Shown piece after piece: positions 1 through 64,000 of a stretch of 64,000 nucleotides of DNA. Positions within the stretch are counted from its first letter, which is position 1, and each line of letters begins with the position of its first letter. The notes beneath the pieces were generated by a model. The model was not told the origin of the DNA, ran no database searches, and worked only from the letters and a program-made list of their open reading frames with translations. Both the position numbers and the translations under genes were made by a program. The DNA comes from a virus, in IMG/VR virus record IMGVR_UViG_3300029822_000007, positions 31 through 64,030 of that record. One strand, 5' to 3'.

Positions 1-105
1 CCAGTATGCTGTTATAATTTGGTCAGTGTACTGGTGGTTTTCAACATATGGCAACCCGCCATTTACATCATTAATATACATATCATTTTGTCCTACTGGT
101 ATTAA
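1..105. repeat. 105-bp exact direct repeat, copy 1 (identical to 58637-58741)
   Basis: Base-by-base comparison: ccagtatgct...ggtattaa is identical, then diverges (cctag vs gccct). Confidence 0.95.
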
Positions 106-702
106 CCTAGTGCAGAAATCATGTGTATCTTGTTTAATATTTAGGGCAACTAAATTAAGTTTATCATTAAAAAATGTACCCTTGCTGGTACCCATACTAT
201 TTAAAAAGTTTACAATCTTATTCTTAGCATCAAACTGTAAATCACACATATACGTTTCAGCTAATTTCTTTAATATATCCAATGCAGTTGAATTAGTCAT
301 TGCCAAACTTCTTAATTTAGTAACATTGGTATTAACTGTCCAACCACTACCAATCAGGGCATTATTTGCTATTTCTGTAATGAGTACATTTGTTCTCGTA
401 AACGCATTGTTATATAAACATTTTAAAGCTTCTGTATCAACCTCGCATTCAACTGCAATTAAATTATCAGAACCCGGGTTTACTTCTTTAATCACATATA
501 CTTGGTCAGCTGTTAAAATATGATTTTGTGTTTTTATAACATCAACCATAGTATCTTTTACTTCTTCTGCACCCACTACATTAAACATAGCATAGTTAAA
601 TTCTAGAGTATCAGTTCCAGTTATATCCCTTGTTCTTTTAATATCTTGGGCGGAAGGTAAAACCCCCAACTGAGCATAATTTGCATCTGCAATTATTAAC
701 AT
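1..702 (-). CDS. Tail-associated (Tal/endopeptidase-type) tail protein 1, N-terminal 234 aa, running off the window edge; absent from the ORF track
   Basis: My translation: ATG at 702 with GAGGAGG RBS, open to base 1 (MLIIADANYAQLGVLPS...DFCTRLIPVGQNDMY...TAYW). Paralogous to the N-terminus of 58877..61996 (LGVLP, DTLEFNY, TRLIPVG). Confidence 0.9.
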   Translation of the reverse strand, partial: MLIIADANYAQLGVLPSAQDIKRTRDITGTDTLEFNYAMFNVVGAEEVKDTMVDVIKTQNHILTADQVYVIKEVNPGSDNLIAVECEVDTEALKCLYNNAFTRTNVLITEIANNALIGSGWTVNTNVTKLRSLAMTNSTALDILKKLAETYMCDLQFDAKNKIVNFLNSMGTSKGTFFNDKLNLVALNIKQDTHDFCTRLIPVGQNDMYINDVNGGLPYVENHQYTDQIITAYW

Positions 703-731
703 TTCGTTATACCCTCCTCATTATAAAACTA

Positions 732-1121
732 CTAAAAATCTTCAATCATGAATTTTAATGCGTCTAATTCGGCACCACTTAAAGTTGCATTGCCTAGGAT
801 TTCTAATTTAAATTGCATTAAATTTAGCTCAATCTCAATATTTAGTAATTTATCAATTTCTTCATTACAACCTTTTACATCATCTATTAATGGCAAACCA
901 GTATTTTTATCACATACTGGCTCACCTTTATCATCTTTTTTAGCAAACTTATTTCTAACCTTGCCAACTACCTTATTAAATGGCACTAATGCATCATTAA
1001 TTGCTTCCACATTTTTAGTTATTGCATATGAAGCCATCACTGGCAATTTCTCCTGCAATACCATTCCTAATATTTTAGTTCTATTTAATAAATATTTATT
1101 TGTTACTTTTACTTTTTTCAT
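732..1121 (-). CDS. Hypothetical tail-module protein, paralog of 62032..62436
   Basis: Lies between Dit and Tal; shares the C-terminal L..LKFMI.DF motif with its paralog. Confidence 0.7.
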   Translation of the reverse strand: MKKVKVTNKYLLNRTKILGMVLQEKLPVMASYAITKNVEAINDALVPFNKVVGKVRNKFAKKDDKGEPVCDKNTGLPLIDDVKGCNEEIDKLLNIEIELNLMQFKLEILGNATLSGAELDALKFMIEDF

Positions 1122-1141
1122 ATTATTAACCTCCTAAAAAA

Positions 1142-1396
1142 TTATCGTATTGTTACATCTAATGTTGCATTTATCTTTGCATTTACTTGTGCTACAAAAT
1201 CATCAAGAGCTGTTTTTACAAGTGCCGCATTGGCTTTTATTGTATCAGTTTGGTCATCTTGAAATCTTACACCTATATCAAAATTATTGTTTCGTATAGT
1301 TGCATTTACATTTCCAACTGTCACTTCTTTGGTAGCACCTTCTGCACCAGTAGTAATTGTTATTGGTCCATTTATTGATACACTTTCATTAAACAT
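1142..1396 (-). CDS. Hypothetical tail-module protein (84 aa), paralog of 62439..62693
   Basis: Same length and NNFDI motif as its paralog; GGAGG RBS. Confidence 0.7.
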   Translation of the reverse strand: MFNESVSINGPITITTGAEGATKEVTVGNVNATIRNNNFDIGVRFQDDQTDTIKANAALVKTALDDFVAQVNAKINATLDVTIR

Positions 1397-1414
1397 ATAA
1401 ATTCCTCCTAATTT

Positions 1415-2251
1415 TTATACATATCTAGGTTTATAACTTGTAGTTACTTCTAATGTTATATCATGTTCATCTGACATAACTGCATATGGGTTAACATTAA
1501 TTGCAATTGATTCACCACTGCGTTTCACCGGTAATACTGGAAAATCACCATTAAATTTGAGTGGTGTTACAACATTATTTCTATAGGTTTTAAATGTTTC
1601 AGTATCAACCTCGGCAGTATCACCATTATTTAAACCTATAAAAGTAAATTGATTTGTTACAAAAGAATCTAAAATATTAAATGTGCCGGGTTTATTAATA
1701 CCAAAATAAAATCCAGTATCTGTGGTTAGCCCTGATACTACTCTAGCATTAATATTTAAAGGTGAGGCAACATTACCCTGTGGCACCACTGTTATTGCTT
1801 GTGGTATTGTACTATTAAATACCAGGGTATCTGTTTGTGATACCACTGGTAAATAACCATAACCACTACTTAAAGTATACTTCACTAAATATAAATAATT
1901 ATTACCATCAATATTAGTATCCGGGTCACCATACCACGTAACTTCCGGGTCACCATTTAGTATTACATCATACAAAAATTGAGCATCATTAAATTGTATA
2001 GTTGCATTACTTAATTCTTTTGTAATATTACTGATGCTAATTAAAGCATCAGTTTTAGTTAAACCATGTACCAGCAATGATACTGTTAATGGTCTTTCTT
2101 TAAAAAGCAATGAAGTAATTAGAGGGGAAGGTGCCAGCCTTGACCAATATGAAGTATATTCAGCTTTATTGGTACCAAACGTATACTCTATTAAATCTGC
2201 ATTTAAATCTAATATACTTTTATCATTTATTGTCATACTTAAATCTGCCAT
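1415..2251 (-). CDS. Distal tail protein (Dit) 1
   Basis: Directly follows the TMP; siphovirus Dit-like size and ends (GDFP, YKPRY.). Confidence 0.75.
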   Translation of the reverse strand: MADLSMTINDKSILDLNADLIEYTFGTNKAEYTSYWSRLAPSPLITSLLFKERPLTVSLLVHGLTKTDALISISNITKELSNATIQFNDAQFLYDVILNGDPEVTWYGDPDTNIDGNNYLYLVKYTLSSGYGYLPVVSQTDTLVFNSTIPQAITVVPQGNVASPLNINARVVSGLTTDTGFYFGINKPGTFNILDSFVTNQFTFIGLNNGDTAEVDTETFKTYRNNVVTPLKFNGDFPVLPVKRSGESIAINVNPYAVMSDEHDITLEVTTSYKPRYV

Positions 2252-5200
2252 TATTTCCTCCTCCTTACATTACCATTAATCTTTCTTGATATTTCAGTAG
2301 ATAAATAATCAATTGATTCCCTATCTGTAAAGGCATATTTGCCATCAAGGTGTAATTCAACTTTGGCAGGGGTACCACCAGTAGTATTTAAACTATCCTG
2401 TGCTTTCTTCACTAAATTTAAATTATTATCACCTATTACATTATTTGCATTTTCAAAAACATTACTTATGCCACTAACACCAGCTTGTACGCCAGTTACT
2501 AATCCTTGTAGAGTATTTAAAACAGAAGTCATATTCGTAACTAAATTATTAGTTTGCATATTACTTAAAACTGTTTCTCCTCCTCTGAACCATTTTAACG
2601 CATTTCCCAGTACAACCTCAAGTCCTTTTTCACCTACTGCATGTGCTCCCGGGGTTGCATTATTTGTTCCGGTTGCATAACCAACATAATTTCCACTAAA
2701 TAAATGTGGTATATTATATGGGCTACCATATCTAGCTTTAATATAATTTAAGGCTGACATTATATTGTCAATGGGGTTCATTATATTACCATGTCCACTA
2801 GCCGCATAACTGTTAAAAGTAGAACCTAACATCTGCATTAATCCAGTGGCATGTTCTCCTCCCACTGCCTGACTATTAACAGATAATGGGTTACCACCTG
2901 ATTCTTTCTGTACTAAAGTTTGCAATGCTGGCAACCATGCTAGAGGCTTTCCTGATTGTGCTAATGCAGTTGTAAGCCATGCACCTACTTTGGCACTACC
3001 AACAATACCATGTGCAAAATTAATAGCACCACCGAATACTTTCTGTACTACTGCCTTAATATGTCCGGCACCACTCAGCAGAGCATTTTCAAGCCCTTTA
3101 ATTAAATATCCACCCATTGCATAGGTTTGTTTGGATGGTGAAGCAATACCAAATACTTTCTTCATACCAGTTAATAAATCCTTGGCTAATTTTTTAGCAA
3201 AAGCTACAACTTTACCTCCAATAGCCTTTAAACCATTCCATAAACCTTGCATGATATCCTTACCAATATTTACAAAGTTTTTAGGGAAATTTTTAAACCA
3301 GTTAACTAAACCATTCCACATCTTTTTAATTCCAGCAACTGCCCCAGTTAATAAACTGATTGCACCATTCTTAAAAAAGCTAAATATATTTCTACCCGTA
3401 TTAGCAAATACTGTAGGCATACTTCTAAAGAAATTAACAACCCCATTCCACAAAGCCTTTATACCAGCAACAGCATTAGTTAAAAGAGATATAGCCCCGT
3501 TTTTAAAGAAGTTAAATATACTCTTACCTATATTAGCCATTACACCCGGGAAAGCTTTAAAGAACGCTACTAACCCATTCCATATAGATTTAATTCCCCC
3601 TACTAAACCATTCCATACTGCAAGCCCAGCAACCTTCATTGCATTCCATATCGCAAGACTTACTGCCTTTATACCATTCCAAACACCAGCAAAAAAATTA
3701 CCAATTGCAGAAAATGCAGTTTTAATTCCAGTTACTGCCGCTGTCCAACCTGTAGATATCCCAGCAATTGCAACATGCACACCGGATTTTATACCATTCC
3801 AGATTCCACTAAAAAATCCAGTAATACCGCTCCACGCACTCATAATAGTATTTTTAGCACTTGTAAATATTCCAGTAACAACCGCCCATACCTTTTTAAA
3901 ATACGGTGCTAACTTATCCCAATTTTTATATATAATTAATGCCGCTATGGCAATCCCATATATAGCAATCATTACTGGATTAGCCCCTAAAGTTAAAACA
4001 TTAAATGCTTTACCAATTCCACTTATAGCAGTAGATACAGCTTTTACATCCTTAACTATAGTAAAGGCTTGATGTATACTTTGCATCGCTTTAACTGTTT
4101 TAGCAAATATTAATAATGCAGGTCCAATTGCCGCTACTACTCCACCTACTGCAACTATAAATGTTTGCGAAGCTGGTGACATCCTATTAAAAGCCTTTAC
4201 TAAATTACCTAAATGGTCAGTAATACTTCTTATAGCAGGTGTCATAGTTTTACCTATCGCAGTAGCCGCTGATTCCAATGAACCCTTTAAACCTTCTATC
4301 GAACCTTTCAAGTTATCTTGGTTAGTTTTTGCCGCCGCTTTAGCCGCACCATCTGAGTTTTTGAGTTCTTTAGTTAAGCCTTTTAATTTATCTTGACCAT
4401 CACCAATTAATACTTGCATACCACTTAAAGCATCAGAACCAAATATGGTTGATAACGTTAATGCTTTTTGTTGCTGAGTCATCCCTTTAGTAGAAGATTG
4501 TAATTTACCTATAATTTCATTTAGTGGCAACATTTTTCCATTAGTATCAAAAGCACTAAATCCAATCTGTTTCATAAGTCCAGCCGCTTGTTTAGATGGG
4601 TTAGACAAACTATTTAATGCACTTCTTAATGTAGTACCAGCCTGTGAACCCTGTATACCTTGGTTAGCCATTTCACCAATCGCCGCTGTAACTTCTTCCA
4701 TACTCATACCAGCAGTATGAGCAATTGGTGCCACATATTTCATAGCTTCACCGGTACTGGCAACACTTGCATTTGTTGCATTAGCGTTCTTTGCTAATAC
4801 ATCTGCAACATGTCCAGCCTGTGAAGCCGCTAAGCCAAATCCTCTCAATGTAGTAGCCGCTATATCTGAACTTGTTGCCAAATCCTCTCCTGAAGCCGCC
4901 GCTAAGTTCATCATACCCGGCATAGCACTAGTAATTTCATTTACTGAGAAACCAGCAGAGGCTAGGTTTTCCATACCTTCAGCCGCTTCACTAGCACTAA
5001 AAGATGTGGAAGCACCCAAATCAATAGCCTGTTTTCTTAATGTCTCCATTTGTGAACCTGATGCTCCTGCAACAGATTGAACTCTACTCATTTGTGCATC
5101 AAAGTCGCTTGACATCTTTATTGCCGCCGCTCCAACACCCACAATAGGTAGGGTTACATGTTTAGCTAAAGAAGCTCCAACAGTATTTGCCGCACTTCCT

Positions 5201-5340
5201 AATGCTGTTATACGTTTGCCAGTACTTTCACTTCCATTGGCAAATGTTTTTAAATCATTCTGAGCTGATTGTAGGGAGGCTTTGAATGGGCTTGTAGATA
5301 ATGCCAATGTTGCCATTATTGTTCCAGCACTTAATGCCAT
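2251..5340 (-). CDS. Tape measure protein with C-terminal lytic transglycosylase (SLT) domain
   Basis: 1029 aa, Ala/Gly-rich TP901-type core, W/F-periodic repeats; ESGGNP...ATGLMQ lysozyme-like motif. Confidence 0.95.
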   Translation of the reverse strand: MALSAGTIMATLALSTSPFKASLQSAQNDLKTFANGSESTGKRITALGSAANTVGASLAKHVTLPIVGVGAAAIKMSSDFDAQMSRVQSVAGASGSQMETLRKQAIDLGASTSFSASEAAEGMENLASAGFSVNEITSAMPGMMNLAAASGEDLATSSDIAATTLRGFGLAASQAGHVADVLAKNANATNASVASTGEAMKYVAPIAHTAGMSMEEVTAAIGEMANQGIQGSQAGTTLRSALNSLSNPSKQAAGLMKQIGFSAFDTNGKMLPLNEIIGKLQSSTKGMTQQQKALTLSTIFGSDALSGMQVLIGDGQDKLKGLTKELKNSDGAAKAAAKTNQDNLKGSIEGLKGSLESAATAIGKTMTPAIRSITDHLGNLVKAFNRMSPASQTFIVAVGGVVAAIGPALLIFAKTVKAMQSIHQAFTIVKDVKAVSTAISGIGKAFNVLTLGANPVMIAIYGIAIAALIIYKNWDKLAPYFKKVWAVVTGIFTSAKNTIMSAWSGITGFFSGIWNGIKSGVHVAIAGISTGWTAAVTGIKTAFSAIGNFFAGVWNGIKAVSLAIWNAMKVAGLAVWNGLVGGIKSIWNGLVAFFKAFPGVMANIGKSIFNFFKNGAISLLTNAVAGIKALWNGVVNFFRSMPTVFANTGRNIFSFFKNGAISLLTGAVAGIKKMWNGLVNWFKNFPKNFVNIGKDIMQGLWNGLKAIGGKVVAFAKKLAKDLLTGMKKVFGIASPSKQTYAMGGYLIKGLENALLSGAGHIKAVVQKVFGGAINFAHGIVGSAKVGAWLTTALAQSGKPLAWLPALQTLVQKESGGNPLSVNSQAVGGEHATGLMQMLGSTFNSYAASGHGNIMNPIDNIMSALNYIKARYGSPYNIPHLFSGNYVGYATGTNNATPGAHAVGEKGLEVVLGNALKWFRGGETVLSNMQTNNLVTNMTSVLNTLQGLVTGVQAGVSGISNVFENANNVIGDNNLNLVKKAQDSLNTTGGTPAKVELHLDGKYAFTDRESIDYLSTEISRKINGNVRRRK

Positions 5341-5351
5341 TTATATCACCC

Positions 5352-5621
5352 TCATCGATTATATTTTTGCATCTGTTTTTGAATAAGTTTTGCAACTTCT
5401 TCATTATTTTTAGGTGCAACCTCGTCAATCCAATGTGGTGTTTTCCTCCATTTTAATTTTCCATCATCTTCATAATCATAATACATATAACTTTGAATGT
5501 AGGCTATCGCCTCATCAAAACAAAACGCATCATAATTATTTGTTATTCCCAGTATTTGACTTGGAATCTTGTGGTACCTTTCCACTTGGGTTATTATTCG
5601 TAACACGCTCTTGGTCTGCAC
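5352..5621 (-). CDS. Tail assembly chaperone, T (frameshift) portion
   Basis: Overlaps 5536..6009 in the +1 frame directly before the TMP; GTG start has no well-spaced RBS. Confidence 0.7.
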   Translation of the reverse strand: MQTKSVLRIITQVERYHKIPSQILGITNNYDAFCFDEAIAYIQSYMYYDYEDDGKLKWRKTPHWIDEVAPKNNEEVAKLIQKQMQKYNR

Positions 5622-6009
5622 GAAATCGTTCTAACCCTTTTACCCCCAATTGTGCGTAATTAAATATTTCAACTAATTGTGCATCTGTTAAATCTATTTC
5701 AGCATTTTCCAAATCTTCATATGATGGCTCAACCAAACATGATTTTGCTACGACCCTAAATATTTTAGAGGTTTCTTCCATGCTAGGTGCTTTTTTACTT
5801 GATGCCTTACCATTAAACACCTGCTCTGCCGCACCTAACAATGAGTTTGGTATTACACCCTCAACTACTAAATTCATCATTGATACTTTTTTAACTCTTG
5901 CTACGAATGGTATATCATCGTCCCAACCACTAAATTCTACAAGCTTTCCACTTGCTTGCTTTTTTATATCCAACAAACTCGATACTTTTAATTTTTTCTG
6001 TTCTGCCAT
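5536..6009 (-). CDS. Tail assembly chaperone G
   Basis: Position between tail tube gene and TMP; ends with a GVKGLERFR segment containing TTT CGT. Confidence 0.8.
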   Translation of the reverse strand: MAEQKKLKVSSLLDIKKQASGKLVEFSGWDDDIPFVARVKKVSMMNLVVEGVIPNSLLGAAEQVFNGKASSKKAPSMEETSKIFRVVAKSCLVEPSYEDLENAEIDLTDAQLVEIFNYAQLGVKGLERFRADQERVTNNNPSGKVPQDSKSNTGNNK

Positions 6010-6031
6010 TTAAAATTCCTCCTTATATTTT

Positions 6032-6053
6032 AAATAACCCTTTCGGGTTTATT
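6032..6053 (-). terminator. Possible terminator hairpin after the glycosyltransferase gene
   Basis: AACCC-gaaa-GGGTT followed by ATTT on the minus strand; short stem. Confidence 0.45.
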
Positions 6054-6957
6054 CACAATTTAATTTTAGCATAGCTTGCACATATTTACAACTACACTTA
6101 TTCTTATTTACCCAACTAAAATTTTTACCAATCGGACTTTCACGTACATATGCACCTTTAAAAAATAAATGGTCGTGCATATCAGGAGTTACGCCTGCGT
6201 TATGATATATTTTAGTTTTATACCAACGTTCTATATCGTCGGTAGCCCAACAAAAATCCAGTTCCTTTGATATCATTGGTACCAAACCAAACAAAGGCAT
6301 ATTATATAATTGAGCCCACATCTCAGCTGTCCATTTTTGTATTGGTGTGTAACCCAGTCCATGTGCATCAATATATCTTTGTTCATTTTTACAAAAGAAT
6401 CTATATAAAGTAATACAATCTATATAAACCTTGTGCCAGTATTTCGTCTGCGGTTTCCTTATTAGCCATTGAGCACCCGGGGCAACCTTACAATATTTTC
6501 TAATATCAGTTTCATTTACACCAATTAAATTACCCATTTTAGTAACTAAATCTTTCCCTTTACTATCTATATAATCGGTACCTAAATAACCTGTGCAATC
6601 ACTGCCATACCAAATTTTATCATTATTTTTAAATTTAGTAAAATCAGGTAGCTCTCTAAATATAACATCAGAATCCATATAGAAAAAATCTTCATTTTCA
6701 AATTGTGGGTTATGCTTTAAAAACTGCCAAAACAAATAAGGTTTTACACTGGGTATATATTTATTACTTGTATTATCATCAGGGTACACATAACACCTAG
6801 CACCATATTTTTCTTCAAAATATTTAGGCACTGTCGCATTATATTTAGTAAATAGTAGTATTACATTGGTAACTCCTAAACTTTTAAGGTTGTTAAGGCA
6901 CACGTCTAATTCCCACTGAAACCGTTGGATAGCTGGTTGAGCTAAAATAAAATACAT
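6049..6957 (-). CDS. GT-A fold glycosyltransferase, similar in motifs to GT95/GT96 peptide O-glycosyltransferases
   Basis: FFYMDSDVIF (DxD after a hydrophobic strand), upstream YIPSVKPY, downstream KWTAEMW and YHNAG; strong GGAGG RBS. Confidence 0.75.
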   Translation of the reverse strand: MYFILAQPAIQRFQWELDVCLNNLKSLGVTNVILLFTKYNATVPKYFEEKYGARCYVYPDDNTSNKYIPSVKPYLFWQFLKHNPQFENEDFFYMDSDVIFRELPDFTKFKNNDKIWYGSDCTGYLGTDYIDSKGKDLVTKMGNLIGVNETDIRKYCKVAPGAQWLIRKPQTKYWHKVYIDCITLYRFFCKNEQRYIDAHGLGYTPIQKWTAEMWAQLYNMPLFGLVPMISKELDFCWATDDIERWYKTKIYHNAGVTPDMHDHLFFKGAYVRESPIGKNFSWVNKNKCSCKYVQAMLKLNCE

Positions 6958-6979
6958 TCTAATCCTCCTTATTGTATAA

Positions 6980-7007
6980 AATTACACCCACATGTGTGAG
7001 TGTAATT
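6980..7007 (-). terminator. Hairpin between major tail gene and glycosyltransferase (partial terminator/attenuator)
   Basis: AATTACAC...GTGTAATT inverted repeat followed by TTTAT on the minus strand. Confidence 0.55.
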
Positions 7008-7014
7008 AAATTAA

Positions 7015-7617
7015 TTATACAGTTGTAGTTGTAGTAGTTGTAGGTGCAATTGTAGTAGTTGTAGTTTCTTCAGGTAACTCATCAATTATATCAACGGATA
7101 CTGGTGACTGCCCGGAAGCCGCTCTACTGTGGACTGTATATTTTGGTGCCAAAAATTCACCGTCTTTAAAATCAAATTCAGCAGGTGAACCTTTCGAGTT
7201 TGGGTAACTAAATTTAAAATACTTAACAATATTACCGTCTATATCTTTTTCAGCAGTGTATACATTAAATGTAAACTTTGTTCTGTCTACTACAATGCCT
7301 GTAACTGGTGAATCATAGCCAATAACATTGTTATTTTCATCATATCTTAAAGTACCACCATCAACAATTGCAAGCACCTCAGGTATAAATTTAGCATCTG
7401 TTAATTCTATATCAGAACCATACTGTATATCTTCAGTCCTATTTATAGCATGTAACTTATTTTTAGTTCTTAGTATTTGCTCATCACCCTCTGATAATAC
7501 CGCTTTGTAAGATGCTTCAGATGCAGTATCGAACGTAAATGAACGTGGTGTTTCTTCATCTGTAATTATTTCAACCCTTTCAATGTTGACTAAAGGATAT
7601 CCATCTACTTTTGGCAT
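7015..7617 (-). CDS. Major tail (tube) protein with Thr-rich C-terminal tail
   Basis: Position after the neck genes, beta-rich 200 aa; DNA decodes to ...EE-T5-IAP-T7-V. Confidence 0.85.
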   Translation of the reverse strand: MPKVDGYPLVNIERVEIITDEETPRSFTFDTASEASYKAVLSEGDEQILRTKNKLHAINRTEDIQYGSDIELTDAKFIPEVLAIVDGGTLRYDENNNVIGYDSPVTGIVVDRTKFTFNVYTAEKDIDGNIVKYFKFSYPNSKGSPAEFDFKDGEFLAPKYTVHSRAASGQSPVSVDIIDELPEETTTTTIAPTTTTTTTV

Positions 7618-7630
7618 ACATATCTCCTCC

Positions 7631-7975
7631 TTAAATTAGTGGGTGCTGTATTAAATATTGTACACTGCACGTAACCGCTTTAACAGTATCATCAGCAACT
7701 GTGGGAGTTTCAATTCCACTATATTTTAATGCAGTAAAACCCTTTAAATCTATCTTAACATTTTTCTTCAAGTTTAGCAATTCTAACATTTGAGTTCGTG
7801 GTGTAAAAAACATAATATCTACAATTGTGTTACCCACTTTATTAGTATCAAATTGTGCCATTGTTGAATCTTCTTTTATTACAATATATGGGCTTGTACA
7901 GTCATCGGTCTTTTGGTTAACTAAATAAACAGTGTAACCATGGGTAGTTAAAAAATCAAATAATTTATCCATCAT
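7631..7975 (-). CDS. Tail terminator protein
   Basis: Synteny directly upstream of the tube gene; size; PYIVI motif. Confidence 0.6.
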   Translation of the reverse strand: MMDKLFDFLTTHGYTVYLVNQKTDDCTSPYIVIKEDSTMAQFDTNKVGNTIVDIMFFTPRTQMLELLNLKKNVKIDLKGFTALKYSGIETPTVADDTVKAVTCSVQYLIQHPLI

Positions 7976-8325
7976 AATTTATTTAGCACCTCCGACCAGC
8001 CTCTTAATACTTTGCCTTGCCACTTGTCAATTGTGGGTACTAAAATAGCAAATCGCTTTTCCATTGCAAACTCTAAATATTTAAATTGTGGTGTATTACC
8101 CCTCAATTGTATTACTATTTCATTTTTATTATTAACTATTTGGAAATCCATTGTTTGCCTAGATAAACCAGTTCGGTCTGTCCATTTGGCATTCTTTTTA
8201 GCATCTCCCAGCATTTGTTGTGCGGCATCCTTAGCATAATGCTCACAACCATATATTATTTTTTCTTGACAAAACACTGTTTTTTCTAATACATCTTTAA
8301 TATCAACGTGAAAGCCATCTGCCAT
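7972..8325 (-). CDS. HK97 gp10-like neck/tail-completion protein
   Basis: AKWTDRTGLSR...YLEF...RFAILVPT motifs. Confidence 0.75.
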   Translation of the reverse strand: MADGFHVDIKDVLEKTVFCQEKIIYGCEHYAKDAAQQMLGDAKKNAKWTDRTGLSRQTMDFQIVNNKNEIVIQLRGNTPQFKYLEFAMEKRFAILVPTIDKWQGKVLRGWSEVLNKL

Positions 8326-8705
8326 TATTCAACCTCCTTTAACGCCATATTCAAATAAATTTCCATATTTGCTCCGGGTTCTTGAATTTCGAAAGTTTGC
8401 TGGTCATCTTGACTTGTAGTTTCAATAATATCTAATGGCTTAACTTTTAAAGCTTCTTCAGACCAGTCAGTTAAAAAATGCACTGAATTCGGTCCTTTAG
8501 TAAAATTGTTTTCACCCATACTAAAAAATATGGTTGCACTAGATGAATCATCTCTATATAATACACCTGTTAAATTTGTAATTATATTATACGTTCCATC
8601 TTCTTGTCCATATTTATCTTTATGCTTTCTTTTAATGGTTACATCAGTTGGAAATATTTGAATGGCTTGCTTAACAACACTACGCATTCTATCCTTACTT
8701 ATCAT
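8325..8705 (-). CDS. Head closure / head-tail joining protein
   Basis: Synteny and size. Confidence 0.55.
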   Translation of the reverse strand: MISKDRMRSVVKQAIQIFPTDVTIKRKHKDKYGQEDGTYNIITNLTGVLYRDDSSSATIFFSMGENNFTKGPNSVHFLTDWSEEALKVKPLDIIETTSQDDQQTFEIQEPGANMEIYLNMALKEVE

Positions 8706-9013
8706 TGTCCATCAGCTCTATTCATATAATTTATATAATAACCACCTGTGCCACCATTACTATCATCATCAGTAGCCGCTTTATCTGCATACTGTAATGA
8801 TAAATTTTGCCAGTATGATGCGTCCGGGTTTTGTATAGTAATTGGTCCAACTGTTATGCTTTTTTCATTATCCATCTTCATTAAGCACAGTTGTGAAGCA
8901 GTTAAATATACATTACCATTATTTATATCTAAATATTTTTGCAAATCATCATCTGAAAAATATGGGTATTTTGATTCCATTATTAAAAATTTTAGGAGTT
9001 CCAAATCATTCAT
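8702..9013 (-). CDS. Head-tail connector (adaptor) protein
   Basis: Synteny; YFSDDDLQKYL helical motif typical of connectors. Confidence 0.65.
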   Translation of the reverse strand: MNDLELLKFLIMESKYPYFSDDDLQKYLDINNGNVYLTASQLCLMKMDNEKSITVGPITIQNPDASYWQNLSLQYADKAATDDDSNGGTGGYYINYMNRADGQ

Positions 9014-9026
9014 CTTTGTTCCCTCC

Positions 9027-9209
9027 CTATTTTATTCTGCTAACAAGTTTACGTTTCTCCAAATCTGCTACAAAGTTTGCATCTGTCATTTTAAATATTT
9101 CACTTTTAGCTCTATATGCACCATCAACTTTTATATATTTTAAAGCAACCACTTTAATTTCAACTTTTTTAGCCTTTGTAGTAGTTGTAGTAGTTTTTGC
9201 ATCTGCCAT
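9027..9209 (-). CDS. Small basic head-module protein with N-terminal T6 run
   Basis: GGAGG RBS; MADAKTTTTTTKAKK. Confidence 0.7.
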   Translation of the reverse strand: MADAKTTTTTTKAKKVEIKVVALKYIKVDGAYRAKSEIFKMTDANFVADLEKRKLVSRIK

Positions 9210-9283
9210 AATATAATTACCTCCTAATAATCTAATTAATTAAAATGGGAGCTTACGCCCCCAACTTGTCCACACCATTAATA

Positions 9284-10324
9284 TTATTCTGCTACCTTAG
9301 CAAAGAAGCATTCATCTACTCTGTCAAAAGAAGGAAGTGCTAACTGTGAAACCTTAGTTTCAATAGTTACCGGGTCAACTTTTGGCATAGTTGTTATCGC
9401 TACACCTGTATTAACTATAGCAGTATCATGTTTCTTACTACCTAGTATCAAGTCAGCTTCTTCCGGAGTAGTACCATAAATAGTTCTACCTAGTGTGCCG
9501 CTTGGTATCATTGTAACAAAATTATCTTCATAATAATTAAACAATGCACCATTTTCAGCTCTGTAGGTACCATTTACTACAGCAACATTTAAACCTAACT
9601 TAGTGTTTAAATAATTAATAACATCTTGCTGTGTTACTATAACAGCACCTAATCTCTGTGCTTTGAGTTCATTTAGTATGGCAGTATTTTTTAATATATA
9701 ATTTAAAGTGGTTTTAGTTAATACTAAAGTATTAGCAATTCCATATCCATCATCTGTTAATATTTCTTGCCATGCTATTAAATCACCTACTATATCAGCA
9801 TCTGTGTTGCTCCATGCATCTGTACCAGTAAGTTCTACTTTGTGGTTATCAGGTGCGGCATAATCAACAACAATATCACCATCTACAGTAGTAATATTTA
9901 TGCTTGCACGTTGTAATAGTTGAGCTCTTGCCCTCCTCATTTGTACTTCAGCACCGTCTACAAGGTTCTGATAATTATCATATACCTGTGAAAGTAAATT
10001 CTGTATCAAATTTTGGTTATTGGCACCCATTGCCATTATTAGCATCTGTCTATCTTTTTCTTTAATCATTACTGATTCCTTGAAAAATGGCAGTTCTTTC
10101 TTTAAAATATTCAAACTAGCATTTAATGCTCTAGGCTTAACAGCAACATCAAAAGTGCTCATTCTTAATGCGACTGGTTTTTGTTTAGAGCCCTTTGCTA
10201 ATTCTATCTCTGTTCCGAACTGTTTAACTGGTGGGAACAAAGTTTTATCTAATGTAGACTCAGGTGGCAAATTAGTTATATAAAGTGCAATTTGCTGTGA
10301 GTTTATAAATTCCTCTAAAGTCAT
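9284..10324 (-). CDS. Major capsid protein (lambda E-like family)
   Basis: 346 aa after the scaffold and decoration genes; LFP..., GRTIYGTTPEE and DPVTIETKVSQLALP motifs. Confidence 0.9.
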   Translation of the reverse strand: MTLEEFINSQQIALYITNLPPESTLDKTLFPPVKQFGTEIELAKGSKQKPVALRMSTFDVAVKPRALNASLNILKKELPFFKESVMIKEKDRQMLIMAMGANNQNLIQNLLSQVYDNYQNLVDGAEVQMRRARAQLLQRASINITTVDGDIVVDYAAPDNHKVELTGTDAWSNTDADIVGDLIAWQEILTDDGYGIANTLVLTKTTLNYILKNTAILNELKAQRLGAVIVTQQDVINYLNTKLGLNVAVVNGTYRAENGALFNYYEDNFVTMIPSGTLGRTIYGTTPEEADLILGSKKHDTAIVNTGVAITTMPKVDPVTIETKVSQLALPSFDRVDECFFAKVAE

Positions 10325-10352
10325 ATTAATTACTCCTTTCTAAAATTTTTAA

Positions 10353-10751
10353 TTAGGCTTGTGACGTGGAAGTTGTAGTAGTTGGTGCAACTGTAGTAGT
10401 TGTAGTAACTAATCCATCATCTATAAACTGTATCATCTTCAAGGCACTTATTGCAGTTGCAGATGGTGCAGTTGGCATTTTATGGATGTTAATAAAACCA
10501 AATATTATAACTGGCACTACTTCAGTTCCCATTGAATCCGTAAAATCAATATCTTCATATACTACCCCAAAAGCAGTTCCATCATTTACTGTTTTACCAG
10601 TAGCATCAATTATTGTGCCTGCAACTAATTTATTATTTGCATCTAATGTTGCAGTTGCTTTAGCTACCTTAACATTAACACTTAAATATAAATCGTTGTA
10701 TGCTAACAATTGTTTTTGTGCTTCGGATATAGTTCTTATACTTTGACGCAT
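10353..10751 (-). CDS. Head decoration protein (lambda D-like position) with Thr-rich C-terminal tail
   Basis: Between scaffold and MCP; AGTIID...GVVYED; ends V-T5-VAP-T4-STSQA. Confidence 0.75.
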   Translation of the reverse strand: MRQSIRTISEAQKQLLAYNDLYLSVNVKVAKATATLDANNKLVAGTIIDATGKTVNDGTAFGVVYEDIDFTDSMGTEVVPVIIFGFINIHKMPTAPSATAISALKMIQFIDDGLVTTTTTVAPTTTTSTSQA

Positions 10752-10798
10752 ACTATCCCCTCCTCTTTAACTATTATATACTAAAATAGTCATAAAAT

Positions 10799-11458
10799 CT
10801 ACCTATTAATGAATTTACTTAAAGCTTCTTCGACAGATTTGCCGCCAGTAAGGTCTGATTTGTTTTTAGCTAGCAATTCTCCTATTTGCAACTTAGGTTT
10901 ACTTCCATCACCAGCATCATCGCCAGTAAGATGATTACCCTCTGTGCCACCAGCATTAAATGAACCAGTACCAGTTGGCTTTGCAGTAAACAAATAATCA
11001 TCGGATTTCTTCAAACCTTCTATCTGGTCATTTAATCCTATTACTTTGCCACTTTCAGGGTCTAAAACTAATTTATCCATGTCAAGCATTCCTCTTACTA
11101 CTTTGGCATTTTTAGCACCTGAACCTTTCAATGCACTATCTATAGCATTATTAAGCAGTGTGCCTTTAAATTCTTTTTCTTTAGCATCTAATGCTTTAGC
11201 ATTTTCTGTTTTCATAGTATCTATTTTGCCTTTTAATTCCTCATTATCTTTTGTTAGGGTACCTAACTGGGTAAGCTGTTTATCTCTTTTAGCAACCTCA
11301 ACTTTGTAATTATCCCTATCTTTAACTACATTACTGTAGTCCTCTTTTGGTACATATTCAGCTTTATTTACAAAATCAGTATCCTTGTATAAATCTTTTA
11401 TATTCTGTGGCAGTGCCGCATAAGCTTCGGCTCCTATTAATTCTGTTAATTTTGGCAT
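10799..11458 (-). CDS. Capsid scaffolding protein (GP20-like)
   Basis: Coiled coil plus AIDSALKGSGAKNAKVVRGMLD...GLNDQIEGLKKSDDYLF. Confidence 0.85.
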   Translation of the reverse strand: MPKLTELIGAEAYAALPQNIKDLYKDTDFVNKAEYVPKEDYSNVVKDRDNYKVEVAKRDKQLTQLGTLTKDNEELKGKIDTMKTENAKALDAKEKEFKGTLLNNAIDSALKGSGAKNAKVVRGMLDMDKLVLDPESGKVIGLNDQIEGLKKSDDYLFTAKPTGTGSFNAGGTEGNHLTGDDAGDGSKPKLQIGELLAKNKSDLTGGKSVEEALSKFINR

Positions 11459-11459
11459 A

Positions 11460-11654
11460 TTATTTATCCCCCTTAAATTTAAAATTCTTTAATGCTAAAT
11501 AAGCAGTATTCATTGTTAGCATGTGACCATGCTCATCTCTAAAATCTGCTTTATTAATTTGCTCTAATAAATCATTAACCTTGTCTATAAAACTTTTTGC
11601 TGGTTCTAAATCAGCAATGTTTACAGTTACTTTTAAATCATCTACTTTTGGCAT
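11460..11654 (-). CDS. Hypothetical protein
   Basis: ORF track; translationally coupled to its neighbours. Confidence 0.6.
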   Translation of the reverse strand: MPKVDDLKVTVNIADLEPAKSFIDKVNDLLEQINKADFRDEHGHMLTMNTAYLALKNFKFKGDK

Positions 11655-12031
11655 ACTGAATCCCCCTCATATATTTCTTTATAATGTGCAGTTATCATTT
11701 TATTTTTATGTGATATCTGCTTTTGTTCTTCCATTAATTCTTTAGCTTTATTTTCTGAATTATATGCAAGCTTAAAATCATCAGCTGTCATGTGCTTTTT
11801 ACGTTTGCATACACCTTTTAGTTTATGCAACTCATCTTGCAGTTCGGTAAACCTGTTAATATTTTGCCTATATTCAACATCAGCATAATATACAGTGTAA
11901 ACATGACCACAGTGGGGACATTTAAAAAACCCATGTTCTACAGTTTCATCGTCTTCCATTATCTCCGTTTGTATTTTATCAAGGGTGAAAGCTTTATGGC
12001 ACACATCACATGATAAAGTCATCTTATTCAT
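11642..12031 (-). CDS. Zinc-ribbon / coiled-coil hypothetical protein
   Basis: CDVC and CPHC pairs. Confidence 0.6.
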   Translation of the reverse strand: MNKMTLSCDVCHKAFTLDKIQTEIMEDDETVEHGFFKCPHCGHVYTVYYADVEYRQNINRFTELQDELHKLKGVCKRKKHMTADDFKLAYNSENKAKELMEEQKQISHKNKMITAHYKEIYEGDSVCQK

Positions 12032-12104
12032 ATAACCCCTCCATACAATATATTTATTCGTCTATATCATTATATAATAATATAAGATAATAGTAAAGTA
12101 GGAA

Positions 12105-12131
12105 TAAAAAATAAGCCTCAATGGGCTTATT
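12105..12131 (-). terminator. Rho-independent terminator
   Basis: AATAAGCC...GGCTTATT followed by a T-run on the minus strand. Confidence 0.7.
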
Positions 12132-12525
12132 TAGTTACTACAAATCTAAAACAATAAGGGTGCATTTTATAACCATCTTTTGATACTAAATTAATAAGCA
12201 TCACAGTATATAGTTTGCCTTTGTGGTAAGGCTTTAAATTCTTAATAAATAATGTTTTCTTATCTTTACTAGTAGTAATCTTAATAGGTACTGTACTACC
12301 ATCTACACATTGCATCCAAATTCCTGCTAAATATTTAGTATTAATAGGTCTTGTCAGTGTAATTTTCCATGTCTTATACTGTGGCACATTCTGTTTTATA
12401 CTTCCTATCTGTGCCATATTTGCTGGTGCTTCCTTCTCTGCATGTACTGTAGTATTAAAACCCACAGTGCCTACCACAATACTTAACCCAACCATTAATC
12501 CTGCTACCATCTTTTTAATTTTCAT
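12127..12525 (-). CDS. Secreted protein with bacterial Ig-like domain
   Basis: Signal peptide (MKIKK + hydrophobic + VHA); KTWKITL...KTLFIK..PY..G..Y pattern of clostridial Ig-like domains. Confidence 0.7.
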   Translation of the reverse strand: MKIKKMVAGLMVGLSIVVGTVGFNTTVHAEKEAPANMAQIGSIKQNVPQYKTWKITLTRPINTKYLAGIWMQCVDGSTVPIKITTSKDKKTLFIKNLKPYHKGKLYTVMLINLVSKDGYKMHPYCFRFVVTK

Positions 12526-12527
12526 AT

Positions 12528-12674
12528 TTACCCCTCCTTAATACTTTTGTTTACCTTTTTCAATGTTCGTGCGAGTAGCTTGCAATAAAATTCTGCATCT
12601 GCATAATCTTCATTTAATAATTTTTGCTCAATAATGTAGGCATATTCTTTCATTGCTTTATTTAGCTCCTCCAT
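12528..12674 (-). CDS. Small hypothetical protein (48 aa, MEELNKAMKEY...), not in the ORF track
   Basis: GGGAGG RBS directly downstream of the early promoter at 12703-12731. Confidence 0.65.
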   Translation of the reverse strand: MEELNKAMKEYAYIIEQKLLNEDYADAEFYCKLLARTLKKVNKSIKEG

Positions 12675-12702
12675 ACTTTAACCTCCCTCACTTGTTGATA
12701 TT

Positions 12703-12731
12703 ATTATATAACATTATTATATAATATGCAA
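12703..12731 (-). promoter_or_regulatory. Early sigmaA-type promoter E1
   Basis: TTGCAT-17-TATAAT. Confidence 0.85.
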
Positions 12732-12754
12732 GGGTTTTTATAAAATTATTTAAA

Positions 12755-13783
12755 TTAATCCTCCGGGTAACTATAATCACCAGTATTATTTCTTTTAGCA
12801 GTAGTAAATATACCATTGGCTCCCCTATCTGCTTTCCAATTATCAAATGACCTATCTAATGCAGGGTTTGGCTCTATACCTCTAATCCACCTATTAATGT
12901 GCTTGCCTACTTGCTCTAAGTCTTGACTAAATGTGGCATATTGTGTGCATAAGCAGTTAGGGTGTGGCACTGGTACCTTATTAACCGGAAAATTGCCAGT
13001 ACCTAAATTATAGTTATCTTGCTTGGCATTATAATCACAAATATCTGGTCCAAATGGAATTACCTGTCTTATTTCATGTTGTGATGATAATTCCCAGTGC
13101 ATTGCATCAACAAATGGGTCGTTCTGCACCGCCGCCACATTGGATAAATAATACATATGGTTTATACCTGTACGCATTAATCGTTGTGCATTATAGTCCA
13201 CTTGCTTATTAGTACCAGGGTAAACCTTACTCCAACTCCAATCCTTTTTAGCGTCAGGGTTAACATACTTTGCTAAATCTTCCATCATTTCATTATAGGT
13301 TTTATGTTGTGCAATTCCTTCTGCTAAAACAATTTGGATATCCTTCGCATACTTATTATTTATATTCCAAATTCTCTTACTTAACCCAATACCATCTTTA
13401 TATAGTTTGCCTTTTAATAGTCCTTCTATAACACTGTTTGGCACGCTAAATAGCATATCAATCACATCTTGAGGAATGTGTTCTGTGGTACCACTTTGTA
13501 ATACATCGCCATATATTTCAGTATATAATTTTGACGATTCTTTAAATGCATTACTACCTATATCATTTATTTTTAAATTTAAATTTTTTAAATAAGGGCG
13601 GATACCTCTCAAGTATGCCGCCATTTCAATTTTATTCAAACTGGTTTTATTGCCAGCCTTAAAACGTTTCATTAATTCTTTAGCAATATTAATATAAACA
13701 CGCCTTATCTTTTGTGCAGTATCTTTAGTTAACTTTAATTTGCTATCGTTCAATGCTTTATATAAATCATCTTCATATCCCAT
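12755..13783 (-). CDS. Minor head / head morphogenesis protein (SPP1 gp7/Mu F-like)
   Basis: Follows the portal; C-terminal PVPHPNCLC motif. Confidence 0.8.
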   Translation of the reverse strand: MGYEDDLYKALNDSKLKLTKDTAQKIRRVYINIAKELMKRFKAGNKTSLNKIEMAAYLRGIRPYLKNLNLKINDIGSNAFKESSKLYTEIYGDVLQSGTTEHIPQDVIDMLFSVPNSVIEGLLKGKLYKDGIGLSKRIWNINNKYAKDIQIVLAEGIAQHKTYNEMMEDLAKYVNPDAKKDWSWSKVYPGTNKQVDYNAQRLMRTGINHMYYLSNVAAVQNDPFVDAMHWELSSQHEIRQVIPFGPDICDYNAKQDNYNLGTGNFPVNKVPVPHPNCLCTQYATFSQDLEQVGKHINRWIRGIEPNPALDRSFDNWKADRGANGIFTTAKRNNTGDYSYPED

Positions 13784-13784
13784 A

Positions 13785-14081
13785 CTAATCCTCCTTAAAC
13801 ATCTTTGGGTTATCTTTAACCACCTGATATAATCCTTTGCCTAGCTTAACAACCTGCTCCTCTGTTAAACCTATATCAAACATATCATCAATACCATGAA
13901 CTACTTCATGCACCAGTACGCATTTTTGTAGTTCTCTATCCACTGTACCATCTATACTAATTTTGCCAGTATCACATCCAATGGTGCCATAGCAAACCTC
14001 ATTATCATCTACAATTTGATGATTGTATATATCAACTAAATAATCCATAAAGCCCAGTTTTACACATTTAGGTATTCTCAT
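13785..14081 (-). CDS. Small HExxH metallopeptidase-like protein
   Basis: CVLVHEVVHGI. Confidence 0.55.
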   Translation of the reverse strand: MRIPKCVKLGFMDYLVDIYNHQIVDDNEVCYGTIGCDTGKISIDGTVDRELQKCVLVHEVVHGIDDMFDIGLTEEQVVKLGKGLYQVVKDNPKMFKED

Positions 14082-14085
14082 AACA

Positions 14086-15675
14086 TTAATCCTCCTCTTG
14101 ATTATTCATTGTTGTGCTTGTTGTAGTGGTTGGTTCCGTTGTGCTTGTAGTAGTAACTAAATTACCTTCATCATCTAGTATTGGCATTGAGCTTCCGCTC
14201 TCGGCACTGGCAAGTAACGCCTTTTCAGCTATAATATCATTAAATTCACGTACAGCATCTTCATCATCACTGTACTCCTTAATATAAGATTTTGCACTTC
14301 TAACACCGGTTGTAACTTCACTCATTGCAGTTTGCTTATCCTCATCGCTGTCGTCTGGAATTGGATAGTTATGAGTAAATATAAGAGTATATTTTAAGCC
14401 TAGCCAGCTTTTATCAAAATCAGCTATATTTAGTGCCGCACTAGCTTCCAATATAAAATTAATCATTGCTCTAAATATTGGCTCCCAATCAGCCCACTTT
14501 TCTTCACAACGTGCTATTAAATCATTGTACATATAACGCATAGCTTTAGCAGAGGGAATATTACTCAAGTCAGTAACACTTGGCATATCTAAAATATCAC
14601 GCATATCTCTATCTAGTCTATCCAAATAAGCATCAATAGCCGCACTATTACTCATACTATACTCTTGCTTTTGTACTGATGCTTGGTGTCCTTTTTCTAA
14701 TGCTTGCTGTGATGTACGTACCGCCTGCAATCCATTAGGTCTAATTTGTAGCCTATTAACATCGTTCTTATCCCCATCTATAACTACTGTACTGCCAAAC
14801 ATTTGAAATCTTAAAGAATCTGCAAAATCTGAGTTCCTTTTATTATATAAATTTTGTGGTTCTATTAAATCTTCAAGGTCGCTTTCACCATAATCATCAC
14901 CCAGCTCACCGCCATTTACTATTAGCCAGCATGGTATTACACTAAAACCAGTGTTAACTACTTCTGTATTTGCAGGTGTATCAAAATCATTATTAGTATA
15001 AGTTTCAGTAGTCAATAAAACCTGTGGCAAAAATGTAATTCCATCAGGTGCAATCTTGTAGGTATATCTATATAGGTAGTACACCTTTTTAGATTCATCA
15101 TCAGTATCTGTGGTGCCATCATCTGAGTCATAGTTAGCGTTGGTATCTGCCTCTGCAAAGAACACAGCTTCAGTTAATTTGCCATTCTGCATTTTATAGT
15201 TGAAGTTATCAATATCTTCATATTTAATGCTAATGCCCTGCCCCTCGTTTGCCTCTACTCTTAATAGTACCCTCTTCTTTATAGTTGCCATTAAAAAAGC
15301 TTTCTTTGTATTCTTCCAAAAGTTTGTGTTATCAAATACATCATCTATATACTGCCTCAATAATTCTGTATTATTTGCATCATCTAAATTATCCGGTTTT
15401 AATTGTATGTCTGGTGCTATACTAAACATAAACCTTGCCTGCTTCTTTAATAACTGTTTTGTTTTATTTCTTATATCCTGTGTTGGTTCATAGTCTAAAT
15501 TATCAGTAACCTTCCAGCTTTGCCCCAGCCATATAGAATCCAGCTTGGCTAATTCTTTACTAATACATTTGCCTTTGTAAAATATATAATCCTTTAAAGC
15601 TTTTCTTCTTTCATGCTTTTCAACTGCATTAAGGTTAAGCAATACGTTCCTCACATTCCTAGCATTTTTACTCAT
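14086..15675 (-). CDS. Portal protein (SPP1-type) with Thr-rich C-terminus
   Basis: 529 aa after the terminase; GESDLEDLI motif; ends VTTTSTTEPTTTTSTTMNNQEED. Confidence 0.9.
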   Translation of the reverse strand: MSKNARNVRNVLLNLNAVEKHERRKALKDYIFYKGKCISKELAKLDSIWLGQSWKVTDNLDYEPTQDIRNKTKQLLKKQARFMFSIAPDIQLKPDNLDDANNTELLRQYIDDVFDNTNFWKNTKKAFLMATIKKRVLLRVEANEGQGISIKYEDIDNFNYKMQNGKLTEAVFFAEADTNANYDSDDGTTDTDDESKKVYYLYRYTYKIAPDGITFLPQVLLTTETYTNNDFDTPANTEVVNTGFSVIPCWLIVNGGELGDDYGESDLEDLIEPQNLYNKRNSDFADSLRFQMFGSTVVIDGDKNDVNRLQIRPNGLQAVRTSQQALEKGHQASVQKQEYSMSNSAAIDAYLDRLDRDMRDILDMPSVTDLSNIPSAKAMRYMYNDLIARCEEKWADWEPIFRAMINFILEASAALNIADFDKSWLGLKYTLIFTHNYPIPDDSDEDKQTAMSEVTTGVRSAKSYIKEYSDDEDAVREFNDIIAEKALLASAESGSSMPILDDEGNLVTTTSTTEPTTTTSTTMNNQEED

Positions 15676-15689
15676 CTATAACATCTCCT

Positions 15690-16022
15690 TTAAATTATAT
15701 CATTTCTAATTAAAAACCCATCAATGTCTAATTCAACATCAAGTATTGTGCCACCCTTGGGTCTTATTATTCTAGTCACAATGTTTTTGGGTGTTATATA
15801 TTCAAGGCAGTCTTTATACTGAAACATACAACTTATAAATTCACCATCTTTAAAATGCGGCACAAATAAATCTTTGGTACCCAGTATATTAGGGCAACCA
15901 TTTTCAGGTTTAGGTATTACACCTTTAAATATTTCTGCCAATTCTTCTTTAGTGGTATATTTAGTAAGCACTAAAAAATCTGCCTTTACTTGTTGGTCTT
16001 TATTAAAACATTTTCGTATCAT
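15690..16022 (-). CDS. Hypothetical protein
   Basis: ORF with GGAGG RBS between terminase and portal. Confidence 0.65.
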   Translation of the reverse strand: MIRKCFNKDQQVKADFLVLTKYTTKEELAEIFKGVIPKPENGCPNILGTKDLFVPHFKDGEFISCMFQYKDCLEYITPKNIVTRIIRPKGGTILDVELDIDGFLIRNDII

Positions 16023-16033
16023 AATAATCCCTC

Positions 16034-17452
16034 CTAAAATATATCATTGTGCTCCAATAGTTTATTTAGTGTATCTTGACGTTCTGATGCTGGTGCTCTA
16101 TGGTTGGCACCCATACCTTTTCTATAAATACTATCATCATAAGGCTGATTACTTTCCAAATACTTTAATATAGTATTAACAAAATACCTAACAGCGTCCA
16201 TGCAATGGTCGTGTTCCTTTACTACTTTATCTTCACCTTTGGCACTGGCTTTTTCGTCCCATACATATGTGTGAAACTCTTCTTCAGTATGGCTACAATT
16301 TTCAGTAAACAATAATGTCTGCTGTTTAATTAAACTACCTGTTAACCTTATTCCATCTAATACATCATTATTGGCACTAACTACATTATACCCTCTACTT
16401 CTTAATTCAGCAATAAAGGAAGCCGCACTTGGGTCAACTATAATTGTAACTGTTTTATTGTAACCTATAAAATCTTCATAATCATCTGCATACTGTGTAT
16501 CGGTCTTTTGTATGCCTTCTTTCCTACCATCATAATAGTATTCTTTAAAGCACACCCACTGTTTGCCAATCTTTCCCCATAATAAAAATACAGTAGGGTT
16601 CTTGGTACCATAATCACAACTAACATAATACGCTTCATACTCACGTGTTTTAGCCTGCACTATATTAACATTTCTATCAAACATGCTGTATATAATTCCT
16701 TCTGCTTGTACCCACTGCCCTAATATAAATCGTTTATAAAACACGCCGCTATATTGATTTTTATATCTGTTTATTATACGTGTTGTTAAGCTTGGATTGT
16801 CTTCCATCTCAAAGTGTATCCTTAAAGCATTCCTTTTCTTTGCCTTTTTAATATACTTAATATAAAACCAATGGAACGGACCTTCCGGGTTGCAGTTAAA
16901 CCATAATTTAGAACCATCAACTGAGCATCTTGCAGTGGCTTGGTTAACAAAACTCTCAGGCATAAGTGCCACTTCATCAAAGAATACACCAGCAAGTGTA
17001 ATACCCTGTATTAAATCCTGTGATGCTTCATCCTTACCACCAAACACATAAAAGTCATTACTAATAACTTTGCCAGTTTTATCGTCTTTAAATACCACTG
17101 TAATTAAATTATCTGCTCTGTGGTCTTCTATTATATAGTTTAAGTCTGCCAACATTTTCTTTAGTGGCACCAATACATTTCTTCTAAATGCACCAATGGT
17201 TTTACTACAAATAGCGAATGTTTCATCGTTAAAGTTTGCACTAGCCCAGTTAATATAACTTAATACCATAATAACAGTCTTGCCGCTTCTTATTGCTCCA
17301 TCACATATTAGTGTATCACAATCTGCATATGGCGAGCCCTTCATCCACCATGTTAATACTTTTAATTGTTTAAGGCTTGGCGGTGACCAATCAAATGGCT
17401 TAATTTTCTTTTTCTTCATTCTTCCCACTCCAAATCTTATCAACACTCTCAT
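16034..17452 (-). CDS. terL: Terminase large subunit (PBSX/SPP1-like); true start probably MKKKK about 11 codons in
   Basis: Walker A GAIRSGKT, Walker B FFDEVA, nuclease DYG...DPSA...DHCMDAVRY. Confidence 0.95.
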   Translation of the reverse strand: MRVLIRFGVGRMKKKKIKPFDWSPPSLKQLKVLTWWMKGSPYADCDTLICDGAIRSGKTVIMVLSYINWASANFNDETFAICSKTIGAFRRNVLVPLKKMLADLNYIIEDHRADNLITVVFKDDKTGKVISNDFYVFGGKDEASQDLIQGITLAGVFFDEVALMPESFVNQATARCSVDGSKLWFNCNPEGPFHWFYIKYIKKAKKRNALRIHFEMEDNPSLTTRIINRYKNQYSGVFYKRFILGQWVQAEGIIYSMFDRNVNIVQAKTREYEAYYVSCDYGTKNPTVFLLWGKIGKQWVCFKEYYYDGRKEGIQKTDTQYADDYEDFIGYNKTVTIIVDPSAASFIAELRSRGYNVVSANNDVLDGIRLTGSLIKQQTLLFTENCSHTEEEFHTYVWDEKASAKGEDKVVKEHDHCMDAVRYFVNTILKYLESNQPYDDSIYRKGMGANHRAPASERQDTLNKLLEHNDIF

Positions 17453-17987
17453 TAACTACCTTTAAGAAATTGCTCTGTGCTGGTATATTATCATAGCCGC
17501 CATTTGCCTTTTCCTTCTCTAAATTAACTTTCTGCTGTGCAATCTTAACCTTCATTAATTCTACTTCATCTTCTAGTCCACTACTTAGCCTTTGTCCATT
17601 TTGTATCTTTTCTAGTATAGCCGCTAAATGTTCCATCTTGTTTATATTATAGCCGGGAACTTCTTTATAGGTTAAATATAAATTTGGGTTATCTAAAATA
17701 CTGGTAACAACATTAAGAAGTTTTTCCCATGCTTTATAATGCTTTATATTTACTTCCCTTTTCTTAATAGCTAAACTCTTATCTAGCTTATCGCATTTCT
17801 CCTTCTTTAGTGTTGCCTGCATTTCATTTTTAGCCAAACGCCATTTATTTTTATTAGCAATCCTTTGTACATTCTGAGCGGTCATATTATATCGCTTTGC
17901 CAAATCCTCATATGTGCAATTACTGTTAATGTACTCTAGCTTCATTCTTGCATTCCTTTGGTCTATTTTCTGCTGTTTGTTCATCAT
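17400..17987 (-). CDS. terS: Terminase small subunit
   Basis: N-terminal HTH (TYEDLAKRYNMT...W), directly upstream of terL. Confidence 0.8.
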   Translation of the reverse strand: MMNKQQKIDQRNARMKLEYINSNCTYEDLAKRYNMTAQNVQRIANKNKWRLAKNEMQATLKKEKCDKLDKSLAIKKREVNIKHYKAWEKLLNVVTSILDNPNLYLTYKEVPGYNINKMEHLAAILEKIQNGQRLSSGLEDEVELMKVKIAQQKVNLEKEKANGGYDNIPAQSNFLKVVNESVDKIWSGKNEEKEN

Positions 17988-18022
17988 TAAACGCTCCTTT
18001 CTGTATCTAAATATATGCTAAC

Positions 18023-18119
18023 CACTATATGTTGTGGTCACCCTTAATAAAACCCCTTGATTTTTGCCGCCTTTTAAACATTCTATACTACATGTTGTGG
18101 TTCACCCCTAAATATTGTG
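18023..18119. promoter_or_regulatory. Three NrdR-box-like semi-palindromes upstream of terS
   Basis: CACTATATGTTGTG (18023), TACTACATGTTGTG (18086), CCCTAAATATTGTG (18106) versus consensus caCwAtATaTwGtg. Confidence 0.45.
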
Positions 18120-18200
18120 GTAAATTCCACGTTATTATATAATGTTATATAGTTAAGGCACCAAATGTTAGCGAAACCCCGGATATTTGGCTATGAAACA

Positions 18201-18545
18201 TTAAAACCTATTGTTATAATACCCCCTTTTCTTGCCTTTCTGTACCCTAACATCTATTAATGCCTGCACCTTTGCCTTATAATCCTCATCACTTGCAACC
18301 CTAATTAAGCTTTGCAAGAAGTAAAATGATGTTCTTTTGGGTATCTTTTTATGCCTTATACAATATATAACTCTTATGCAAGCTGAATAATTTCTTAGGT
18401 GCGAATGCCCTTCTTTGAACGCCTTGTTATTATTATATACTATAAATCCATCTCCTGCTCGAAGTATTGAAAAACCTTGCTTGTCATATATTTTAGTTGC
18501 CACAAAAACGCCCCCTTTTCCTAAATAAATCATACCATAAATCAA
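18201..18545 (-). CDS. Hypothetical protein (likely start GTG, VATKIYD, near 18503)
   Basis: ORF track; AAGGGGG RBS before the GTG. Confidence 0.65.
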   Translation of the reverse strand: MIYGMIYLGKGGVFVATKIYDKQGFSILRAGDGFIVYNNNKAFKEGHSHLRNYSACIRVIYCIRHKKIPKRTSFYFLQSLIRVASDEDYKAKVQALIDVRVQKGKKRGYYNNRF

Positions 18546-18957
18546 GTCAGGTCACAACAAAAATATTCAGATCGGCTCTCAAAAATAGCTATCTCCATCT
18601 GTAATATTGAATAGTTATGTATACAATTATAGTTATAATACAATCATAAATAAATAGTTTAATATGCTCTCTATACTACTAATACTAATCACTCTATATC
18701 TATTTCTTCTATCTCTCTTTATTATCAAGGGCTGTCGCATTCTCCGCCGCCGGATTTTTCGGGTGCCAAACCTACTAAATTAATGTCAATTTTATACTGA
18801 AAATTAAGCGTGCTTTCTGTGTACTTTCACGATTGTTGAATTCTTCATGTAAATGAATAATTTTATTAAAAAATATTTTAAAATCTATATAGGGAATATA
18901 TCTTAGGTTACATACATGTATATAGTTTTAACTATTAAATTATATTGTTTAGGATAA

Positions 18958-18979
18958 ATAAAAGGCTGACTTTTCAGCC
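18958..18979 (-). terminator. Terminator closing the early/middle small-gene region
   Basis: GGCTGA-4-TCAGCC followed by TTTT on the minus strand. Confidence 0.65.
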
Positions 18980-18995
18980 AACCCCTCTAAATCTT

Positions 18996-19226
18996 TTATA
19001 CATTTTTTATTGTTACAAAACCTTGTTTAAATTCATCTAACATTAATCTATCTGTTTTAACCTTTCCCAATCTTTCATCTATAGTTACAACTGTTATATA
19101 AAAAGGTGTTGCATCTAAAATTAATGCATCTCGCCACATGGTATTTGTACGATATTTATATTTAACTGGCTTACCAACTGGAAAAGCCTCTATATTTATT
19201 ATTGTATCAGTTTTTAATATTTCCAT
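18996..19226 (-). CDS. Hypothetical protein
   Basis: ORF track, RBS. Confidence 0.6.
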   Translation of the reverse strand: MEILKTDTIINIEAFPVGKPVKYKYRTNTMWRDALILDATPFYITVVTIDERLGKVKTDRLMLDEFKQGFVTIKNV

Positions 19227-19496
19227 TTTTTATTTCCCCTTTACTAAAACATACTTGTTTCCATTTGTATTATCATGCACACCTACAACTTTTATGCCCT
19301 TATAATCAAGTGGTATTAATGCAACATTAAATTTAGTACATAAATCATTTATTAGATTTACAACTGTATTTATTTCCTCTTGTCTATTTTCCATTTTTAC
19401 CTCTCCCCATTACATAATATTAGTAATGCGGCAAACAATCCACCACAAAAGAACCCTACTACAAACCACACAAAACCCATCATCTTATTACCTCCA

Positions 19497-19787
19497 TTAA
19501 CATGTGGGTCTATCCCACGTTATTATTAAATTCCTTTTTATTTCATCATGGGTAATATTAAATCCCTCATGCACCAGCCACCTCATAATTTGTATTAATG
19601 ATTTGCCGCTGTAATTATCTAATAAATCACACTTTATAGTTACTGCAAATTCTCCTTCCCTTGCACTAAATAATATACGCCTTTGTATTTCTTTTCTTAA
19701 TGTACCACTCTTTTTATCCTGTGCAATTAACATTGCTCGGTATGCAAGTGGTCTAAAATTTGAATTATCCATTTTTACTACTTCCAA
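19497..19787 (-). CDS. Hypothetical protein
   Basis: ORF track. Confidence 0.6.
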   Translation of the reverse strand: MEVVKMDNSNFRPLAYRAMLIAQDKKSGTLRKEIQRRILFSAREGEFAVTIKCDLLDNYSGKSLIQIMRWLVHEGFNITHDEIKRNLIITWDRPTC

Positions 19788-20029
19788 TCTATTATTATTC
19801 TAAGCTTTTCATCCCTATTATTAACTACTAGACGCCTTTCTGACTCAATTTTAAACCCCCTATTAGTAAAATATGCAACTATTACTTTTTCTACATCTCT
19901 ATCTATATTATAATCTTCCCATGTAAATTCGAAAGACCCATTTTTAGTCTTAAACTTAATACTATCCCCTATATCTTTAATAATTGCACGTATTGCTTTC
20001 TTTTTAGCCTTATTTTTATTTAGCCACAT
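19778..20029 (-). CDS. Hypothetical protein
   Basis: ORF track, GGAGG RBS. Confidence 0.6.
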   Translation of the reverse strand: MWLNKNKAKKKAIRAIIKDIGDSIKFKTKNGSFEFTWEDYNIDRDVEKVIVAYFTNRGFKIESERRLVVNNRDEKLRIIIDWK

Positions 20030-20097
20030 TTAAATAACCTCCTCATCTATATAATAAAATTCTGCTGTATTAATAAAAGACTGTAATCCCTTTGCAC

Positions 20098-20361
20098 CTA
20101 AAAAACCACATACATGTTGCAGTAATGTATTTCATTTTGTCTAATTTTATTCCATTTATGCAACCCAAAAACTAAATCATCTACTACTATTCCTTTAAAC
20201 ATTGCATGACAACCTGTACCATTTACTAGGTCAAACTCACTCTTACGTATTAAATGACTATAATTATTTACAGCAATTGTTACTGTTTTAGGCGTTTCTT
20301 TTATAACTTTTAAAGGTTGTACCAATAAACTATTATCAGTTTCATAAATCCAATAATACAT
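20098..20361 (-). CDS. Hypothetical protein
   Basis: ORF track, AGGAGG RBS. Confidence 0.6.
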   Translation of the reverse strand: MYYWIYETDNSLLVQPLKVIKETPKTVTIAVNNYSHLIRKSEFDLVNGTGCHAMFKGIVVDDLVFGLHKWNKIRQNEIHYCNMYVVF

Positions 20362-20633
20362 ATTATCCTCCTTATTTTATATTTAAATAATAACAACCAA
20401 CTACATAACCAATGCCTAGCAATGTCAATATTATTATTCCAGCTACCGCATCTACCTTAGCGTGTTTTCTTCTCTCTTGTTCAGTAATTATATAAAATCC
20501 CTTCATACTTAATTACCTCCCTCATTACAATATCATTATATAATATACAAGTCTTATTTTAAAAATTCTTCATTTATTTTACGTTTTAAGCTATGCGTTA
20601 TGTTAAGTAATGTAATTATGCCTTCAATACAAA

Positions 20634-20882
20634 TTATTTTACTGTGTGTATGCTGATTCTTAATAATTGTACTTTATCTTTTAAATCCTCCTCACTAAAT
20701 AATATAATTTCATTACCCTGCATTACTGGTTTTAATGCTATATCATGATGGTATGCATCAAATTCGACACATACCACAGCTCTATATTCCTTATTATCTT
20801 TTGTAATTAATACTTGCCTACCATTCATACCAGCTAACTGTTTAAAATTTAATTTATTCAAATACAAACACCTCAAATCCAT
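20634..20882 (-). CDS. Hypothetical protein
   Basis: ORF track. Confidence 0.55.
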   Translation of the reverse strand: MDLRCLYLNKLNFKQLAGMNGRQVLITKDNKEYRAVVCVEFDAYHHDIALKPVMQGNEIILFSEEDLKDKVQLLRISIHTVK

Positions 20883-21144
20883 TTTTATTCATTTGTTTTA
20901 GCTGTGCTTCATTATAAATACTATAGTGAAAATTTTCCTTATCTATTAATTGTATAATATCTAAAGATTTTACTACATGCACCCTATGCGGCAAATTAAT
21001 TTCTGATGTTAATTGGTCTTTATAGTTTTTACCATTATCAGCATAAAAATTATCAATTGGCTTATTAGTAACGTACACAGTTTGTCCATCTAATTTATAT
21101 AAATCCCAGTAACCCAAATGGGACACTGGTTTATTACCACTCAA
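20854..21144 (-). CDS. Hypothetical protein
   Basis: ORF track. Confidence 0.55.
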   Translation of the reverse strand: MSGNKPVSHLGYWDLYKLDGQTVYVTNKPIDNFYADNGKNYKDQLTSEINLPHRVHVVKSLDIIQLIDKENFHYSIYNEAQLKQMNKNGFEVFVFE

Positions 21145-21803
21145 ATTAACTCGCTTTCATTTTTTATGGGTACTAATACATTCCATGCACCACATAATAT
21201 TTCAGCTAATGTTACGCTATTGCCATATGAGTTTTCAAGCATTGTGTTAATAGAATTCAACCCGGTTGCAATTGAACCTGTTACATAGTAGTGTGTGTTA
21301 TTATTATATCGACATTGTGCAACATAAATATCTGCCTCAGTGTATAACATTCTAATACATTCTTTAAATTCTAAATTTTTAACTGCATAAGCCTTAAATT
21401 TCATATCATTGTGTATCTTATCACTATAATTGTTTGCACTTATCGTAAGTAAAACTATCTCATTATCTTTTTGTACTAACTCATATTTATTATTATAATT
21501 CAGTAATGCAATTTTATTACCATGCTTTTTCTTTAAAAATATTGCATCATCTACATTTAAACAGTTATAATCCAATTCTTTAAATTTAAAAGGTTTATAC
21601 GTATCTAAATAATTTTTTATGCAATTAGCTTTACTACAAGTACCACCACAAAATTCACTTTCCTGTATAGATGTACCACCTAATAAATGTACGCAACAAT
21701 TAGTTCCCCCATAGCCAAATATTTGTATAAATTCATCTTTAGTTACATTGGTTGCCATTTTATTCAATATTTCAACATCTAATTTCATTTTAAAACCTCC
21801 CAT
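21141..21803 (-). CDS. Hypothetical Cys-containing protein (true start probably MKLDV)
   Basis: ORF track; GGAGG lies inside the first annotated codons. Confidence 0.6.
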   Translation of the reverse strand: MGGFKMKLDVEILNKMATNVTKDEFIQIFGYGGTNCCVHLLGGTSIQESEFCGGTCSKANCIKNYLDTYKPFKFKELDYNCLNVDDAIFLKKKHGNKIALLNYNNKYELVQKDNEIVLLTISANNYSDKIHNDMKFKAYAVKNLEFKECIRMLYTEADIYVAQCRYNNNTHYYVTGSIATGLNSINTMLENSYGNSVTLAEILCGAWNVLVPIKNESELI

Positions 21804-22000
21804 TAATCACAATTTTCACAGTATTCTTCACACATATAATCACAACATGGCAGTGGCTCTAAATTACCAGTTTCCATGTTTGGCACCAGGTGTATATCAA
21901 ATCTATCACAGTTTTTACAACACCTAATATCACCATATATTACACAATATTTACCGCTTTCCATCTGTAAGCAACCCCTCACAATTACTATATAAACCAA
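21803..22000 (-). CDS. Small Cys-rich (possible zinc-binding) protein
   Basis: CCKNC...CCDYMCEEYCENC. Confidence 0.5.
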   Translation of the reverse strand: MVYIVIVRGCLQMESGKYCVIYGDIRCCKNCDRFDIHLVPNMETGNLEPLPCCDYMCEEYCENCD

Positions 22001-22196
22001 TTATATCGTTATTACAAACATTGCACCACTTAGATGGCAATGACTCTGGAAAGTATGCACTTTTATAGGCAATATCACAACTAAATAAATGCACCTTTAT
22101 AATTCTGCCTACGCTTAGCGTTCCAACATTTCTATCTACTGTATCTGCATACTCTTTAAATACAACCTTATCGCCTATTTTATATTTTTGTCGCAT
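21951..22196 (-). CDS. Hypothetical SH3-like beta-barrel protein
   Basis: KYKIGDKVV...GRIIKV pattern. Confidence 0.5.
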   Translation of the reverse strand: MRQKYKIGDKVVFKEYADTVDRNVGTLSVGRIIKVHLFSCDIAYKSAYFPESLPSKWCNVCNNDIIGLYSNCEGLLTDGKR

Positions 22197-22813
22197 TTAT
22201 CTTTCCACCCCACTTCCCCAAATATGTGCATGCAAATAATCGGATGTGAAAAATAATTATATTTAGCTATATCTAAAACTATTTTTAAGTTTAATCCAAC
22301 TAAACAAACTGCATTTTTTAATTTTCTATCCACTTTTTCTAAATAAGATATTACCTTTCTGTTAGTACCAAATGTAACTTTTACATGTGTGCCCATTGGT
22401 AATTGTTGCAAACCACTATAAGTTAATGGTATTTCTTCATATTCTATAGTTTTAACACATTTCATTTGTAAGCCGTCTAATCTTGCAATACTACTGGCAT
22501 TTTTAACTGTTTCTATATCTGTACGTTCCTTTGCTTTTTCATTAAGCTTGTCCAATGCAATCTTTCCTAAAATTGCATAATTAGCTAAATCTAGTAATGT
22601 ATCTGTAATACTTTCATCACGTACTCTAGTAGTAAAATCTTTACTACTCAATGTTTTTAGCCTGTTTAATTTATCCTCTAACCTAATTAATAAGCTAGTA
22701 GTGCCATACTCCTCAAACAACTTACCAAAACTATCGCCATAATCTGCATTTTTAGCCTCAAATATTCTAGTCATAGTATCTACAATATTCTTAAATCTAT
22801 CTACATCTTTCAT
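22175..22813 (-). CDS. DUF1599 (nucleotide-modification-associated domain 1) protein
   Basis: KNADYGDSF...IRLEDKLNRL...DTLLDLANYAIL. Confidence 0.75.
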   Translation of the reverse strand: MKDVDRFKNIVDTMTRIFEAKNADYGDSFGKLFEEYGTTSLLIRLEDKLNRLKTLSSKDFTTRVRDESITDTLLDLANYAILGKIALDKLNEKAKERTDIETVKNASSIARLDGLQMKCVKTIEYEEIPLTYSGLQQLPMGTHVKVTFGTNRKVISYLEKVDRKLKNAVCLVGLNLKIVLDIAKYNYFSHPIICMHIFGEVGWKDKCDKNIK

Positions 22814-23211
22814 TATATTTCCCCCATTGCTTTATATTCAGTTAACAACTTTCTCATGTCCGCATCTTTAGTTGCAATTAATTCATACATATTAGCTTCT
22901 TGCCATGCACGTTTTCGTTCCTCCATTTTCTCCTTAATTTCTGCTAATTTCTCCACATGTTCTAATAATCTTTTGTAGTTTTCTGTATTTATTCTATCTA
23001 CAACGTAACGTGTAACTCTATCCTTTGCCACCTGAGTTCCATAATATTTTGAAGCATAAGCAACTGCATACTGAAAATTATCTCCAACCGGTACTATTAA
23101 CGCATCACCTTTTTTAATACCCTCTATATTGGTTCCATAATAATAAGTCTTGCCTGTACCTTCTCCTTTGTGATATTCATTTGGAAATCTAACGCCTATT
23201 ACTTTTAACAT
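22813..23211 (-). CDS. Hypothetical phage protein
   Basis: ORF track; VIGVRF...KTYYY...GD..IVP pattern common in Firmicutes phages. Confidence 0.65.
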   Translation of the reverse strand: MLKVIGVRFPNEYHKGEGTGKTYYYGTNIEGIKKGDALIVPVGDNFQYAVAYASKYYGTQVAKDRVTRYVVDRINTENYKRLLEHVEKLAEIKEKMEERKRAWQEANMYELIATKDADMRKLLTEYKAMGEI

Positions 23212-23318
23212 TATATAGCCTCCTTAAACATTTATAATAAACTAATGCAGGTGATTGTCTACCTATTAACCAATTTAAAAACCTCATTGTTACCACCACC
23301 TCAATTTGTTTTACATCT

Positions 23319-23350
23319 ATTATATCAAATTTATAGCTAAAAATTAAAGT
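23319..23350 (-). promoter_or_regulatory. Class-2 (putative middle) promoter motif
   Basis: ACTTTAAT-N15-TGATATAAT. Confidence 0.75.
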
Positions 23351-23366
23351 GCTTTTTTAAATTATT

Positions 23367-23393
23367 ATATGGGTAGTTATTAGCTACCCATAT
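23367..23393 (-). terminator. Terminator hairpin
   Basis: ATATGGGTAG...CTACCCATAT. Confidence 0.65.
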
Positions 23394-23396
23394 TAA

Positions 23397-23603
23397 TTAT
23401 TCACATTCATCTATTATTCTTTTAGCCCATTTATCAACCGCTGTAGCTAAAGTAATTATACTGCAACTATCTATATTTACATAGTAATTGTTTATACCTG
23501 CTGGGTCTAATGCATCAGTATTAACCTCATCACGTGCAAAACCATTAAATATTAATGCTTCCTCCATCATTCTTACTGTTAAATCCATTCTTTCTTTTTT
23601 CAT
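23397..23603 (-). CDS. Hypothetical early protein (68 aa; start corrected from 23699)
   Basis: GGAGG RBS before ATG at 23603; the longer ORF overlaps the promoter. Confidence 0.7.
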   Translation of the reverse strand: MKKERMDLTVRMMEEALIFNGFARDEVNTDALDPAGINNYYVNIDSCSIITLATAVDKWAKRIIDECE

Positions 23604-23645
23604 TTTAAAAACCTCCAAAATTTGTTTTGTATTTCTTAGTACAAT

Positions 23646-23729
23646 ATTATTATATAACATTAATATATAATATGCAAGGGTTTTTATAAAATTATTCAAA
23701 ATATTTTTGTTTTAAGGCAATAAAAAAGG
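23646..23729. repeat. 84-bp exact direct repeat, copy 1, containing early promoter E2 (23649-23677)
   Basis: Identical to 26430-26513; TTGCAT-17-TATAAT. Confidence 0.9.
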
Positions 23730-23753
23730 TGTAGCAATATAACTACACCTTTT
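23722..23753. terminator. Bidirectional terminator after recA
   Basis: AAAAGGTGTAG-8-CTACACCTTTT. Confidence 0.75.
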
Positions 23754-23755
23754 AT

Positions 23756-24940
23756 TTACTCCTCTTCTGTTTGCCCTACAATTATTTTATTTATTTGCAC
23801 ATTTATCTTATTATAAATATCCTTGTTTGTACGTAACAATTCCAAAAGTGGTATTCTACCCTGCACCCTTGCATCATTACCATCTTTATCCTTTATATAC
23901 TCACCGGTACTAATATCTATAATATCAAACCAACTACCACGTTGATTTATAATATTATAATTTAATGCCAACTCTAAAACATCTGCCGCTATATCTATAC
24001 CAGTTTCATAGTTTAATGTATACATACCGGTACGCCTGTCCGGTTTACATATTTTAGTTTTAACTACTTCTACATTAACAAAGTTGCCGCATGGTTCATC
24101 TGCTTTATTATTAGCCAACTCTGCTGTATCTTTATCAAAGAATTTACCTTTCCTAAAAAACAATCTAACTGCATATAAATGTTTTACAGCCCTGCCACCC
24201 GGCGTCTTATATTTATTATATGGATTAGCTAAATCATCACGCATTTGATTAATCATTATTAAAGTACATTTATTTTTGGTTAGCAATGCAGGTGCCTCTC
24301 CGGAAAATCGTGCCAGTGGTAATGCTATGCCGCCATAAGCCTTTTTTTCTAATGTTTCCTCCATTAATTGTTGTGGTATTAGCATTGGCACACTATCTAA
24401 AACTGCCATACAAATATCTCCAGTTGCCACACAATCTAGTATAATCTGCAATATTTGTTCGGCAGTTTCAGTCTGTGGTCGTACTAAATATAATGAATTC
24501 AAATCAACACCCAGTTTTGTAGCCCAATCCTCATCTAATGTTTGTTCAGCATCTACATACAAAACACTTCTAATGCCTTGCTCCTGTACCTCTACCAACC
24601 TTTTTTCTAATTTTGTTATATCTTTTGAAGCTTGCTTACTATTAGATTCTTTAAGCTTTGCAATTTGTTCAGTTAAATCATTTATAGTATCATTATATTC
24701 ATTTGTTGCTTTATGCTGTGCATTTTTAACTGCATCTAATGCAGTGGTAGTTTTTCCACTACCTTCCCCACCAAAGAATTCGACGGCTTTGCCTACTGGT
24801 AAGCCGCCATACAACAAATAATTCAAATGTGGGGAGCTAAATGGTATTCTATCAACATAAATCATGTTTGTACCCTTTGTAATGATAGTGCTACCATATT
24901 TCTTATTTATAGTTCCCATTAAAACATCTAAATTATTCAA
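23756..24940 (-). CDS. recA: RecA-family recombinase with coiled-coil insertion
   Basis: GGEGSGKTT, VDAEQTLD, VLDSV, INQMR, TPGGRAVK. Confidence 0.95.
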   Translation of the reverse strand: MNNLDVLMGTINKKYGSTIITKGTNMIYVDRIPFSSPHLNYLLYGGLPVGKAVEFFGGEGSGKTTTALDAVKNAQHKATNEYNDTINDLTEQIAKLKESNSKQASKDITKLEKRLVEVQEQGIRSVLYVDAEQTLDEDWATKLGVDLNSLYLVRPQTETAEQILQIILDCVATGDICMAVLDSVPMLIPQQLMEETLEKKAYGGIALPLARFSGEAPALLTKNKCTLIMINQMRDDLANPYNKYKTPGGRAVKHLYAVRLFFRKGKFFDKDTAELANNKADEPCGNFVNVEVVKTKICKPDRRTGMYTLNYETGIDIAADVLELALNYNIINQRGSWFDIIDISTGEYIKDKDGNDARVQGRIPLLELLRTNKDIYNKINVQINKIIVGQTEEE

Positions 24941-24942
24941 TA

Positions 24943-25212
24943 TTAATCCTCCTCGTTATTTTTCTTCATTACCTTTTCTGCTACTGTAAAATCATTATCT
25001 GCATAACCTTGTGCCAGTGCTTCTACTGCGACTTTAAATGGTATATTATCTTTTATAACTGTACCTACCATATGAAGTGCGTCTAAAAAATCAGTCATAC
25101 CAACATTTTCGCCCTTTATACTAACATCATCACCTACAAATGTGATTGTTACATAACTATTATTTTCTGCATTATTTTCCATATTATTTTTCCTCCTTTT
25201 TATTATTATCAT
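24943..25212 (-). CDS. Hypothetical protein
   Basis: ORF track. Confidence 0.55.
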   Translation of the reverse strand: MIIIKRRKNNMENNAENNSYVTITFVGDDVSIKGENVGMTDFLDALHMVGTVIKDNIPFKVAVEALAQGYADNDFTVAEKVMKKNNEED

Positions 25213-25444
25213 TTGTAAAATCTTGTACCCCAGCCGCTACACAACTTGCTAACATCTCTATTGGCATACCAGTCTCAAGTGCGGCTCTAACTAAAAGTGA
25301 TATTCCAACTTCTAAATCCTCATGTCCATTAATAGCAAACTGCACACTTCCCATTCTATTATCATCTTCACCCTCAAATCTAATTAATATAGCCTCTTTT
25401 AAATTTTCATCTTTTTCCATTTTTACATTCCTCCAATTATTCAA
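25184..25444 (-). CDS. Hypothetical protein
   Basis: ORF track. Confidence 0.55.
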   Translation of the reverse strand: MNNWRNVKMEKDENLKEAILIRFEGEDDNRMGSVQFAINGHEDLEVGISLLVRAALETGMPIEMLASCVAAGVQDFTNDNNKKEEK

Positions 25445-26108
25445 ATATTTTTATTTTATCTGTGTATGCAACCTTTTCTTTTAATTCCTTACAAAAATCT
25501 CTTATTTCCTTTTGTTTATGGTTTTTACGTGCCTTGTATATCTTTAGTAATACCTCAAAATTACCAGTCCATGTTCTTTTAAATAACTGCCCCTGTGGCA
25601 AATCATTTATTAATTCCTCAAATAATTCACATGTAACATCATCGTTATTATAAACACTACCATTTTGCATTAAATTAAACTGCAAACGCATTAATAAATT
25701 ATTATAATGTTCAAGTGCATCCATACGCCACGTTGATAATGGTAATTCCCAGTTAAAATCTTTAGGTCTAAATTCAAAATCATTACTAAAAATGCTATGC
25801 ATCCTACTTGTACTATTTTTAGCAACACCAACACAGTAAGTATCAATATCCCACCAAAAACTCATGCTACCAGTTATATCCATACTAACAAGTATCTGCC
25901 TCAAAAATTTCCTATGGTCACTACCTGCTCTAATTAACTTGTTTGCAAGCTTAGCATCATTATCACCTATAGCATATATTGTTGGACCTGGTACACCCTG
26001 TATAACCCTTTGCTCCCAGTTACTGTCACTTTTATCCCAGCTTTTTAATGGATTCCTCATTCCTCTTAAAGCACCATCTATATTTAGTACTTCTAAATTT
26101 TCTATCAT
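25437..26108 (-). CDS. Divergent ThyX-like (flavin-dependent thymidylate synthase-related) protein
   Basis: GSDHRKFLRQI, DTYCVGVAKNSTSRMH, IYKARKNH resemble the phage ThyX-like family; the canonical RHR motif is absent. Confidence 0.45.
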   Translation of the reverse strand: MIENLEVLNIDGALRGMRNPLKSWDKSDSNWEQRVIQGVPGPTIYAIGDNDAKLANKLIRAGSDHRKFLRQILVSMDITGSMSFWWDIDTYCVGVAKNSTSRMHSIFSNDFEFRPKDFNWELPLSTWRMDALEHYNNLLMRLQFNLMQNGSVYNNDDVTCELFEELINDLPQGQLFKRTWTGNFEVLLKIYKARKNHKQKEIRDFCKELKEKVAYTDKIKIFE

Positions 26109-26138
26109 TTTCCAACCTCCTTAATTTGTATTACATAT

Positions 26139-26170
26139 ATTATATCATCTTATTACTAAAAAATTAAAGT
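26139..26170 (-). promoter_or_regulatory. Class-2 promoter motif
   Basis: ACTTTAAT-N15-TGATATAAT. Confidence 0.75.
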
Positions 26171-26203
26171 GCCTAATAAAAATATTAAGCACTTTTTTAT
26201 ATT

Positions 26204-26431
26204 TTATAATCCTAGTTTATTGGCAACTACTTTTATAACATTTTTAATATCCTTTTTCTTTAAGTTATAACAATCTGCATAATCGTTGCTTACCAGTGTA
26301 TCTAATGTTTCCATTGTTCTATCTTCTTCACAAAAATCTTTCATATCCCTTGTTACTTCTTTTACTACCCTTGTTAAGTTTACCCTATTAATCAATCTCT
26401 TTAAATTTGTTTTTGTTTTTCTTACTGACAT
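26204..26431 (-). CDS. Hypothetical ORF, start uncertain
   Basis: The track ATG lies 1 nt after the -10 box of E3, so it is probably outside the transcript. Confidence 0.35.
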   Translation of the reverse strand: MSVRKTKTNLKRLINRVNLTRVVKEVTRDMKDFCEEDRTMETLDTLVSNDYADCYNLKKKDIKNVIKVVANKLGL

Positions 26432-26513
26432 TATTATATAACATTAATATATAATATGCAAGGGTTTTTATAAAATTATTCAAAATATTTTTGTTTTAAG
26501 GCAATAAAAAAGG
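26430..26513. repeat. 84-bp exact direct repeat, copy 2, containing early promoter E3 (26433-26461)
   Basis: Identical to 23646-23729. Confidence 0.9.
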
Positions 26514-26554
26514 CATGGTAATGCAACCATACCTTCCAATATTTATATAAATAT

Positions 26555-27463
26555 TTATACTACTGCAAATATATAAATTAAAGTATACTCTACACCTATA
26601 GCCTCTTCCAGCTTACCAGTTTTAATACTTTGTTCTGCATGTTGTATAATATCCATTATTTTAACTAATTGATTTAAACTAAATTTTCCCATTGTTTTTC
26701 TTATATTCTTAATAATCCAAATACTTATATTATACTTAGCCGCTATATCCTTATCCAACTTATTTTTCTGTGCTTGCACAATCATTGTATTTCTAAAAGT
26801 AGTGTACAATATACTTAATATTTTTACTGAACTTTCATTCCTATACTTTAAATTTATTAAATAATCAAAACTTAGCTCCTGTTTTTTACTTACAACTGCA
26901 TTGCAAAAATCAAATATTACATCTTTTGGTGCCTGTGCAATATTATCATAAATTGTATTTATATTAATTTGCCCCAGCCTAACCAGCTTATCTAATTCTA
27001 AATTAATACGTGTAAAACTACTATCGCATAATTCAATTATTTCACCTGCAAGCTTATCTGAAATATTTACTTTTTTAGTAATGTAATATATTAATTGCTT
27101 CTTTGTTAATGGCTTAAATTCTATTAAATCATCTTCAAATGCTTTTTTAAATTTACTTCTTTTATCTAAATGCGGATATACTAAAATTATATGATTAGTG
27201 CCAACCAGTTTACGTATTTTTTCAGTATCCATTTTTAACAGCGAATCATCTTGATATACTACATATATTCTATCTTTATTATTATCAAACAAACTATTAT
27301 TATTCAACTTTCTTGCAACATCTAAAAAGTTGCTAACCCAAACAACCTCTTGTTTTATCTGCTTTAAATACATATTCATAATACCAACTTCATCGCCAGT
27401 AAACACATATAAATTCCTTAACTTATCTTTAACTATATCCCTTTTTAAATCTGCAATATTCAA
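26555..27463 (-). CDS. DNA polymerase III delta-like clamp-loader subunit
   Basis: NLYVFTGDE N-terminus; ELDKL..L; AEQSIKTG C-terminus; third gene of the loader cluster. Confidence 0.75.
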   Translation of the reverse strand: MNIADLKRDIVKDKLRNLYVFTGDEVGIMNMYLKQIKQEVVWVSNFLDVARKLNNNSLFDNNKDRIYVVYQDDSLLKMDTEKIRKLVGTNHIILVYPHLDKRSKFKKAFEDDLIEFKPLTKKQLIYYITKKVNISDKLAGEIIELCDSSFTRINLELDKLVRLGQININTIYDNIAQAPKDVIFDFCNAVVSKKQELSFDYLINLKYRNESSVKILSILYTTFRNTMIVQAQKNKLDKDIAAKYNISIWIIKNIRKTMGKFSLNQLVKIMDIIQHAEQSIKTGKLEEAIGVEYTLIYIFAVV

Positions 27464-27464
27464 A

Positions 27465-28307
27465 TTAACACCCCCAAATCCTTCTTAAATCTAATATAAA
27501 TTTATCAAACAATGCCAGCTTATTTAACCCTTTATTTCTAAATAATGGCAACACTTTATTTATAGCTTGTATTGTATAATAATATTCAACTACACTTTCT
27601 TTTGATACCTGCATTTCACTTAAACCTAAATAAACCATCGTGTTAAAAAATAAGTTAAGTGGTATTTTAGTTTCATCATCATTTTTTAAATCTATGTGGC
27701 TACCTATATTAAAAATATTAACAGTTGCAACCACACCTATATTTTTATATACTGCCCTACAAAACTTTAATACTTTCTCTAATCCAAAATTATATAATTC
27801 ATTTATTTGCCCTAAATTTGTACATATATCCATAAGAGGCTCTACTATTTTACCATCATGTATATTTAAATTATGCACCATAAAATCACCTTTTTCCTTA
27901 GGTGTATAATTTTCTAGTGTATATAATTGTCCCCTACTTTTTAATGTGCCTAATATATTACTTATATCTTTAACACTCATAACAATATATGCGTTGTCCG
28001 GTGGTTCTTCTGTTATTTTTAATAATGCGTTGGCGGCTTGTGTAGTTAAATTATCATCAACATCACCTAAATAATAGAATTTAGTATCTGCTGTTTCATT
28101 TGCCCTATTTCTCAAATTTCTTATACTATCTACTTTTAAATCATCAAGTATAACTAAACTCAAATTATTCATTTTACAAAAATGTTGAATAAATGATGTT
28201 TTGCCCTGCCCTTTAATTCCCTCTAATATTAAAAAGTGTGGTAGGGTTTCCCCCAGCCACTTTTTATTCCACTGCTCTAATAAATTTACTTGTCCGATAA
28301 ATTGCAT
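27465..28307 (-). CDS. DNA polymerase III delta-prime-like clamp-loader subunit
   Basis: GIKGQGKT, AANALLKITEEPP, TLKSRG. Confidence 0.8.
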   Translation of the reverse strand: MQFIGQVNLLEQWNKKWLGETLPHFLILEGIKGQGKTSFIQHFCKMNNLSLVILDDLKVDSIRNLRNRANETADTKFYYLGDVDDNLTTQAANALLKITEEPPDNAYIVMSVKDISNILGTLKSRGQLYTLENYTPKEKGDFMVHNLNIHDGKIVEPLMDICTNLGQINELYNFGLEKVLKFCRAVYKNIGVVATVNIFNIGSHIDLKNDDETKIPLNLFFNTMVYLGLSEMQVSKESVVEYYYTIQAINKVLPLFRNKGLNKLALFDKFILDLRRIWGC

Positions 28308-29380
28308 ATTAATATCACCTCAGCTTCTATAAAACTTTTCACATCACTTTCCCATTTAATGTTCGCATACAATTTAATAAACCTATCCATTAACTTAACC
28401 AAATCATTTCTCACAGTTATTAAATGTTTTAATTGTTCTTCATAATTTGTTAGTAATTTAGCATATACTATATTCCCGGTTATCACATATACCAGTGTGC
28501 TTGTTAAAAATGTATTATAATCTTTAATAAACTGCTTCAGGTTTTTACCCTGCATAAATAAATCTTCAATAGTATTAATTGCCGCCTTTGCATCTTTCTT
28601 AATTAAAGCATTTGTTAATAAAATACATTGACTATAATCTGTAGTGCCTAATGCAGTATATACACTTTTTAGTGTTATATCTCTATCATATGCAACTACC
28701 TTATCCAGCATAGTAATTGCATCACGCATACCGCCATTCGCTAAATTAGCTATATATCGTAAAGCGTCCTCATCATAATGATATACCGCTATGCCTTGTT
28801 TATCCGCCCACATTGGGTCTGCAACCGCATCTTGGTCACCACCAGCATTATATGCTATTTCTTTATTTTCTTCTGCTAATATATATTCTAATCTGCCTAC
28901 AATATTTTTTGTGCTATGCTTTTCTATATCGAATCTTTGTACTCTGCTTAAAATAGTATCAGGTATCTTTTCCGGGTTAGTAGTACAAAACATAAAAATA
29001 GTATTTGCAGGTGGTTCTTCTATAACTTTTAGCATTGCATTCCACGCACCATTTGTCAGCATATGACACTCATCTATAATGTATATTTTATACTTACTAT
29101 CTAATGCCTTAAATTTACAGTCATCTATAATTTTACGCACATTCTCTACTCCATTGTTGCTGGCACCATCTACCTCAATTGGCTTACCCTTATTATCATT
29201 TATTGCAGTTGCCAGTATTCGTGCTAGGGTGGTTTTACCAGTTCCCGCACTTCCAATAAATAAATAAGCTTGTTTAAATTCTTTTGTAGCCACTTGATTT
29301 TCCAATATCTTCTTAACATTTTCTTGTCCAACCACATCTTTAAAAGTATGTGGTCTATATTTTGTAGCTAAATTATTCAT
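28286..29380 (-). CDS. dnaX: DNA polymerase III gamma/tau clamp-loader subunit
   Basis: LATKYRPHTFKDVVGQE, GSAGTGKTT, IIDECHML, TILSRVQRF, GGMRDAI. Confidence 0.9.
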   Translation of the reverse strand: MNNLATKYRPHTFKDVVGQENVKKILENQVATKEFKQAYLFIGSAGTGKTTLARILATAINDNKGKPIEVDGASNNGVENVRKIIDDCKFKALDSKYKIYIIDECHMLTNGAWNAMLKVIEEPPANTIFMFCTTNPEKIPDTILSRVQRFDIEKHSTKNIVGRLEYILAEENKEIAYNAGGDQDAVADPMWADKQGIAVYHYDEDALRYIANLANGGMRDAITMLDKVVAYDRDITLKSVYTALGTTDYSQCILLTNALIKKDAKAAINTIEDLFMQGKNLKQFIKDYNTFLTSTLVYVITGNIVYAKLLTNYEEQLKHLITVRNDLVKLMDRFIKLYANIKWESDVKSFIEAEVILICNLSDK

Positions 29381-29642
29381 TCTCGTTGTCCTCCATATCT
29401 TTTTTCTTATCTTCTACAACCGATGGTACTGCATATCCCTGTGTTTCTACTTGAAAACCGCTTGTACCTATAAATTCCATTTCTATTTTAAATCTAACTG
29501 GGTAATTTGTATAAGTTTTTAAATCCGCTGGTAGATTCTCTTTTACTAAATCTTCAATTGTCTTATCGTCTAAACTTGCACCACAATAGTCACTAACTTT
29601 TAATATACTATCGTCTGATTTAATTACTAATTTTTTATTCAT
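29373..29642 (-). CDS. Hypothetical protein
   Basis: ORF track. Confidence 0.6.
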   Translation of the reverse strand: MNKKLVIKSDDSILKVSDYCGASLDDKTIEDLVKENLPADLKTYTNYPVRFKIEMEFIGTSGFQVETQGYAVPSVVEDKKKDMEDNENE

Positions 29643-29654
29643 ATTTAACCCCTC

Positions 29655-30731
29655 CTATTTATTTCTAATTAATTTATTATATAAATCCCTGCTGGTATGG
29701 CTAATCCTTGTATACATTGACATTCCCAATCTTATATCATGTTCAGTGTATGCACAATCAGTTAAACTGCCAACATTAACAACATTCTTCATATTATGCT
29801 TTAGCTTTAAACTATAAATATTAAATATATCTAACAATACTTTTGGTAGCACATGTTTTAGTGCTTGTGACCTATACCCAAAATCTTTTTTATAGTACAT
29901 TGCTTTAACACTTGCAACAAATATAACTTTATCCGCATTATTAAATACTGTAGCTAAATCTAAATCATAAATATCAATGTTATGTGCAACTGCTAAATTA
30001 ATTGGCTGTAACCCTATATTTACTTCATCTATTAACACTTTTTTCTTTTCTGCCGCATCTGCTGATGTTTGTAGTGGCGTTTTTATAAACTGTTTTTTAT
30101 AGTTATAATAACTCACTATGCCAGTTTCATCAAACAATACATCACCATCTATCCTAGCAAATAGTTTATTAATAAAAGTATCCTTATCTTTAAAATTTAC
30201 AATCCATTGATATACGCCAGCCCATTTTTTAGTTGCATATGATGTTATAGCATTAAAGTATGACCCATTATACAGTGCCTTTTTAATATACCTTTTCATA
30301 AAATTACAAACTAATCTAAAATCATATAAATAGTAAACAGTATTTCCACTATCTGTATCAGTATGTGGTTGCCCGGATAATTGGTTGCACTGTATTAAAA
30401 ACTGTATTAAATTATATAATCTACAATTTGGTTCATGTAAATCTATTACAAGTAAATTATCTGCCAAACGCTCACTAAAAATATAATCATCTAATGCTGT
30501 CATTTTATCATAAACTCTATTTAACCTATTATCTTTAATACTAAAAGCTTTAGTTTTTAATAAAGTACCATGGCTACCAAATAGCCTTCTTATAACTGGT
30601 GCTGTTACAAATAAACTACCATTAAAAACAAACCCCATCTCCGGTATTATATTATGCAATCGTGTAGTTAAATTATTATATGCAACTGAATCTGCTATAT
30701 TAATTGCAACTTCCCTGCCCTCTTTTTCCAT
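29655..30731 (-). CDS. Orphan 358-aa protein
   Basis: Long ORF with GGAGG RBS; no motif recognised. Confidence 0.7.
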   Translation of the reverse strand: MEKEGREVAINIADSVAYNNLTTRLHNIIPEMGFVFNGSLFVTAPVIRRLFGSHGTLLKTKAFSIKDNRLNRVYDKMTALDDYIFSERLADNLLVIDLHEPNCRLYNLIQFLIQCNQLSGQPHTDTDSGNTVYYLYDFRLVCNFMKRYIKKALYNGSYFNAITSYATKKWAGVYQWIVNFKDKDTFINKLFARIDGDVLFDETGIVSYYNYKKQFIKTPLQTSADAAEKKKVLIDEVNIGLQPINLAVAHNIDIYDLDLATVFNNADKVIFVASVKAMYYKKDFGYRSQALKHVLPKVLLDIFNIYSLKLKHNMKNVVNVGSLTDCAYTEHDIRLGMSMYTRISHTSRDLYNKLIRNK

Positions 30732-30763
30732 TTTTATTTTCCTCCTTATTGTTTAATACATCT

Positions 30764-30795
30764 ATTATATCATCTAAATACATAAATATTAAAGT
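30764..30795 (-). promoter_or_regulatory. Class-2 promoter motif (variant -10)
   Basis: ACTTTAAT-N15-TGATAATAT. Confidence 0.6.
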
Positions 30796-31562
30796 GAAAA
30801 TAATGATTTCTTATTTATCCTTTTTACTGCAATATCATAGTATTTTTGTTCCTTTTCAATTCCTATAAAATTTCGATTTAACATTTTACAAGCTACCCCT
30901 GTAGTCCCGCTTCCCATGGTAAAATCTAACACCAAATCATTTTCTTTTGTATACGTCTTTATTAAATATTCCATTAATTTTACTGGTTTTTGTGTTGGAT
31001 GTACTGCTTTTGAATTACAGCATTCTGTTGATTGTTTACTTATTTGTATTATATTTTTAGGGTATCTCGCATCTGCTGGCTTATTTTTATCTGTTTTTTT
31101 AAATTGATTACTCTTAATACCATTAAATAAATCAGATTTTTTAAATACTGGTTTTTCTTTAGTTCTATCCTCATAGCCATATTTAAATATAGGATAATAG
31201 TTACATCTACTTTGCGAAAATACTAATATATTTTCAGTAATTTTTAATGGTTGATATTTAGCAACTAAAATATTGCCTGCACTGATTTTATTCCAAATCC
31301 AATCATATTTATACTCTTTTAAATTACTTAATCTTAGCTTACTACTAAAAGGTTCACTTCCAAATAAGACTATTGGTGTATGCTCATTTTTTCTTAATAC
31401 CTTTAATCTTTTCCACATTTCCTCAAATGGTATTACCTCATCCCATTTACAAGCAGTAGTACCATATGGAATATCTGTAATAACTGCATCTACTTTTATA
31501 TCTTTTGAAATAAGCTTATCCATTTCAGTTAAGCAATCACCTAAAATTAATTCACTTTTCAT
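30789..31562 (-). CDS. Amino (N6A/N4C) DNA methyltransferase, beta class
   Basis: TDIPYG catalytic motif, HPTQKPV, LDFTMGSGTTG SAM motif. Confidence 0.9.
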   Translation of the reverse strand: MKSELILGDCLTEMDKLISKDIKVDAVITDIPYGTTACKWDEVIPFEEMWKRLKVLRKNEHTPIVLFGSEPFSSKLRLSNLKEYKYDWIWNKISAGNILVAKYQPLKITENILVFSQSRCNYYPIFKYGYEDRTKEKPVFKKSDLFNGIKSNQFKKTDKNKPADARYPKNIIQISKQSTECCNSKAVHPTQKPVKLMEYLIKTYTKENDLVLDFTMGSGTTGVACKMLNRNFIGIEKEQKYYDIAVKRINKKSLFSL

Positions 31563-31913
31563 TTAATCATCTCCCTTTACTTGTACTGAATCTTTCCATG
31601 CACTATATAAATTTAAAAAGTCATTCATGCTTAATGCTACAAAATCCTCTGTGCTACCAAAATCAAAAACTACAGCCCCAAACTCTTTCCCTATAGATAA
31701 CGCTTCCTTCTTATTTTTTAAAAACCAATCCTTCTTAATGCTAAAACTTTTCATCGGCTTCGTGGCTGTTTTACATTCAAATAGCATGTACCTATCTACA
31801 ACATCACCTTTATCAAATGTAGTGGCACCACTATTGGATTGGCGTTTACCACCAACTAATGTTGCTACCCTAGTTTCCTGCTTTTTACTGTAATATCTTG
31901 TGGGTTTAACCAT
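31563..31913 (-). CDS. PD-(D/E)xK endonuclease / Holliday-junction-resolvase-like protein
   Basis: QE..VA...GD...FECKT. Confidence 0.7.
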   Translation of the reverse strand: MVKPTRYYSKKQETRVATLVGGKRQSNSGATTFDKGDVVDRYMLFECKTATKPMKSFSIKKDWFLKNKKEALSIGKEFGAVVFDFGSTEDFVALSMNDFLNLYSAWKDSVQVKGDD

Positions 31914-32442
31914 TATAACACCTCCTTAATGCCTGCAATGCTTTATTTTCTAACCTACTAACCTTTGTTTGTGTAAACCCTAATAATTTACCAATTTCTC
32001 TCTGTTTAAGCCCAAAATAATATTTATAACAAATAATTGACTTCTGCACAGTTGGCAATTCACTTATTAATACTCTTAGTGTTGCAGTATCCTCAAATGT
32101 TTCAGTTTTTAATAAAGTTTGCATAGAAAATTTTTTATTATCATTACTATTTTGCCTATCATATTCATAATCCAATGAGTATATTGGTGGTTCTGCCTTA
32201 TGTGTGCGGTCTGTAAATGATTTATGCCTAGCAAAATTCATCATATACCCAAACACATACATATATGAAAATGTTAAAAGGCTTGCCCCCTTATTGGGCT
32301 TATAATGCTTTTGTGCTTCTAAATATGCCACACAGCCAGTTTGAAACAATTCTTCCATATCCCTGTAATTTGTTGTTACCATTACTTTTTTAGCTATATT
32401 TTTTATAAAACCTAAATTATCCTCCAATTTTTGACTTTTCAT
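31906..32442 (-). CDS. RNA polymerase sigma-70 family factor (sporulation SigF/G-like)
   Basis: EELFQTGCVAYLEA...Y...KGASLLTF (region 2); LKQREIGKLLGFTQTKVSRLENKAL (region 4). Confidence 0.85.
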   Translation of the reverse strand: MKSQKLEDNLGFIKNIAKKVMVTTNYRDMEELFQTGCVAYLEAQKHYKPNKGASLLTFSYMYVFGYMMNFARHKSFTDRTHKAEPPIYSLDYEYDRQNSNDNKKFSMQTLLKTETFEDTATLRVLISELPTVQKSIICYKYYFGLKQREIGKLLGFTQTKVSRLENKALQALRRCYNG

Positions 32443-32786
32443 CTTTTATCCTCCTCATATTTTATTAACATCTTTGCCACCTCAATATCATGGTTATTCG
32501 TCATTGGTAAATCAAATCCAGTGGTGGCGTCCCAGTTCTTAAATGTTTCGTACATTGGCACAATTTTTGATATTTCAGGGTGTTTAGTTTGTAAATCTAA
32601 TAACTCCCTGCCCCAAACATTAAAGGTTGTATCATCTATAATATTAGCGTCCAGCCTATAATAAATGATAGAGTGTATTAACATTTGACGGCGGCGGCGG
32701 TTTATTAATTCATATATCTTTCCCTTGCTATCATCTTGTACAATTTTTTCGGTTTGCTTTTTCTTTGCAATACTAAATAAATTCAT
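32439..32786 (-). CDS. Stand-alone NAD-dependent DNA ligase domain Ia-like protein
   Basis: HSIIYYRLDANIIDDTTFN...ELLDLQTKHPE resembles LigA HNYRYYVLD.P.ISD.EYD...LE..HPE. Confidence 0.65.
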   Translation of the reverse strand: MNLFSIAKKKQTEKIVQDDSKGKIYELINRRRRQMLIHSIIYYRLDANIIDDTTFNVWGRELLDLQTKHPEISKIVPMYETFKNWDATTGFDLPMTNNHDIEVAKMLIKYEEDKR

Positions 32787-32945
32787 TAAAATCCCTTCTT
32801 ATTTAGATATAGTGCCAGCATAAATGTTAGCATTATACCGGTCATAATTCCCTCTATCCAACTAAATATAAATACTGCTATTGTAATGCTACCACCCCAT
32901 TCCCTTATATTTATTATATCAATTTTTACTATAAATTTTAAACTA

Positions 32946-33143
32946 CTATCTTAAAAAATATCTAAAAGTTATCTTTTTAGCTTTCATATTATATTTTTTA
33001 GCCAACTCAACTGCCTTAGCATTTACAGCTTCAATATAAGGCATTATTTCAGCTTTAGCTTCGTCCCTATTTAAATTACCTTTCATATATTCAATACGTG
33101 CCATTTCTGCTTTATTTTTCAAAGTTTCAATTTTATTATTCAT
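32946..33143 (-). CDS. Hypothetical early protein
   Basis: GGGAGG RBS behind promoter E4. Confidence 0.7.
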   Translation of the reverse strand: MNNKIETLKNKAEMARIEYMKGNLNRDEAKAEIMPYIEAVNAKAVELAKKYNMKAKKITFRYFLR

Positions 33144-33172
33144 ATTTATTACCTCCCTTACTTGTTAATATT

Positions 33173-33201
33173 ATTATATAACATTATTATATAACATTCA
33201 A
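33173..33201 (-). promoter_or_regulatory. Early promoter E4
   Basis: TTGAAT-17-TATAAT. Confidence 0.85.
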
Positions 33202-33256
33202 GTCCTTTTTATAAAAAATTAAGGCAATAAGTAAATTAATACTTATTGCCCTTTTG

Positions 33257-33781
33257 TTAAACCCCAGTTGAGCCAAAACCCCCACGATTTGGTCCTGATA
33301 ATTGTGGTACCTCTATAAATTTTACTGCTGGCATTTTTTCAACCAACCTAAATTGCAATAATCTATCCCCTATGCTAAGACTGCCATCTCGTGTTGCATA
33401 AAACTTACCCAGCCATTCATCGTCATTGCCGCTATAACTATTATCAATCACGCCAACGCTGTTAGTTAACAGTAAGCCATATTTTTCAAATGTACTGCTT
33501 CTAGGTGCAATGTGGGCTTCATAGCCATCGGGTAATTTCATTGCAACCCCCAGTTTAATTGTAACAAGTTCACCAAATCTATAATTAAGTTCATCAACCT
33601 CGTCATTATCACACCATTCTAAACTGGCACTATCTACTTCTTTCCCATTTCTATATACAGTACCACCTAACACATACAAATCAATCCAATCACCCTTATC
33701 TACTTTTTTAAGCGGATAACGTGGGTCACCAATAGCATCTTTATCAAAATATTTTATTTTTACATCTAATTCATTTGACAT
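33257..33781 (-). CDS. dut: Trimeric dUTPase
   Basis: GDWIDL, PRSS, GVIDNSYSG, GDRLLQ, RGGFGSTG. Confidence 0.95.
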   Translation of the reverse strand: MSNELDVKIKYFDKDAIGDPRYPLKKVDKGDWIDLYVLGGTVYRNGKEVDSASLEWCDNDEVDELNYRFGELVTIKLGVAMKLPDGYEAHIAPRSSTFEKYGLLLTNSVGVIDNSYSGNDDEWLGKFYATRDGSLSIGDRLLQFRLVEKMPAVKFIEVPQLSGPNRGGFGSTGV

Positions 33782-33799
33782 TATTTATCATCCTCCAAT

Positions 33800-34024
33800 T
33801 TATTTATTAATAATATACAACCTATCGCCTTTATCATATCTATCTAAAATGTAATTTAGTTCTTGCCTTGCTTCCATTTCATTATCAAATACTGCTAAAA
33901 TTGATGTACATCTATTATCATACATACATGATAGTTTATATTCCCCAGTATTCTCCGTTTTACTAACGCCAATAGTACCCTTTAATTCAACTGCAAATCT
34001 TCCACCGCTTACTTGTATAAACAT
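33800..34024 (-). CDS. Hypothetical protein
   Basis: ORF track. Confidence 0.6.
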   Translation of the reverse strand: MFIQVSGGRFAVELKGTIGVSKTENTGEYKLSCMYDNRCTSILAVFDNEMEARQELNYILDRYDKGDRLYIINK

Positions 34025-34027
34025 TAT

Positions 34028-34396
34028 TTATTCCCCCTTATTCTTCTGCATTATACTAATTGCCTCTTTCATAATTACTTCAAAATCTTCATGTCCAATT
34101 TTATCATGTAATTCCTTATATTGCTTATCATCTTCTGCCAACTGCTTTTCTACTAACCCTAATAATTCTTTAAAATTATCAGGTCTATTCGCTTTTTCAT
34201 TTTCATAGTCACTATCTATAATTTGCTTTGCAACCAGCAATTCTGCAATATTAGCATTTTTTCTAATTACTGCATGTATGCCATTATTAGCAGATTGGAA
34301 GGTTATTAAATATCCCCTATCTACCTTTTTAAATTCACCATTTTCCTTTACATAAATTTCGCCCTCAAATGGTATATCGTCTTTTCTTTCATACAT
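34028..34396 (-). CDS. Hypothetical protein
   Basis: ORF track. Confidence 0.6.
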   Translation of the reverse strand: MYERKDDIPFEGEIYVKENGEFKKVDRGYLITFQSANNGIHAVIRKNANIAELLVAKQIIDSDYENEKANRPDNFKELLGLVEKQLAEDDKQYKELHDKIGHEDFEVIMKEAISIMQKNKGE

Positions 34397-34398
34397 AA

Positions 34399-34923
34399 CT
34401 ACATCCCCTTATCATATTTATTTAAATTGCTATCCTCAATTCGCCTGCTTAATACCTTTCTGCTACTTTGGCAAATTTGCATAGCCGCATCCATTTTTAA
34501 TTTTAATTTTTTATGTGCACGCTGAAAAGCTATTTCAACTAATGCTTCATTTACTATTTTTGTGTTTGCATAGCTTTCTTTATCCCTTATAGTACCTTCA
34601 TATTCCATTACTGCTTCATGAAATAATTGAGTTTTTCTTTGCTTTGCAGTATCCCCTTCAATACCCAGTGTTTCAATACCATCACATATATTATATAAAT
34701 ATAATGGCACTTTAATAGTTAAATCTTCTATTTCATCATCACTTAATTTAGTTCTATTTTCCAGCATATTTTTTACATCATCAACATAATTATCTAACTC
34801 TTTACTATATTTAGCTATTAACTGATTTACTATACTATTTAAAGCCTTACTATCTTGCTCAACATCATGTTTTATTGTCCTACATTTCTCATCACTTAAC
34901 ATAAGGGCTACACTCCAAATCAC
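34399..34923 (-). CDS. Hypothetical coiled-coil protein
   Basis: ORF track. Confidence 0.6.
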   Translation of the reverse strand: MIWSVALMLSDEKCRTIKHDVEQDSKALNSIVNQLIAKYSKELDNYVDDVKNMLENRTKLSDDEIEDLTIKVPLYLYNICDGIETLGIEGDTAKQRKTQLFHEAVMEYEGTIRDKESYANTKIVNEALVEIAFQRAHKKLKLKMDAAMQICQSSRKVLSRRIEDSNLNKYDKGM

Positions 34924-35362
34924 ATATAAATGTACCTACATTATAATCATATCGAGTACGTTTTTTATTTGCTACAATCTCAATTCCCACAATATCACAA
35001 TAATCAATATTTATACTTTTATATGCACTTTGTTTAAGAGTTGCTACCTGCTGAATCGGCACAAAATAAACTTTATCATATTCATAAAAATTTATTAGTA
35101 TGCCAGCAATTACACCATCAAATTTACTTTTTTCTAATAAACCTTTGTACTGGTTTTCTGTTATACAGTTAAGGGGAAGTGATTTCCCCCTATGTGCCTT
35201 TAACTCTAAAAGTAATTGATGTGGTTTTACATATAATATAAAATCACATATATTATTTACACCTGCATAACCACCCATACCATCTTGTAATCTAATAATA
35301 TTCAAATTATTAGCCTCTGCACATTTTCTAAAATCTTCTTCAAATTTCTTACCTGTATACAT
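34892..35362 (-). CDS. recU: RecU-like Holliday junction resolvase
   Basis: GKKFE...CDFI...LELK...ITENQYKGL. Confidence 0.8.
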   Translation of the reverse strand: MYTGKKFEEDFRKCAEANNLNIIRLQDGMGGYAGVNNICDFILYVKPHQLLLELKAHRGKSLPLNCITENQYKGLLEKSKFDGVIAGILINFYEYDKVYFVPIQQVATLKQSAYKSINIDYCDIVGIEIVANKKRTRYDYNVGTFICDLECSPYVK

Positions 35363-35366
35363 TTAA

Positions 35367-36152
35367 TCACCACTTTTTACATTCATTTTTATACTGGCAG
35401 TAATTACACTGCTTTTTAATTGTAGTTTTTGGCGGTACTTCTTTATTATGCAAATAATCTTCAACTTCCTCAATAACATTTGTTACTCGTTCATCTTGCA
35501 TTCTTTTAGTTACATGCACAATAAATGCTTTAAGGTCACAATTATCCCTGTTTTCATATATAAATAGTATATTAGGTACACCCAAACACAAGCTATAGGC
35601 AGTTGCCTGTGTTATGTGGTCATCAAATGGTTTAACTTGCCCTTCCCATTTATACATGCTTTCAGTTTTAATTTCAACTATATATAATTCGCCTTTATAT
35701 CTTATTAATCCATCACATAAAAATCGCATATCCAATACTTCGTTATAGCACTTTGTTTCCATTCCTTTATGCTTAACTACCTTAGTGCCATGCACCGGGT
35801 TATCTTTCAAAAATTCTGCAACATCAAGCCATTCACAATCCAAACCCATATCTTTCATCTTACTAATATAAGTTTGCAAATTAACATGTCTATTGGTACC
35901 ACTTTCACCCATGCCAGTTAGTGTATATACTTTTGGCTTATCATCAATAGGTGCCGCACACCTTTGGAAGTACAAACCTCTTTTACAGCCACCCAAACTA
36001 GATGGCTTGTAACACTGGCTTGGCTTATAATTACTACCGCTATTCTCTATTGTATATATAAAATCTTTTAAAAACTGTTCTTCAGGTTTCAATGTTTTAG
36101 TTGCAGTATTTATAACTTTAGCTAAATTACAAAGTCTATTCATCTGAATCAT
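35367..36152 (-). CDS. Cas4-like / AddB-like Fe-S PD-(D/E)xK exonuclease
   Basis: PSSLGGCKR, CDGLI...VEIKT, QATAY, CNYCQYKNEC. Confidence 0.85.
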   Translation of the reverse strand: MIQMNRLCNLAKVINTATKTLKPEEQFLKDFIYTIENSGSNYKPSQCYKPSSLGGCKRGLYFQRCAAPIDDKPKVYTLTGMGESGTNRHVNLQTYISKMKDMGLDCEWLDVAEFLKDNPVHGTKVVKHKGMETKCYNEVLDMRFLCDGLIRYKGELYIVEIKTESMYKWEGQVKPFDDHITQATAYSLCLGVPNILFIYENRDNCDLKAFIVHVTKRMQDERVTNVIEEVEDYLHNKEVPPKTTIKKQCNYCQYKNECKKW

Positions 36153-37191
36153 CCCATCTACATAATAATTCTACTGTATCCTTATCTTCAATTTTTATTA
36201 AATCATCATTTCCATAATACAACCTAAACGTATCTGCCTGCACTGCATTTATAATATCTTTAAGCATTGTAATATCCAATGGTATTTCAAATTCCTTAAA
36301 ATCTGTACTGCCACTATATGATATCTTTTCAATACCATCACCATTAACTTCAGTAATAACAATGCCATCTTTTCCAAACTGTAATTTAACTGCATTTTTA
36401 TCATAGGGACTTACAAATATATCAAGTCTATCTAAAATATCCAGCATTACATTTTTATTCAGCAAGCAATTACTACTAAATTCATTATCCAGCACTACAC
36501 TTAAATCCGGATACTGGTCTATTTCATTAAGTGCCGCACCAAATAATTTTACTGTTTCAGTTTCAATTAAAATTTTACCTTCTGCATATTGCAGAGTTCC
36601 CTTTTCCTCAGGTATTACATTTATTAATCTTGCCATACTTTGGTTTACAAGCATAGGTTTTTCAACTAATTTGGTATTTACAAGGCACATTTTAATACTA
36701 TCAGTTGCTACTACCTTATCACCAAATAAATAGCCCCTTAATGCCCCAAAACTTTCATCGTCAGGTGCTATGCTGTTTTTACCAATTGCAATAACATTTT
36801 TAATTTTATCTATATTTATTTCTTCTTTGGTGCCAGCATTAAATTCATAACTTAAAAATTCCTCATCTAGTATTGGTATCTTATAGGTTCCATTACCTTT
36901 AAATACTAATAAAGTATCTAATAAATTTAATTTAACATCCTCTTTGGTTGTTTTATTTACCAGTTTTATAAATGGTTCAGCTAATACAATGCAACTACCA
37001 TCGGTGCATTCTGCTAATTTACTACTTACAGTTAAAAACCTATATCCATCAGTGGAATCTATATAAAAAATTCCCTCTTTCGTATACAAGTGTAAATAAC
37101 TTGTAATTGGTTGGTTCTTATCTGCACCTACCCCTTTTTCAGCTATAGCAGTTATCTTCTTTAAAACTGCTGTTTTAATTTTAATTTCCAT
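36136..37191 (-). CDS. dnaN: Beta sliding-clamp-like protein
   Basis: 351 aa; STDGYRF and VATDSIKM repeats, YPDL, ILDRL typical of DnaN domains. Confidence 0.8.
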   Translation of the reverse strand: MEIKIKTAVLKKITAIAEKGVGADKNQPITSYLHLYTKEGIFYIDSTDGYRFLTVSSKLAECTDGSCIVLAEPFIKLVNKTTKEDVKLNLLDTLLVFKGNGTYKIPILDEEFLSYEFNAGTKEEINIDKIKNVIAIGKNSIAPDDESFGALRGYLFGDKVVATDSIKMCLVNTKLVEKPMLVNQSMARLINVIPEEKGTLQYAEGKILIETETVKLFGAALNEIDQYPDLSVVLDNEFSSNCLLNKNVMLDILDRLDIFVSPYDKNAVKLQFGKDGIVITEVNGDGIEKISYSGSTDFKEFEIPLDITMLKDIINAVQADTFRLYYGNDDLIKIEDKDTVELLCRWDDSDE

Positions 37192-37222
37192 TTATATTCC
37201 TCCTCAAATTTGTTTTACATTT

Positions 37223-37254
37223 ATTATATCATTTAATTACTAAAAAATTAAAGT
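37223..37254 (-). promoter_or_regulatory. Class-2 promoter motif
   Basis: ACTTTAAT-N15-TGATATAAT. Confidence 0.75.
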
Positions 37255-37264
37255 AATTTTTAAA

Positions 37265-37801
37265 TTAATATTGTGGGTTATAAAAATTTTCAATAATACT
37301 GTTTAATGGTGCTAATTGTTCATATTTTGTAGCACCCTTTGAATCCATATTATAAATTGGCACAAAGTGCATCTTTGGATATGCCATTTGTAAACACAAT
37401 ATTGTTTCTCCGCTACCTGTAGGCACTTTATATGTCACATCCTCACTTAATGGTGTATCTAAATTATTATCTAAATATAGCTTAAATCTATCAGCTATTT
37501 TAATCATTAAGTGCAATGGTAAATGACCACTGGTTGCATCAAATCTATCCGGAAATAACCTGTGTATTTCATCAGGTGTGTACCACCTATTTGCAGTAAA
37601 ATCACCTGTAGGGCTTATATCTAAAACATCTAAACACATATCAGTTAATGCTTTGCTTGCATTGCCACAACTAAAACAAACACATTTATTTCTATAGCCT
37701 GCCGCCCCAACATACTCTTTTATAACTTCTGCTCTTATAATTTTTGCTGGGAATGTAAGCAACCCAGTTTCATTATACCCACTACTATAACTACTACTCA
37801 T
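37265..37801 (-). CDS. Minimal fold-type II PLP-dependent (PALP)-like protein
   Basis: PAKIIRA (candidate PLP lysine), CFSCGNAS (cf. SSGN), VPTGSGET (cf. GSGGT phosphate loop). Confidence 0.55.
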   Translation of the reverse strand: MSSSYSSGYNETGLLTFPAKIIRAEVIKEYVGAAGYRNKCVCFSCGNASKALTDMCLDVLDISPTGDFTANRWYTPDEIHRLFPDRFDATSGHLPLHLMIKIADRFKLYLDNNLDTPLSEDVTYKVPTGSGETILCLQMAYPKMHFVPIYNMDSKGATKYEQLAPLNSIIENFYNPQY

Positions 37802-38693
37802 TTTTATCCCCCCAAAATTTTAAATTACTTATATTCTTTTCATTACCTTTATAAAATACTAATATATTTTGATGTACTTTAACCATTTTTCTATTTCTCA
37901 TTTGCCCTCTTGCCCTTATAGGTGCAGTGCCAAAACTATTAATTAGTATGGCTTCATTATAATATTTAAATCCAATATCTTTCATTATGCTAATATTATC
38001 ACCTATAAAATTTCTGTAAATGCCAGTTTTTTTATCTCTTATTTCACCTATTTTAATTACCAAAAATCTATCATCTGCAAGCATATTAAAACAATGTGCA
38101 AATATATTTTTATACTGTTTCATAAATTCTTCATAAGTTCCTAATGCACTCATATCATCTTTACTATAAACCTCTAAATCATAGTAGGGTGGGCTGGTAA
38201 ATATCATATCAAAATCTCTATCTTTAATTAAATCTTCAATGTTATTACTATCTCCACAAATATAATCTACACCTGCATATGGTGCTACACATTTTTTATT
38301 TAAATCTACCTGCTCTTTTCTAAATTCTACAGCATTATAATTAAATCCTAAAATACCAGCAACAACACCTTTAGTTTGCTCACCACCAAATGGGTCAAGT
38401 ATTTTACCGCCCAAAGGGCAAAACCATTTATATGCTATTTCTGCCAGCACTGGGTCAAAATTGCTTGTACCATTATTTATAGTACCAAACAAATTATCAT
38501 CTGTACCTTGTCCAACTCTACCAAATTCGCCGTCACGTGTTTGGCTTAGATTTCCAGTGTATTTAAGCCACTTTCTTTTCCTATCCTGCCAATAACCCTG
38601 CCTAGTATCTAAAACTGAAAATGGTGGCACTACAAAACTATTTAGTAGGCTTGTTTTATCATTGTGCTTAAAATCAAATAATCTATTTTTCAT
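37794..38693 (-). CDS. SAM-dependent amino-methyltransferase (SPPY type)
   Basis: ILDPFGG motif I, then FTSPPYY. Confidence 0.85.
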   Translation of the reverse strand: MKNRLFDFKHNDKTSLLNSFVVPPFSVLDTRQGYWQDRKRKWLKYTGNLSQTRDGEFGRVGQGTDDNLFGTINNGTSNFDPVLAEIAYKWFCPLGGKILDPFGGEQTKGVVAGILGFNYNAVEFRKEQVDLNKKCVAPYAGVDYICGDSNNIEDLIKDRDFDMIFTSPPYYDLEVYSKDDMSALGTYEEFMKQYKNIFAHCFNMLADDRFLVIKIGEIRDKKTGIYRNFIGDNISIMKDIGFKYYNEAILINSFGTAPIRARGQMRNRKMVKVHQNILVFYKGNEKNISNLKFWGDKNE

Positions 38694-39306
38694 GTTTTAA
38701 CATCCCCTCTGTGTAGCCGTCCTTTTTTAAATCATCTAAATAATGCAGTGCCGCATAAATAAATAGTGGCATCTTACCATATATAAATTTACTATTATCT
38801 ACTTTTAAATTATTACAAATACGTTCGGCTTCATTATATCCAAATATTGTATCTAAACTTTTTCTAAATGTTATATATGCAGGTTGCCCCTCGTTGCTAT
38901 CCGGTTTTCTATGACAATTCATAGTTAAATATCGTTTTCTAACGATTAGAGTATCATTTCTATTTAAAGTAAATGGGCTAAATATACAGCCTAATGGTTT
39001 TAACCCCTGTGTATGCAATGCACAAAAACCATTACTTAATTTATGCGGACACTTTTTAGTTTTTGGGTCTGCTACAATCCTACCATTTGAAACAACAACG
39101 CCAGACATGCACTTTTCACGTTCCACCTCAAAGGGCAACAAGGTTATTAAAGTTTTATGGTTGCCACCCTCACAACATCTACCATTACATTTATTTAATA
39201 TATAATGTTCACTACACATAAATTTATGACGCATCCATGCTGTACTAATTTTAACATATTTATAATCTACAACATTATTAAATAAATCTACTATCATAAC
39301 TTTCAT
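38683..39306 (-). CDS. YkgJ-like cysteine-cluster (Zn/Fe-S) protein
   Basis: CNGRCC...CPHKLSNGFCALH...KPLGCIFSPF. Confidence 0.6.
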   Translation of the reverse strand: MKVMIVDLFNNVVDYKYVKISTAWMRHKFMCSEHYILNKCNGRCCEGGNHKTLITLLPFEVEREKCMSGVVVSNGRIVADPKTKKCPHKLSNGFCALHTQGLKPLGCIFSPFTLNRNDTLIVRKRYLTMNCHRKPDSNEGQPAYITFRKSLDTIFGYNEAERICNNLKVDNSKFIYGKMPLFIYAALHYLDDLKKDGYTEGMLKHEK

Positions 39307-39318
39307 CCTCCTATACTT

Positions 39319-39350
39319 ATTATATCAAGTTTTTTACTAAAAATTAAAGT
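39319..39350 (-). promoter_or_regulatory. Class-2 promoter motif
   Basis: ACTTTAAT-N15-TGATATAAT. Confidence 0.75.
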
Positions 39351-41650
39351 TATTCTATATTTAAAGATTCACCATACCAACATTTGGTAATATCTACATC
39401 AACGCTCATTGGCACAACTAATTTAACTGCATTTAACATGCACTCTTCTAATATAGGCTTTACTTCTTTTACAGCTTCAAGGGGGCATTGTCCTATAATT
39501 TCATCATGCACTTGTATTAACATGCAATACCCTAACTCCTTTAATCTTTTATTATTATGCAGTGCAATCATAGCTTTTTTAGTCATATCTGCCGCACTAC
39601 CTTGTATTCGTGAATTTACACATTGCCTTTCAGCTTGTGCAATATAACCAGTATTATTTTTAATTGTAATTCCTTCTGTTCTAGCTTTGTATAAAATCAT
39701 TTTTCGTCTCTTTTTATCAAACCTTGCTTTATTCAACATTGCTGTATAGCTTAATTGTATATATTCAGGCACTTCATCACTTTCAACGTCATCAGCAGTA
39801 TCAAAAAATGGGTTAAAACTATCTGATGTACTCTTATCTATATATTTAAATTCGTATGGCGGTAAATTTATATCCGGCAATCTTCTTCGTCTACCACTAA
39901 AAGTTGTTACATATCCTAATTCGTGTGCCATGCGTATAGAATCTTCAGTAAATTGTTTAACCTTTGGAAACAGTGTAAAAAACTCATCTATAATAGATTG
40001 TGCTTCCTTTTTGGTTAGCTTTAATTTTTCTGCTATACTATTAACACCCCTACCATAAATAATACCTAAAACTACACCTTTCAAATTAGCCCTTCTTTGC
40101 TTACCTACAGCATTTGTAGTGCCATCGGGGTTAAATTCCAAACATTCTTCATAAGGTACTTTATACACATAGCTAGCTATAGTTGCATAAATATCTCTGC
40201 CCTTTTTATAAGCTTCAATCATCTTTTCATCGCCGCTCATATGAGCTAAACTTCTTGGCTCCTGCTGGCTATAATCGCCACCAATTAGCACATTGCCATC
40301 ATCAGGTATAAACATTTTACGTATATCTTTATTATGCGAAGGTATATTCTGTAAGTTTGGATTATCTGAACTAAATCTTCCAGTTACTGTGCCATACTGG
40401 TTAAAATTACAGTGTATTTTATTGGTTCTCTTACTTAAAACAGTTGGCAATTTATCAACATAGGTACCTAGTAATTTATCAATTTCTCTATATTCTAATA
40501 TTAGCTTTGCAACTGGTACTTCAAATTTATCTAAAATATCAGCACCTGTTCCTCTTGGCTTATCTTTATCAGGTGATTTTAATCCTAACACATCATAAAA
40601 GAAAATTCCCAGTTGTTTTGGGCTACTAATATTAATTGGATTGCTTAGCCTACTAGATAAATCCGGGTGCTTCTTTTTAAATGCTTCTAATTCAGTGCTA
40701 TATTTATCAAATTCTATTTTTAGTTTATTCTCTACATCTTCTTTTCTTTTATGATACTTTTCACTTAATTTTTTATTCAAATCCATATCAATATTTATAC
40801 CCTTTATTTCCATATCTAAAACTGCTGGCACTGTCGGCATCTCAATGTCAACCATTACTCTATAAACATCATCAAGGTGGCGTTTTATCATGGTTGGGTC
40901 AGTATCATTTAAATACTTACGTTGAAACTCGCCTAACTCATATGACATTTTTGGGTCTTTTCCTGCATACAAATAAGCAATATCCAGTGGTATCTTTGTA
41001 AATGGCACACCCCTAAACAGTGTTCCAAATGTTGCTAATTGTTTACTATTTGCATCTTCTTCTTTTTTAACATACTTCTCATATAAATATTTTAAACCAT
41101 GCGGTTCATTTTCATTCAATAAATTAGCCGCTAGCTGTGTATCCCAATATGCCTTTATATTATCTATACCCATTTGCCAATACAAAACTTGCAAATCAAA
41201 GTGTGCATTACTAAAATCAAGTTTAACATTTTCCAACTGAGTTATATATTTTTTTACAATATCCAATGGCAACTGGTCTTTTAATTTTGCACCTGTCATA
41301 TAGCTTACGTGGTTCAATGGCACATATATTCCTTTTTCACCCGGCGTATATAAATTAACACCAGCTATCTTATCATCTACACAATTTAAACCAGTTGTTT
41401 CAGTGTCTAGCCCACCACAACCATTATCTATAAAATGTTTAACATAAGTTGCTAATTCTTCTTCACTTGTAATACATGCTAAATCATCTATGCCACCACC
41501 CAGTTTTTCATTTACTGCTTTTCTAATTAATTCAATGGTAGTAACCAAACTGTTACCGCCTTTCACTGGTACATTAACTTTACGTTTTTTAGCACGCTTA
41601 ATTGCACTACCTGCATCTATACCTTTTCTATTAAAATTAAATAATGCCAT
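39350..41650 (-). CDS. polA: Family A DNA polymerase (3'-5' exonuclease + polymerase, no 5' nuclease)
   Basis: LDTETTG, TGRFSSDNPNLQN, DYSQQEPR, KGVVLGIIYG, QVHDE. Confidence 0.95.
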   Translation of the reverse strand: MALFNFNRKGIDAGSAIKRAKKRKVNVPVKGGNSLVTTIELIRKAVNEKLGGGIDDLACITSEEELATYVKHFIDNGCGGLDTETTGLNCVDDKIAGVNLYTPGEKGIYVPLNHVSYMTGAKLKDQLPLDIVKKYITQLENVKLDFSNAHFDLQVLYWQMGIDNIKAYWDTQLAANLLNENEPHGLKYLYEKYVKKEEDANSKQLATFGTLFRGVPFTKIPLDIAYLYAGKDPKMSYELGEFQRKYLNDTDPTMIKRHLDDVYRVMVDIEMPTVPAVLDMEIKGINIDMDLNKKLSEKYHKRKEDVENKLKIEFDKYSTELEAFKKKHPDLSSRLSNPINISSPKQLGIFFYDVLGLKSPDKDKPRGTGADILDKFEVPVAKLILEYREIDKLLGTYVDKLPTVLSKRTNKIHCNFNQYGTVTGRFSSDNPNLQNIPSHNKDIRKMFIPDDGNVLIGGDYSQQEPRSLAHMSGDEKMIEAYKKGRDIYATIASYVYKVPYEECLEFNPDGTTNAVGKQRRANLKGVVLGIIYGRGVNSIAEKLKLTKKEAQSIIDEFFTLFPKVKQFTEDSIRMAHELGYVTTFSGRRRRLPDINLPPYEFKYIDKSTSDSFNPFFDTADDVESDEVPEYIQLSYTAMLNKARFDKKRRKMILYKARTEGITIKNNTGYIAQAERQCVNSRIQGSAADMTKKAMIALHNNKRLKELGYCMLIQVHDEIIGQCPLEAVKEVKPILEECMLNAVKLVVPMSVDVDITKCWYGESLNIE

Positions 41651-41668
41651 ATTTATCCCTCCTAAAAA

Positions 41669-41706
41669 TATAGGTGATACAACTAAGTATCACCTATAAT
41701 AAAAAA
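41669..41706 (-). terminator. Terminator hairpin between ssb and polA
   Basis: TATAGGTGATAC-6-GTATCACCTATA. Confidence 0.65.
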
Positions 41707-41713
41707 ATTTAAG

Positions 41714-42334
41714 CTAAAATACATCTGCACCAGTGCCTCTATTTGCACGTCTGCCACGTGGTCTAGGTACTACTTCAGCATCTTCTGCCGCCTGCAAACC
41801 TATTAATTTAGTCATAGCTTGTGCATCTAATGCTTGTACAAAATTATCCTCAACTGCATCTTCTATAGTTTGCAAATCTGGAAAATCATTTATGGTTACT
41901 TTTTTATCTTCTTCAGTTTGGTCTAGTGGATAAAAAGCATAATCTGTATTTGTATCTTTAGGCTTACCATGACGCTCTATTTCAAATTCCCTATTAATTA
42001 AGTTGCCATATTTATTTTTAAGCCCATTTATTTTTGGTATAAAACGTCTGCCACGTTCCCAAACATATATTTTATCATCATCAGGTACATATAAAAATAT
42101 TAATACTCGTGGTTTTGGTTTACTGCCTGCAAGGCACCCCGGGCAATCCTGTGTCCTCAAACATTGTACATATTTTTTCTTTCCATTAACATTTAATTCA
42201 TGTACTATATATGCACCAACATCAAGTATCCTTGCAACTACTGAATCACCATCATTTTTTAATTGAAAATAATCAAATCCACCTTCGCTATAATCATTAT
42301 ATGCAGTATCTAAATCAACACGTCCTGCTCCCAT
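41714..42334 (-). CDS. Single-stranded DNA-binding protein (gp32-like OB fold with CxxC)
   Basis: YFQLKNDGD...VHE...CPGC...VWERG...FEIERHG...TDY pattern. Confidence 0.75.
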   Translation of the reverse strand: MGAGRVDLDTAYNDYSEGGFDYFQLKNDGDSVVARILDVGAYIVHELNVNGKKKYVQCLRTQDCPGCLAGSKPKPRVLIFLYVPDDDKIYVWERGRRFIPKINGLKNKYGNLINREFEIERHGKPKDTNTDYAFYPLDQTEEDKKVTINDFPDLQTIEDAVEDNFVQALDAQAMTKLIGLQAAEDAEVVPRPRGRRANRGTGADVF

Positions 42335-42377
42335 AATATTAACCTCCTAAAATTTTAATTTATTTTGTTTTACATTT

Positions 42378-42409
42378 ATTATATCATCTTTGTAGCTAAA
42401 AATTAAAGT
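42378..42409 (-). promoter_or_regulatory. Class-2 promoter motif
   Basis: ACTTTAAT-N15-TGATATAAT. Confidence 0.75.
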
Positions 42410-42414
42410 GCTTT

Positions 42415-42864
42415 CTAATTAAATTTTATAATATATTGGTTTGCAGTTGCCAACTTAACATCATATAGTTTTAAATAATCAGTTTTGGCATCTTGCTTAT
42501 ACTCGCCAAATTTAACATAGCAATGTTTACAAATATCTTTAAATTTATCCATAAACTCATCTACTGTTAAATGTGTATATATCATAACTTCCAATCCCTG
42601 TTTTTGTGCTTCCCAGTATAATGCACGTAAATCATCAGGTTGTTCTGTCCACTCCAATCCAGCTAAAATAATACCTTTGTTAAATATATCTGCTTTAACA
42701 TGCTTAATAATCTGTTCAGCTGTTTCATCTTGTATAACTGTATCAGTTTTTAAATGCTGGTTGCAACACCCATAGCAATCATGATGACAATTATTAGCAA
42801 CTATTAAAGCACCTATAAACGGAGCATCTTCTGACCGTTCATTTATATATCCTCTGTATAGCAT
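42415..42864 (-). CDS. nrdG: Anaerobic RNR activase (radical SAM)
   Basis: CHHDCYGC; LATANQ C-terminus; follows nrdD. Confidence 0.85.
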   Translation of the reverse strand: MLYRGYINERSEDAPFIGALIVANNCHHDCYGCCNQHLKTDTVIQDETAEQIIKHVKADIFNKGIILAGLEWTEQPDDLRALYWEAQKQGLEVMIYTHLTVDEFMDKFKDICKHCYVKFGEYKQDAKTDYLKLYDVKLATANQYIIKFN

Positions 42865-42879
42865 TTTTTGTCAACTCCT

Positions 42880-44640
42880 CTACTTTAATAATTGGTGTCT
42901 ATCCTTAAACTCTGCCGCCTTGCCAGCATTAAAATTATCAACTATTCTAATATAACCAGTGATTCGTTGAAAATAAGTCGTTTTAGTGCCGCATTTTGGA
43001 CAGTGTTCAACTGTTTCATCTAATACACCATGCTTAGGACAATAACAAACAAGTGGTGAAATGCTTACGTATGGCACCCTATAATTTTCACAAACAGTTT
43101 TTATTATACTCTTAGCTTGCTCCCCACTTATAGCTCCACCAGTATAAATGTGTACTACTGTTCCGCCTGTATATTTAACCTGTAGTCCATCTTGATGTTC
43201 GAATAATTGCTGTAAACTTTGCACCTTGGCAACTGGAATGTGGCAACTATTAGTATAGTAAACACTAGCACCCTCACCTTGAGTTTTTATATTATCGCCA
43301 AATCTTTCCTTATCCTTTAGTGCTAAACTGTGGCAGGTACTTTCAGCAGGTGATGCTTCTAAATTATATAAATGTCCAGTTTCCTCTTGAAATTCTATTA
43401 ACAAATCTGACATATAATCTAATAATTCTTCACACAATTTTTTATTATTCTCATCTAAAATATCTTTGCCATTAAAGTTTAAGCACATTTCATTCAAGCC
43501 AACGTGTCCAATTGTACTAAAATGGTTATCTAGTGTACCAACGTATGTGTCAAATGCTGGTATTAACCCAGTACCCAGTACATTTTTAGTTAACCATTCT
43601 CGTTTTAACTCTAAAGAATCTTTAGCTATTATCATATACTTTTTAATTAAATGCTTCAATTCTTTTTTATCTCCATAACTTAATAATCCCAATCTAGGCA
43701 AATTCAAAGTAATATTTCCAATACTACCTGTACTATCTCCACTGCCAAACAAGCCGCCATTTCTTTTTCTTAACTGCCTTAAATCTAAATTCATTCTACA
43801 ACACATACTTCGCACATCACTGGGGTCCATATCGCTATTCATAAAATTACTAAAATATGGGTAACCATACTTACCAGTCATTTTCCATAAATCTTCATTA
43901 TTTGGGTTGTCCCAATCAAACCCATTCATAATACTAAAAGTTGGAATTGGATATGCAAATGGTTTTCCCAGTGCATCACCATGCAACATTACTTCATAAA
44001 AAGCTTTATTCAACATATCAAGTTCCTTTTGATACTCACCATAAGTGTGTTCAGTTGGTACCCCACCGATTATTACTGGTTGCTCTTTTAAATCTTTTGG
44101 TACAAATATATCAAAACTTAAATTACTAAATGCAGGTTCAGCACCATTTCTACTATTACTATTTACACTATAAATATAGTTTTGTATACTTTGTTTAACC
44201 TGCCTGTAATTTAAATTATCAGCTCTAATAAATGGTGCCAATAAAGTATCAAAAGCACTAAATGCAACTGCACCCATAATCTCATTCTGAAATACAGTTA
44301 CTAAATTAGCCAGCTGATTTAAAATTGCATCAAAGTGCTTTGCTGGTGATGATGTGGGTATATTTGGTACACCCTTTACACCCATTAACAATATTTTCTG
44401 TAAACTATATCCACAGCAATATATTGTTAAGCCACCTAAATCATGAATGTGACCATAACCTTCTTCGTGAAATTTTCGTATTTCAGGCGTATAAACTTTA
44501 TTAAGCCAATACTCCTTTGAGCCAGCCTCTTGCAAATACTTATTTAATGCACCGAAGCTGTAGGGGGCATTTGAGTTATTTTTAACCCTCCATGTTCTTT
44601 TACTTAAATAATCATCTATTGTTTTTATTACATCTAACAT
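42880..44640 (-). CDS. nrdD: Class III anaerobic ribonucleoside-triphosphate reductase, without ATP cone
   Basis: HIHDL, SMCCR, EASPAES, YTGGT, CPKH/CPKC, RITGY glycyl-radical motif. Confidence 0.95.
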   Translation of the reverse strand: MLDVIKTIDDYLSKRTWRVKNNSNAPYSFGALNKYLQEAGSKEYWLNKVYTPEIRKFHEEGYGHIHDLGGLTIYCCGYSLQKILLMGVKGVPNIPTSSPAKHFDAILNQLANLVTVFQNEIMGAVAFSAFDTLLAPFIRADNLNYRQVKQSIQNYIYSVNSNSRNGAEPAFSNLSFDIFVPKDLKEQPVIIGGVPTEHTYGEYQKELDMLNKAFYEVMLHGDALGKPFAYPIPTFSIMNGFDWDNPNNEDLWKMTGKYGYPYFSNFMNSDMDPSDVRSMCCRMNLDLRQLRKRNGGLFGSGDSTGSIGNITLNLPRLGLLSYGDKKELKHLIKKYMIIAKDSLELKREWLTKNVLGTGLIPAFDTYVGTLDNHFSTIGHVGLNEMCLNFNGKDILDENNKKLCEELLDYMSDLLIEFQEETGHLYNLEASPAESTCHSLALKDKERFGDNIKTQGEGASVYYTNSCHIPVAKVQSLQQLFEHQDGLQVKYTGGTVVHIYTGGAISGEQAKSIIKTVCENYRVPYVSISPLVCYCPKHGVLDETVEHCPKCGTKTTYFQRITGYIRIVDNFNAGKAAEFKDRHQLLK

Positions 44641-44857
44641 CTTGTATCACTCCATCTAAAAATTTTTTATTAAAGCCATTGCATATTTTATCACCACATT
44701 TTACAACTGGCACTGTTAAAATATTCTGCTCAACTAATTCTTGCATAAATTTTTCAACTGTTACACTCTTTTCTAAATAATTAACCCCTTGTGCCTGCAA
44801 ATACATTTTTATGGCGGCACACTTTGGACAGTTTGGTGACGTATAAACTTCTATCAT
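44612..44857 (-). CDS. Glutaredoxin-like (NrdH) protein
   Basis: YTSPNCPKC...TVPVV...GF. Confidence 0.85.
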   Translation of the reverse strand: MIEVYTSPNCPKCAAIKMYLQAQGVNYLEKSVTVEKFMQELVEQNILTVPVVKCGDKICNGFNKKFLDGVIQDVRCNKNNR

Positions 44858-44917
44858 TTTTAAACCCCCTTAATAATAATTATTATTTGTATATTCTATT
44901 ATAATACTATATTGGTA

Positions 44918-45133
44918 TTATTTAAATAGTGCTTTCACATTTATTACTTCTACTTTTACAACGCATGGATTAACTTTCTGTTTAACTAAGTTTAAAAAGC
45001 ACTTATCACTTAAATTACTAGGTGATACCTTAGAGTAATTTTTACTCATGTTCATGTTACCTATACCATACCTGCCTTCAGAATCCCAAAAATAATAACT
45101 TACAAAATATCTGTATTTACTTAACCTTACCAT
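44918..45133 (-). CDS. Hypothetical protein
   Basis: ORF track. Confidence 0.55.
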   Translation of the reverse strand: MVRLSKYRYFVSYYFWDSEGRYGIGNMNMSKNYSKVSPSNLSDKCFLNLVKQKVNPCVVKVEVINVKALFK

Positions 45134-45134
45134 A

Positions 45135-45761
45135 TTACTTCCCCCTTCTGCTATAAACTACTGAAAGCTTTTTAGCAATTTTATTTTTTATATATTTAAC
45201 ACCTGCACTTGTAATACCTAACTCTCTTGCAATTTCTGTATTCTTTAAATCATGTGGCTCTTTTACTATCATGCGGCACACTGCCAATTCTTTATCAGTT
45301 AATCCAGCTTGTCCCAAAACCACGCCTAAATCAACATCATCTAAATTATGGTCTGGTGCCTCTTTATCATCTTTGCTTGCAACACATTCTTCATAACTAT
45401 ATTTAACATTGTCATAAGCTTGTACAGATTTTTTAGTTACATATCTACTATTTGCACTATTAAGTCCATTTACTAAATAAGTATATACATATGTTGTAAA
45501 TTTAATTTTTTTAGTTACATCATATGATTGTGTAGCTAATTCTAAATTGTATAATATACTGCTTAACTTGTCAGCATCTGCTAAATTGGTATAATTGCTT
45601 TTACCTGCAATACTTGTAATTAATTTTGTAAGGGTGTTTACAATAACACTAAAGCAAATAGGGCTTCCAGTAACCTTATATTCTTTTACCAAATCCTCTA
45701 TCTTTGCAGTGCTACCATTGTACATTGTTGCCATGTTTTTAAATTCTTCTAAATTCAACAT
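45135..45761 (-). CDS. Second sigma-factor-like transcription regulator (start corrected from 45779)
   Basis: YDVTKKIKFTTYVY (region 2-like); LTDKELAVC...NTEIARELGITSAGVKYIKNKIAKKL HTH. Confidence 0.7.
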   Translation of the reverse strand: MLNLEEFKNMATMYNGSTAKIEDLVKEYKVTGSPICFSVIVNTLTKLITSIAGKSNYTNLADADKLSSILYNLELATQSYDVTKKIKFTTYVYTYLVNGLNSANSRYVTKKSVQAYDNVKYSYEECVASKDDKEAPDHNLDDVDLGVVLGQAGLTDKELAVCRMIVKEPHDLKNTEIARELGITSAGVKYIKNKIAKKLSVVYSRRGK

Positions 45762-45794
45762 TTTTAATTTCCCCCTCATTTATTTGTTAATATT

Positions 45795-45823
45795 ATTATA
45801 TAACATTATTATATAACATTCAA
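45795..45823 (-). promoter_or_regulatory. Early promoter E5
   Basis: TTGAAT-17-TATAAT. Confidence 0.85.
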
Positions 45824-45827
45824 GAGG

Positions 45828-46841
45828 TTAAATTAAAATTGTTGATAATTTTTCAAAATCCTCATACGAAATATCATTTAAATCTAACTTTTTTCTATAC
45901 ATAATCTTAGGATATGCAACCTTTGATAGTATTTTACAATCCTTTAAGTTTTTATACAATCGTTCTGTACCACGCATACCAGCTTCATCCGGGTCTAGGG
46001 CTAATGTTAAATTTCGTATTGGCAATTCCCTTAATATTTTATACTGGTTAACTGCACCAGTGCCTAATAAAGCCATAGCAGGTTTTCCATGCGTCCAACA
46101 AGTTAAGCAATTAATTATACTTTCTGTAATTATTGCACTGCTTATTTTGCTAATATTTTGATAAATCTTATCTATTCCATAAATTGTTTTACTTTTAACT
46201 GTATCTTTTATAGCATTAAAAAATTTACTATTAACACTTCTTCTATATACAAATAAAATATTCCCATTTTTATCTGCAACTGGAAATGTTAGGCACCTAG
46301 TATTTTTATCATAGCCCACATCAAAATCATCTATAATCTCATCTGTTAATTTACGTTTATACATATAAGGGTGTATAAATCTATAAGTTTCAAGCTCCGC
46401 TTCTGTTATATATTTTATTTTAGGTTGTGGTGCCTGCACATCTTGTAATCTACTATTAAAACCAAAATCCATCTTTTTTCTAGTTTCAATATCTAAACTT
46501 ACAAAATTTTTCATTAACCACTTAAACCCAAAAGAGCCAAAATCATCTTTGCCAAAACAATCACTAATAAATATATCCAGTGGTGCAGTGTAGCCGCATG
46601 TAAAACAATGTACTGTGCCTGCCGGAAACACCTTATCACCACGCCTAACATCAACTTCACTTATACCACAGCTGGGTTTATGCTCGTGTCCATCTGCATG
46701 TTTTATACAAGTAAACTGTATATTGTTATTGGTTGGCTTTATATCATGTAATAAATCAATGCCATTTAATTGCAATTGATTTCTAAGTTCTGTAAATATA
46801 GCTTCTACATCTGCCAAAACTGGCACATCGTTAATAATCAT
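45828..46841 (-). CDS. dnaG: DNA primase (Zn finger + TOPRIM)
   Basis: CIKH...HCFTC, ITESIINCLT, LALDPDEAG. Confidence 0.9.
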   Translation of the reverse strand: MIINDVPVLADVEAIFTELRNQLQLNGIDLLHDIKPTNNNIQFTCIKHADGHEHKPSCGISEVDVRRGDKVFPAGTVHCFTCGYTAPLDIFISDCFGKDDFGSFGFKWLMKNFVSLDIETRKKMDFGFNSRLQDVQAPQPKIKYITEAELETYRFIHPYMYKRKLTDEIIDDFDVGYDKNTRCLTFPVADKNGNILFVYRRSVNSKFFNAIKDTVKSKTIYGIDKIYQNISKISSAIITESIINCLTCWTHGKPAMALLGTGAVNQYKILRELPIRNLTLALDPDEAGMRGTERLYKNLKDCKILSKVAYPKIMYRKKLDLNDISYEDFEKLSTILI

Positions 46842-46851
46842 TTAATCACTC

Positions 46852-46992
46852 CTAAAAAATCAATTGCAAAAATTTAATCCAACCATATGCAGATACTCCA
46901 ATACCCAACACTATAACAGATATAATAAATAATGTAACCATAATAGCTACCACTGCACCTATAAAAGTTTGTACCACATCTTTAATTTTCAT
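46852..46992 (-). CDS. Small hydrophobic membrane peptide (46 aa), not in the ORF track
   Basis: GGAGG RBS; MKIKDVVQTFIGAVVAIMVTLFIISVIVLG... Confidence 0.5.
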   Translation of the reverse strand: MKIKDVVQTFIGAVVAIMVTLFIISVIVLGIGVSAYGWIKFLQLIF

Positions 46993-47200
46993 TATTATAT
47001 CCTCCTATTTTATTATGAAATTGCTAGTGCCACATTAATACTAAACATAAAAAATTAAAAAATACCCACAATATATAAACTATACGTATTAAAAATTTAT
47101 CTCTCATTTTAATCGCACCCTTTATTTTATAGTAAATAATCCACCTATAAACATACCAATAATAAATGTTATAGCAAATAATACTATTAATATTAATACT

Positions 47201-48577
47201 TTAAAAAACTTCTGTGCCATTTTTAAATTCGTCCTCTCCTTGCTTATCTTGTATTTCCTGTTTAATATCTGTATTGTGTGGGGTGCCATTCAATGATTTA
47301 AAATCACCCTTATCAATATCCCAAAAGTACAATAAATCTTTATTATTTAAACCATACCTATTTTTCTTTACAGTCATTTTAAGCCCAGCGGCTACTTGCT
47401 TCATACTTATCACCCTACTACTATTTTGTCCAATTGCATCTGCTTCCTGTATTTCATCGGTATCTGGTGTATCTTCGTCCATTTCATCTTTCTTCTTTTT
47501 CTGCCTCCTTTTAGCTTGTGCATCTGCTAAAATAGGTTTTTTATACTTTTCACTTGTATTAAATAAATCTTCACTAATATGTGCTAGTTTAATTCGGTTT
47601 GGGTCACCTTTTTTCGCTCTATAATCTGCCATTAAACTGTACTGGTCAATACCAATAATATCAGGTTTATACTTATCTATAAGTGTATGCAGTGTAGGTA
47701 CATCTAAATGCTTATTTCCTAAATCCTTTGGGGTAACTATGATAAATGGCACATCTTGTTTAGCTAAATTTGTAAGCCAATTATTATACTCAATGCTACC
47801 ACCCTCACCTAATTTAGTATCACCAGTCATAAGCCCTAAATTACTAAAGTGCTTTGCCAGTGTATCAAACCTATATCCAATCATATTTACACCCATTTCA
47901 CCGCTATACAATAAAACACGCTTCTTCTGATTCCATGCCGCTACTAAAAAATATAATAGCAACCACGTTTTTCCTTCATTTGTTCTTCCCAGTATGGTTA
48001 TTAAATCTTCTCCATCAAGCCAGCCAAATGTTATTCGGTCTAAATCATCTAATCCACTGCTTATTCCTAGCATACCATGCTTCTCGCTTCTTGCATGGTA
48101 ATCATTCCACCTATCCAATGAGTTTTTAACTAAATCATAACCTGCATTATAGCCTTTATTCTTTAAATCATTCAATTCCTGTATTTTTGGTAGCATGTAT
48201 TCAATTGCTTTTGTACTATCAGTTGCAATTAATTCTGCCACTTTGTTTAAAACTGGTAACATACGCATATACAAATATTTTTCACTTAAAGTTTCAATTA
48301 AAAATTTATCACTTTCTGTAACATCAATATTTTCAAAATCTTCAAATGTGCTAACCATTGTTTCAATGTTCGGAACATTGCCATATTTTTGATAATGTTC
48401 TTGTATAAATGCAAATTCATCTTTATAAGTTACAAAATAATCTGCACTTATATCGTTCTGCACTAAAATATTTAAATTGCCCTGTTTAATAATTTTATTT
48501 AGTACCTGTAATTCTACCATTTCTTTCATGTGCATTAACCCTCCTGTCTTTACTGGTAAATGTAACAACCTCACCAT
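47201..48577 (-). CDS. dnaB: Replicative DnaB-family helicase
   Basis: LGRTNEGKT, IGIDQY, ADAQ, IQEADAIGQ, KNRYG. Confidence 0.9.
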   Translation of the reverse strand: MVRLLHLPVKTGGLMHMKEMVELQVLNKIIKQGNLNILVQNDISADYFVTYKDEFAFIQEHYQKYGNVPNIETMVSTFEDFENIDVTESDKFLIETLSEKYLYMRMLPVLNKVAELIATDSTKAIEYMLPKIQELNDLKNKGYNAGYDLVKNSLDRWNDYHARSEKHGMLGISSGLDDLDRITFGWLDGEDLITILGRTNEGKTWLLLYFLVAAWNQKKRVLLYSGEMGVNMIGYRFDTLAKHFSNLGLMTGDTKLGEGGSIEYNNWLTNLAKQDVPFIIVTPKDLGNKHLDVPTLHTLIDKYKPDIIGIDQYSLMADYRAKKGDPNRIKLAHISEDLFNTSEKYKKPILADAQAKRRQKKKKDEMDEDTPDTDEIQEADAIGQNSSRVISMKQVAAGLKMTVKKNRYGLNNKDLLYFWDIDKGDFKSLNGTPHNTDIKQEIQDKQGEDEFKNGTEVF

Positions 48578-49229
48578 TATTTACTCTACTATAAAGCCTA
48601 TTACCTAATACATCTAATAATTCTGTACCCATTAAATTAGTTGTATAAATACTTGCCAACCCATTGTTACAGCGTGTATTAATTATATCATAAAGTGTAG
48701 TATATTCATATTTACTTAAATCAGCTACACCCATATCATCAAAAACAACCAATGGCAAACTATACATATCGTTCATTAATTTTTCAGTGTAGCCGCTATT
48801 ATTTTGTATATTTATACGCATTTTTGTATAAACATTTGTTAAATTTACAAATCTACCTTGTGGCTCTAACTTGCAAACTGGTATTTGTTTTTCTAAAAAT
48901 TTCATAAGCAATTTTATAGCCCATGTTGTTTTACCATTACCAGTATTTTTACTTTGTATTAATAAACTGCCGCCATAGCTCACAAAATCACATATATTAC
49001 TTTTTAGCCTGTTTAATTCTAAGTAAGCCACTTTATCATCTTTTGGTACATCTACTATTAAATGCTCCGGGTACTGCATTTTCTTTGGCACATCACTGGC
49101 ATACGCTAAATAGTGCATTACCATATATCTTAAACAACCCCTGTAGCATTCCCCCGGTTTTTTAAAATCTTTACAAACGCTCTTAAACCAGCATTCATCG
49201 GCGTTAAACTCGTACTTGTACATCACCAT
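48495..49229 (-). CDS. DnaC/IstB-like helicase loader ATPase
   Basis: NTGNGKTT, VVFDDMG, IYTTN, LYSR. Confidence 0.85.
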   Translation of the reverse strand: MVMYKYEFNADECWFKSVCKDFKKPGECYRGCLRYMVMHYLAYASDVPKKMQYPEHLIVDVPKDDKVAYLELNRLKSNICDFVSYGGSLLIQSKNTGNGKTTWAIKLLMKFLEKQIPVCKLEPQGRFVNLTNVYTKMRINIQNNSGYTEKLMNDMYSLPLVVFDDMGVADLSKYEYTTLYDIINTRCNNGLASIYTTNLMGTELLDVLGNRLYSRVNNGEVVTFTSKDRRVNAHERNGRITGTK

Positions 49230-49246
49230 TAACCTCCTTGTTAACT

Positions 49247-49278
49247 ATTATATCAAACAAGTAACCAAAAATTAAAGT
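49247..49278 (-). promoter_or_regulatory. Class-2 promoter motif
   Basis: ACTTTAAT-N15-TGATATAAT. Confidence 0.75.
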
Positions 49279-49405
49279 ACAATTTATATTATTCAATAAA
49301 AATATATTTTAAGGCATTGCACCATAGTTAAAAGCACAATTACCCTAAAAATATATTTTAAAGCTTGTCAGTAGTGCATATACTAAAAATTTAGCTATTT
49401 AAACA

Positions 49406-50281
49406 CTACATCTTTTCCCCAGTTACATCATCATCGGTTGGTGCTGGCTTTGTAGCTGTATGGTAAGTAACCTCTTTGCCAAAATTATCCCATTTACTAA
49501 CTTTTTTAAATACCGGCTCGTTAACATACTTATCAAAATTACTTTCCCTAAACAATGTACTGGGTCTTAAATACTTTGCCATTTTAGGGTCATCATGCCA
49601 TTCTGCAAACTTGTTATCTATAACAAACTTAATATCGTTAACTGTGTACTTATTGGCAAACAATTTTTTAATTAGCCTGCTATTAGTTTCGCTATTTCTA
49701 AAATGGGTACCTAAAACATTATTTAAATAAATTATAATGCCGCCAACTATATCCGGTGTACTAAATAATTTATTATTATGATTTTTAGGTTTGGTCAATG
49801 ATACTGGATTATTTGTTGATTTATTAATAGATTCATTTGTTTTAGTAGAAGACTGATTGTCTATATGATTACTTGAGTAGCGTTTCGCTACGTCTGGGGA
49901 AAGGTCAGATTCTTTAGAAACGTTGATATCATCACATTTATTAGCATCTACATCAAGACATGGCGTTTCGCTATGTCTAACAATGCGATAATACATCTTA
50001 GCAGGTACCCCTAATCGCTTATAATCAACTAAGCCAATCTCCTTTAATTTTTTAAAAGCTCTAATTTGTGCGTCCCTTTTTATAGCGGTGTGTTTTTCTA
50101 TAGCTTCCCTTGTAGTATAAAAATAACCGTCAATCCTTTTTTCTGTAAATATGCTATCTAGATACAACAAATTACTGAAAAGTATAGCAGGTACTACACC
50201 TATATCTTTAGCTAACCCAATATTATAAGTTGCAGTGGTATCTTTATAATTTAGTGATGCATATTTTGTATAATTATACAT
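49406..50281 (-). CDS. Replication initiator (wHTH + conserved phage C-terminal domain); start corrected from 50296
   Basis: N-terminal HTH; IIIYLN...KYLRPSTLFRESNFDKYVN. Confidence 0.85.
   Translation of the reverse strand: MYNYTKYASLNYKDTTATYNIGLAKDIGVVPAILFSNLLYLDSIFTEKRIDGYFYTTREAIEKHTAIKRDAQIRAFKKLKEIGLVDYKRLGVPAKMYYRIVRHSETPCLDVDANKCDDINVSKESDLSPDVAKRYSSNHIDNQSSTKTNESINKSTNNPVSLTKPKNHNNKLFSTPDIVGGIIIYLNNVLGTHFRNSETNSRLIKKLFANKYTVNDIKFVIDNKFAEWHDDPKMAKYLRPSTLFRESNFDKYVNEPVFKKVSKWDNFGKEVTYHTATKPAPTDDDVTGEKM
49880..49978. repeat. Two GCGTTTCGCTA(C/T)GTCT palindromic repeats inside the initiator gene (candidate ori iterons)
   Basis: Copies at 49880-49895 and 49963-49978; partial copy near 49686. 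Confidence 0.55.
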
Positions 50282-50343
50282 AAAATAACCTCCCAATTAT
50301 TTTAAATATTTATGCAGGCTATAAAAATATAATGCCTGCATAA

Positions 50344-50375
50344 ATTATATCATATTTAGTTTAAATCATTAAAGT
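50344..50375 (-). promoter_or_regulatory. Class-2 promoter motif upstream of the initiator
   Basis: ACTTTAAT-N15-TGATATAAT. Confidence 0.7.
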
Positions 50376-50578
50376 TAAAAATTCTTTTGTATATCTTCAA
50401 TTTGTTTTTCTATTTCTTCTACAACTGTATTCCATGCCATCTCTTTAACCTTTTTACTGTTATCATTGTTTTCTAATTCCAATTCTACTGCACAGCCAAC
50501 TTTATGCCATACACCATTTGGTCCACCTGTTTGAAAGCTTGTACCATACTCGCACCTAATACTTTTTAATTTTGCCAT
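50375..50578 (-). CDS. Hypothetical protein (start corrected, MAKLKSIR)
   Basis: GGAGG RBS before ATG at 50578. Confidence 0.6.
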   Translation of the reverse strand: MAKLKSIRCEYGTSFQTGGPNGVWHKVGCAVELELENNDNSKKVKEMAWNTVVEEIEKQIEDIQKNF

Positions 50579-50591
50579 ATTAATAACCTCC

Positions 50592-50813
50592 CTAAAATTT
50601 ATAACCATTGTGCTTTTTAATAGTTTTATTAATTGCCTTTTTCTTTGTTTCAGTTGCATAATAATTTTCAGATAACCATGCACGCCTAGCAGTATTAATT
50701 TCATCTCGTTTAGCTTTTTCTGCTAAATAATCCTCACAGTCTGCATGACATAATAAATGCCTATCTTCACAATTTTGACAACATTTGTTATTCATTTTAT
50801 CACCCCCCCCCAC
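50592..50813 (-). CDS. Small Cys/His zinc-binding-like protein
   Basis: CCQNCEDRHLLCHADCEDY. Confidence 0.6.
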   Translation of the reverse strand: MGGGDKMNNKCCQNCEDRHLLCHADCEDYLAEKAKRDEINTARRAWLSENYYATETKKKAINKTIKKHNGYKF

Positions 50814-50822
50814 AACTGCACT

Positions 50823-51203
50823 TTATTTAGTGTTGGTATATTTACACCTCATAGTTACAACTTTTTTAACATCGTTGCAGTCTGACAGTTTGGCGGCGTC
50901 TATCTTGTGGGTATATATTGCATCCTCCAGTTTGGCTACATCAATAATTTCTTTAGTTGTAATACAATCAGTATAACCCAAATCTTTTAATCGTTGCAAC
51001 ATCTTATCTTCGTTTGGTGTAACTCTTTCTGTTTCACTAATAGTTACCTTAATACCATCTTTGCTTACATATTCACTTATGCCTAATTCTTTAAAGTTAG
51101 TTTTGATATTTTTATTCAATTCCTTAACTTTCTTTTGTAATTCTTTTACCTCTGTGTTATAATTATGATAATCGTTAACCAATGCTTCTAAATCTTTTTT
51201 CAT
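50823..51203 (-). CDS. Hypothetical phage protein
   Basis: ORF track, GGAGG RBS. Confidence 0.65.
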   Translation of the reverse strand: MKKDLEALVNDYHNYNTEVKELQKKVKELNKNIKTNFKELGISEYVSKDGIKVTISETERVTPNEDKMLQRLKDLGYTDCITTKEIIDVAKLEDAIYTHKIDAAKLSDCNDVKKVVTMRCKYTNTK

Positions 51204-51231
51204 GTTTTAACCTCCAATTATTTTTTATTTT

Positions 51232-51257
51232 TAAAGGTGCCAATGATGGTACCTTTA
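51232..51257 (-). terminator. Terminator hairpin
   Basis: TAAAGGTGCCA-4-TGGTACCTTTA. Confidence 0.6.
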
Positions 51258-51265
51258 TTTTTTTA

Positions 51266-51532
51266 TTATTTTTTCTTTGCCTTTAAATAATCACTCATGG
51301 TGCCATAGCTAATATATTTATTGTACCATTTTTCCAGCTGAGGTATATCACTTTCTTTAAAATATCTTGTACCCCTCTTATCAAATCTATAAATGGTAGG
51401 CAATTCACCTAATATTTCTTTGTTGCCAGTAAATTCAGCCCAGCCATACCATGATTTAATAGTTTGAGTAGTTTTATTAATCCTTTTAGCCACCTCACCT
51501 ATTCTTAAATAATTAATATTATCTTTTAACAT
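51266..51532 (-). CDS. MerR/excisionase-like winged HTH protein
   Basis: LRIGEVAKRINKTTQTIKSW...RGTRYF. Confidence 0.75.
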   Translation of the reverse strand: MLKDNINYLRIGEVAKRINKTTQTIKSWYGWAEFTGNKEILGELPTIYRFDKRGTRYFKESDIPQLEKWYNKYISYGTMSDYLKAKKK

Positions 51533-51549
51533 TTTATTTTTCCCCTTTC

Positions 51550-53262
51550 CTATTCAAGTAACCATTCTACAAGTTTATTTTTATTCATTTTATTTACTTT
51601 GCCATCGACAAGTACATCTGAGTATTGACCCTTTTGTTTTACTAACTCATGTACTTTTACATCTATAGTATTATTACATAGTAGTGTAATTATACTAACA
51701 GTACCCTTTGTTCCAATTCTATACGCCCTGTCTTCTGCTTGGTCTTTTAATGCCCTATTCCATGGCTCATCTAAAAATATTACATATGACGCCGCTGTCA
51801 GGGTTAAACCAGTACCCATGGCACCAATAGTTCCAATAATAATTTTACAGCTATCATCATTCTGAAATTTTTGTACTTCATCGTCTATATTTTTAACTTT
51901 GCCAGTTATATAGGCTGGGTTAAACCTAATTAATCTTTTCTTAACTTCCTGTGTAACCTTTTCCCAGTTACTAAATATTATGGACTTTTTTCCATTTGCA
52001 TTTATTGTATCTATTAATTCTTCTAATCTATCTAATTTTGCACTTTCTAAAACACGTTCACTTACTAATCCAGTATAATCTGTTACCTGTCTTAATCTAG
52101 TAAGCTGTGCCAATGGGTTATTCGACGTTGTTATTTTATCTAAATCATCTTTAACTGAGTTTAAAACTGAATTATATATTTTAGTTTGCTTAACTGTCAT
52201 TTCAATAAATTCATCTTGTACAACTTTTGGTGGCAAATCTAATACATCTTCTTTTAAACGCCTAAGCATAACGTTATTTAATTTATGTTTTAGCTTAGCC
52301 AAATTTTTAAATCCTAATACCTCACCTCCACCATAGCCGCCTAAAATACAGTAATATTGTTTAAACTGGTAAAAACTATGAAATTCAACATCTAACCATT
52401 TTAATAAGTTATATAAATCTAGTGGGTAATTCATTAGTGGTGTACCTGTTAATCCTATTTTGTAGTAACTTTTTAAACTGTGTATAGCCTTACCAATGCC
52501 ACCAGCCGGATTTTTACATTTGTGTATTTCATCTATAACAGTCATGCCAATAGTGCCATCTAAGGTCATTGTGCTTAACAAATCTTGTATTTTATCATAT
52601 CTTAAAGTTTCCACATTAGTAATTAAAAAGTAGCAATTTGAATATTGGCTTGTACCATTATAAATTGCTGTTAAATCTTCAAATCTTGTTTTAACACTGC
52701 CAATTTTCAATTTACCCTTTCTGTTTATACCGCTACCTAAAATATGAGCTTTTTCTTTACTGTGTTTACTAACTTCATTTATCCAATTTACCTTTACTGA
52801 GTTAACACCACATACTATTAAACAATATTTAAATTCACCTTTGTGCATACATGCAATATCTATAGCTTCTTTTGTTTTTCCTAAGCCTTGTTCATCTGCT
52901 AATAAAAATTTATTATTATTTATAGCATAATTCATTGCATCTAATTGATGTTGATAAGACTTTGTTTTTGGTTTATATTTACTATACTTACTTACATCTA
53001 CATCATTAAATGTTTTAACGTTATCCGCCTTTTTAAGCAACTTTTTATCTACACTTGCATCAATGTTAACTTCGCCATTAAATAGCCTTATAACATCTAA
53101 ATAATCCCGCTTTGGCACCTCCCATTCATGTGTCTTTGGATTGTAATACCTTGTTTTTAGTTGTTTAACCTTATCTACTAATTCTAAACTATAATCAAAA
53201 CTAATAAACAATGCTCTTTTATTTTTTACTTTAATTGCTTCCTTTTCTTTTATTGTAACCAT
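51550..53262 (-). CDS. SNF2-family (HARP-like) helicase/annealing protein
   Basis: ADEQGLGKT, IDEIH, LTGTP, GLTLTAA, QAEDRAYRIG. Confidence 0.9.
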   Translation of the reverse strand: MVTIKEKEAIKVKNKRALFISFDYSLELVDKVKQLKTRYYNPKTHEWEVPKRDYLDVIRLFNGEVNIDASVDKKLLKKADNVKTFNDVDVSKYSKYKPKTKSYQHQLDAMNYAINNNKFLLADEQGLGKTKEAIDIACMHKGEFKYCLIVCGVNSVKVNWINEVSKHSKEKAHILGSGINRKGKLKIGSVKTRFEDLTAIYNGTSQYSNCYFLITNVETLRYDKIQDLLSTMTLDGTIGMTVIDEIHKCKNPAGGIGKAIHSLKSYYKIGLTGTPLMNYPLDLYNLLKWLDVEFHSFYQFKQYYCILGGYGGGEVLGFKNLAKLKHKLNNVMLRRLKEDVLDLPPKVVQDEFIEMTVKQTKIYNSVLNSVKDDLDKITTSNNPLAQLTRLRQVTDYTGLVSERVLESAKLDRLEELIDTINANGKKSIIFSNWEKVTQEVKKRLIRFNPAYITGKVKNIDDEVQKFQNDDSCKIIIGTIGAMGTGLTLTAASYVIFLDEPWNRALKDQAEDRAYRIGTKGTVSIITLLCNNTIDVKVHELVKQKGQYSDVLVDGKVNKMNKNKLVEWLLE

Positions 53263-53294
53263 AATTATAACCCCCTTCAGTGTATGCTATAAGT

Positions 53295-53942
53295 CTAACG
53301 ACTCATAGCATAATCATAAGCTTCCATTAATATTTTTACTGCAAAACTATAATCATCTGCATTTTTTATTTTAAATATTGCATTTAATGTCCATTTGTAT
53401 TTATCATCTGCTAATTTAATTCTATCAAAATCAGCTTTTTCCAATGCCCTGCAATCAATTCTAATTACTATTGACCTTTTTTGTAATCTTATTTCTGCTA
53501 CATTTCTTTTTATTGCTCTAAGTACAGTGTTATATTTAGTGTATTTAACTTTGCAACCTTTTTGTTCAAATAACTGTACAATGTTTTTATAATAACTTGT
53601 AATTGTGTCATTAGTGGGTAATGGTTTTTTACCAATTTTCTTTGGTGCTGGCAATGCCTTTCTAAATATTTTAGCATCCATTTTACTTTTAAATTCTGCT
53701 AAGTTTAATTCATCAGCCGATGTTAATTCTGTACTTAAACCTAATTCATTAATAACTTCTTCCTTTACAGTAGTTAAATATTTCCACCATCTTTCAACTG
53801 TGCTCATGCTATAGCTTTTTTGTCTATCACCATCAAATTCAAACAAAACCCTGTTATCGTATAATTTTATTATTGTGCCAACCTCTGCACTATCTTTTTT
53901 ATTTTCAAATTTCATTCCAATTTCAAAATTTTCTTTTTTCAT
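53295..53942 (-). CDS. Early two-domain protein; C-terminus resembles DUF5655/YjbR-type domains
   Basis: KYTKYN...RNVAEIRLQKRSIVI...IKNADDY..AVKILMEAY. Confidence 0.5.
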   Translation of the reverse strand: MKKENFEIGMKFENKKDSAEVGTIIKLYDNRVLFEFDGDRQKSYSMSTVERWWKYLTTVKEEVINELGLSTELTSADELNLAEFKSKMDAKIFRKALPAPKKIGKKPLPTNDTITSYYKNIVQLFEQKGCKVKYTKYNTVLRAIKRNVAEIRLQKRSIVIRIDCRALEKADFDRIKLADDKYKWTLNAIFKIKNADDYSFAVKILMEAYDYAMSR

Positions 53943-53976
53943 TTTTTATTTCCTCCCTGCCTTACTTGTTGACATT

Positions 53977-54005
53977 ATTATATAACATTATTATATAATA
54001 TGCAA
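53977..54005 (-). promoter_or_regulatory. Early promoter E6
   Basis: TTGCAT-17-TATAAT. Confidence 0.85.
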
Positions 54006-54043
54006 GTCTTTTCATAAAAAATATTCAAAATATTTTTAAATAA

Positions 54044-54069
54044 AAAAAGCACCCCATCCCCGGGGTGTT
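54044..54069 (-). terminator. Rho-independent terminator
   Basis: CACCCC...GGGGTG followed by CTTTTTTT on the minus strand. Confidence 0.75.
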
Positions 54070-54466
54070 ATTTATTCCACTTTCCATTTTCATATTGGTA
54101 TTGGTAAGTGTTGCCGCTATCTTTAACTTTTACTTGTAATGTTATTGTCTTTACTGCATCATCATTACCATTTAAACTTTTATGCAAACTATTAACAGTT
54201 GTCTTTTTTAGTTGGTTTAATGCACCATTTGTATCCATTGCTGTGTTAAAGTTTAGTAACACATTTAAACTATCATACTTATCATCATATCGATATTGAC
54301 TTGATTCTAATTTTGCTCCTGTAAATGTTTTATTTAATGTTTGCTCATATTGAGTTACGGGTTTAGTCTGTGAAACATCAACAGTTGAGGCACAACCTGC
54401 AAAACTAAGTAAGCTTGCACTAATACAAACACATGTAATTAATTTTTTAATACTATTTCTTTTCAT
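54068..54466 (-). CDS. Lipoprotein
   Basis: Lipobox LSFAGC after a basic and hydrophobic N-terminus. Confidence 0.8.
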   Translation of the reverse strand: MKRNSIKKLITCVCISASLLSFAGCASTVDVSQTKPVTQYEQTLNKTFTGAKLESSQYRYDDKYDSLNVLLNFNTAMDTNGALNQLKKTTVNSLHKSLNGNDDAVKTITLQVKVKDSGNTYQYQYENGKWNK

Positions 54467-54509
54467 AATAAAAACCTCCGTATATTTAATATTTGTTTTA
54501 ACAGTTATT

Positions 54510-54538
54510 ATTATAAAACATTAATATATAATATGCAA
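54510..54538 (-). promoter_or_regulatory. Early promoter E7
   Basis: TTGCAT-17-TATAAT. Confidence 0.8.
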
Positions 54539-54559
54539 GAGGTTTTTTTAAATTATTTT

Positions 54560-54979
54560 TTATTTATTTGTTTTTGGTAAATCATATACAGCCGCTTGTA
54601 TATAATCATCTATAAGTTTCTTTTGATTATCAGTAGGTGTAATTTTTAATTCTGCTAATAAAGCATACACCGTACTTTGAGCTGATTTAAACTTCTCATC
54701 GTTTGTTGTTAGGCTACCAATGCCACCCAACTGCTCAGCTGTTTTAGCACCAACCAACGCACCATTTTTAATTGTTTCTATTATAGTGGCACCTTTATTA
54801 ATTGCCGGTATTTCCTTTGCTAAATCAATTAAAGGGTCGCTTGCACTTATAACAGATTCTGCTTTAGTTGCTAATTTTTCTATATCAATGTTCTTTTTCT
54901 TTAATATGGGTACTACCCATATAGATACAGCTATAACGCCTAACACTAATGCTAAAATTATCGCTAATTGTTCATTCAT
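54560..54979 (-). CDS. LL-H-type holin-like membrane protein
   Basis: Single N-terminal TM helix; TAEQ...EKF..A...IQAAV pattern. Confidence 0.6.
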   Translation of the reverse strand: MNEQLAIILALVLGVIAVSIWVVPILKKKNIDIEKLATKAESVISASDPLIDLAKEIPAINKGATIIETIKNGALVGAKTAEQLGGIGSLTTNDEKFKSAQSTVYALLAELKITPTDNQKKLIDDYIQAAVYDLPKTNK

Positions 54980-54991
54980 TTTATAATCCTC

Positions 54992-55816
54992 CTATTTTAA
55001 ATTTTTAATATAATCCAATACAGCTTGCATTGTTGCATATCTAGTTGAACCTGTTATTAAAGTTTTAAGATAAGATGTGTACTGTTCTTTGTTTCCACCA
55101 ACTGCATATACATTTTTAACATTACTATAATCAAATTTCCTAGCATTGTTAATAGTTGGACATGCCAATCTATCTGCTAAATATTCTGCCGCTCTTTGGT
55201 CTGCACCATCATTATAAACTACTAAATTTTCCACTTCATCTTCCCCCTTAATATATTTTATAAATTCATCAGTTATATAGCTAAAGTCAATATAGCCACT
55301 AATGCCACTAACTTGTCCCTTTTCCGTAAACTGCCACATTGCATATTTTGTCCAAAGTGTGAAAGCTGGTGTGGCTACACCATAATTAGCAATCCACAAT
55401 GGATAAGCACATATTTTAGAATTTAAGTGTTCTTTTATAAAACTTGGGTTACAATATACAACGCATCTAAATTTTTTAGCCACAATATTTAAAAATGCTA
55501 AACATGCCTCAGTAATATCACCGGTGCATGGCTGTTCTAAATCTAGCACTACAAAATCCGGTGTGGTGCCTGCAATACAACTTAAAAAGAAGTTTGCTTC
55601 TTGTTGTGCTTTAGCTATAGTAGTAAAGTTAGCAAAATGATATGCACCAGTTATTTTTCCTTGAGCTTTAGTATTTGTATAGTTTTGTTTATAATACTTA
55701 TCTACAAATGTGCCGCCCTCTGATGCTTTGGCAATAATGCCTATATAACCTAAATTAAATAGTAGCTTTACATCTACATTACCATTTAAATTACTTATGT
55801 CTGCTATTTTCTTCAT
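54992..55816 (-). CDS. GH25 endolysin, CTP1L-like (274 aa)
   Basis: DIS...KASEG...GAYHF...LDLE; near-identical from memory to phiCTP1 CTP1L, including V195. Confidence 0.95.
   Translation of the reverse strand: MKKIADISNLNGNVDVKLLFNLGYIGIIAKASEGGTFVDKYYKQNYTNTKAQGKITGAYHFANFTTIAKAQQEANFFLSCIAGTTPDFVVLDLEQPCTGDITEACLAFLNIVAKKFRCVVYCNPSFIKEHLNSKICAYPLWIANYGVATPAFTLWTKYAMWQFTEKGQVSGISGYIDFSYITDEFIKYIKGEDEVENLVVYNDGADQRAAEYLADRLACPTINNARKFDYSNVKNVYAVGGNKEQYTSYLKTLITGSTRYATMQAVLDYIKNLK
55234..55250 (-). promoter_or_regulatory. Internal RBS and GTG start (codon 195) for the endolysin cell-wall-binding domain
   Basis: AAGGGGG-8 nt-GTG at 55234; (55816-55234)/3+1=195. Confidence 0.85.
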
Positions 55817-56231
55817 CTTTATTCTCCTCCTTATTCTTTTTAATTCCTTGTAATTGTTCTAATGCATCTACCAGTTTTTGTGGCACTGGTAATCCACTCT
55901 TGCCACAATTTTCTATTATTGATATTCCTTCGTTTGCAATATAATAATAACACACTAGGGTTCTAAAAATCCAGTCACCACTATTTATTAATCGGTCTAA
56001 AAGTGTTGCCACTATAAGGATAATAAGGATTTCAGATTTTTTCAATAACCCTTTAAATCCCGTTTGGGAGTTTACTGTTTTTGTTGTAAATGCTTTTACC
56101 AATCCGGAAATATAATCCAGTAGTATAAATACTGCTAATATTTCTAAGCTCATGTCCCAACCCCCAAATAAAAATGTCAATAATGCACCTGTAATCCCTA
56201 CTTGTAAACAGTGTATATTTAGTTTGTCCAT
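55791..56231 (-). CDS. Holin (toxin secretion/phage lysis family)
   Basis: TM helices, LDYISG...ANEGISIIEN...GLPVP. Confidence 0.85.
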   Translation of the reverse strand: MDKLNIHCLQVGITGALLTFLFGGWDMSLEILAVFILLDYISGLVKAFTTKTVNSQTGFKGLLKKSEILIILIVATLLDRLINSGDWIFRTLVCYYYIANEGISIIENCGKSGLPVPQKLVDALEQLQGIKKNKEENKDEENSRHK

Positions 56232-56262
56232 AATATCACCACCTTCGGACTACACTAATAAA

Positions 56263-56289
56263 AATAAAGGAGGCTTGCCCTCCTTTATT
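56263..56289. terminator. Hairpin between tail gene and holin
   Basis: AATAAAGGAGG-5-CCTCCTTTATT. Confidence 0.6.
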
Positions 56290-56347
56290 CATTATAATAT
56301 ATTATGCAAAAATGATAAATCCTTAATTTATTAACTGTTTATAAAAT

Positions 56348-58834
56348 TTAATAAAAATAAGCATAACCATTAAATGTTGCTCCACCACCACTGTAACAAT
56401 AAATTCTAGTGTGGTTTACATCGGTATCTTGTGTAGTAACAATTAAGTTACCAACTGTTCCATTCAATCTAACTATTGGGTGATATCCTAAATTGTGTGC
56501 AATTGTCACTGAACTTCCTGTTGGTATACTGACAGACTGTGTGTATACTGGCGTTTTACCTAAACCAAAATATTTATCAGCTGATATTGTTCCAGCACTT
56601 CCAATACTACCTCCGCCCATCATGATGTTATTTCCATTCATCCACAGATAATCATAGAAGTCTATATAACTACTATTAACTTCAACCTTACCATTTACTA
56701 AATTAACATTACTACTAACTACTAAAGAATCTGTACTTATTGAACCACTACCACTTCCGGAGCCTCCACTACCATAAACAATTAAATTACCATTAAGCAC
56801 AATATTATCATTAAATATACTATTTCCCCAAACAGTAAAATTACTACCTAATATTTGTGCCTTATATATATCAACATGTCCATTCAAAGTATCAGAGGGT
56901 TGTATAGCACCTATCGTTATAGTACCATCATCATCTGTATCTGTCCTAGATATTAAATGCTTACCAAACATTTGTATCAGTGGTAATGTATTTGCACCAT
57001 ATACCATATATCCTAAACTAATCATTTCACTTGAATTTTGGTATATGGATATTTGCTGGTCATGCAATGTTAAATAGTTTGTAGTATTATTAGTTTTTAA
57101 TGTAGTACCAATAATATCTACACCAGTAATTGTGCCACCACTTATTCTATCACCGCTTAATTCGCCAGTAGTAATTGAACTAGCATCTAAATTAACAACG
57201 CTTATCTGTGCCGCATCTAATGTTCCTGTAGTAATCTTACTAGCATCTATAGAAGCAATGATGCCGGAGTTTGCAGTAATAGTATTAGTAGCTATTTCAT
57301 TTGCAGTAATAGCATTGGCTACAACTTTATCGGCAGTAATAGTTCTATCCGTTAATGCCTCACCATTAATAGTTGTTTGACTTAGTGTCTGTGTAGCCCC
57401 GGGCAAATTATTTATTTCATAAACAATACTTTCATCGCTACCTCTAATAATTAATCTATCTACAGATAATGTTCCTGCTGTAATACTATTAGCACTTAAA
57501 TCAACAACCTTTGCATCTGTAATACTACTATCTGCTATTTGTGCAGTACCTATGGCAGAAGTAGCTATGATGCCACTATCAGCTGTAATTGTGCCAGCAA
57601 CCAATTGGTCTGCTACAATTGTATGGGCTTTTATAAGTGTACCATCTAATTCGCCTGTGGTTATATTAGTCGCATTTAGTTTAATTACATCAATTAAACT
57701 TGCATCAATTGTGCCACCGCTTATCCTATCAGCACTAAATGTCCCAGTAGTTATAGCACTTGCATCTAAATTAATTACTGCTATCTGTCCTGCATCAATA
57801 GTTCCACCTGAAATTCTATCAGCACTAAAAGTTCCTGTGGTAATACTACCTGCATCCAAATTAACCACAGAGACTTGTGAAGCATCAATAGTTCCTGTTG
57901 TTATATTACCTGCATCTAAGTTAGTTACATCAATCACACTAGCATCTATAGCTCCAGAAGTGATATTACTAGCATTAAGATTGGTAACACCAATAACATG
58001 TGCATCTATTGTACCGCCGCTAATATTACTGGCATTCAAATTAGTTACTGTAATAACCCCAGCGTCTATGGTACCAGCGGTTAATTTATCTGCACTTAAT
58101 GAATTAACCTTTTCATTAGTAACCTGCAAATCACCGATTTTGGCTGTAGTTATTGTACTATCTGCTACCTTTTCAGTAGTTACAGCTAAATCAGATATTT
58201 GTGCAGTTTGTACTTGCACATTTTTAACTTTAGTCCAATCAATACTATCAACTGCATCACCGCTAACACTACCACCATCAGTTGTTGTAATTGAATCTAC
58301 AGTTTCAGTTGTGTGTAATGATTTTTCAAATAAATCTTCCATTAATTGATACATACTATCAAACTGCACAGTATTTTGCTCCGGTTTATCCATATATTCT
58401 ACTGTTTGTATTATACGCACAGTTTGTCCAATTTCTTTCTTTGAATCCATTATAGTTACTGTATCACCAATATTGTAGCTTAATTCTGAAAAATCTTCAA
58501 AGTCTGGATTAAGTTCAGATATTCTAGCTAAATCTAAAACAGTTGCATCGAACGTGACCTGTGGCTGTGATAATATTGCTAATTTAGCTACCGCATCTTC
58601 TTTAAGTGCATTTGCATCAGTATATTGACCAGCCGACCAGTATGCTGTTATAATTTGGTCAGTGTACTGGTGGTTTTCAACATATGGCAACCCGCCATTT
58701 ACATCATTAATATACATATCATTTTGTCCTACTGGTATTAAGCCCTCTTTAGGTATCGGCATCAGACGTACTTTATTACCTTCTGGTGTTATGATTAACT
58801 GACCACTTTCTGCTATTTCTCTTAATTTTGACAT
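56348..58834 (-). CDS. Tail protein 1 C-terminal 797 aa (10-aa beta-helix-like repeats + tip domain) fused to 31 unrelated residues
   Basis: From LIPVGQ onward it continues the frame of 1..702; repeats (L/I)xAxxIxxGT; HNLGYHPIV tip. Confidence 0.85.
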   Translation of the reverse strand: MSKLREIAESGQLIITPEGNKVRLMPIPKEGLIPVGQNDMYINDVNGGLPYVENHQYTDQIITAYWSAGQYTDANALKEDAVAKLAILSQPQVTFDATVLDLARISELNPDFEDFSELSYNIGDTVTIMDSKKEIGQTVRIIQTVEYMDKPEQNTVQFDSMYQLMEDLFEKSLHTTETVDSITTTDGGSVSGDAVDSIDWTKVKNVQVQTAQISDLAVTTEKVADSTITTAKIGDLQVTNEKVNSLSADKLTAGTIDAGVITVTNLNASNISGGTIDAHVIGVTNLNASNITSGAIDASVIDVTNLDAGNITTGTIDASQVSVVNLDAGSITTGTFSADRISGGTIDAGQIAVINLDASAITTGTFSADRISGGTIDASLIDVIKLNATNITTGELDGTLIKAHTIVADQLVAGTITADSGIIATSAIGTAQIADSSITDAKVVDLSANSITAGTLSVDRLIIRGSDESIVYEINNLPGATQTLSQTTINGEALTDRTITADKVVANAITANEIATNTITANSGIIASIDASKITTGTLDAAQISVVNLDASSITTGELSGDRISGGTITGVDIIGTTLKTNNTTNYLTLHDQQISIYQNSSEMISLGYMVYGANTLPLIQMFGKHLISRTDTDDDGTITIGAIQPSDTLNGHVDIYKAQILGSNFTVWGNSIFNDNIVLNGNLIVYGSGGSGSGSGSISTDSLVVSSNVNLVNGKVEVNSSYIDFYDYLWMNGNNIMMGGGSIGSAGTISADKYFGLGKTPVYTQSVSIPTGSSVTIAHNLGYHPIVRLNGTVGNLIVTTQDTDVNHTRIYCYSGGGATFNGYAYFY
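58637..58741. repeat. 105-bp exact direct repeat, copy 2
   Basis: Identical to 1-105. Confidence 0.95.
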
Positions 58835-58862
58835 TAAACCATTTCCAATTATATTTATCTGA

Positions 58863-58894
58863 ACTGTTAGTTTATACTAATATAAACTAACAGT
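58863..58894. repeat. Perfect 14-bp inverted repeat with 4-nt loop containing the stop codon of tail protein 2
   Basis: ACTGTTAGTTTATA-ctaa-TATAAACTAACAGT. Confidence 0.9.
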
Positions 58895-61800
58895 ACCAGT
58901 CCAAAGATTACCTCCATTATTGTAATTTTTTACAGTAGTTTGATTAGTATTATTATGATATACAGTTAATATTATATTACCCGTAGACCCCGTAAATTGC
59001 ACTATAGGCATATAACCTAAATTATGCACTATAGTATGCGTATCACCATTATTTAAAGTACCTGACCATGTAGCTACAGGATATCTACCTAAACCTTGAT
59101 AATGTGCATTAGTTATAATTCCATTTTGTGCATTTAATGTTCCGCCATTCATATTTATATCATAACCATTCATAAAAAGGTTTCTATAAATATCAATATA
59201 CGAATTAGTTATTATATATGCTCCGTCGTAAATATTAATATCATTTTTAAATTGTACTGGGGATATAAAAGTAACATAACCACTACCAAACGCTGAAGCC
59301 TTAATAAGATCCAATTGTGCTACAATACCATTAGCAGAACTTAAAATTAAAACATCAGCATACAGTTCGGCTTCATTATACATCATACGTATAGTAGGTG
59401 GAGGTGTTGCAGCACTAGATTCAGTTCCACCACCGAATATAGAAATAGCCGGTAAGCCACGAAAAGCATTGTAGGCATAAAAATTATTACCAAAAAGAGT
59501 AACTCCACCTGCACCTACACCCGTATAAACCCTCCCCGCATTTATTACCGGTGCAAATATATAACCCGTATTCAAATTAATAGTTCCCTGAGCACCATTA
59601 CCAGCATCATAGTAACCTAACTTCATGACTTGTGTTGCATCCTGAAATATCTCCAAATATTGTTCATGAATCATTATATAATTATTTGTATTAGATGTTT
59701 TTAACAATGCCCCCGTAATTGTACCGCCAGAAATTATATCACCACTAATAGTACCACTCGTAATATTATTTGCATGTAAATTAATAACATCCACCACATC
59801 AGCGTCTATAGTACCTGTAGTTATTTTATTAGCATCTATAGAAGCAATAATACCATTAGAAGCCGTTATAGTGTTTGCTGCAATTTCATTTGCTGTAATA
59901 GTTTTAGCAAATATTTCATTAGCAGTTATAGTATGTGCTACAACTTTATCAGCTGTTACTGTTCTATCAGTTAAAGTTTCGCCATTAATAGTAGTATAAC
60001 CTACTACCTGTGTAGCTCCAGGTATATTATTTAATTCATAAACAATACTTTCATCGCTACCCCGAATAATCAATCTATCCACGCTTAATGTACCCGCAGT
60101 AATACTATTAGCACTTAAATCTACAACTTTAGCATCAGTGATACTACCATCAGCTATTTGTGCCGAACCTATGGCGGAATTCGCAATGATACCACTTTCT
60201 GCCGTAATAGTTCCACTAACCAACTGGTTCGCTACAATGGAATGTGCCTTTATATAGGTACCATCTAACTCACCTGCGGTGATGTTACCTGCATTCAGAT
60301 GGATAACATCAATCGTTGATGCATCAATTGTACCACCGCTTATACGGTCAGCACTAAACGTACCAGTGGTTATAGCGGATGCATCCAGTTTTACGACCGT
60401 TATTTTGGAAGCATCTAACGTTCCGCCAAATATTCTATCCGCAGTGAAAGTACCGGTAGATATCGATGAAGCATCTAAATTAATAACATCGATATATTGT
60501 GCGTCTAGTGTCCCCCCAGAAATTCTATTTGCAGATAAACTACCTGCAGTAATATTGCCTGCATTTAAATTAATAACACTAATAATGTTAGCATCTATAG
60601 TACCACCAGAAATGTTATCAGCATTAAGATTGAATACATGGATTATATCTGCATCAATAGAACCTGTAATAAGATTACTTGCATTTAGATTGATGACATT
60701 AATTATATTGGCATTGATGGTGCCCGCAGTTAGTTTATCGGCGCCTAATGAATCAACTTTTTCATTAGTAACTTGCAAATCGCCTATCTTTGCCGTGGTT
60801 ATTGTACTATCTGCTACTTTCTCAGTGGTAACTTGTAAATCACCTATTTGAGCAGTTTGTATTTGTACATTTTTTACTTTAGTCCAATCAATACTATCAA
60901 CTGAATCACCACTTACGTCACCGGTAGCTGTAGTTATATTTTGTAATTCTTGGTCTACTGCGGTGATAAGTTCAAAGTAATCTTCCATTAAATCATATTG
61001 GGATTCTAATTGAACTGTATTTTTATCTGGTTCATCCGGATACGAAACTGTTTGAACTATCCTAACTTGTCGTAATGTTTTTGATTGTCTATCACGTATA
61101 GTTATGGTATCCCCTAAATTATAAACATATTCACTATAATCAATATTATTAGTTAAACCTAATTCACTAAGTCTTGCTAAATCTAATACTGTACAATCGA
61201 TAGAAATTTTAGGTTGAGATAATATTGCTAACTTCTTAATAGCATCTTCTTTAAGGGCATTAGCATCTGTATATTGATTAGCTGACCAAAACTGTGTTAT
61301 ATTTTGATTTGTATATTGGTGGTTTTCTACATAATTTATACCGTTATTTATATCTGTAATATAAAGATTATTCGCCCCTACTGGAATTAAACGTGTCACT
61401 AAATCGTTAGTATCATATTTAACTTGAATATTTAATAAGTTAAATTTATCATCAAAGATAACACCAGCAAAATGGGGATTAAGCACCTCATTAAGATATA
61501 TAATTTTATTTTTAGCGTCAAAACGTAATTCAGTCATAAAGATTTCTGCAATTTTTTTAATTATATCTAGCGCAGTAGACTGATTCATAGCTAGACTTCT
61601 AAGTTTAACAGTACTAACATTGGTTTGAAATGTCCAACCCGTGCCAGTAAGTGCATTAGTTGCTAAAGTATTTAGTTGTGCGTTAGGTCTTGAAAAGGAT
61701 AAATTAATAGCATTAGTAAGTTCATCTAAATATACTACAGCTTTTACAGATAATATACCATCAGCCGGTGTAACTTCTTTAATAACATATAGTTGCGTAT

Positions 61801-61996
61801 CAGTTTCAATAAAATATTGGGGCTTAATTTGCGGCCCCATAACTGTTTCTACTTCTTCCCCACTAGCATCTACAACATAGTAGGGATAATTAAATTCAAG
61901 AGTGTCATTACCTTTAGTATCTTCAGTTATATGAATATCTGAAGAATATGGTAATACACCTAAGGGAGCTCTACTATCACTGCTTAAAGCTAACAT
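58877..61996 (-). CDS. Tail protein 2 (complete Tal-type endopeptidase domain + repeats + tip)
   Basis: 1039 aa, colinear paralog of reconstituted tail protein 1; TRLIPVG, HNLGYMPIV. Confidence 0.9.
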   Translation of the reverse strand: MLALSSDSRAPLGVLPYSSDIHITEDTKGNDTLEFNYPYYVVDASGEEVETVMGPQIKPQYFIETDTQLYVIKEVTPADGILSVKAVVYLDELTNAINLSFSRPNAQLNTLATNALTGTGWTFQTNVSTVKLRSLAMNQSTALDIIKKIAEIFMTELRFDAKNKIIYLNEVLNPHFAGVIFDDKFNLLNIQVKYDTNDLVTRLIPVGANNLYITDINNGINYVENHQYTNQNITQFWSANQYTDANALKEDAIKKLAILSQPKISIDCTVLDLARLSELGLTNNIDYSEYVYNLGDTITIRDRQSKTLRQVRIVQTVSYPDEPDKNTVQLESQYDLMEDYFELITAVDQELQNITTATGDVSGDSVDSIDWTKVKNVQIQTAQIGDLQVTTEKVADSTITTAKIGDLQVTNEKVDSLGADKLTAGTINANIINVINLNASNLITGSIDADIIHVFNLNADNISGGTIDANIISVINLNAGNITAGSLSANRISGGTLDAQYIDVINLDASSISTGTFTADRIFGGTLDASKITVVKLDASAITTGTFSADRISGGTIDASTIDVIHLNAGNITAGELDGTYIKAHSIVANQLVSGTITAESGIIANSAIGSAQIADGSITDAKVVDLSANSITAGTLSVDRLIIRGSDESIVYELNNIPGATQVVGYTTINGETLTDRTVTADKVVAHTITANEIFAKTITANEIAANTITASNGIIASIDANKITTGTIDADVVDVINLHANNITSGTISGDIISGGTITGALLKTSNTNNYIMIHEQYLEIFQDATQVMKLGYYDAGNGAQGTINLNTGYIFAPVINAGRVYTGVGAGGVTLFGNNFYAYNAFRGLPAISIFGGGTESSAATPPPTIRMMYNEAELYADVLILSSANGIVAQLDLIKASAFGSGYVTFISPVQFKNDINIYDGAYIITNSYIDIYRNLFMNGYDINMNGGTLNAQNGIITNAHYQGLGRYPVATWSGTLNNGDTHTIVHNLGYMPIVQFTGSTGNIILTVYHNNTNQTTVKNYNNGGNLWTGTVSLY

Positions 61997-62031
61997 TATT
62001 TAATCCCCTCCCACAGGATGATAAACTATGA

Positions 62032-62436
62032 TTAAAAATCAGTTATCATAAATTTTAGCGACATTAGTTCTTGTGGTGTAAAGTCTGTTTGACCTAAATC
62101 ATCAAAGTTGATAACATAGACCTCAAGTGTATTTTCAATATCTAACAATTCATTAAGGTCTTTTGTGAATGATTCAGGTTCAGCAATAATTACACCACCT
62201 TTTTTATCTTTTACTATTACATTGTCATCATCACGTTTACCATATTTGTCAATTAATTTATTTCTTTCCTTATCAAATGCCTTTAATTCTTTATTAAGAA
62301 TATCAATATTTTTAGTTAAGGTATAACTAGTAATAATAGGTAATGATTTAGTAAGGACCGATTTTAAACTAGTCCCAATAGTCACCATTTCTCTATTAGC
62401 TAATGTCTTTTGTAATTTTTTTAATTTAGCTCCCAT
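62032..62436 (-). CDS. Hypothetical tail-module protein, paralog of 732..1121
   Basis: Shared motifs and position. Confidence 0.7.
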   Translation of the reverse strand: MGAKLKKLQKTLANREMVTIGTSLKSVLTKSLPIITSYTLTKNIDILNKELKAFDKERNKLIDKYGKRDDDNVIVKDKKGGVIIAEPESFTKDLNELLDIENTLEVYVINFDDLGQTDFTPQELMSLKFMITDF

Positions 62437-62438
62437 GA

Positions 62439-62693
62439 TTAAGCCTCCTTATTAAATACTGGATAAACAGCATTTACTTTAGTTTGTACAGCACTATAAA
62501 ATTCTTGGAATTGCGCTTTCACTGCATCAATATTTTGAAGGGCGGTATCTTTGTCCTCAAAATATACATTGATATCGAAATTATTATCAGACAAGGTAAA
62601 TCTCATATTACCTATATTTTTCTGTACAATTTTATCATCTACTGTTTGATTTATAATAATCGCACCTGTTATATTTGTTGATTCTTTTAACAT
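62439..62693 (-). CDS. Hypothetical tail-module protein, paralog of 1142..1396
   Basis: 84 aa, NNFDI motif. Confidence 0.7.
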   Translation of the reverse strand: MLKESTNITGAIIINQTVDDKIVQKNIGNMRFTLSDNNFDINVYFEDKDTALQNIDAVKAQFQEFYSAVQTKVNAVYPVFNKEA

Positions 62694-62714
62694 TTTATAT
62701 CCTCCTTTAAAACA

Positions 62715-63527
62715 TTAAAACCACCTAGGTTTATATAATATATCTACATGCGTGTTAATTGCTACTTCATCTGCAAAGATAGCTGAAAACTTAATATTTA
62801 ATTGCATAACTTTCGGGGCAGCTATAATAGGAAAATCGCCCCTAAATCTTGATAAATCAGGAACTGTATTTGCAAGTATTTTATAAGTTTCCGCATTGAC
62901 TTCAATAAGATCACCATTACCGACATCCATTAATGCAAATTGGTCTGTAACATAGTCATTTAATATTTCAAATACTGGGTCTTTATTAAAAGCTAAATAT
63001 ATTAAATGGTCAGTAGTTGCACCATTTAATATTTTAAATCTTACAATTAAAGGCGTAAATTCATTACCTATTGTAGTAAAATTAATTGTAGCTGCTTGTG
63101 ACGTATCTGTAAATGTAATATCTTGACCTATAGTAATAACACTTCCATAACCTCGCCCAGCCGTTAACGTAGCTTCTATAATATATCTACAGGTATCATA
63201 ACCTGTATCAGTATCACCATACCAAGTTATTGTAGGTTCATTAGTCATATATACATTAAATGATTGTCCTATATCTGTAAAACCTAAGCTACAGTTTACA
63301 AAATTCTTTAATAGATTACTAACTTTTTGTAATGTTAAATCTTTAGTAGTATCTTCTACTAAACACGTAACTTTAATTTCTTTTTCTTGTGCTTGTTGTT
63401 GTGCTATCAAAGGGTTAGCAGCTTTCTTATACCATTGTATTGCGTAATTAACCTTAGAAGGTCCAACAGAATAATCTACTAAGGTAATATCTGTTCTTGC
63501 AACCCCATTTATAATTAAATCAGCCAT
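62715..63527 (-). CDS. Distal tail protein (Dit) 2
   Basis: Paralog of 1415..2251 (TWYGD, GDFP, YKPRWF). Confidence 0.75.
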   Translation of the reverse strand: MADLIINGVARTDITLVDYSVGPSKVNYAIQWYKKAANPLIAQQQAQEKEIKVTCLVEDTTKDLTLQKVSNLLKNFVNCSLGFTDIGQSFNVYMTNEPTITWYGDTDTGYDTCRYIIEATLTAGRGYGSVITIGQDITFTDTSQAATINFTTIGNEFTPLIVRFKILNGATTDHLIYLAFNKDPVFEILNDYVTDQFALMDVGNGDLIEVNAETYKILANTVPDLSRFRGDFPIIAAPKVMQLNIKFSAIFADEVAINTHVDILYKPRWF

Positions 63528-64000
63528 TAGACCCTCCCCTTTGTTCTTCCTGCAATTGTTCTACTAATTCTTGTCGATAAATAATCAATAGCTTCCTTAT
63601 TAGTAAATGCATAATTGCCATTCAAATTAATATTTACCGGCATTGCAGCATTATTAGTTGATGCCATTTGAGTTTGAGTAGCTACATCCAAACCTTTAGC
63701 ATTTTGCATCACATTTTGTAAATTAGCAATAGTAGAAAGTAAATTTAAACTATCTTTGTTATTTAATACTGTTTCGCCGCCCTGAAATAATTTTAAAGCT
63801 TTGCCACCAACAATTTCAAGACCCTTCTCTGCAACAGCATGCATACCGCTCATAGCACTTTTAACACCATTAGCATAACCAACGTAATTACCCCCAAATA
63901 AATTAGGGATATTATATGGTGAACCGTAACGTGCTTTTATATAATTAATAGAAGACATTAAATTATCAATAGGATTAGTAATATTACCATGACCCCTAGC
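63527..64000 (-). CDS. Tape measure protein 2, C-terminal part (frame open to the window edge)
   Basis: [32 protein letters not shown]... aligns with the end of TMP 2251..5340. Confidence 0.85.

Follow-up and report, generated by a model that had tools for sequence, protein, structure and literature searches.

Poly-threonine tails on virion proteins and a candidate O-glycosyltransferase in a phiCTP1-like Clostridium phage

In this study, a stretch of viral DNA of 64,000 nucleotides (the window; IMG/VR virus record IMGVR_UViG_3300029822_000007), representing a near-complete phiCTP1-like Clostridium phage, was found to encode a predicted glycosyltransferase (GT) together with virion proteins that carry poly-threonine tails. 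We consider it likely that this enzyme (ORF 6049-6957) glycosylates the tails, a conclusion reached by computation only; evidence from biochemistry or mass spectrometry is lacking for the whole enzyme family. What the analysis established is the fold, the conservation of the DxD motif and of a His and a Lys, the operon position and the strict co-occurrence of enzyme and tails. That the virus particle is sugar-coated is very probable, glycosylation itself not having been shown.

Poly-threonine tails and the structural operon

The features concerned are the following (all on the minus strand):

6049..6957 (-), candidate protein O-glycosyltransferase with a D95-S-D97 motif, 302 aa, predicted GT-A fold, member of phrog_4417
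6980..7007 (-), hairpin of 12 bp with a U-rich stretch behind it, in the gap between the tube gene and the GT gene, found by RNA folding
7015..7617 (-), tail tube protein, proposed main acceptor, 200 aa, phrog_6686 tail tube (E 1e-78)
7021..7065 (-), poly-Thr tail of the tube protein, residues 185-199, T5-IAP-T7
9027..9209 (-), 60-aa ORF after the major capsid gene, possible fourth acceptor, N-terminal T6 run at 9177-9194
10353..10751 (-), small head protein encoded between the scaffold and major capsid genes, proposed acceptor, 132 aa, phrog_909 (E 3e-27)
10365..10406 (-), poly-Thr tail of the small head protein, residues 116-129, T5-VAP-T4-S-T
14086..15675 (-), portal protein with a Thr-rich tract close to its C-terminus, 529 aa, PF05133 SPP1_portal (E 7e-39)
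14110..14154 (-), Thr-rich tract of the portal protein, residues 508-522, followed by the acidic MNNQEED

An earlier note on this DNA had described a 302-aa DxD protein encoded in the structural operon after the tail tube gene, and this was borne out. The translation of ORF 6049-6957 (-) contains FFYMDSDVIF and matches phrog_4417 (function unknown) at E 6e-122. Its gene forms part of the late structural operon of this virulent-type phage, starts 57 nt after the tail-tube stop and is preceded by an AAGGAGG ribosome-binding site (6964-6970, minus strand). The intervening hairpin (6980..7007) folds at -17.4 kcal/mol (z -5.0), which was equalled by 0/200 shuffles; it was not flagged by a simple terminator scan and is probably a leaky terminator.

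The C-termini of the tube protein and the small head protein read E-T5-IAP-T7-V and V-T5-VAP-T4-STSQA, respectively, while the portal protein ends in V-T3-S-T2-EP-T4-S-T2, then MNNQEED. The three Thr tails that the earlier note had assigned to the tube, head-decoration and portal proteins are therefore all present; the label "decoration" is not given by PHROGs, which says only head protein (phrog_909), and a decoration function of this protein is probable by inference from its size and position. In 91 ORFs of the minus strand, which total 19,999 aa at 6.8% Thr, four or more Thr in a row occur just six times, and all six runs fall in the tube protein, the small head protein, the portal protein and the 60-aa ORF. 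These runs far exceed chance, about 0.4 being expected from composition (our own arithmetic) against the six observed.

An origin of the tails as a slipped-repeat artefact was considered and rejected. Their Thr codons are a mixture of ACT and ACA, and therefore the tails are not a pure trinucleotide repeat; moreover, conserved tails are present in phiCTP1 and vB_CtyS-FA88, which were isolated independently. The Thr run of the 60-aa ORF varies (T6 in the window, T3 in FA88 and T4-A-T in phiCTP1). The C-terminus of SPP1-type portals lies inside the capsid, so the portal tract is probably internal and without a role in surface shielding. This tract is not a constant feature, as it is missing in a GT-bearing relative (L004). 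Thus, the idea of an O-glycosylation that coats the particle, put forward in the earlier note, is supported for the tube and small head proteins, but not for the portal.

Co-occurrence of the enzyme and the tails across phages

It had also been proposed to ask whether homologs of the enzyme and Thr-rich tails co-occur across phage genomes, and such co-occurrence held strongly in both directions. A T5+ ORF was present on the GT strand in 81/81 other GT loci, and in 155/160 T5+ ORFs of these loci the tract ended no more than 12 aa from the C-terminus. The acceptors belong to 23 unrelated sequence clusters. C-terminal T5+ tails were found in 152 of the 1538 same-strand ORFs of the GT loci and in none of the 670 opposite-strand ORFs, as well as in none of the 1813 ORFs of 117 control viral loci. 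Many GT loci are mutually related and raw Fisher values overstate their independence.

In the reverse direction, a blind ACN x8 scan of IMG/VR yielded 118 loci, of which 7 contained the GT, versus 0/117 in a control GAN x8 scan (p 0.007). In all seven of these blind-scan loci the GT gene was located 4-141 nt from the poly-Thr ORF and on the same strand. For the single complete genome with tails and a GT-less locus, the GT was found elsewhere in the genome. In one record (G009, 74% complete) three T12-17 tails were present with no GT match, and poly-Thr tails without the enzyme may therefore exist.

The phiCTP1 clade provides a natural experiment. Where the GT gene lies between the tube and chaperone genes, both the tube and head proteins are tailed (the window, L207, L208, L209/L004 and L005), and where the tube gene is directly followed by the chaperone gene, as in ten loci (L084-086, L211, L212 and L214-218), the orthologues are untailed. 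In these GT-less relatives the tube orthologues stop at ...LEELP(S/A/V), exactly where the tail of the window protein starts, the head-protein orthologues (110-118 aa) end at ...MI(K/Q/A)FL, and the portals have no Thr tract at their end. For eight of these ten loci the entire record was searched (three of the records are at least 94% complete), and no GT was found anywhere in them, with a working positive control. A locus search based on the major capsid protein gave only four loci, which were used as natural controls.

Fold, family and relation to known systems

The structure of the enzyme was modelled with AF2 from an alignment (pLDDT 96, pTM 0.92), which was used instead of a single-sequence fold of only pLDDT 43. 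On the basis of this model we are confident that ORF 6049-6957 is a GT-A glycosyltransferase, sugar transfer itself being inferred. Foldseek matched the model with 323 PDB chains at E<=1e-3, the top ones all GT-A. The PDB matches are to GT8, GT24 and GT6 enzymes (Z 14); by VIA, glycogenin (Z 14.6 over 216 residues), LgtC, Skp1 GalT, UGGT and GlyE lie at Z 13.8-14.6. The model consists of a single Rossmann-like alpha/beta/alpha domain, in which D95-S-D97, a motif of the metal- and nucleotide-binding type, comes after a central beta-strand (90-93). Among 64 relatives, Y67, D97, G161, W209, M213, H252, G255, K267, P275 and Y292 are invariant, and at least 90% have D95; both aspartates are invariant in 59 long relatives. 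Of the motif triad that the earlier note had compared with GT95/GT96 (Y-P-x-x-x-K-P, D-x-D, W-x-x-E-M), the phage forms YIPS(I/V)(R/K)P, DSD and WxAxMW are conserved. When the enzyme with Mn was modelled in complex with the 60 C-terminal residues of the tube protein, the score was 0.02, which is no evidence in either direction.

At the sequence level little could be found: searches of PDB, Pfam and NCBIfam with the window protein gave nothing usable (in the Pfam profile search there was no match at E<=1), and no curated GT family was matched significantly. The family, which comprises 758 clusters at 50% identity and forms its own AFDB and Atlas clusters, occurs mostly in temperate Lactobacillus and Enterococcus phages, adjoining capsid or tail genes. 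At least 16 of the 59 long members have a second sugar-pathway domain, the extra domains being Glyco_transf_7C (n=10), GT2 types (n=5) and GT25 (n=1); one further long member carries Methyltransf_24 and another radical SAM/SPASM.

Beyond its own family, the nearest folds are those of plant peptide O-glycosyltransferases, ahead of GT8. The top 8 Swiss-Prot models are SGT1 (GT96; the Arabidopsis peptidyl-Ser alpha-galactosyltransferase, E 9e-11) and the HPATs (GT95), with TM 0.64-0.71, rmsd 4.4-6.7 A and about 320 columns, compared with TM 0.52 for glycogenin; the Hyp O-arabinosyltransferases HPAT1-3/RDN1/PLENTY alone span TM 0.68-0.71. HPAT-like structure clusters rank 4-15, directly behind the family of the GT itself. 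In all these comparisons with SGT1, the HPATs and HPAT-like clusters the structures are predicted on both sides. Like the role proposed here, the plant enzymes act on hydroxyls in repetitive, disordered peptide tracts. They differ in that identity to the window protein is only about 14%, the HPATs possess extra N-terminal regions (the match begins at about residue 60) and the phage protein is a bare catalytic domain, and the plant acceptors are Hyp or Ser, whereas the proposed phage acceptor is Thr. The Pfam profile HPAT (PF23452) gives no match to the window protein, is sub-threshold in 2/64 relatives (best E 0.05) and marks 10% of the nearest Atlas cluster. The GT95/GT96 likeness proposed in the earlier note thus exists in the fold, but in the sequence it is a mere trace.

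The best solved-structure matches are the GT8 enzymes glycogenin, LgtC and GlyE (of the serine-rich-repeat adhesin pathway), which share with the phage protein the order DxD, late His, then Lys; glycogenin and GlyE also act on protein-linked glycans. The window protein nevertheless lacks a Pfam Glyco_transf_8 match, reaches TM of only about 0.5 and belongs to separate AFDB/Atlas clusters.

Virion glycosylation by phage GTs is already a known kind of system. According to PMC12363180 and PMC13313380, which cite Freeman et al. 2023 (Cell Host Microbe 31:1216), it occurs in Che8, Corndog and Myrna; mycobacteriophage-encoded GTs modify capsid and tail-tube proteins, resulting in a glycan-coated particle (PMC12363180), and recognition by antibodies is changed as a result (Freeman 2023, summarised in PMC12363180). 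Both in the mycobacteriophages and here, the candidate acceptor regions form the C-terminal ends of major structural proteins. As judged from sequence comparison, the window enzyme is not homologous to the Che8 GTs: hhalign of the family versus Che8 gp108-110 gave a probability of 0.06-0.4%, and gp108 (GT2 + Methyltransf_24), gp109 (GT2-like) and gp110 (GT25) belong to other Pfam families. GT2, GT25 and Methyltransf_24 recur as extra domains in long relatives of the window protein. Furthermore, the Che8 GT genes lie at the far right genome end and not inside the structural operon, its capsid (...KTGS) and tube (...SDGS) proteins have short ends in place of poly-Thr tails, and the hosts of the present GT family, unlike those of the mycobacteriophages, are Firmicutes.

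A literature search found no description of this GT family or of poly-Thr tails in phages of Clostridium or other Firmicutes, which agrees with the earlier note, whose author knew of no such system in a Clostridium phage; absence from the literature searched is not proof. To our knowledge, virion glycosylation by phage enzymes has been demonstrated experimentally only in mycobacteriophages.

Alternative readings, proposed mechanism and implications

It is well known that phages can encode GTs which modify host receptors, and the enzyme could have a target outside the virion, such as a polymer of the host envelope (teichoic acid or a precursor of a cell-wall polysaccharide), in which case the tails would be unrelated hydrophilic spacers. 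GT-A enzymes of the GT8/GT2 type often act on envelope glycans, LgtC and WaaO being examples among the fold matches of the model, and direct evidence linking the enzyme to a protein acceptor is lacking. We regard this as improbable, since it leaves unexplained why orthologous tube and head proteins have tails when the gene is present and lack them when it is absent, why the tails occur on 23 unrelated families of acceptors but only in GT loci, and why a blind poly-Thr scan lands beside the GT gene; the gene also belongs to the late structural operon of a phage of virulent type, and its product is nearest in fold to peptide O-GTs rather than to enzymes of lipid or LPS glycosylation. A similarly low likelihood is given to the view that the protein has kept a GT-like fold but lost sugar transfer, and might serve as an assembly chaperone or bind the Thr tails in the manner of a lectin, or that it transfers a sugar-phosphate or another group instead of a simple sugar. 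Activity data are absent and the weaker fold matches include Stealth-type and GlcNAc-1-phosphotransferases (Z about 9), but the (near-)invariance of DxD, His and Lys in 64 and 59 diverged relatives is typical of a selected active site, and fusions to further GT domains are frequent, which points to a pathway that builds glycans.

Least credible of all is glycosylation of phage DNA (a hydroxymethyl-pyrimidine sugar modification) for evasion of restriction, and this reading was rejected. A homologue does occur in the Enterococcus phages VPE25 and VFW, whose cytosines are sugar-modified (PMC4999554), yet the VPE25 modification was attributed to a separate enzyme, a T4-like beta-glucosyltransferase (PMC4999554). 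A PF00303-like (thymidylate-synthase-like, i.e. hydroxymethylase) gene was looked for in the window phage and none was found. The fold matches are GT-A protein/glycan enzymes with no DNA glucosyltransferases among those listed, so that the outcome which the earlier note had named as a refutation, best structural hits to DNA glucosyltransferases, did not materialize. In addition, the homologues reside mostly in ordinary temperate Lactobacillus/Enterococcus phages beside capsid or tail genes.

In the preferred reading, i.e. glycosylation of the poly-Thr tails, a soluble, metal-dependent GT-A enzyme would be produced alongside the late structural proteins and, in the host cytoplasm, would move sugar from a nucleotide sugar to the hydroxyls of the tails. 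Its targets would be the C-termini of the tube and small head proteins, the portal tract and possibly the 60-aa ORF. The tag (portable poly-Thr) and the transferase reading it would form a two-part module, and the assembled particle would bear an outer glycan brush on its numerous tube and head tails. Thr as the acceptor residue is an inference, as is a UDP-hexose or UDP-HexNAc donor; the actual donor sugar and linkage have not been determined. An alpha linkage is probable, as inferred from the nearest folds being retaining enzymes, and a single sugar or short glycan is inferred because the phage has just one GT domain. The benefit is likewise inferred to be solubility, protease or antibody shielding, or adhesion.

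More tentatively, and with somewhat less than even confidence, we suggest that the enzyme and the poly-Thr tail constitute a self-contained, horizontally mobile cytoplasmic O-glycosylation module (a "glyco-tag" and its writer), which has been attached again and again to unrelated capsid, tube and fibre proteins in phages of Clostridium, Lactobacillus, Enterococcus and Staphylococcus as well as in environmental phages, and that the enzyme family is a prokaryotic-viral sister of plant GT95/GT96. As far as we know, GT95/GT96 peptide O-glycosyltransferases have so far been regarded as specific to plants and algae, and the fold link to plant extensin-type glycosyltransferases raises a testable evolutionary question.

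If the GT family glycosylates virions as the mycobacteriophage enzymes do, a glycan coat would be widespread among the phages that infect dairy clostridia, lactic acid bacteria, enterococci and staphylococci, including phages studied for therapy such as VPE25, and the coat could bear on phage stability, aggregation, adhesion and serology. Moreover, site-directed O-glycosylation would gain a simple tool in a single enzyme of ~300 aa that reads a short poly-Thr tag in the cytoplasm of bacteria. Finally, a function is hereby proposed for phrog_4417 and for hundreds of genes annotated as "hypothetical".

The late structural module and its threonine-tailed proteins

The viral record is rated complete (64,070 bases, of which the window covers 64,000), and the candidate glycosyltransferase shares 87-89% protein identity with its counterparts in the Clostridium phages phiCTP1 and vB_CtyS-FA88, whose hosts are of the Clostridium tyrobutyricum type. 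Every gene discussed here is located on the minus strand, within the late structural module, in the following order:

16034-17452, minus strand: terminase
14086-15675, minus strand: portal (SPP1_portal, E 7e-39)
minus strand: head morphogenesis protein, then scaffold
10353-10751, minus strand: small head protein (phrog_909)
9284-10324, minus strand: major capsid protein (Phage_cap_E)
minus strand: 60-aa ORF, then connector genes
7015-7617, minus strand: tail tube (phrog_6686, E 1e-78)
6049-6957, minus strand: candidate enzyme (phrog_4417)
5536-6009, minus strand: tail assembly chaperone-like gene
2251-5340, minus strand: tape measure

Among the head genes, a 132-aa ORF (12127-12525, minus strand; ORF7 in phiCTP1) begins with what looks like a signal peptide and weakly matches an Ig-like domain (Big_5, E 0.003), a secreted look that is odd in this position, and a 129-aa ORF whose two CxxC pairs resemble a zinc ribbon (11642-12031, minus strand) separates the head morphogenesis and scaffold genes. 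Between the enzyme and tape measure genes, overlapping ORFs (5536-6009 and 5352-5621, minus strand) are laid out like the usual frameshifted tail assembly chaperone pair; for this region (5352-6009), phrog_6280 carries the label of unknown function. In the tape measure protein, close to the C-terminal third, a motif resembling those of lytic transglycosylases (ESGGNP...GLMQ) was seen by eye only.

The two elements from which the earlier note had proposed virion O-glycosylation were both found as described: (i) a 302-aa DxD ORF (FFYMDSDVIF) inside the structural operon, which starts 57 nt past the tube gene and is preceded by an AAGGAGG ribosome-binding site, and (ii) threonine tails on the tube (ending in T5-IAP-T7-V), the small head protein (T5-VAP-T4-STSQA) and the portal (T3-S-T2-EP-T4-S-T2, then an acidic heptapeptide). 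The 91 minus-strand ORFs (19,999 residues, 6.8% threonine) contain six runs of at least four threonines, confined to these three proteins and the N-terminus of the 60-aa ORF, while about 0.4 would be predicted from composition alone, with runs of five to seven far rarer still. The tails are encoded by a mixture of ACT and ACA codons and are found in both sequenced isolates (phiCTP1 and vB_CtyS-FA88), which rules out repeat slippage or sequencing error as their origin and argues that they are selected protein features. The portal tract is the weak point for the idea of a glycan coat: the C-terminus of SPP1-type portals lies inside the capsid, and the tract is missing in one enzyme-bearing relative.

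Family, fold and active site of the candidate enzyme

No match to the candidate enzyme was obtained in Pfam or NCBIfam, nor any sequence match in the PDB, and phrog_4417 ("unknown function") is its sole family assignment. The family comprises 758 clusters at 50% identity in a library of 1.84 billion proteins. A search of 50,697 deposited phage genomes found it in 77 records, chiefly from phages of Lactobacillus, Enterococcus, Staphylococcus and Lactococcus, and almost every member is annotated either as "hypothetical" or as "prophage pi2 protein 34".

An AlphaFold2 model built from an alignment of 64 relatives (pLDDT 96, pTM 0.92; the single-sequence model was unusable) was compared with solved structures, using Foldseek among other methods. 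It was recognized as a GT-A glycosyltransferase, nearest to the retaining families GT8, GT24 and GT6 (Z 13.8-14.6 for glycogenin, LgtC, Skp1 galactosyltransferase, UGGT and GlyE). Among AlphaFold models of reviewed proteins, the eight top matches were the GT95 and GT96 enzymes to which the earlier note had pointed: Arabidopsis peptidyl-serine alpha-galactosyltransferase came out at E 9e-11 and the hydroxyproline O-arabinosyltransferases at TM 0.68-0.71 (rmsd 4.4-4.8 Å), with glycogenin below them (TM 0.52). In a fold-cluster library the enzyme's own family ranked top (TM ~0.9); next came algal and protist proteins with an "HPAT-like domain". At the sequence level the Pfam domain HPAT (PF23452) left only a trace (annotation on 10% of the nearest Atlas cluster and sub-threshold matches in 2 of the 64 relatives), and therefore a predicted likeness of fold, not membership of GT95 or GT96, is claimed.

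Within the family three residues (D97, H252 and K267) never vary, and D95 hardly does; judged by motif order alone, the succession of a DxD motif, a late histidine and a lysine is that of GT8-type metal-dependent enzymes. Among 59 members exceeding about 450 aa, a census revealed a second glycosyltransferase domain in at least 16 (Glyco_transf_7C in ten, GT2 types in five and GT25 in one), as well as single members with a Methyltransf_24 or a radical-SAM/SPASM domain. Such fusions would follow naturally if the conserved N-terminal domain began a glycan for the others to extend or decorate.

Co-occurrence of the enzyme and the threonine tails

Four independent lines of evidence support the observation that the enzyme and the tails travel together. 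The phiCTP1 clade, in which tube orthologues share 53-98% identity, amounts to a natural experiment. Where the enzyme gene lies between the tube and chaperone genes (the window, phiCTP1 and the fetched viral loci L208, L209/L004 and L005), tube and small head protein are tailed; where the chaperone gene directly follows the tube gene (loci L084-086, L211, L212 and L214-218), both are untailed. In the enzyme-less relatives the tube stops at ...LEELP(S/A/V) and the head protein at ...MI(K/Q/A)FL, the exact points after which the tails of the window start. A whole-record search of eight enzyme-less records, three of them rated at least 94% complete, found no family member; as a positive control, the identical query did recover the gene from the genome that contains the window.

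In three enzyme-less relatives (e.g. L084:12852-13757 and L086:12835-13743) the tube is lengthened at its C-terminus by a domain of about 100 aa, with a weak Ig-like match (Big_5, E 3e-4, below the Pfam cut-off). This putative domain fits a tube C-terminus that points outward, and the poly-threonine tail and the Ig-like domain may substitute for each other in decorating one outward-facing end.

All 81 further loci, fetched via the enzyme, were examined for threonine runs. In each, the enzyme's strand has one or more ORFs with at least five consecutive threonines; this includes 18 loci missed by a stricter first threshold, whose tails are shorter (T5-T7). In 155 of the 160 such ORFs the tract ends no more than 12 residues from the C-terminus. 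In the enzyme loci a C-terminal T5+ tail is carried by 152 of the 1538 same-strand ORFs that have at least 90 aa and by 0 of 670 opposite-strand ORFs; for 117 control viral loci of equal total length the count is 0 of 1813 ORFs (Fisher value 6e-54, not corrected for relatedness). The co-occurrence that the earlier note had named as a check thus holds in these loci. With tails masked, the acceptors form 23 unrelated sequence clusters that span several capsid-sized and tube-sized families and small threonine-rich proteins encoded beside the enzyme, which implies that the tag was added many times independently.

Cultured carriers of the enzyme show the same pairing: the major tail protein of Enterococcus phage VPE25 ends in a T10 tail, the tubes of Mammaliicoccus phage vB-SscS-F1 and Arcanobacterium phage TPWB06 end in T9 tails, and Lacticaseibacillus phage iLp84 encodes a 125-aa mucin-like protein directly upstream of the enzyme. 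A homologue is present in Lacticaseibacillus phage PLE3 as well. In vB-SscS-F1 and TPWB06 threonine-repeat tracts are also present in a small neighbouring protein and in the prohead protease, so the enzyme's targets may include proteins absent from the mature particle. In the annotated proteases of these 90- and 94-kb phages (L339:5047-6162 and L340:6918-8039, respectively) the internal tracts number three or four, are T5-T7 in length and lie about 25 to 55 residues ahead of the C-terminus.

In the reverse direction, IMG/VR was scanned, blind to the enzyme, for eight consecutive ACN codons (118 loci) and, as a control, for eight GAN codons (117 loci); family members were found in 7 and 0 loci, respectively (p 0.007). 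All seven enzyme genes overlap a poly-threonine ORF or lie 4-141 nt from it on the same strand. Several of these ORFs are long, at 558-2069 aa; two match Ig- or PKD-like domains and every one contains internal poly-threonine linkers, and the coupling therefore reaches beyond capsid and tube tails. In the environmental viral contigs L137 (3207-9413), L172 (7135-12111) and L183 (3268-8277), distant family members directly follow ORFs of 1659-2069 aa with internal poly-threonine linkers and Cys-rich ends (two with Ig- or PKD-like domains), which are possibly glycosylated fibres or adhesins. Ten records of the ACN scan have C-terminal tails and no enzyme in the fetched stretch; nine are fragments, and in the single complete record the enzyme is encoded at another place in the genome. 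A possible exception among the fragments is the IMG/VR record L092 (74% complete), in which three neighbouring ORFs have T12-T17 tails and no family member was found in its 76.8 kb; the gene may be in the missing part, or a different enzyme may serve such tails.

A proposed route to glycosylated tails and its alternatives

O-glycosylation of the tails by this enzyme is, in our judgement, quite probable, with strong comparative and structural support; the mechanism is biochemically unproven. The enzyme gene is flanked by a hairpin just after the tube gene (12-bp stem and U-rich tail, -17.4 kcal/mol, z -5.0) and a weaker GC hairpin downstream, and, given its absence from the tube-chaperone junction of relatives, looks like an inserted cassette. 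It would be expressed with the late genes, at a level below that of the tube protein. The enzyme lacks an extra N-terminal region (residue 1 of the model pairs with about residue 60 of the HPATs) and is hence taken as soluble and cytoplasmic; it could modify the disordered tails before or during assembly. Sugars would presumably come from the host UDP-sugar pool, the linkage would probably be alpha, since the nearest folds are retaining enzymes, and single sugars or short chains are expected, as the window phage encodes no GT2-type enzyme.

An enzyme acting on a target in the host envelope would leave the joint gain and loss of the tails and the enzyme gene unexplained. Sugar modification of phage DNA is unlikely: the window phage has no thymidylate-synthase-like hydroxymethylase, and the fold matches listed are not DNA glucosyltransferases, which the earlier note had held would refute its proposal if they ranked best. 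VPE25 does have sugar-modified DNA, for which a separate, T4-like enzyme has been made responsible (PMC4999554). It is also unlikely that the enzyme is inactive or transfers a non-sugar group, a reading opposed by its invariant active-site residues and by the fusions to other glycosyltransferase domains.

Nothing was found in the literature searched that ties phages to GT95 or GT96, or this enzyme family or the poly-threonine tails of Firmicutes phages to glycosylation. In that literature (PMC12363180, PMC13313380; Freeman et al. 2023 as summarised there), virion glycosylation by a phage system is documented only for the mycobacteriophages Che8, Corndog and Myrna. The Che8 glycosyltransferase genes gp108-110 are far from the structural module, their products have no homology to the enzyme described here, and the Che8 capsid and tube have short Ser/Thr-containing tips rather than poly-threonine tails. 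The domain types of gp108-110 (GT2, GT25 and Methyltransf_24) are also among the fusion partners of the enzyme family. Judged by sequence comparison, the present system and that of Che8 are analogous, not homologous.

What the first reader, a model, noticed from the sequence alone, without database searches (positions are those of the whole stretch)
58742..64000. A second, divergent tail-tip module (TMP end, Dit, two small genes, Tal) in the same orientation as the first
Seen: 63527-64000, 62715-63527, 62439-62693, 62032-62436 and 58877-61996 are one-to-one paralogs of the TMP C-terminus, Dit, the 84-aa and 129-aa genes and tail protein 1. The repeat cores are similar with mostly synonymous differences, while the Dit and tip domains differ strongly. 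Inference: the phage carries two alternative host-recognition tips, exchangeable by recombination in the conserved TMP end or Tal core, or this is a captured recombination intermediate between two phages. A chimeric assembly of two co-occurring phages is an equally live explanation.
Basis: partly seen in the sequence, partly recalled or inferred. Interest (0 to 1): 0.8.

Follow-up and report, generated by a model that had tools for sequence, protein, structure and literature searches.

The report
Two phages merged by the assembler
The "second tail-tip module" is real DNA, but it comes from a different, roughly 16-fold rarer Clostridium phage in the same sample. The assembler attached it to a complete 58.6-kb phiCTP1-like genome through a stretch both phages share, so no single phage here carries two tips.

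Summary
Window 58877-64000 encodes one-to-one paralogs of TMP end, Dit, the 84-aa and 129-aa genes and Tal, at 57/35/37/37/58 % amino-acid identity.

The headline inference, one phage with two tips, does not hold.

- The contig is only 64,070 nt. Its first 135 nt repeat contig 58637-58771 (window 58607-58741). Closing that circle gives a 58,636-bp genome collinear with all of phiCTP1 and an intact 996-aa Tal1.
- Four independent contigs carry Dit1-84-129-Tal1-holin without module 2.
- Module 2 belongs to another phage. It continues upstream into its own 1117-aa TMP, chaperones and tube genes, about 69 % nt identical to phage 1.
- In one SPAdes assembly module 2 has k-mer coverage 5.1, against 74-91 for phage 1.
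- It contains GATC, GCGC and GGCC sites, which phage 1 has purged.
- Its near-identical relative sits on a 49-kb contig with a different genome layout.

The 58741/58742 joint is nevertheless real DNA. Three assemblies (k 55, 119, 127) cross it, and a GC/AA dinucleotide 127 nt away is linked to it. So a phage-2 variant carries, after its own Tal, a 5'-truncated copy of phage 1's Tal (ORF828). That shared stretch is where the assembler switched phages.

Verdict: assembly chimera at a natural recombination scar. Interest is low.

The parts
1..702 (-). Tal1 N-terminal 234 codons of phage 1. The gene runs off the contig start, which lies 30 nt left of window base 1.
   Evidence: Joined to 58636..56348 it gives a stop-free 996-aa protein, 86 % identical to phiCTP1 gp26. 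L004-L007 carry it in one piece.
1..105 (-). Copy A of the overlap, phage-1 haplotype. With the 30 contig bases to its left it is 135 nt. The contig has TT (coding strand AA) 8-9 nt from its start.
732..5340 (-). Module 1 of phage 1: 129-aa gene (732-1121), 84-aa gene (1142-1396), Dit1 (1415-2251), TMP1 of 1029 aa (2251-5340).
   Evidence: About 91 % nt identical to phiCTP1 gp22-gp25.
56348..58741 (-). Tal1 codons 200-996. In the linear contig this is the body of ORF828. It is shared by phage 1 and phage 2b for at least 254 nt (58488-58741).
   Evidence: About 80 % nt identical to phiCTP1 gp26. L004-L007 match it except at 58614/58615. The PF06605 match begins at profile position 115 of 250.
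58614..58615 (-). Haplotype marker. The window and L002 (linked to Tal2) have GC on the coding strand. All four contigs with intact Tal1, and the contig start, have AA.
58637..58741 (-). Copy B of the overlap, phage-2b haplotype. This is where the assembler's path re-enters sequence it had already used.
58742..58758 (-). 17 nt of filler at the joint (coding strand CGATACCTAAAGAGGGC). It matches neither native phage 2 nor Tal1.
58759..58876 (-). Phage-2 sequence downstream of Tal2. It holds the ATG at 58834 (weak RBS), which opens ORF828 here and a 31-aa ORF in native phage 2.
   Evidence: Identical or near-identical in L002, L003, L011, L017 and L018. RBS context.
58863..58894 (-). Perfect 14-nt inverted repeat with a 4-nt loop, spanning the Tal2 stop codon. 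No T-tract follows.
   Evidence: The terminator scan did not call it.
58877..61996 (-). Tal2, 1039 aa, of phage 2b.
   Evidence: The exact protein occurs on L002 and L003. Relatives at 90 % identity or more occur on L011 and L017.
62032..63527 (-). 134-aa gene (62032-62436, phrog_1401), 84-aa gene (62439-62693), Dit2 of 270 aa (62715-63527).
63527..64000 (-). C-terminal 157 codons of TMP2. The full gene is 1117 aa on L011.
   Evidence: PF10145 plus SLT.

Best explanation
The 64,070-nt contig is an assembly chimera of two phages that co-occur in one fermentation metagenome.

Phage 1 is a complete, circularly closing 58,636-bp phiCTP1-like Clostridium siphovirus with one tail-tip module (TMP1-Dit1-84-129-Tal1).

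Phage 2b is a rarer, distantly related phage, about 69 % nt identical in its tail genes. It has its own module (TMP2-Dit2-84-134-Tal2). Directly after Tal2, past 118 nt of native sequence and 17 nt of filler, it carries a copy of phage 1's Tal gene from codon 200 onward.

Both phages therefore contain that Tal1 segment almost base for base. The assembler went once round phage 1, re-entered the segment on the phage-2b haplotype (GC at 58614/15) and left through the phage-2b branch. That appended 5.3 kb of phage 2b's tail genes.

Shown:
- circle closure
- module 2 continues into a separate phage's tail region
- the coverage gap
- the different restriction-site signature
- reads in several assemblies span the joint

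Inferred:
- The joint arose by illegitimate recombination that moved phage-1 DNA into a phage-2 lineage.
- Phage 2b follows phage-1 sequence beyond 58488.
- ORF828 is a truncated remnant. It starts in the middle of the Tal hub domain and so probably cannot build a hub.
For: (1) The contig is all there is: 30 nt lie before and 40 nt after the window.

(2) Contig 1-135 matches 58637-58771 at 133 of 135 bases. Closing the circle restores a 996-aa Tal1 that is 86 % identical to phiCTP1 gp26.

(3) The circle 1-58636 is collinear with the whole 59,199-bp phiCTP1 genome except for gp27. The remaining 5.3 kb is therefore in excess of a unit genome.

(4) Four contigs from three assemblies and a Logan run carry Dit1-84-129-Tal1(996 aa)-holin with no module 2.

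(5) Module 2 extends upstream, on L011 and L019, into a full 1117-aa TMP2, two chaperone-like genes, a gp19-like gene and a tube gene. All are ~69 % nt identical to phage 1, and none merges with it.

(6) Within one SPAdes assembly the phage-2b contig has k-mer coverage 5.13. The two phage-1 contigs have 90.9 and 73.6 (contig names).

(7) A relative 99.2 % identical (L017, a 49-kb contig, and L018) has one tip module. After it come a GH25 lysin and a C1 peptidase, then NrdD/NrdG/PolA on the opposite strand. That is a different genome plan from the all-one-strand phage 1.

(8) Restriction sites. The 58.6-kb circle has 0 GCGC, 0 CGCG, 0 GGCC and 1 GATC, where about 30, 30, 30 and 155 are expected. 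The 5.3 kb of module 2 holds 6 such sites (binomial P 2e-6), and the 9.7 kb of phage 2 holds 22.

(9) Family relatives have one module per genome.

(10) The joint is real. L011 (k55), L003 (k119) and L002 (k127) all cross it at 100 % identity. Each ends where de Bruijn logic predicts a merge with phage 1: k-1 past the joint, or 126 nt past the GC variant. AA is linked to the Tal1 N-terminus and GC to Tal2.
Against: - No raw reads could be laid. Coverage therefore rests on SPAdes contig names from an ENA assembly. I infer, from 100 % or near-100 % identity and the same study, that it derives from the same or a sister sample.
- The assemblies may not all be independent samples. ERZ272830xx could be re-assemblies of the 2014 runs.
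- How far phage 2b shares phage-1 sequence is unseen, so part of the 'phage 1' backbone in the contig could equally be phage 2b's.
- The separation of the modules across runs is suggestive only. X5 holds module 1 but is not listed for module 2, and X2 holds module 2 but is not listed for module 1. The lists are capped at four runs per study.
Confidence: 0.9

Rival explanations
1. One phage genome really carries both tail-tip modules, either as alternative host-recognition tips or as a tandem duplication of the tail region.
For: Both modules lie on one deposited contig in the same orientation with intact reading frames. The 58741/58742 joint is supported by several assemblies.
Against: - The circle without module 2 is already a full phiCTP1-type genome.
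- Tal1 closes without module 2 in four contigs.
- Module 2 drags in a whole second set of tube, chaperone and TMP genes. That would need a genome of 69 kb or more in a 59-kb family.
- Coverage is 5, against 74-91 for phage 1.
- GCGC, GGCC and GATC sites occur only in module 2.
- Relatives have one module each.
Confidence: 0.02
2. The joint at 58741/58742 is itself an artefact from chimeric reads or assembler error. On this view the phage 2 in the sample is the native type (L017) and has no Tal1-like segment.
For: - The joint occurs only in samples that also hold abundant phage 1.
- No contig shows the whole of ORF828 apart from the window's own.
- Scans of the JGI and IMG/VR collections found no other copy of the joint.
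Against: - Three assemblers or k values (55, 119, 127) give the identical joint.
- The joint contains 17 nt found in neither parent.
- A GC variant 127 nt inside the Tal1-like part is linked to it, while every Tal1 contig has AA.
- The native phage-2 downstream genes have no cluster members outside the L017/L018 contigs, although phage 2b assembled to 9.8 kb at 5x.
Confidence: 0.06
3. Phage 2b is a large-scale hybrid, with phage-2 head and tail genes joined at Tal codon 200 to phage-1 lysis and replication genes. The contig's path from module 2 through ORF828 and the backbone would then be a true phage-2b sequence, and the chimeric part would be module 1.
For: - Phage 2b is identical to phage 1 from the joint to at least 58488, apart from GC.
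- The native phage-2 lysis genes are missing from the sample's assemblies.
- The contig carries the phage-2b haplotype at 58614/15.
Against: - No second crossover has been seen.
- Coverage of the backbone contig (73.6) is not higher than that of the phage-1 structural contig (90.9), as it would be if both phages contributed. A 5x addition is, however, within noise.
- The contig would still merge two phages, because it holds two sets of tail genes.
Confidence: 0.35

Closest known systems
Clostridium phage phiCTP1 (NC_014457, 59,199 bp) and vB_CtyS-FA88 (OR113388), virulent siphoviruses of Clostridium tyrobutyricum
   Same: Window 1-58636 is collinear with the whole phiCTP1 genome at 80-94 % nt identity. 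The order TMP(1029 aa)-278-84-129-Tal(996 aa)-holin-endolysin is the same. Module 2's best isolate matches are also these phages: Dit 35 %, Tal 52 %.
   Different: Phage 1 lacks the 665-aa gp27 between Tal and holin. Module 2 is far more divergent, and its native genome (L017) has replication genes on the opposite strand.
Chimeric contigs longer than one genome, built from mixtures of related phages. This is a known metagenome-assembly artefact; quality tools flag such contigs as holding more than one genome copy (from my own knowledge, not tested here).
   Same: A circular genome is traversed once, and the path then leaves through a minority variant's branch at a shared sequence. The signs are a start/internal repeat (135 nt, 133 of 135 identical), excess length over the unit genome and a coverage step.
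   Different: The shared sequence is not ordinary strain-level homology. It is a non-homologous joint that puts a 5'-truncated Tal1 after an intact Tal2 in the minority phage.
Dit-Tal adsorption hub of Gram-positive siphoviruses (SPP1 gp19.1/gp21, TP901-1, p2, 80alpha)
   Same: Gene order TMP-Dit-...-Tal. Dit fold for Dit2. PF06605 N-terminal hub domain in Tal1 and Tal2. The Tal C-terminus is variable, as expected for a receptor-binding end.
   Different: Two small genes (84 aa; 129/134 aa, phrog_1401, function unknown) sit between Dit and Tal. Neither Dit matches a Pfam model.

Membership tests
Distal tail protein (Dit) | Dit fold: an N-terminal beta-sandwich ring domain plus a galectin-like domain | tested here: met
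   The Dit2 model (pLDDT 77, pTM 0.54) has SPP1 Dit 2x8k as its top PDB hit at E 7e-10. The Dits of TP901-1 (4v96), 80alpha (6v8i) and p2 (2wzp) follow. TM-scores are modest, 0.36-0.52.
Distal tail protein (Dit) | Sequence match to a Dit family, and a gene placed directly after the TMP gene | tested here: met
   Dit1 hits phrog_33 (Dit) at E 1.4e-11. Dit2 has no direct hit but is 35 % identical to Dit1 over 268 aa. Both start at the TMP stop codon.
Tail-associated lysin / tail tip protein (Tal) | N-terminal Prophage_tail (PF06605) hub domain, complete | tested here: met
   Tal2 residues 115-338 cover profile positions 27-244 of 250 at E 2e-36. Tal1 is 86 % identical to phiCTP1 gp26.
Tail-associated lysin / tail tip protein (Tal), applied to ORF828 | N-terminal Prophage_tail hub domain, complete | tested here: not met
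   The PF06605 match in ORF828 starts at profile position 115 of 250. The first 31 residues have no homolog. ORF828 is a 5'-truncated Tal.
Tape measure protein | PhageMin_Tail (PF10145) domain, great length, position upstream of Dit | tested here: met
   Full TMP2 on L011 is 1117 aa, with PF10145 at E 2e-57 and SLT at E 2e-11. The window holds only its last 157 codons.
Single genome with two tail-tip modules | Both modules lie on one molecule at equal abundance | tested here: not met
   k-mer coverage is 5.1 for module 2 and 74-91 for phage 1 within one assembly. Tal1 closes on itself in four contigs. Module 2 continues into another phage's tail genes.
Assembly chimera that overshoots a circular genome | A start/internal repeat closes a complete unit genome, and the excess sequence belongs to a different population | tested here: met
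   135-nt repeat, 58,636-bp unit collinear with phiCTP1, haplotype switch AA/GC, different restriction-site signature and coverage.

The most novel reading that the evidence does not exclude
Phage 2b is a stable natural recombinant. By illegitimate recombination it acquired the receptor-binding 797 residues of a co-resident phage's Tal and keeps them as a separate gene (ORF828) directly behind its own intact Tal2. If ORF828 is expressed and built into the virion, phage 2b would carry two different host-recognition ends. That would be a host-range shift caught between two phages sharing a fermenter community. It would also explain why phage 2b is seen only where phage 1, and so its host, is abundant.
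Probability: 0.12. Interest if true: 0.55.

Novelty: not a real feature. Interest (0 to 1): 0.2.

Why it matters
The main value is as a caution. This contig sits in public collections as one 64-kb viral genome. Anyone reading it as it stands would infer a phage with duplicated, divergent adsorption modules. It should be split into a 58,636-bp circular phiCTP1-like genome and a 5.3-kb fragment of another phage.

A smaller point concerns biology. The switch point is a real, non-homologous joint. It places a truncated copy of one phage's Tal, including its variable receptor-binding end, behind the intact Tal of a distantly related phage. This is a concrete natural example of tail-tip DNA moving between co-occurring Clostridium phages, and it can be tested by PCR or long reads on the same samples.

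Tried and rejected
- An exact look-up of ORF828 found no encoding contig. The cluster look-up showed it on record only from the window's own JGI/IMG contig. Alternative-start versions (804 and 789 aa) are not on record.
- The 31/40-residue N-terminus of ORF828 has no homolog. Nothing turned up among 455-1449-aa proteins or in phage genomes by tblastn (only E=6 noise). It does not resemble phiCTP1 gp27, L012's 114-aa or 666-aa proteins, or the Tal residues it replaces. The null is weak, because that search scores cluster representatives only.
- IMG/VR scans with Dit2 and Tal2 found nothing.
- Exact-pattern scans for the joint and for the Tal2 3' end found nothing in JGI metagenome contigs or IMG/VR. 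The window's own record may be hidden there.
There is none over the full gene, and the left ends of L002, L003, L011, L015, L016 and L019 all stay ~69 % identical.
- I looked for an internal repeat to explain the contig breaks at 56476-56530 and found none.
- A literature search for PRJNA260163 returned nothing. The phiCTP1 papers found deal with the endolysin, not the tail.
- Run lists. Shares under 0.25 (X3, X4 and others) were never laid, so I draw nothing from them.
Full report
**What is in the sequence.**
All long ORFs in the window lie on the minus strand. Read in coding direction from the right end, the window holds:
- the last 157 codons of a tape measure gene (63527-64000)
- a 270-aa gene (62715-63527)
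- an 84-aa gene (62439-62693)
- a 134-aa gene (62032-62436)
- a 1039-aa gene (58877-61996)

At the left end of the window the same series recurs: TMP1 (2251-5340), a 278-aa gene, an 84-aa gene, a 129-aa gene, and the first 234 codons of a Tal gene (702-1).

The pairs are 57, 35, 37, 37 and 58 % identical in protein. Along Tal, the repeat core (residues 535-675) is 78-92 % identical with mostly synonymous codon differences. The last ~220 residues are 16-46 % identical.

Tal2 has a full PF06605 hub domain. Dit1 matches the PHROG Dit family. A model of Dit2 finds SPP1 Dit and other siphovirus Dits as its best solved structures.

**The contig closes on itself before module 2 begins.**
The window is nearly the whole record. 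The contig has 64,070 nt, with 30 nt before and 40 nt after the window.

Window 1-105 equals 58637-58741 exactly. With the 30 leading bases, the overlap is 135 nt with two mismatches, TT against GC, at contig bases 8-9.

Joining 702..1 to 58636..56348 gives a stop-free 996-aa Tal1 that is 86 % identical to phiCTP1 gp26 over its full length.

The resulting 58,636-bp circle is collinear with the complete 59,199-bp genome of Clostridium phage phiCTP1 at 80-94 % nt identity. The only large difference is the absence of the 665-aa gp27 between Tal and holin. The 5.3 kb to the right of 58741 is therefore surplus to a full genome.

**Independent assemblies separate the two modules.**
Four contigs carry Dit1-84-129-Tal1(996 aa), three of them continuing into the holin, and none contains module 2:
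- L004: SPAdes NODE_1736, cov 90.9
- L005: MEGAHIT k127, run SRR1562008
- L006: MEGAHIT k119
- L007: Logan, SRR14861496

Module 2 sits on separate short contigs (L002, L003, L011) that are 100 % or near-100 % identical to the window.

L011 and L019 extend it upstream. They run through a complete 1117-aa TMP2, two chaperone-like genes and a gp19-like gene into a tube gene. All of this is ~69 % nt identical to phage 1, and none of it merges with phage 1. Module 2 is thus the end of another phage's whole tail region, not an extra cassette.

**Coverage.**
Within one SPAdes assembly (ERZ724040) the phage-2 contig has k-mer coverage 5.13. The two phage-1 contigs, which together span about 58.4 kb, have 90.9 and 73.6 (contig names).

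**Other signs of a different phage.**
- *Genome layout.* L017 (a 49-kb contig) and L018 are 99.2 % identical to module 2 down to window 58759. They show the native context. There is one tip module, followed by a GH25 lysin, a C1 peptidase and two small genes. NrdD, NrdG, glutaredoxin and PolA then lie on the opposite strand. Phage 1 has every gene on one strand.
- *Restriction sites.* The 58.6-kb circle has no GCGC, CGCG or GGCC and one GATC, where about 30, 30, 30 and 155 are expected from composition. The 5.3 kb of module 2 holds two GATC, three GCGC and one GGCC (binomial P 2e-6). The 9.7 kb of phage-2 tail region holds 22 such sites.
- *Family relatives.* Complete or long contigs of relatives (L012 at 58.9 kb, and L014) have one module each.
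- *Distribution across runs.* One soil run holds 84 % of module-1 words and is not listed for module 2. One fermentation run holds 76 % of module-2 words and is not listed for module 1. The lists are capped per study, so this is only suggestive.

**The joint is real, and it explains the chimera.**
The joint at 58741/58742 is not an assembler invention.
- L011 (k55), L003 (k119) and L002 (k127) all cross it at 100 % identity.
- Each stops where a de Bruijn graph would merge with phage 1. L011 stops 54 nt and L003 118 nt past the joint. L002 stops at 58488, which is 126 nt past the GC dinucleotide at 58614/15.
- All four Tal1 contigs have AA at that site. L002, which is linked to Tal2, has GC, as does the window's internal copy. 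The contig start has the AA form.

So two haplotypes exist: AA joined to the Tal1 N-terminus, and GC joined to the end of Tal2.

Comparison with native phage 2 shows that the window follows phage-2 sequence to 58759. It then has 17 nt found in neither parent (58758-58742), and then Tal1 from codon 200.

A variant of phage 2, here called 2b, therefore carries a 5'-truncated copy of phage 1's Tal behind its own Tal2. In the linear contig this reads as ORF828: 31 new residues behind a weak RBS, then Tal1 residues 200-996. Its PF06605 match starts at profile position 115 of 250, so half the hub domain is missing.

The assembler went round phage 1, entered this shared stretch on the 2b haplotype and left into phage 2b.

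**What remains open.**
- *Extent of sharing.* Every graph merges with phage 1 after 58488, so how far phage 2b follows phage-1 sequence is unseen. The native phage-2 genes downstream of Tal2 have no cluster members at 90 % identity or more outside the L017/L018 contigs, even though phage 2b assembled to 9.8 kb. Phage 2b therefore probably lacks them. It may be a larger hybrid that uses phage-1 lysis and perhaps replication genes. I put that at about one in three.
- *ORF828.* Whether it is expressed is unknown. Its truncated hub domain argues for a remnant.
- *Native phage 2.* It also shows a scar at the same breakpoint: a 31-aa ORF followed, in another frame, by a 169-codon cell-wall-binding-like frame with no start codon. 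This spot seems prone to rearrangement.
- *Independence of assemblies.* I cannot show that the ERZ272830xx assemblies come from a different study than the 2014 runs. I therefore count them as different assemblies and probably different runs, since L006 differs from L005 at seven further sites. I do not count them as independent studies.

**Verdict.**
- The paralogy is real.
- Co-residence of the two modules in one genome is an assembly artefact (confidence 0.9).
- Its second alternative survives only in the narrower sense that the switch point is a natural recombination joint inside the minority phage.
- Overall the finding rates as low interest. The joint itself is a small but real example of tail-tip DNA moving between phages.

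Noticed in passing
window 56232-56347 (between Tal1 stop and holin start): Phage 1 lacks the 665-aa gene that phiCTP1 (gp27) and the relative L012 (666 aa, weak Peptidase_S11 hit) carry between Tal and holin. phiCTP1 20179 joins 22206 here.
   Followed up: partly
window 1-58636: Near-total avoidance of four short palindromes in phage 1: 0 GCGC, 0 CGCG, 0 GGCC and 1 GATC (at 18570), where ~30/30/30/155 are expected. TCGA (20 of 155) and ACGT (77 of 155) are also depleted, and TGCA is enriched (430 of 155).
   Followed up: partly
L017:11172-11743 (native phage 2, downstream of Tal2): A 31-aa ORF shares its first 25 codons with ORF828. It is followed, in the +1 frame, by a 169-codon cell-wall-binding-repeat-like frame with no start codon, just upstream of the GH25 lysin. 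This is a second rearrangement scar at the same breakpoint (window 58759).
   Followed up: partly
window 56476-56530: SPAdes contigs NODE_1736 and NODE_842 overlap by exactly 55 nt here, and a Logan contig of SRR1562008 also starts at 56530. No repeat of this stretch exists in the window or in the fetched loci. This suggests a third Tal variant in the sample that shares the last ~180 nt of Tal1.
   Followed up: partly
L014:14894-17795: In one family relative the Tal gene is split into a 292-aa N-terminal hub gene and a separate gene of at least 644 aa for the C-terminal part. Tal C-terminal parts can therefore exist as separate genes in this phage group.
   Followed up: no
window 57075-58103 and 59754-60752: Both Tal genes contain runs of 30-nt-periodic repeats (families D1 and D6; Pfam Gp58-like). 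These explain the cross-matches between Tal1 and Tal2 at 73-82 % nt identity.
   Followed up: no
window 23290-49295 (families D3/D8): Six to seven copies of a conserved ~42-78-nt motif (plus strand TATTATATCA...AAAAATTAAAGT) sit in front of minus-strand early and replication genes. They are probably phage promoters. Another finding of this scan had already noted them.
   Followed up: no
window 732-1121 and 62032-62436: The 129/134-aa gene between Dit and Tal belongs to phrog_1401 (function unknown; E 4e-26 and 2e-19). It is conserved in every relative examined, always directly upstream of Tal.
   Followed up: no

Follow-up and report, generated by a model that had tools for sequence, protein, structure and literature searches.

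A repeated tail-gene segment in a 64-kb viral record: probable assembly self-overlap of a phiCTP1-like Clostridium phage genome joined to part of a second phage

The stretch of viral DNA analyzed here (the window, 64,000 nt in all) opens inside a tail gene, and the same stretch of that gene returns as an internal copy ahead of a 5.3-kb tail module at the right end. The question raised by this locus is whether the two copies of the repeated stretch lie on one molecule, where they would bracket a foreign tail module, or whether a single site was reached twice during assembly. We addressed it by comparing the two copies, the tail genes on either side of them, and the genomes of related phages.

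The repeat and the split tail gene

A repeat search of the window showed that positions 1-105 are 100% identical to positions 58637-58741, just as a preliminary description of the window had claimed. An exact match of 105 nt in 64 kb cannot have arisen by chance. A third copy, with 70% identity, lies at window 61286-61390 within Tal2, the tail-tip gene of the right-end module; this homology is ordinary paralogy and no substrate for recombination.

The window corresponds to bases 31-64030 of a 64,070-bp IMG/VR record (contig position = window position + 30), for which the entry reads linear, without end repeats, and 100% complete. The preliminary description had suspected that the repeat was longer than 105 bp and cut by the window edge, and had raised the possibility that base 1 was a contig end. 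The 30 bases preceding the window indeed proved to be part of the repeat, which reaches the first base of the contig, and contig 1-135 matched contig 58637-58771 at 133 of 135 positions. The only two mismatches are adjacent, TT at contig 8-9 versus GC at window 58614-58615. Between the copies, the longest exact run is 126 nt (window 58616-58741); the nine contig bases that precede it comprise seven matching and two mismatched ones. Metagenome assemblers often use 127 as their largest k-mer, and the exact run equals 127 minus 1; since codon 200 and the Lys242 allele in any case lie this far apart, we attach no meaning to the agreement. The contig start shows no clean k-mer boundary, which counts against reading the repeat as an assembly self-overlap.

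The tail genes at both contig ends are all on the minus strand (Table 1). The left-end open reading frame (ORF) starts at position 702 and runs off the contig; the window holds 234 of its residues, the whole contig 244. At the other end, the ORF at 56348-58834(-) specifies 828 aa, made up of 31 unique residues (MSKLRE...PKEG) followed by 797 residues of Tal1, and it is directly followed by the holin gene and then the endolysin gene. Joining the two Tal1 parts via the repeat gave an uninterrupted protein of 199+797 = 996 aa. The prediction that the join would yield one 996-aa tail protein was upheld: the length is that of phiCTP1 gp26, and the protein exists as P0005 in independent ENA assemblies. 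P0005 was identical to the left-end ORF at 244 of 244 residues, Lys242 included, and to residues 32-828 of the 828-aa ORF at 796 of 797, the sole difference being Lys242 versus Ala. This substitution is the TT/GC mismatch between the repeat copies. Since P0005 matches the left copy down to Lys242, that copy belongs to the independently assembled haplotype with intact Tal1, and the difference between the copies at codon 242 indicates two haplotypes. The allele difference fits two DNA populations rather than one molecule.

These large tail proteins have, according to Pfam, an N-terminal Prophage_tailD1 plus Prophage_tail unit, the siphophage tail-tip hub, and then gp58-like repeats. The hub is complete at the N terminus of both P0005 (PF18994 at 2-84, PF06605 at 109-335) and Tal2 (PF06605 at 115-338). 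In the 828-aa ORF it is incomplete, with profile positions 115-245 of 250 of Prophage_tail only; Tal1 residue 200 corresponds to about profile position 114, which places the junction in mid-domain. With D1 missing and the hub domain halved in its product, the 828-aa ORF is unlikely to provide a working tip protein. This form is recorded on this contig only.

Both Tal genes also contain repeat arrays with a 30/60/90-nt period (window 57075-58103 and 59754-60752). The arrays encode a motif that reads roughly ...NLDASxITTGTxSADRISGGTIDA... and match the Pfam gp58-like family, and they probably form the fiber shaft. Over their last 200-240 residues, at the C terminus, Tal1 and Tal2 showed no alignment at all, which suggests that the two proteins bind different receptors.

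Table 1. Positions of the tail features and repeat copies in the window
Feature	Window position	Strand	Remarks
Repeat, left copy	1..105 (contig 1-135)		Tal1 codons 200-244; Lys242 allele; reaches contig end
Tal1, 5' part (phiCTP1 gp26 homologue)	1..702	-	Prophage_tailD1 and first half of Prophage_tail; open at contig end
Resident tail-tip module (TMP, Dit, 84-aa gene, 129-aa gene)	732..5340	-	91-92% nt identity to phiCTP1 gp22-gp25
TMP (tape measure), 1029 aa	2251-5340	-	Resident module; Dit is 278 aa
Tal1 codons 200-996	56348..58741	-	80% nt identity to phiCTP1 gp26
Repeat, internal copy	58607..58741		Exact over 58616-58741; Ala242 allele from mismatches 58614-58615
31-codon leader (MSKLRE...PKEG)	58742..58834	-	In frame with Tal1 codon 200; weak RBS
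Tal2, complete tail-tip protein of second phage, 1039 aa	58877..61996	-	62% identity to Tal1 over about 800 aa
gp25 counterpart of second phage, 134 aa	62032-62436	-	
gp24 counterpart of second phage, 84 aa	62439-62693	-	
Dit/gp23 counterpart of second phage (Dit'), 270 aa	62715-63527	-	
TMP' C-terminal fragment, 170 aa	63527..64000	-	Frame open at contig end; full form P0026, 1117 aa

Circular collinearity with phiCTP1

The nearest isolates turned out to be Clostridium phage phiCTP1 (NC_014457, 59,199 bp) and vB_CtyS-FA88 (OR113388, 60.0 kb). The entire phiCTP1 record was compared with the contig by local blastn. Its positions 1-17906 aligned to contig 18060 down to 1, 17773-20179 to contig 58770 down to 56364, and 22206-59199 to contig 56384 down to 18061; the segment 17773-17906, inside gp26, aligned to both repeat copies. 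Contig 1-58771 thus covers all of phiCTP1 once, with the exception of gp27, and does so in one circular order. Along this in-order alignment the nucleotide identity was 85-96%, and gp27 was the only large gap. Joining the repeat copies gave a unit length of 58,636 bp. The preliminary description had closed a circle of this length through the repeat and had placed it near the roughly 59 kb of phiCTP1, and both statements agree with the collinearity all round and with the length of the isolate.

The gene order is the same as in phiCTP1 and FA88 over the whole map, with matching holin, endolysin, and replication genes. The tail genes agree as well: once the circle is closed, there is a single TMP-gp23-gp24-gp25-gp26 module with sizes of 1029/278/84/129/996 aa, the last being the tail-tip protein. 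What sets the contig apart from the phiCTP1 record is a circular permutation and, attached to one end, a 5.3-kb stretch from another phage. A further difference concerns gp27 (665 aa, with the CWB2 domain), which has no counterpart in the window. From this comparison, the phage, a siphovirus of the Clostridium tyrobutyricum type, is new to the phiCTP1 group but unremarkable within it.

Several features of the resident genome were observed along the way. The two ends of the phiCTP1 GenBank record (59199/1) are adjacent here, at contig 18061/18060 (window 18030-18031), which implies either that the phiCTP1-type genome is circularly permuted or that the record was linearized arbitrarily. At window 56232-56360, the stop context of Tal1 is followed immediately by what in phiCTP1 comes after the gp27 stop. 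The removal is clean, and the two gp27 breakpoints, being two stop contexts, have TTATTAAA in common; by virtue of these shared breakpoints, gp27 with its CWB2 cell-wall-binding repeats behaves as a cleanly removable cassette. In addition, a family of 42-78-nt motifs (TATTATATCA...AAAAATTAAAGT) is repeated upstream of replication genes within window 23290-49295, and it looks like a phage-specific promoter.

The second-phage module and its junction

The 5.3 kb at the right end parallels the resident tail-tip module gene for gene, in the same orientation and with about 70% nucleotide identity. Dit and the small genes (61997-64000 versus 703-2840) are roughly 50-70% identical and partly unalignable; they diverge more than the Tal shafts do. 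The tape measure fragment with which the contig ends (TMP') is 100% identical over its 170 residues to the C terminus of P0026, a protein found on a 9,779-nt contig. Compared with the resident TMP, P0026 is 52% identical along the whole length, with a length difference of 88 residues. A tape measure of 1117 aa, as against the resident 1029 aa, predicts a longer tail. Annotations in Clostridium luticellarii include relatives with about 70% identity, and for this reason the lineage of the module may come from temperate phages.

The same module genes occur elsewhere apart from the resident genome. Proteins nearly identical to Tal2 (P0007) and to Dit' (P0012) are both found on a 49,346-nt ENA contig. 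We looked up ten backbone proteins of the window (tube, capsid, portal, terminase, endolysin, helicase, polymerase, reductase, recombinase, and gp19) at 90% clustering, and none of them had a cluster member on that contig. An NCBI source is recorded for the proteins of the resident module and the backbone and not for the four complete proteins of the second module that we looked up (Tal2, 134-aa, 84-aa, and Dit'), a contrast that gives weak support to the two protein sets occurring apart. Queried against IMG/VR, JGI metagenomes, and GTDB genomes, Tal2 retrieved only a 2-kb contig with 56% identity, and TMP' retrieved relatives with 40% identity or less from IMG/VR. Within the contig, the longest exact word shared between positions 58772-64070 and the rest is 28 nt, which leaves the junction at window 58741/58742 as the only tie of the module to the remainder. 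These comparisons show window 58742-64000 to be an incomplete piece of a different phage, one that differs from the resident phage over its whole genome.

Two other accounts of this region were considered and rejected. A two-strain bubble, with the same backbone and the tail module swapped, does not agree with a TMP' that differs over its whole length or with a 49-kb contig devoid of the backbone clusters at 90%. Nor does the right end of the contig stop at a k-mer common with the resident TMP, since only 12 nt are shared there.

The leader, by which the module is joined to Tal1, follows the Tal2 stop after 42 nt and starts with an ATG preceded by a poor Shine-Dalgarno sequence; the earlier observation that 31 unrelated residues with a weak RBS open the 828-aa ORF was correct. 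Among proteins of 455-1449 aa the leader was not found. Shorter proteins gave one match, P0020 (31 aa), encoded on the 49-kb contig of the second phage, which equals the leader for 25 residues and then reads LYVQLE, a string absent from all six-frame translations of the contig, phiCTP1, and FA88. The final 18 nt of the leader (encoding PIPKEG) occur nowhere else in the window. An exact search of IMG/VR with the junction words, both leader-Tal1 and intact Tal1, returned no other record. The in-frame fusion and the 18 unique nucleotides imply that some real DNA of the sample carries the leader-Tal1 junction; other copies of the second phage are without it. The leader sits directly after a Tal stop, as gp27 does in phiCTP1, which gives a hint that it could be the start of a gp27-like gene. 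A local alignment of the leader with gp27 was not significant (p about 0.03 against shuffles), and a tblastn search with the leader in phages gave nothing.

A perfect 13-bp inverted repeat, CTGTTAGTTTATA / TATAAACTAACAG, is located close by at window 58864-58893, and its 4-nt loop holds the Tal2 stop (TAG). It is AT-rich and has no T-run, and we did not call it a terminator.

Explanations of the record and comparison with known systems

We consider it likely that both repeat copies are one and the same Tal1 site (codons 200-244), which the metagenome assembly reached twice. The start of the contig recurs at 133 of 135 positions, and the join restores the collinearity with gp26, which spans it, and the 58,636-bp unit. 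Arguing for this explanation are, further, the circular collinearity of phiCTP1 with contig 1-58771, the intact P0005 that matches both halves of Tal1, and the allele difference between the copies at codon 242. The module adds its own evidence: TMP' is open at the contig end, its full form P0026, only 52% identical to the resident TMP, is found elsewhere, Tal2 and Dit' lie on a 49,346-nt contig without the ten backbone clusters of the window, and the 5.3 kb are tied to the contig solely by the junction. The confinement of the 828-aa form to this contig, its start in mid-domain, and the IMG/VR class (linear, no end repeats) point the same way. We infer that the contig mixes two DNA populations.

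Under the self-overlap explanation, the true phage would be phiCTP1-like; its 58,636-bp map would be circular or circularly permuted, and its Tal1 would be intact at 996 aa. The assembly walk, followed in gene direction, would have begun in a fragment of the second phage, passing through the end of TMP', Dit', the two small genes, Tal2, and the 31-codon leader. It would then have crossed a single junction into Tal1 codon 200, circled the first phage once, and halted 135 bp after re-entering Tal1. The junction itself could stem from a natural illegitimate recombinant of co-occurring phages or from a chimeric molecule or assembly link.

The first of these sources leads to an explanation in which the record holds a natural hybrid co-assembled with its parent: a structural block of the second phage, breaking off 31 codons inside the gene next after Tal2, would have been joined illegitimately at Tal1 codon 200. 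Tal2 would then serve as the working tip, and the 828-aa ORF would be a relic. The repeat would still be an assembly overlap. We hold this explanation possible, though unlikely. The junction is in frame, and 18 unique nucleotides continue the leader across to it; it falls in the now-redundant Tal copy and at a dispensable position, given that the resident phage lacks gp27, and models of phage mosaicism predict that recombination scars survive in just such dispensable or redundant places. The Tal2 segment is, moreover, nearly identical to an independent 9.8-kb contig. Against this stand the occurrence of the 828-aa ORF on this contig only, the divergence of the leader after codon 25 on the 49-kb contig, the failure to see a second junction between the two phages, and the fact that a chimeric read or assembly link would give an identical picture. 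That the leader-Tal1 junction is a natural scar, left when a hybrid took the entire Tal2 tip block from a distinct Clostridium phage, is accordingly offered as a tentative proposal; the donated region would perhaps have been the whole structural arm. If true, the replacement of a host-range module would have been caught before deletion of the relic and beside the unrecombined parent.

The preliminary description proposed that the repeat copies, if real, bracket a foreign module in direct orientation, so that loss of the module would restore Tal1 and its retention would favor Tal2. Spelled out, this means a molecule of about 64 kb with the module between direct repeats of 105-135 bp and a UvsX/RecA-like excision that switches Tal2 to Tal1. 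The two forms are indeed present in databases: the 996-aa one as intact P0005, the 828-aa one on this contig, where Tal2 lies upstream of it. The length of the repeat would suffice for homologous recombination, and a UvsX-like recombinase is encoded in this phage family (window 23756-24940). The switch nevertheless fails on both of its premises. An excisable cassette calls for both copies and the cassette on one continuous molecule, and here the second flank is the end of the contig. The contig ends share no overlap, and by frame arithmetic a direct join would leave TMP' and Tal1 codon 244 in different reading frames. A cassette should also be a complete functional unit, yet this one is cut at TMP' residue 947 of 1117; it lacks 947 of the 1117 residues and holds the last 170 (15%), and the same sequence continues to a full gene elsewhere. 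In addition, the alleles of the two copies differ and correspond to haplotypes that were assembled separately, the excised circle would have no means of re-integration (no integrase is present), and 64 kb is 8% above phiCTP1 (59.2 kb) and 7% above FA88 (60.0 kb). An excision/integration tail switch is not supported, and we regard it as very improbable. Scarcely credible in our estimate is a larger genome of about 69 kb or more with tandem tail-tip modules, TMP-Dit-x-y-Tal1 and TMP'-Dit'-x'-y'-Tal2-truncated Tal1, in whose duplication the contig broke. The gene-for-gene paralogy of the right-end 5.3 kb to the resident module, at about 70% nucleotide identity and in the same orientation, is what such a duplication would leave. 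It would, however, add at least 10 kb to a phage type of 59-60 kb; phiCTP1 and FA88 have one module each, and the TMP' module lies on other contigs without the backbone of the window. We know of no precedent for a virion design with two tape measures that differ in length (1029 and 1117 aa).

The significance of the self-overlap explanation lies mainly in record quality, in that the best reading of the entry is a phiCTP1-like genome of 58,636 bp to which 5.3 kb from another phage are attached. Users who draw genome size, gene content, tail-protein inventories, or host range from the record would credit one phage with both tail modules and a truncated tip gene, which probably do not coexist. 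Should the junction be natural, it would represent a tidy, unsurprising exchange of a tail module between co-occurring phages of cheese-spoilage Clostridium.

Known systems share some features with this locus. The invertible segments of Mu (Gin) and P1 (Cin) and the diversity-generating retroelement of BPP-1 share with it the idea of an alternative tail tip only. The window has no invertase, integrase, or inverted repeats of the Gin and Cin kind, its repeat being a coding stretch seen twice, and it has no reverse transcriptase or template repeat such as those of BPP-1. Mosaic exchange of tail modules as described by Hendrix has in common with it related Dit-Tal modules, conserved shafts, different tips, and a junction in a dispensable region; swapping of Tal and receptor-binding proteins (RBP) occurs in lactococcal and streptococcal phages. 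The difference is that a single junction is visible here, and the residence of both modules in one genome is putative. The repeat itself behaves like the terminal overlaps that circular or permuted phage genomes leave in metagenome assemblies. A direct terminal repeat is a completeness criterion of CheckV and IMG/VR; in this record the second copy lies inside the contig, with 5.3 kb between it and the right end, because the walk is attached to foreign sequence, and the overlap is 133/135 and not exact, which explains why the record was classed as linear. As in such an overlap, the contig repeats its start, and joining the two copies restores both the split gene and the unit length.

Follow-up and report, generated by a model that had tools for sequence, protein, structure and literature searches.

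Two tail-tip blocks in one contig

The window, as we call the whole 64,000-nucleotide stretch of DNA that was analyzed, covers almost the whole of a 64,070-bp IMG/VR contig, 30 bases of which precede it. The contig's kin is the Clostridium tyrobutyricum phage phiCTP1. We designate window positions 1-58741 as A and the remaining 5.3 kb (positions 58742-64000) as B. Genome A is colinear with phiCTP1 throughout and shares 80-96% nucleotide identity with it. Block B matches the phiCTP1 type in gene order, but its amino acid identity to the tail-tip genes of A is only 34-62%, which makes it a distant relative. The features are as follows.

1..58741, minus strand: genome A, a phiCTP1-like Clostridium siphophage represented by one complete unit, as judged from synteny, site counts and null models
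1..105, no strand: repeat copy 1, inside the N-terminal part of gp26A (codons about 200-234), exactly identical to 58637-58741
1..702, minus strand: N-terminal 234 codons of gp26A (Tal), a gene that runs off the window start and resumes at 58636 in the circle; 92% amino acid identity to phiCTP1 gp26 residues 1-244
732..5340, minus strand: remaining tail-tip genes of A, which with gp26A form the matched control (none of the four sites)
732-1121, minus strand: gp25A, tail-tip gene of A
1142-1396, minus strand: gp24A, tail-tip gene of A
1415-2251, minus strand: gp23A, tail-tip gene of A
2251-5340, minus strand: tape measure of A, tail-tip gene
56348..58834, minus strand: ORF828, an in-frame fusion of 31 foreign codons with residues 200-996 of gp26A, from comparison with gp26A and the domain profile
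58637..58741, no strand: repeat copy 2, where the circle of A closes, exactly identical to 1-105
58742..58759, minus strand: junction filler of 18 nt (codons 26-31, PIPKEG), without a match in A or in the ENA copy of B
58760..58834, minus strand: start of the gene following Tal' in B-type phages (first 25 codons), identical to the 31-aa protein P0127
58877..61996, minus strand: gp26' (Tal', 1039 aa), PF06605 E=2e-36
62032..62436, minus strand: gp25' (134 aa), 35% amino acid identity to gp25A, phrog_1401
62439..62693, minus strand: gp24' (84 aa, the length of phiCTP1 gp24)
62715..63527, minus strand: gp23' (270 aa, Dit position), 34% amino acid identity to gp23A
63527..64000, minus strand: TMP', a tape-measure protein truncated by the contig end so that only its C-terminal 157 codons are present, 49% amino acid identity to the A tape measure, phrog_167

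The repeat is 135 nt long in the full contig, with two adjacent mismatches at contig bases 8-9, and 105 nt of it are exact within the window. Joining A at this repeat, with the 30 pre-window bases counted, yields a 58,636-bp circle that skips B; for comparison, the phiCTP1 genome is 59,199 bp and has one tail-tip set. The ORF joined across the repeat encodes a 996-aa Tal that is colinear with and 86% identical to phiCTP1 gp26. Over all 996 residues it is 100% identical to P0003, a protein of independent ENA contigs that matches Prophage_tail profile positions 21-245 and carries a D1 domain besides. The original prediction described B as a second tail module of one genome. Because A closes, and its Tal is whole, only with B skipped, we regard B as an alternative rather than a second tail-tip block.

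Both phiCTP1 (NC_014457) and vB_CtyS-FA88 (FA88; OR113388) share gene order, 80-96% nucleotide identity and the purged words described below with A. The differences are that phiCTP1 gp27 (665 aa, about 2 kb, between Tal and holin) is missing from A, and that B lacks a close counterpart in either phage (Tal' 52% amino acid identity). Within B, the amino acid identity between gp26' and gp26A is 62% for residues 1-795 and 39% for the last 122. A different host range for B, as first proposed, is plausible given this divergent C-terminal part. The Prophage_tail domain (PF06605) of gp26' is complete, spanning profile positions 27-244 of 250, whereas the ORF828 fusion cuts the domain at profile position 115 of 250 and leaves no complete N-terminal domain.

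Site avoidance in A and its absence from B

The contrast that drew attention to B had been noticed by eye. Exact counts agree that A is free of GCWGC, GCGC and GGCC and has a single GATC, at 18570. For B, every coordinate recorded earlier was reproduced, and one GCGC (61570) had been overlooked. The block contains six GCWGC sites (59409 and 59877 in gp26'; 62818, 63091 and 63418 in gp23'; 63645 in TMP'), two GATC sites (59308 in gp26', 62909 in gp23'), three GCGC sites (60741 and 61570 in gp26', 62513 in gp24') and one GGCC site (61833 in gp26').

These counts for A compare with maximal-order Markov expectations of 58 GCWGC, 56 GATC, 28 GCGC and 64 GGCC, and similar densities in A and B, which would have spoken against the contrast, are not seen. 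We also derived expectations from 200 synonymous-codon shuffles in which proteins and codon usage are preserved. For A, the shuffles predict 54 GCWGC (range 44-65), 87 GATC, 38 GCGC and 32 GGCC, together with 12 CGCG, 21 CCWGG and 11 CTGCAG, of which 0, 4 and 0 are observed. A is therefore purged of GCWGC, GCGC, GGCC, CGCG, CTGCAG and, save for the copy at 18570, GATC, and in part of CCWGG; five palindromes have zero copies in its 58.7 kb. The corresponding expectations for B are 5.4 GCWGC, 10.3 GATC, 3.7 GCGC and 2.5 GGCC, against observed values of 6, 2, 3 and 1. Block B is thus at expectation except for GATC, for which none of the 200 shuffles is as low as 2, and it is only for this word that B, like A, falls far below a protein- and codon-preserving expectation.

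The difference between the blocks is significant for GCWGC (P=3e-7) and GCGC (P=5.5e-4) in a conditional binomial test, and the four sites pooled occur once in A and 12 times in B (binomial P=1.1e-12). No 5259-bp segment of A contains more than one site. When all 5-mers were compared without preselection, GCAGC/GCTGC showed the strongest enrichment in B. The tail-tip genes of A (5234 bp), used as a matched control, have none of the four sites compared with 12 in B, and nine CCSGG sites compared with none. CpG o/e is 0.76 in B versus 0.42-0.49.

Composition as a whole gives no such separation. The proposal that B is alien overall was rejected, as its tetranucleotide distance (0.2067) equals that of the A tail module (0.2066), and GC content likewise does not set B apart from the tail genes of A. 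Site density therefore marks a seam of differing origin more sharply than either of these measures. A search for another avoidance set in B returned only GATC as significant, and 5.3 kb affords little power for longer words.

Loss of sites in A proceeds through synonymous recoding. None of its 55 Ala-Ala codon pairs begins with GCA or GCT, where 46 are expected from the codon usage of A, and each of the six GCWGC sites in B falls in frame on a GCW-GCN Ala-Ala pair; the Ala-Ala codon choice noted originally for the two tail proteins holds genome-wide in A. Since A writes Ala-Ala only as GCG/GCC-GCN, GCSGC is inflated (84 versus 23 expected). CCSGG is likewise abundant in A (37 versus 11 expected).

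The purge is common to the cultured C. tyrobutyricum phages related to A, with GCWGC/GATC/GCGC/GGCC counts of 0/2/0/0 in phiCTP1 and 2/1/0/0 in FA88. An unrelated C. tyrobutyricum phage, FA67, lacks GATC, GCGC and GGCC and retains GCWGC. Other Clostridia prophage loci resemble B, and GATC depletion is common to B, A and ordinary Clostridia prophage DNA.

Restriction-site avoidance in phages is reportedly the subject of older work by Sharp in 1986 and Rocha in 2001. A is a very clean case of this known phage trick, acting on multiple sites, among the phiCTP1-group Clostridium phages associated with cheese spoilage. Avoidance of short palindromic restriction sites is known in virulent double-stranded DNA phages (Rusinov et al. 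2018, PMC6286503). A resembles the known phenomenon in having lost almost all copies of several 4-6 bp palindromes, to levels well under a codon-preserving expectation, in the synonymous recoding and in sharing the loss with same-host relatives; it differs in that the purge ends abruptly at a sequence seam, beyond which the adjoining block B retains sites. Restriction enzymes presumably caused the purge. For C. tyrobutyricum, only strain-specific R-M genes are mentioned (PMC3744679), and our literature search found no paper on the restriction specificities of this species or on site avoidance in phiCTP1-type phages.

Relatives of the two blocks and the junction between them

Close copies of B exist on other contigs. 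Tal' is 99% identical to P0001 on a 49,346-bp ENA contig and differs by one amino acid from its counterpart on a 9,779-bp contig, and a protein identical to gp24' occurs on 7 contigs. The 49,346-bp contig also contributes a member to the gp23' cluster, yet it is found in none of the 90% clusters of eighteen A proteins that we checked, which include the tape measure, capsid, portal, terminase, recombinase, polymerase, helicase, endolysin, holin, tube, NrdD and primase. This distribution argues, though indirectly, against B being a module of A's genome. Most 90% clusters of the eighteen A proteins contain phiCTP1 and/or FA88, and an NCBI record is among the sources for most of the exact A proteins checked and never for exact B proteins.

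Searches with P0003 in IMG/VR matched only phiCTP1 itself, and those with Tal' found no relative there. A scan of JGI metagenomes yielded only a 2-kb fragment with 56% identity. In GTDB genomes the best match was a C. luticellarii prophage (50% identity), and this search gave no donor or host. Within the phage collection, phiCTP1 and FA88 are nearest to Tal', at 52%.

The form of ORF828 is seen in this contig alone. A search with its first 40 residues gave no match among proteins of 455-1449 aa and, among shorter proteins, only P0127, which is encoded on the 49,346-bp ENA contig. After the 25 shared codons, P0127 continues differently (LYVQLE), with a peptide not encoded in any of the six frames of the window, phiCTP1, FA88 or FA67. 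The 18-nt filler is unique within the window. As it occurs in neither parent, it must stem from real reads, and a real molecule therefore joins B to a gp26A-like segment. Codon 243 reads Ala (GC) in the internal repeat copy and Lys (TT) in both the contig start and P0003, so that two haplotypes share this segment. The molecule linking B to the segment could be a recombinant with an A backbone.

Origin of the seam

On balance, we favor the reading that the window joins two related, co-occurring Clostridium siphophage lineages with different restriction histories. A would be one full 58.6-kb genome of the phiCTP1 type, stripped of at least six restriction-type palindromes by synonymous recoding. 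B would represent the matching block of the other lineage, comprising the tape-measure end, gp23', gp24', gp25', Tal' and the start of the next gene, and thus an alternative to, not a duplicate of, the tail-tip block of A. This second lineage would have been selected against GATC only. The step in site density would then be a seam between two histories of restriction pressure, probably experienced in different host strains or species, and we infer that the hosts of the two lineages differ. The contig would pass from A to B because the carrier of B has a segment nearly identical to gp26A from codon 200. Most likely, B was joined on during assembly from this second, related phage, and A and B presumably reside on separate molecules.

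It is known that assemblies of circular or circularly permuted phage genomes can over-run when populations are mixed. The contig is similar in that the start was passed via the 135-nt overlap and another variant was then followed. It is unlike a simple over-run in that the continuation is not plainly colinear, the extra 2.5 kb being the rest of Tal', an intergenic hairpin and 31 codons. Firmicutes siphophages also exchange cassettes for the tail tip or host range (Dit-Tal-RBP). The block from the tape-measure end to Tal, the usual mosaic unit, is present in B as a syntenic, divergent allele, but only one junction is seen, it cuts a domain, and a swap into an A backbone appears only as a possibility.

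It had been proposed that B came from a phage adapted to different restriction systems and awaited purging. The 34-62% amino acid identity, the elevated CpG o/e and the unpurged GCWGC, GCGC and GGCC indicate that the 5.3-kb block has its own history, though not as a second module on its way to being purged. As B has no avoidance set of its own, restriction pressure that was weaker or absent explains it just as well as a different set of restriction systems would.

Such a swap, with a purged A backbone recently exchanging its tail-tip block for B, is possible but doubtful. The genome would be about 61.2 kb with 12 sites remaining, and ORF828 would be the scar, a gp26A remnant to which 31 codons from the donor's following gene are fused. 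Every k-mer across the filler must occur in reads, linking B to gp26A-like sequence; the Ala243 and Lys243 haplotypes share that segment; B runs unbroken into the holin and backbone; and a fresh illegitimate crossover leaves a remnant gene, here fused in frame. Nevertheless, the upstream end of B never reverts to an A-like sequence (identity to A is still only about 70% over the final 72 bases of the contig, and 49% in amino acids for TMP'), and the 49-kb contig has no protein in the 90% clusters of the A tape measure, capsid, portal or terminase. Moreover, ORF828 is missing from all other assemblies with identical B or A proteins, and twelve unprotected sites would impose a heavy cost in a host that drove A to zero. 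The swap is the original prediction in corrected form, with replacement in place of a second module. That the join is a pure artefact of chimeric reads or assembler error, between phages that are biologically unlinked, is improbable. The join splits the Prophage_tail domain midway, ORF828 is confined to this assembly, and the ENA copy of B departs after codon 25, all as an artefact might. A graph assembler, however, would not create the 18 additional bases, the reading frame is kept across the fusion, and the sizes of contigs from other assemblies (36,165 and 22,253 bp, with proteins identical to A up to the called start codon) provide a circumstantial hint of a break close to this position.

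A single genome of at least 64 kb with two tail-tip modules, the second newly gained, is very improbable, even though the two blocks share a contig and an orientation and CheckV rates the record as 100% complete. The contig ends lie inside genes and do not overlap one another, the Tal of A is whole only with B skipped, and relatives measure 55.6-60.0 kb, those of this type having one set. An intact gp26A plus ORF828 and a whole TMP' would require more than 66 kb. The contig should not be taken to represent a phage of 64 kb that has two tail modules.

There is some chance that the window has caught a purged virulent Clostridium phage just after replacement of its tail-tip (host-range) cassette from an unpurged lineage, with 12 fresh sites and a scar gene that places a fibre N-terminus on Tal residues 200-996. 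If so, the seam would date the import of a host-range cassette and would be a natural starting point for measuring the rate of restriction-site loss after module import. The list of words purged from A, for its part, predicts restriction specificities carried by the hosts.

Restriction-site content on the two sides of the junction

The original prediction held that part B of the window (58742–64000, a tail-tip block) is a second tail module whose restriction-site signature differs from that of the rest, part A (1–58741, the phiCTP1-like genome). Exact counts bear out every site coordinate given for that signature and add one GCGC, at 61570. Part A contains no GCWGC, GCGC, GGCC, CGCG or CTGCAG, one GATC and four CCWGG. 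In the Markov comparison proposed with the prediction, the numbers expected in part A are 58 GCWGC, 28 GCGC, 64 GGCC and 56 GATC. Expectations from 200 synonymous-codon shuffles, which preserve all proteins and codon usage, are 54 GCWGC, 38 GCGC, 32 GGCC, 12 CGCG, 11 CTGCAG, 87 GATC and 21 CCWGG. Part B has 6 GCWGC (shuffle expectation 5.4), 3 GCGC (3.7), 1 GGCC (2.5) and 2 GATC (10.3), and none of the 200 shuffles reached a GATC count as low as 2. Thus, part B is at expectation for GCWGC, GCGC and GGCC and is depleted for GATC only.

When these four words are pooled, part A has 1 site and part B has 12 (binomial P=1.1×10−12), and B-sized windows within part A hold at most one. The best control, the homologous tail-tip genes of part A (5234 bp in total), contains none. 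The sole GATC of genome A, at window position 18570, lies in a gene-poor stretch from the small-terminase region to the early genes, and the two GATC sites of phiCTP1 are at different places (40277 and 41112).

The codons show that the sites were lost by recoding. None of the 55 Ala-Ala pairs in part A begins with GCA or GCT, though these account for 84% of its Ala codons, whereas all six GCWGC sites of part B are in-frame GCW-GCN pairs, as the Ala-Ala contrast drawn in the original prediction implied. Part A has an excess of GCSGC (84 observed versus 23 shuffle-expected) and CCSGG (37 versus 11) because GCWGC and CCWGG were recoded. As these words are by-products of recoding, CCWGG (4 versus 21 expected) is therefore also avoided in part A. 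The compensating excess is not present in part B, where CCSGG occurs 0 times versus 9 in A's tail-tip genes. The CpG observed/expected ratio of part B is 0.76 versus 0.42–0.49, and CGT, ACG and TCG codons are commoner there; in overall tetranucleotide distance from part A, part B equals A's own tail genes.

Among C. tyrobutyricum phages, counts of GCWGC/GATC/GCGC/GGCC are 0/2/0/0 for phiCTP1 and 2/1/0/0 for FA88, and the unrelated FA67 (OR113389.1) has no GATC, GCGC or GGCC, 19 GCWGC and no GCSGC. In prophage loci from Firmicutes, among them C. luticellarii and C. akagii, GCWGC exceeds simple expectation, GGCC is at ∼0.4–1.5-fold, GCGC is mildly low (∼0.5–0.8-fold) and GATC is 2–5-fold low (∼3–4-fold in the two Clostridium loci), a pattern that part B broadly shares. 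From these comparisons we infer that the purge in part A is a trait of its lineage, linked to the C. tyrobutyricum host group, and that part B resembles unselected phage DNA of Clostridia. The pentamer pattern of FA67 (with CCGG 2 and CCNGG 0) is opposite to that of part A, which hints that these two phage groups met different strain-specific enzymes. The backbone of part A also carries two N6_N4 DNA methyltransferase genes (PF01555) on the minus strand, at 30789–31562 (257 aa, E=5e-31) and 37794–38693 (E=2e-13), that may protect unpurged words such as CCGG. The former matches FA88 ORF63 in length and position, and phiCTP1 lacks an annotated counterpart.

Gene content and relatives of the tail-tip block

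The source record (IMG/VR, 64,070 bp), of which the window covers bases 31–64030, is classed as linear with a CheckV completeness of 100%, and all genes of the window lie on the minus strand. Part A is colinear with Clostridium phage phiCTP1 (59,199 bp), with identities of 92% in the tail genes, 96% near the lysis genes and 80% in gp26, which encodes the tail-tip protein Tal. The phiCTP1 gene gp27 (a 665-aa “phage protein”, ∼2 kb, phiCTP1 20166–22330) is missing from genome A (compare window 56232–56347), in which the holin gene directly follows Tal with no gene between. Part B keeps the phiCTP1 order from gp22 to gp26 (primes denote B's genes):

Part B, minus strand: last 157 codons of the tape-measure protein, 49% aa identity to A's
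Part B, minus strand, after the tape-measure end: gp23′, 270 aa, 34% aa identity to A's
Part B, minus strand, after gp23′: gp24′, 84 aa
Part B, minus strand, after gp24′: gp25′, 134 aa, 35% aa identity to A's
Part B, minus strand, after gp25′: gp26′ (Tal-type, Tal′), 1039 aa, PF06605 E=2e-36
Part B, minus strand: strong hairpin spanning the gp26′ stop codon, then ATG at 58834

Identity between Tal′ and A's Tal is 62% for residues 1–795 and 39% for the C-terminal 122. The hairpin (58860–58899, minus strand) is centred on the Tal′ stop codon and has 18 bp (14 in the stem, with 4 further pairs outside it), −19.4 kcal/mol and z=−5.5. It lies just upstream of the junction and may act as a terminator or be prone to recombination. 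The first 25–31 codons after Tal′ bear a loose likeness, judged by eye only, to the gp27 N-terminus.

Tal′ is 99% identical to P0001, a protein on a 49,346-bp ENA contig that also carries a cluster mate of gp23′; between Tal′ and P0122, from a 9,779-bp contig, a single residue differs. For eighteen A proteins (including tape measure, capsid, portal, terminase, recombinase, polymerase, helicase, endolysin, holin, tube, chaperone, NrdD and primase), the 90%-identity clusters all lack the 49,346-bp contig, and most of them contain phiCTP1 and/or FA88. Therefore, the native carrier of part B is further from A than is phiCTP1. An NCBI record is among the sources of most exact A proteins checked and never of exact B proteins, and searches of IMG/VR, JGI metagenomes, GTDB genomes and a phage collection gave no close relative of part B.

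Circle closure and origin of the join

The contig over-runs a circle. Its bases 1–135 are repeated at 58637–58771 with two adjacent mismatches, and window positions 1–105 equal 58637–58741 exactly. Joining at the repeat yields a 58,636-bp unit and merges the split Tal gene (702→1, then 58636→56348) into a single 996-aa ORF that is colinear with phiCTP1 gp26 (86% aa) and matches the protein P0003, encoded on independent ENA contigs, at 996/996 positions. Tal residue 243 is Lys at the contig start (TT, contig bases 8–9) and in P0003, versus Ala in the internal copy (GC, window 58614–58615); this segment is therefore common to two haplotypes. Lys243 goes with the intact Tal of P0003, and Ala243 with the B-side fusion and phiCTP1-type relatives.

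Along the linear contig, 31 unrelated codons instead open the internal copy and give ORF828 (56348–58834, minus strand), which starts mid-domain at position 115 of 250 in the Prophage_tail profile; no other contig is known to carry this 828-aa form. P0127, the 31-aa product of the gene after Tal′ on the 49,346-bp contig, matches ORF828 over the initial 25 residues, after which it reads LYVQLE versus PIPKEG in ORF828. The 18 nt encoding PIPKEG are unique within the window and match neither part A nor the 49,346-bp contig.

Most likely, the contig comprises a full A genome plus the allelic tail-tip block from another lineage related to phiCTP1 that was present in the same sample. The gp26A-like segment common to both lineages would provide the link between them, and the step in site density would be the seam of two restriction histories. 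A recent recombinant, in which an A-backbone phage swapped in part B with ORF828 left as a scar, is a less probable origin, despite the in-frame ORF828 fusion and the unique 18-nt filler, which must derive from real reads; both favor a real molecule. Against it, the upstream end of part B never returns to A-like sequence, and the 49-kb B-type contig shows no match to the structural proteins of A at the 90% level. It is improbable that the join is purely artefactual. Least probable is a single genome carrying two modules: it would need >66 kb and leave A's Tal split, and the second-module claim of the original prediction should be dropped.

It has long been known that restriction sites can be avoided through recoding (Rusinov et al. 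2018, PMC6286503), and we found no paper on such purging in phiCTP1-type phages. With a second lineage as the source of part B, what is new is the sharp boundary between purged and unpurged sequence, which falls at the junction of two phage lineages.

In other assemblies, an identical recombinase (window 23756–24940; start M, not L) lies on a contig of ≤36,165 bp, and a 461-aa terminase of the same 90% cluster (ours, 16034–17452, is called at 472 aa) on one of ≤22,253 bp. These lengths sum to 58,418 bp, near the 58,636-bp circle, circumstantial evidence that in those assemblies, too, the genome may be broken close to this point in Tal.
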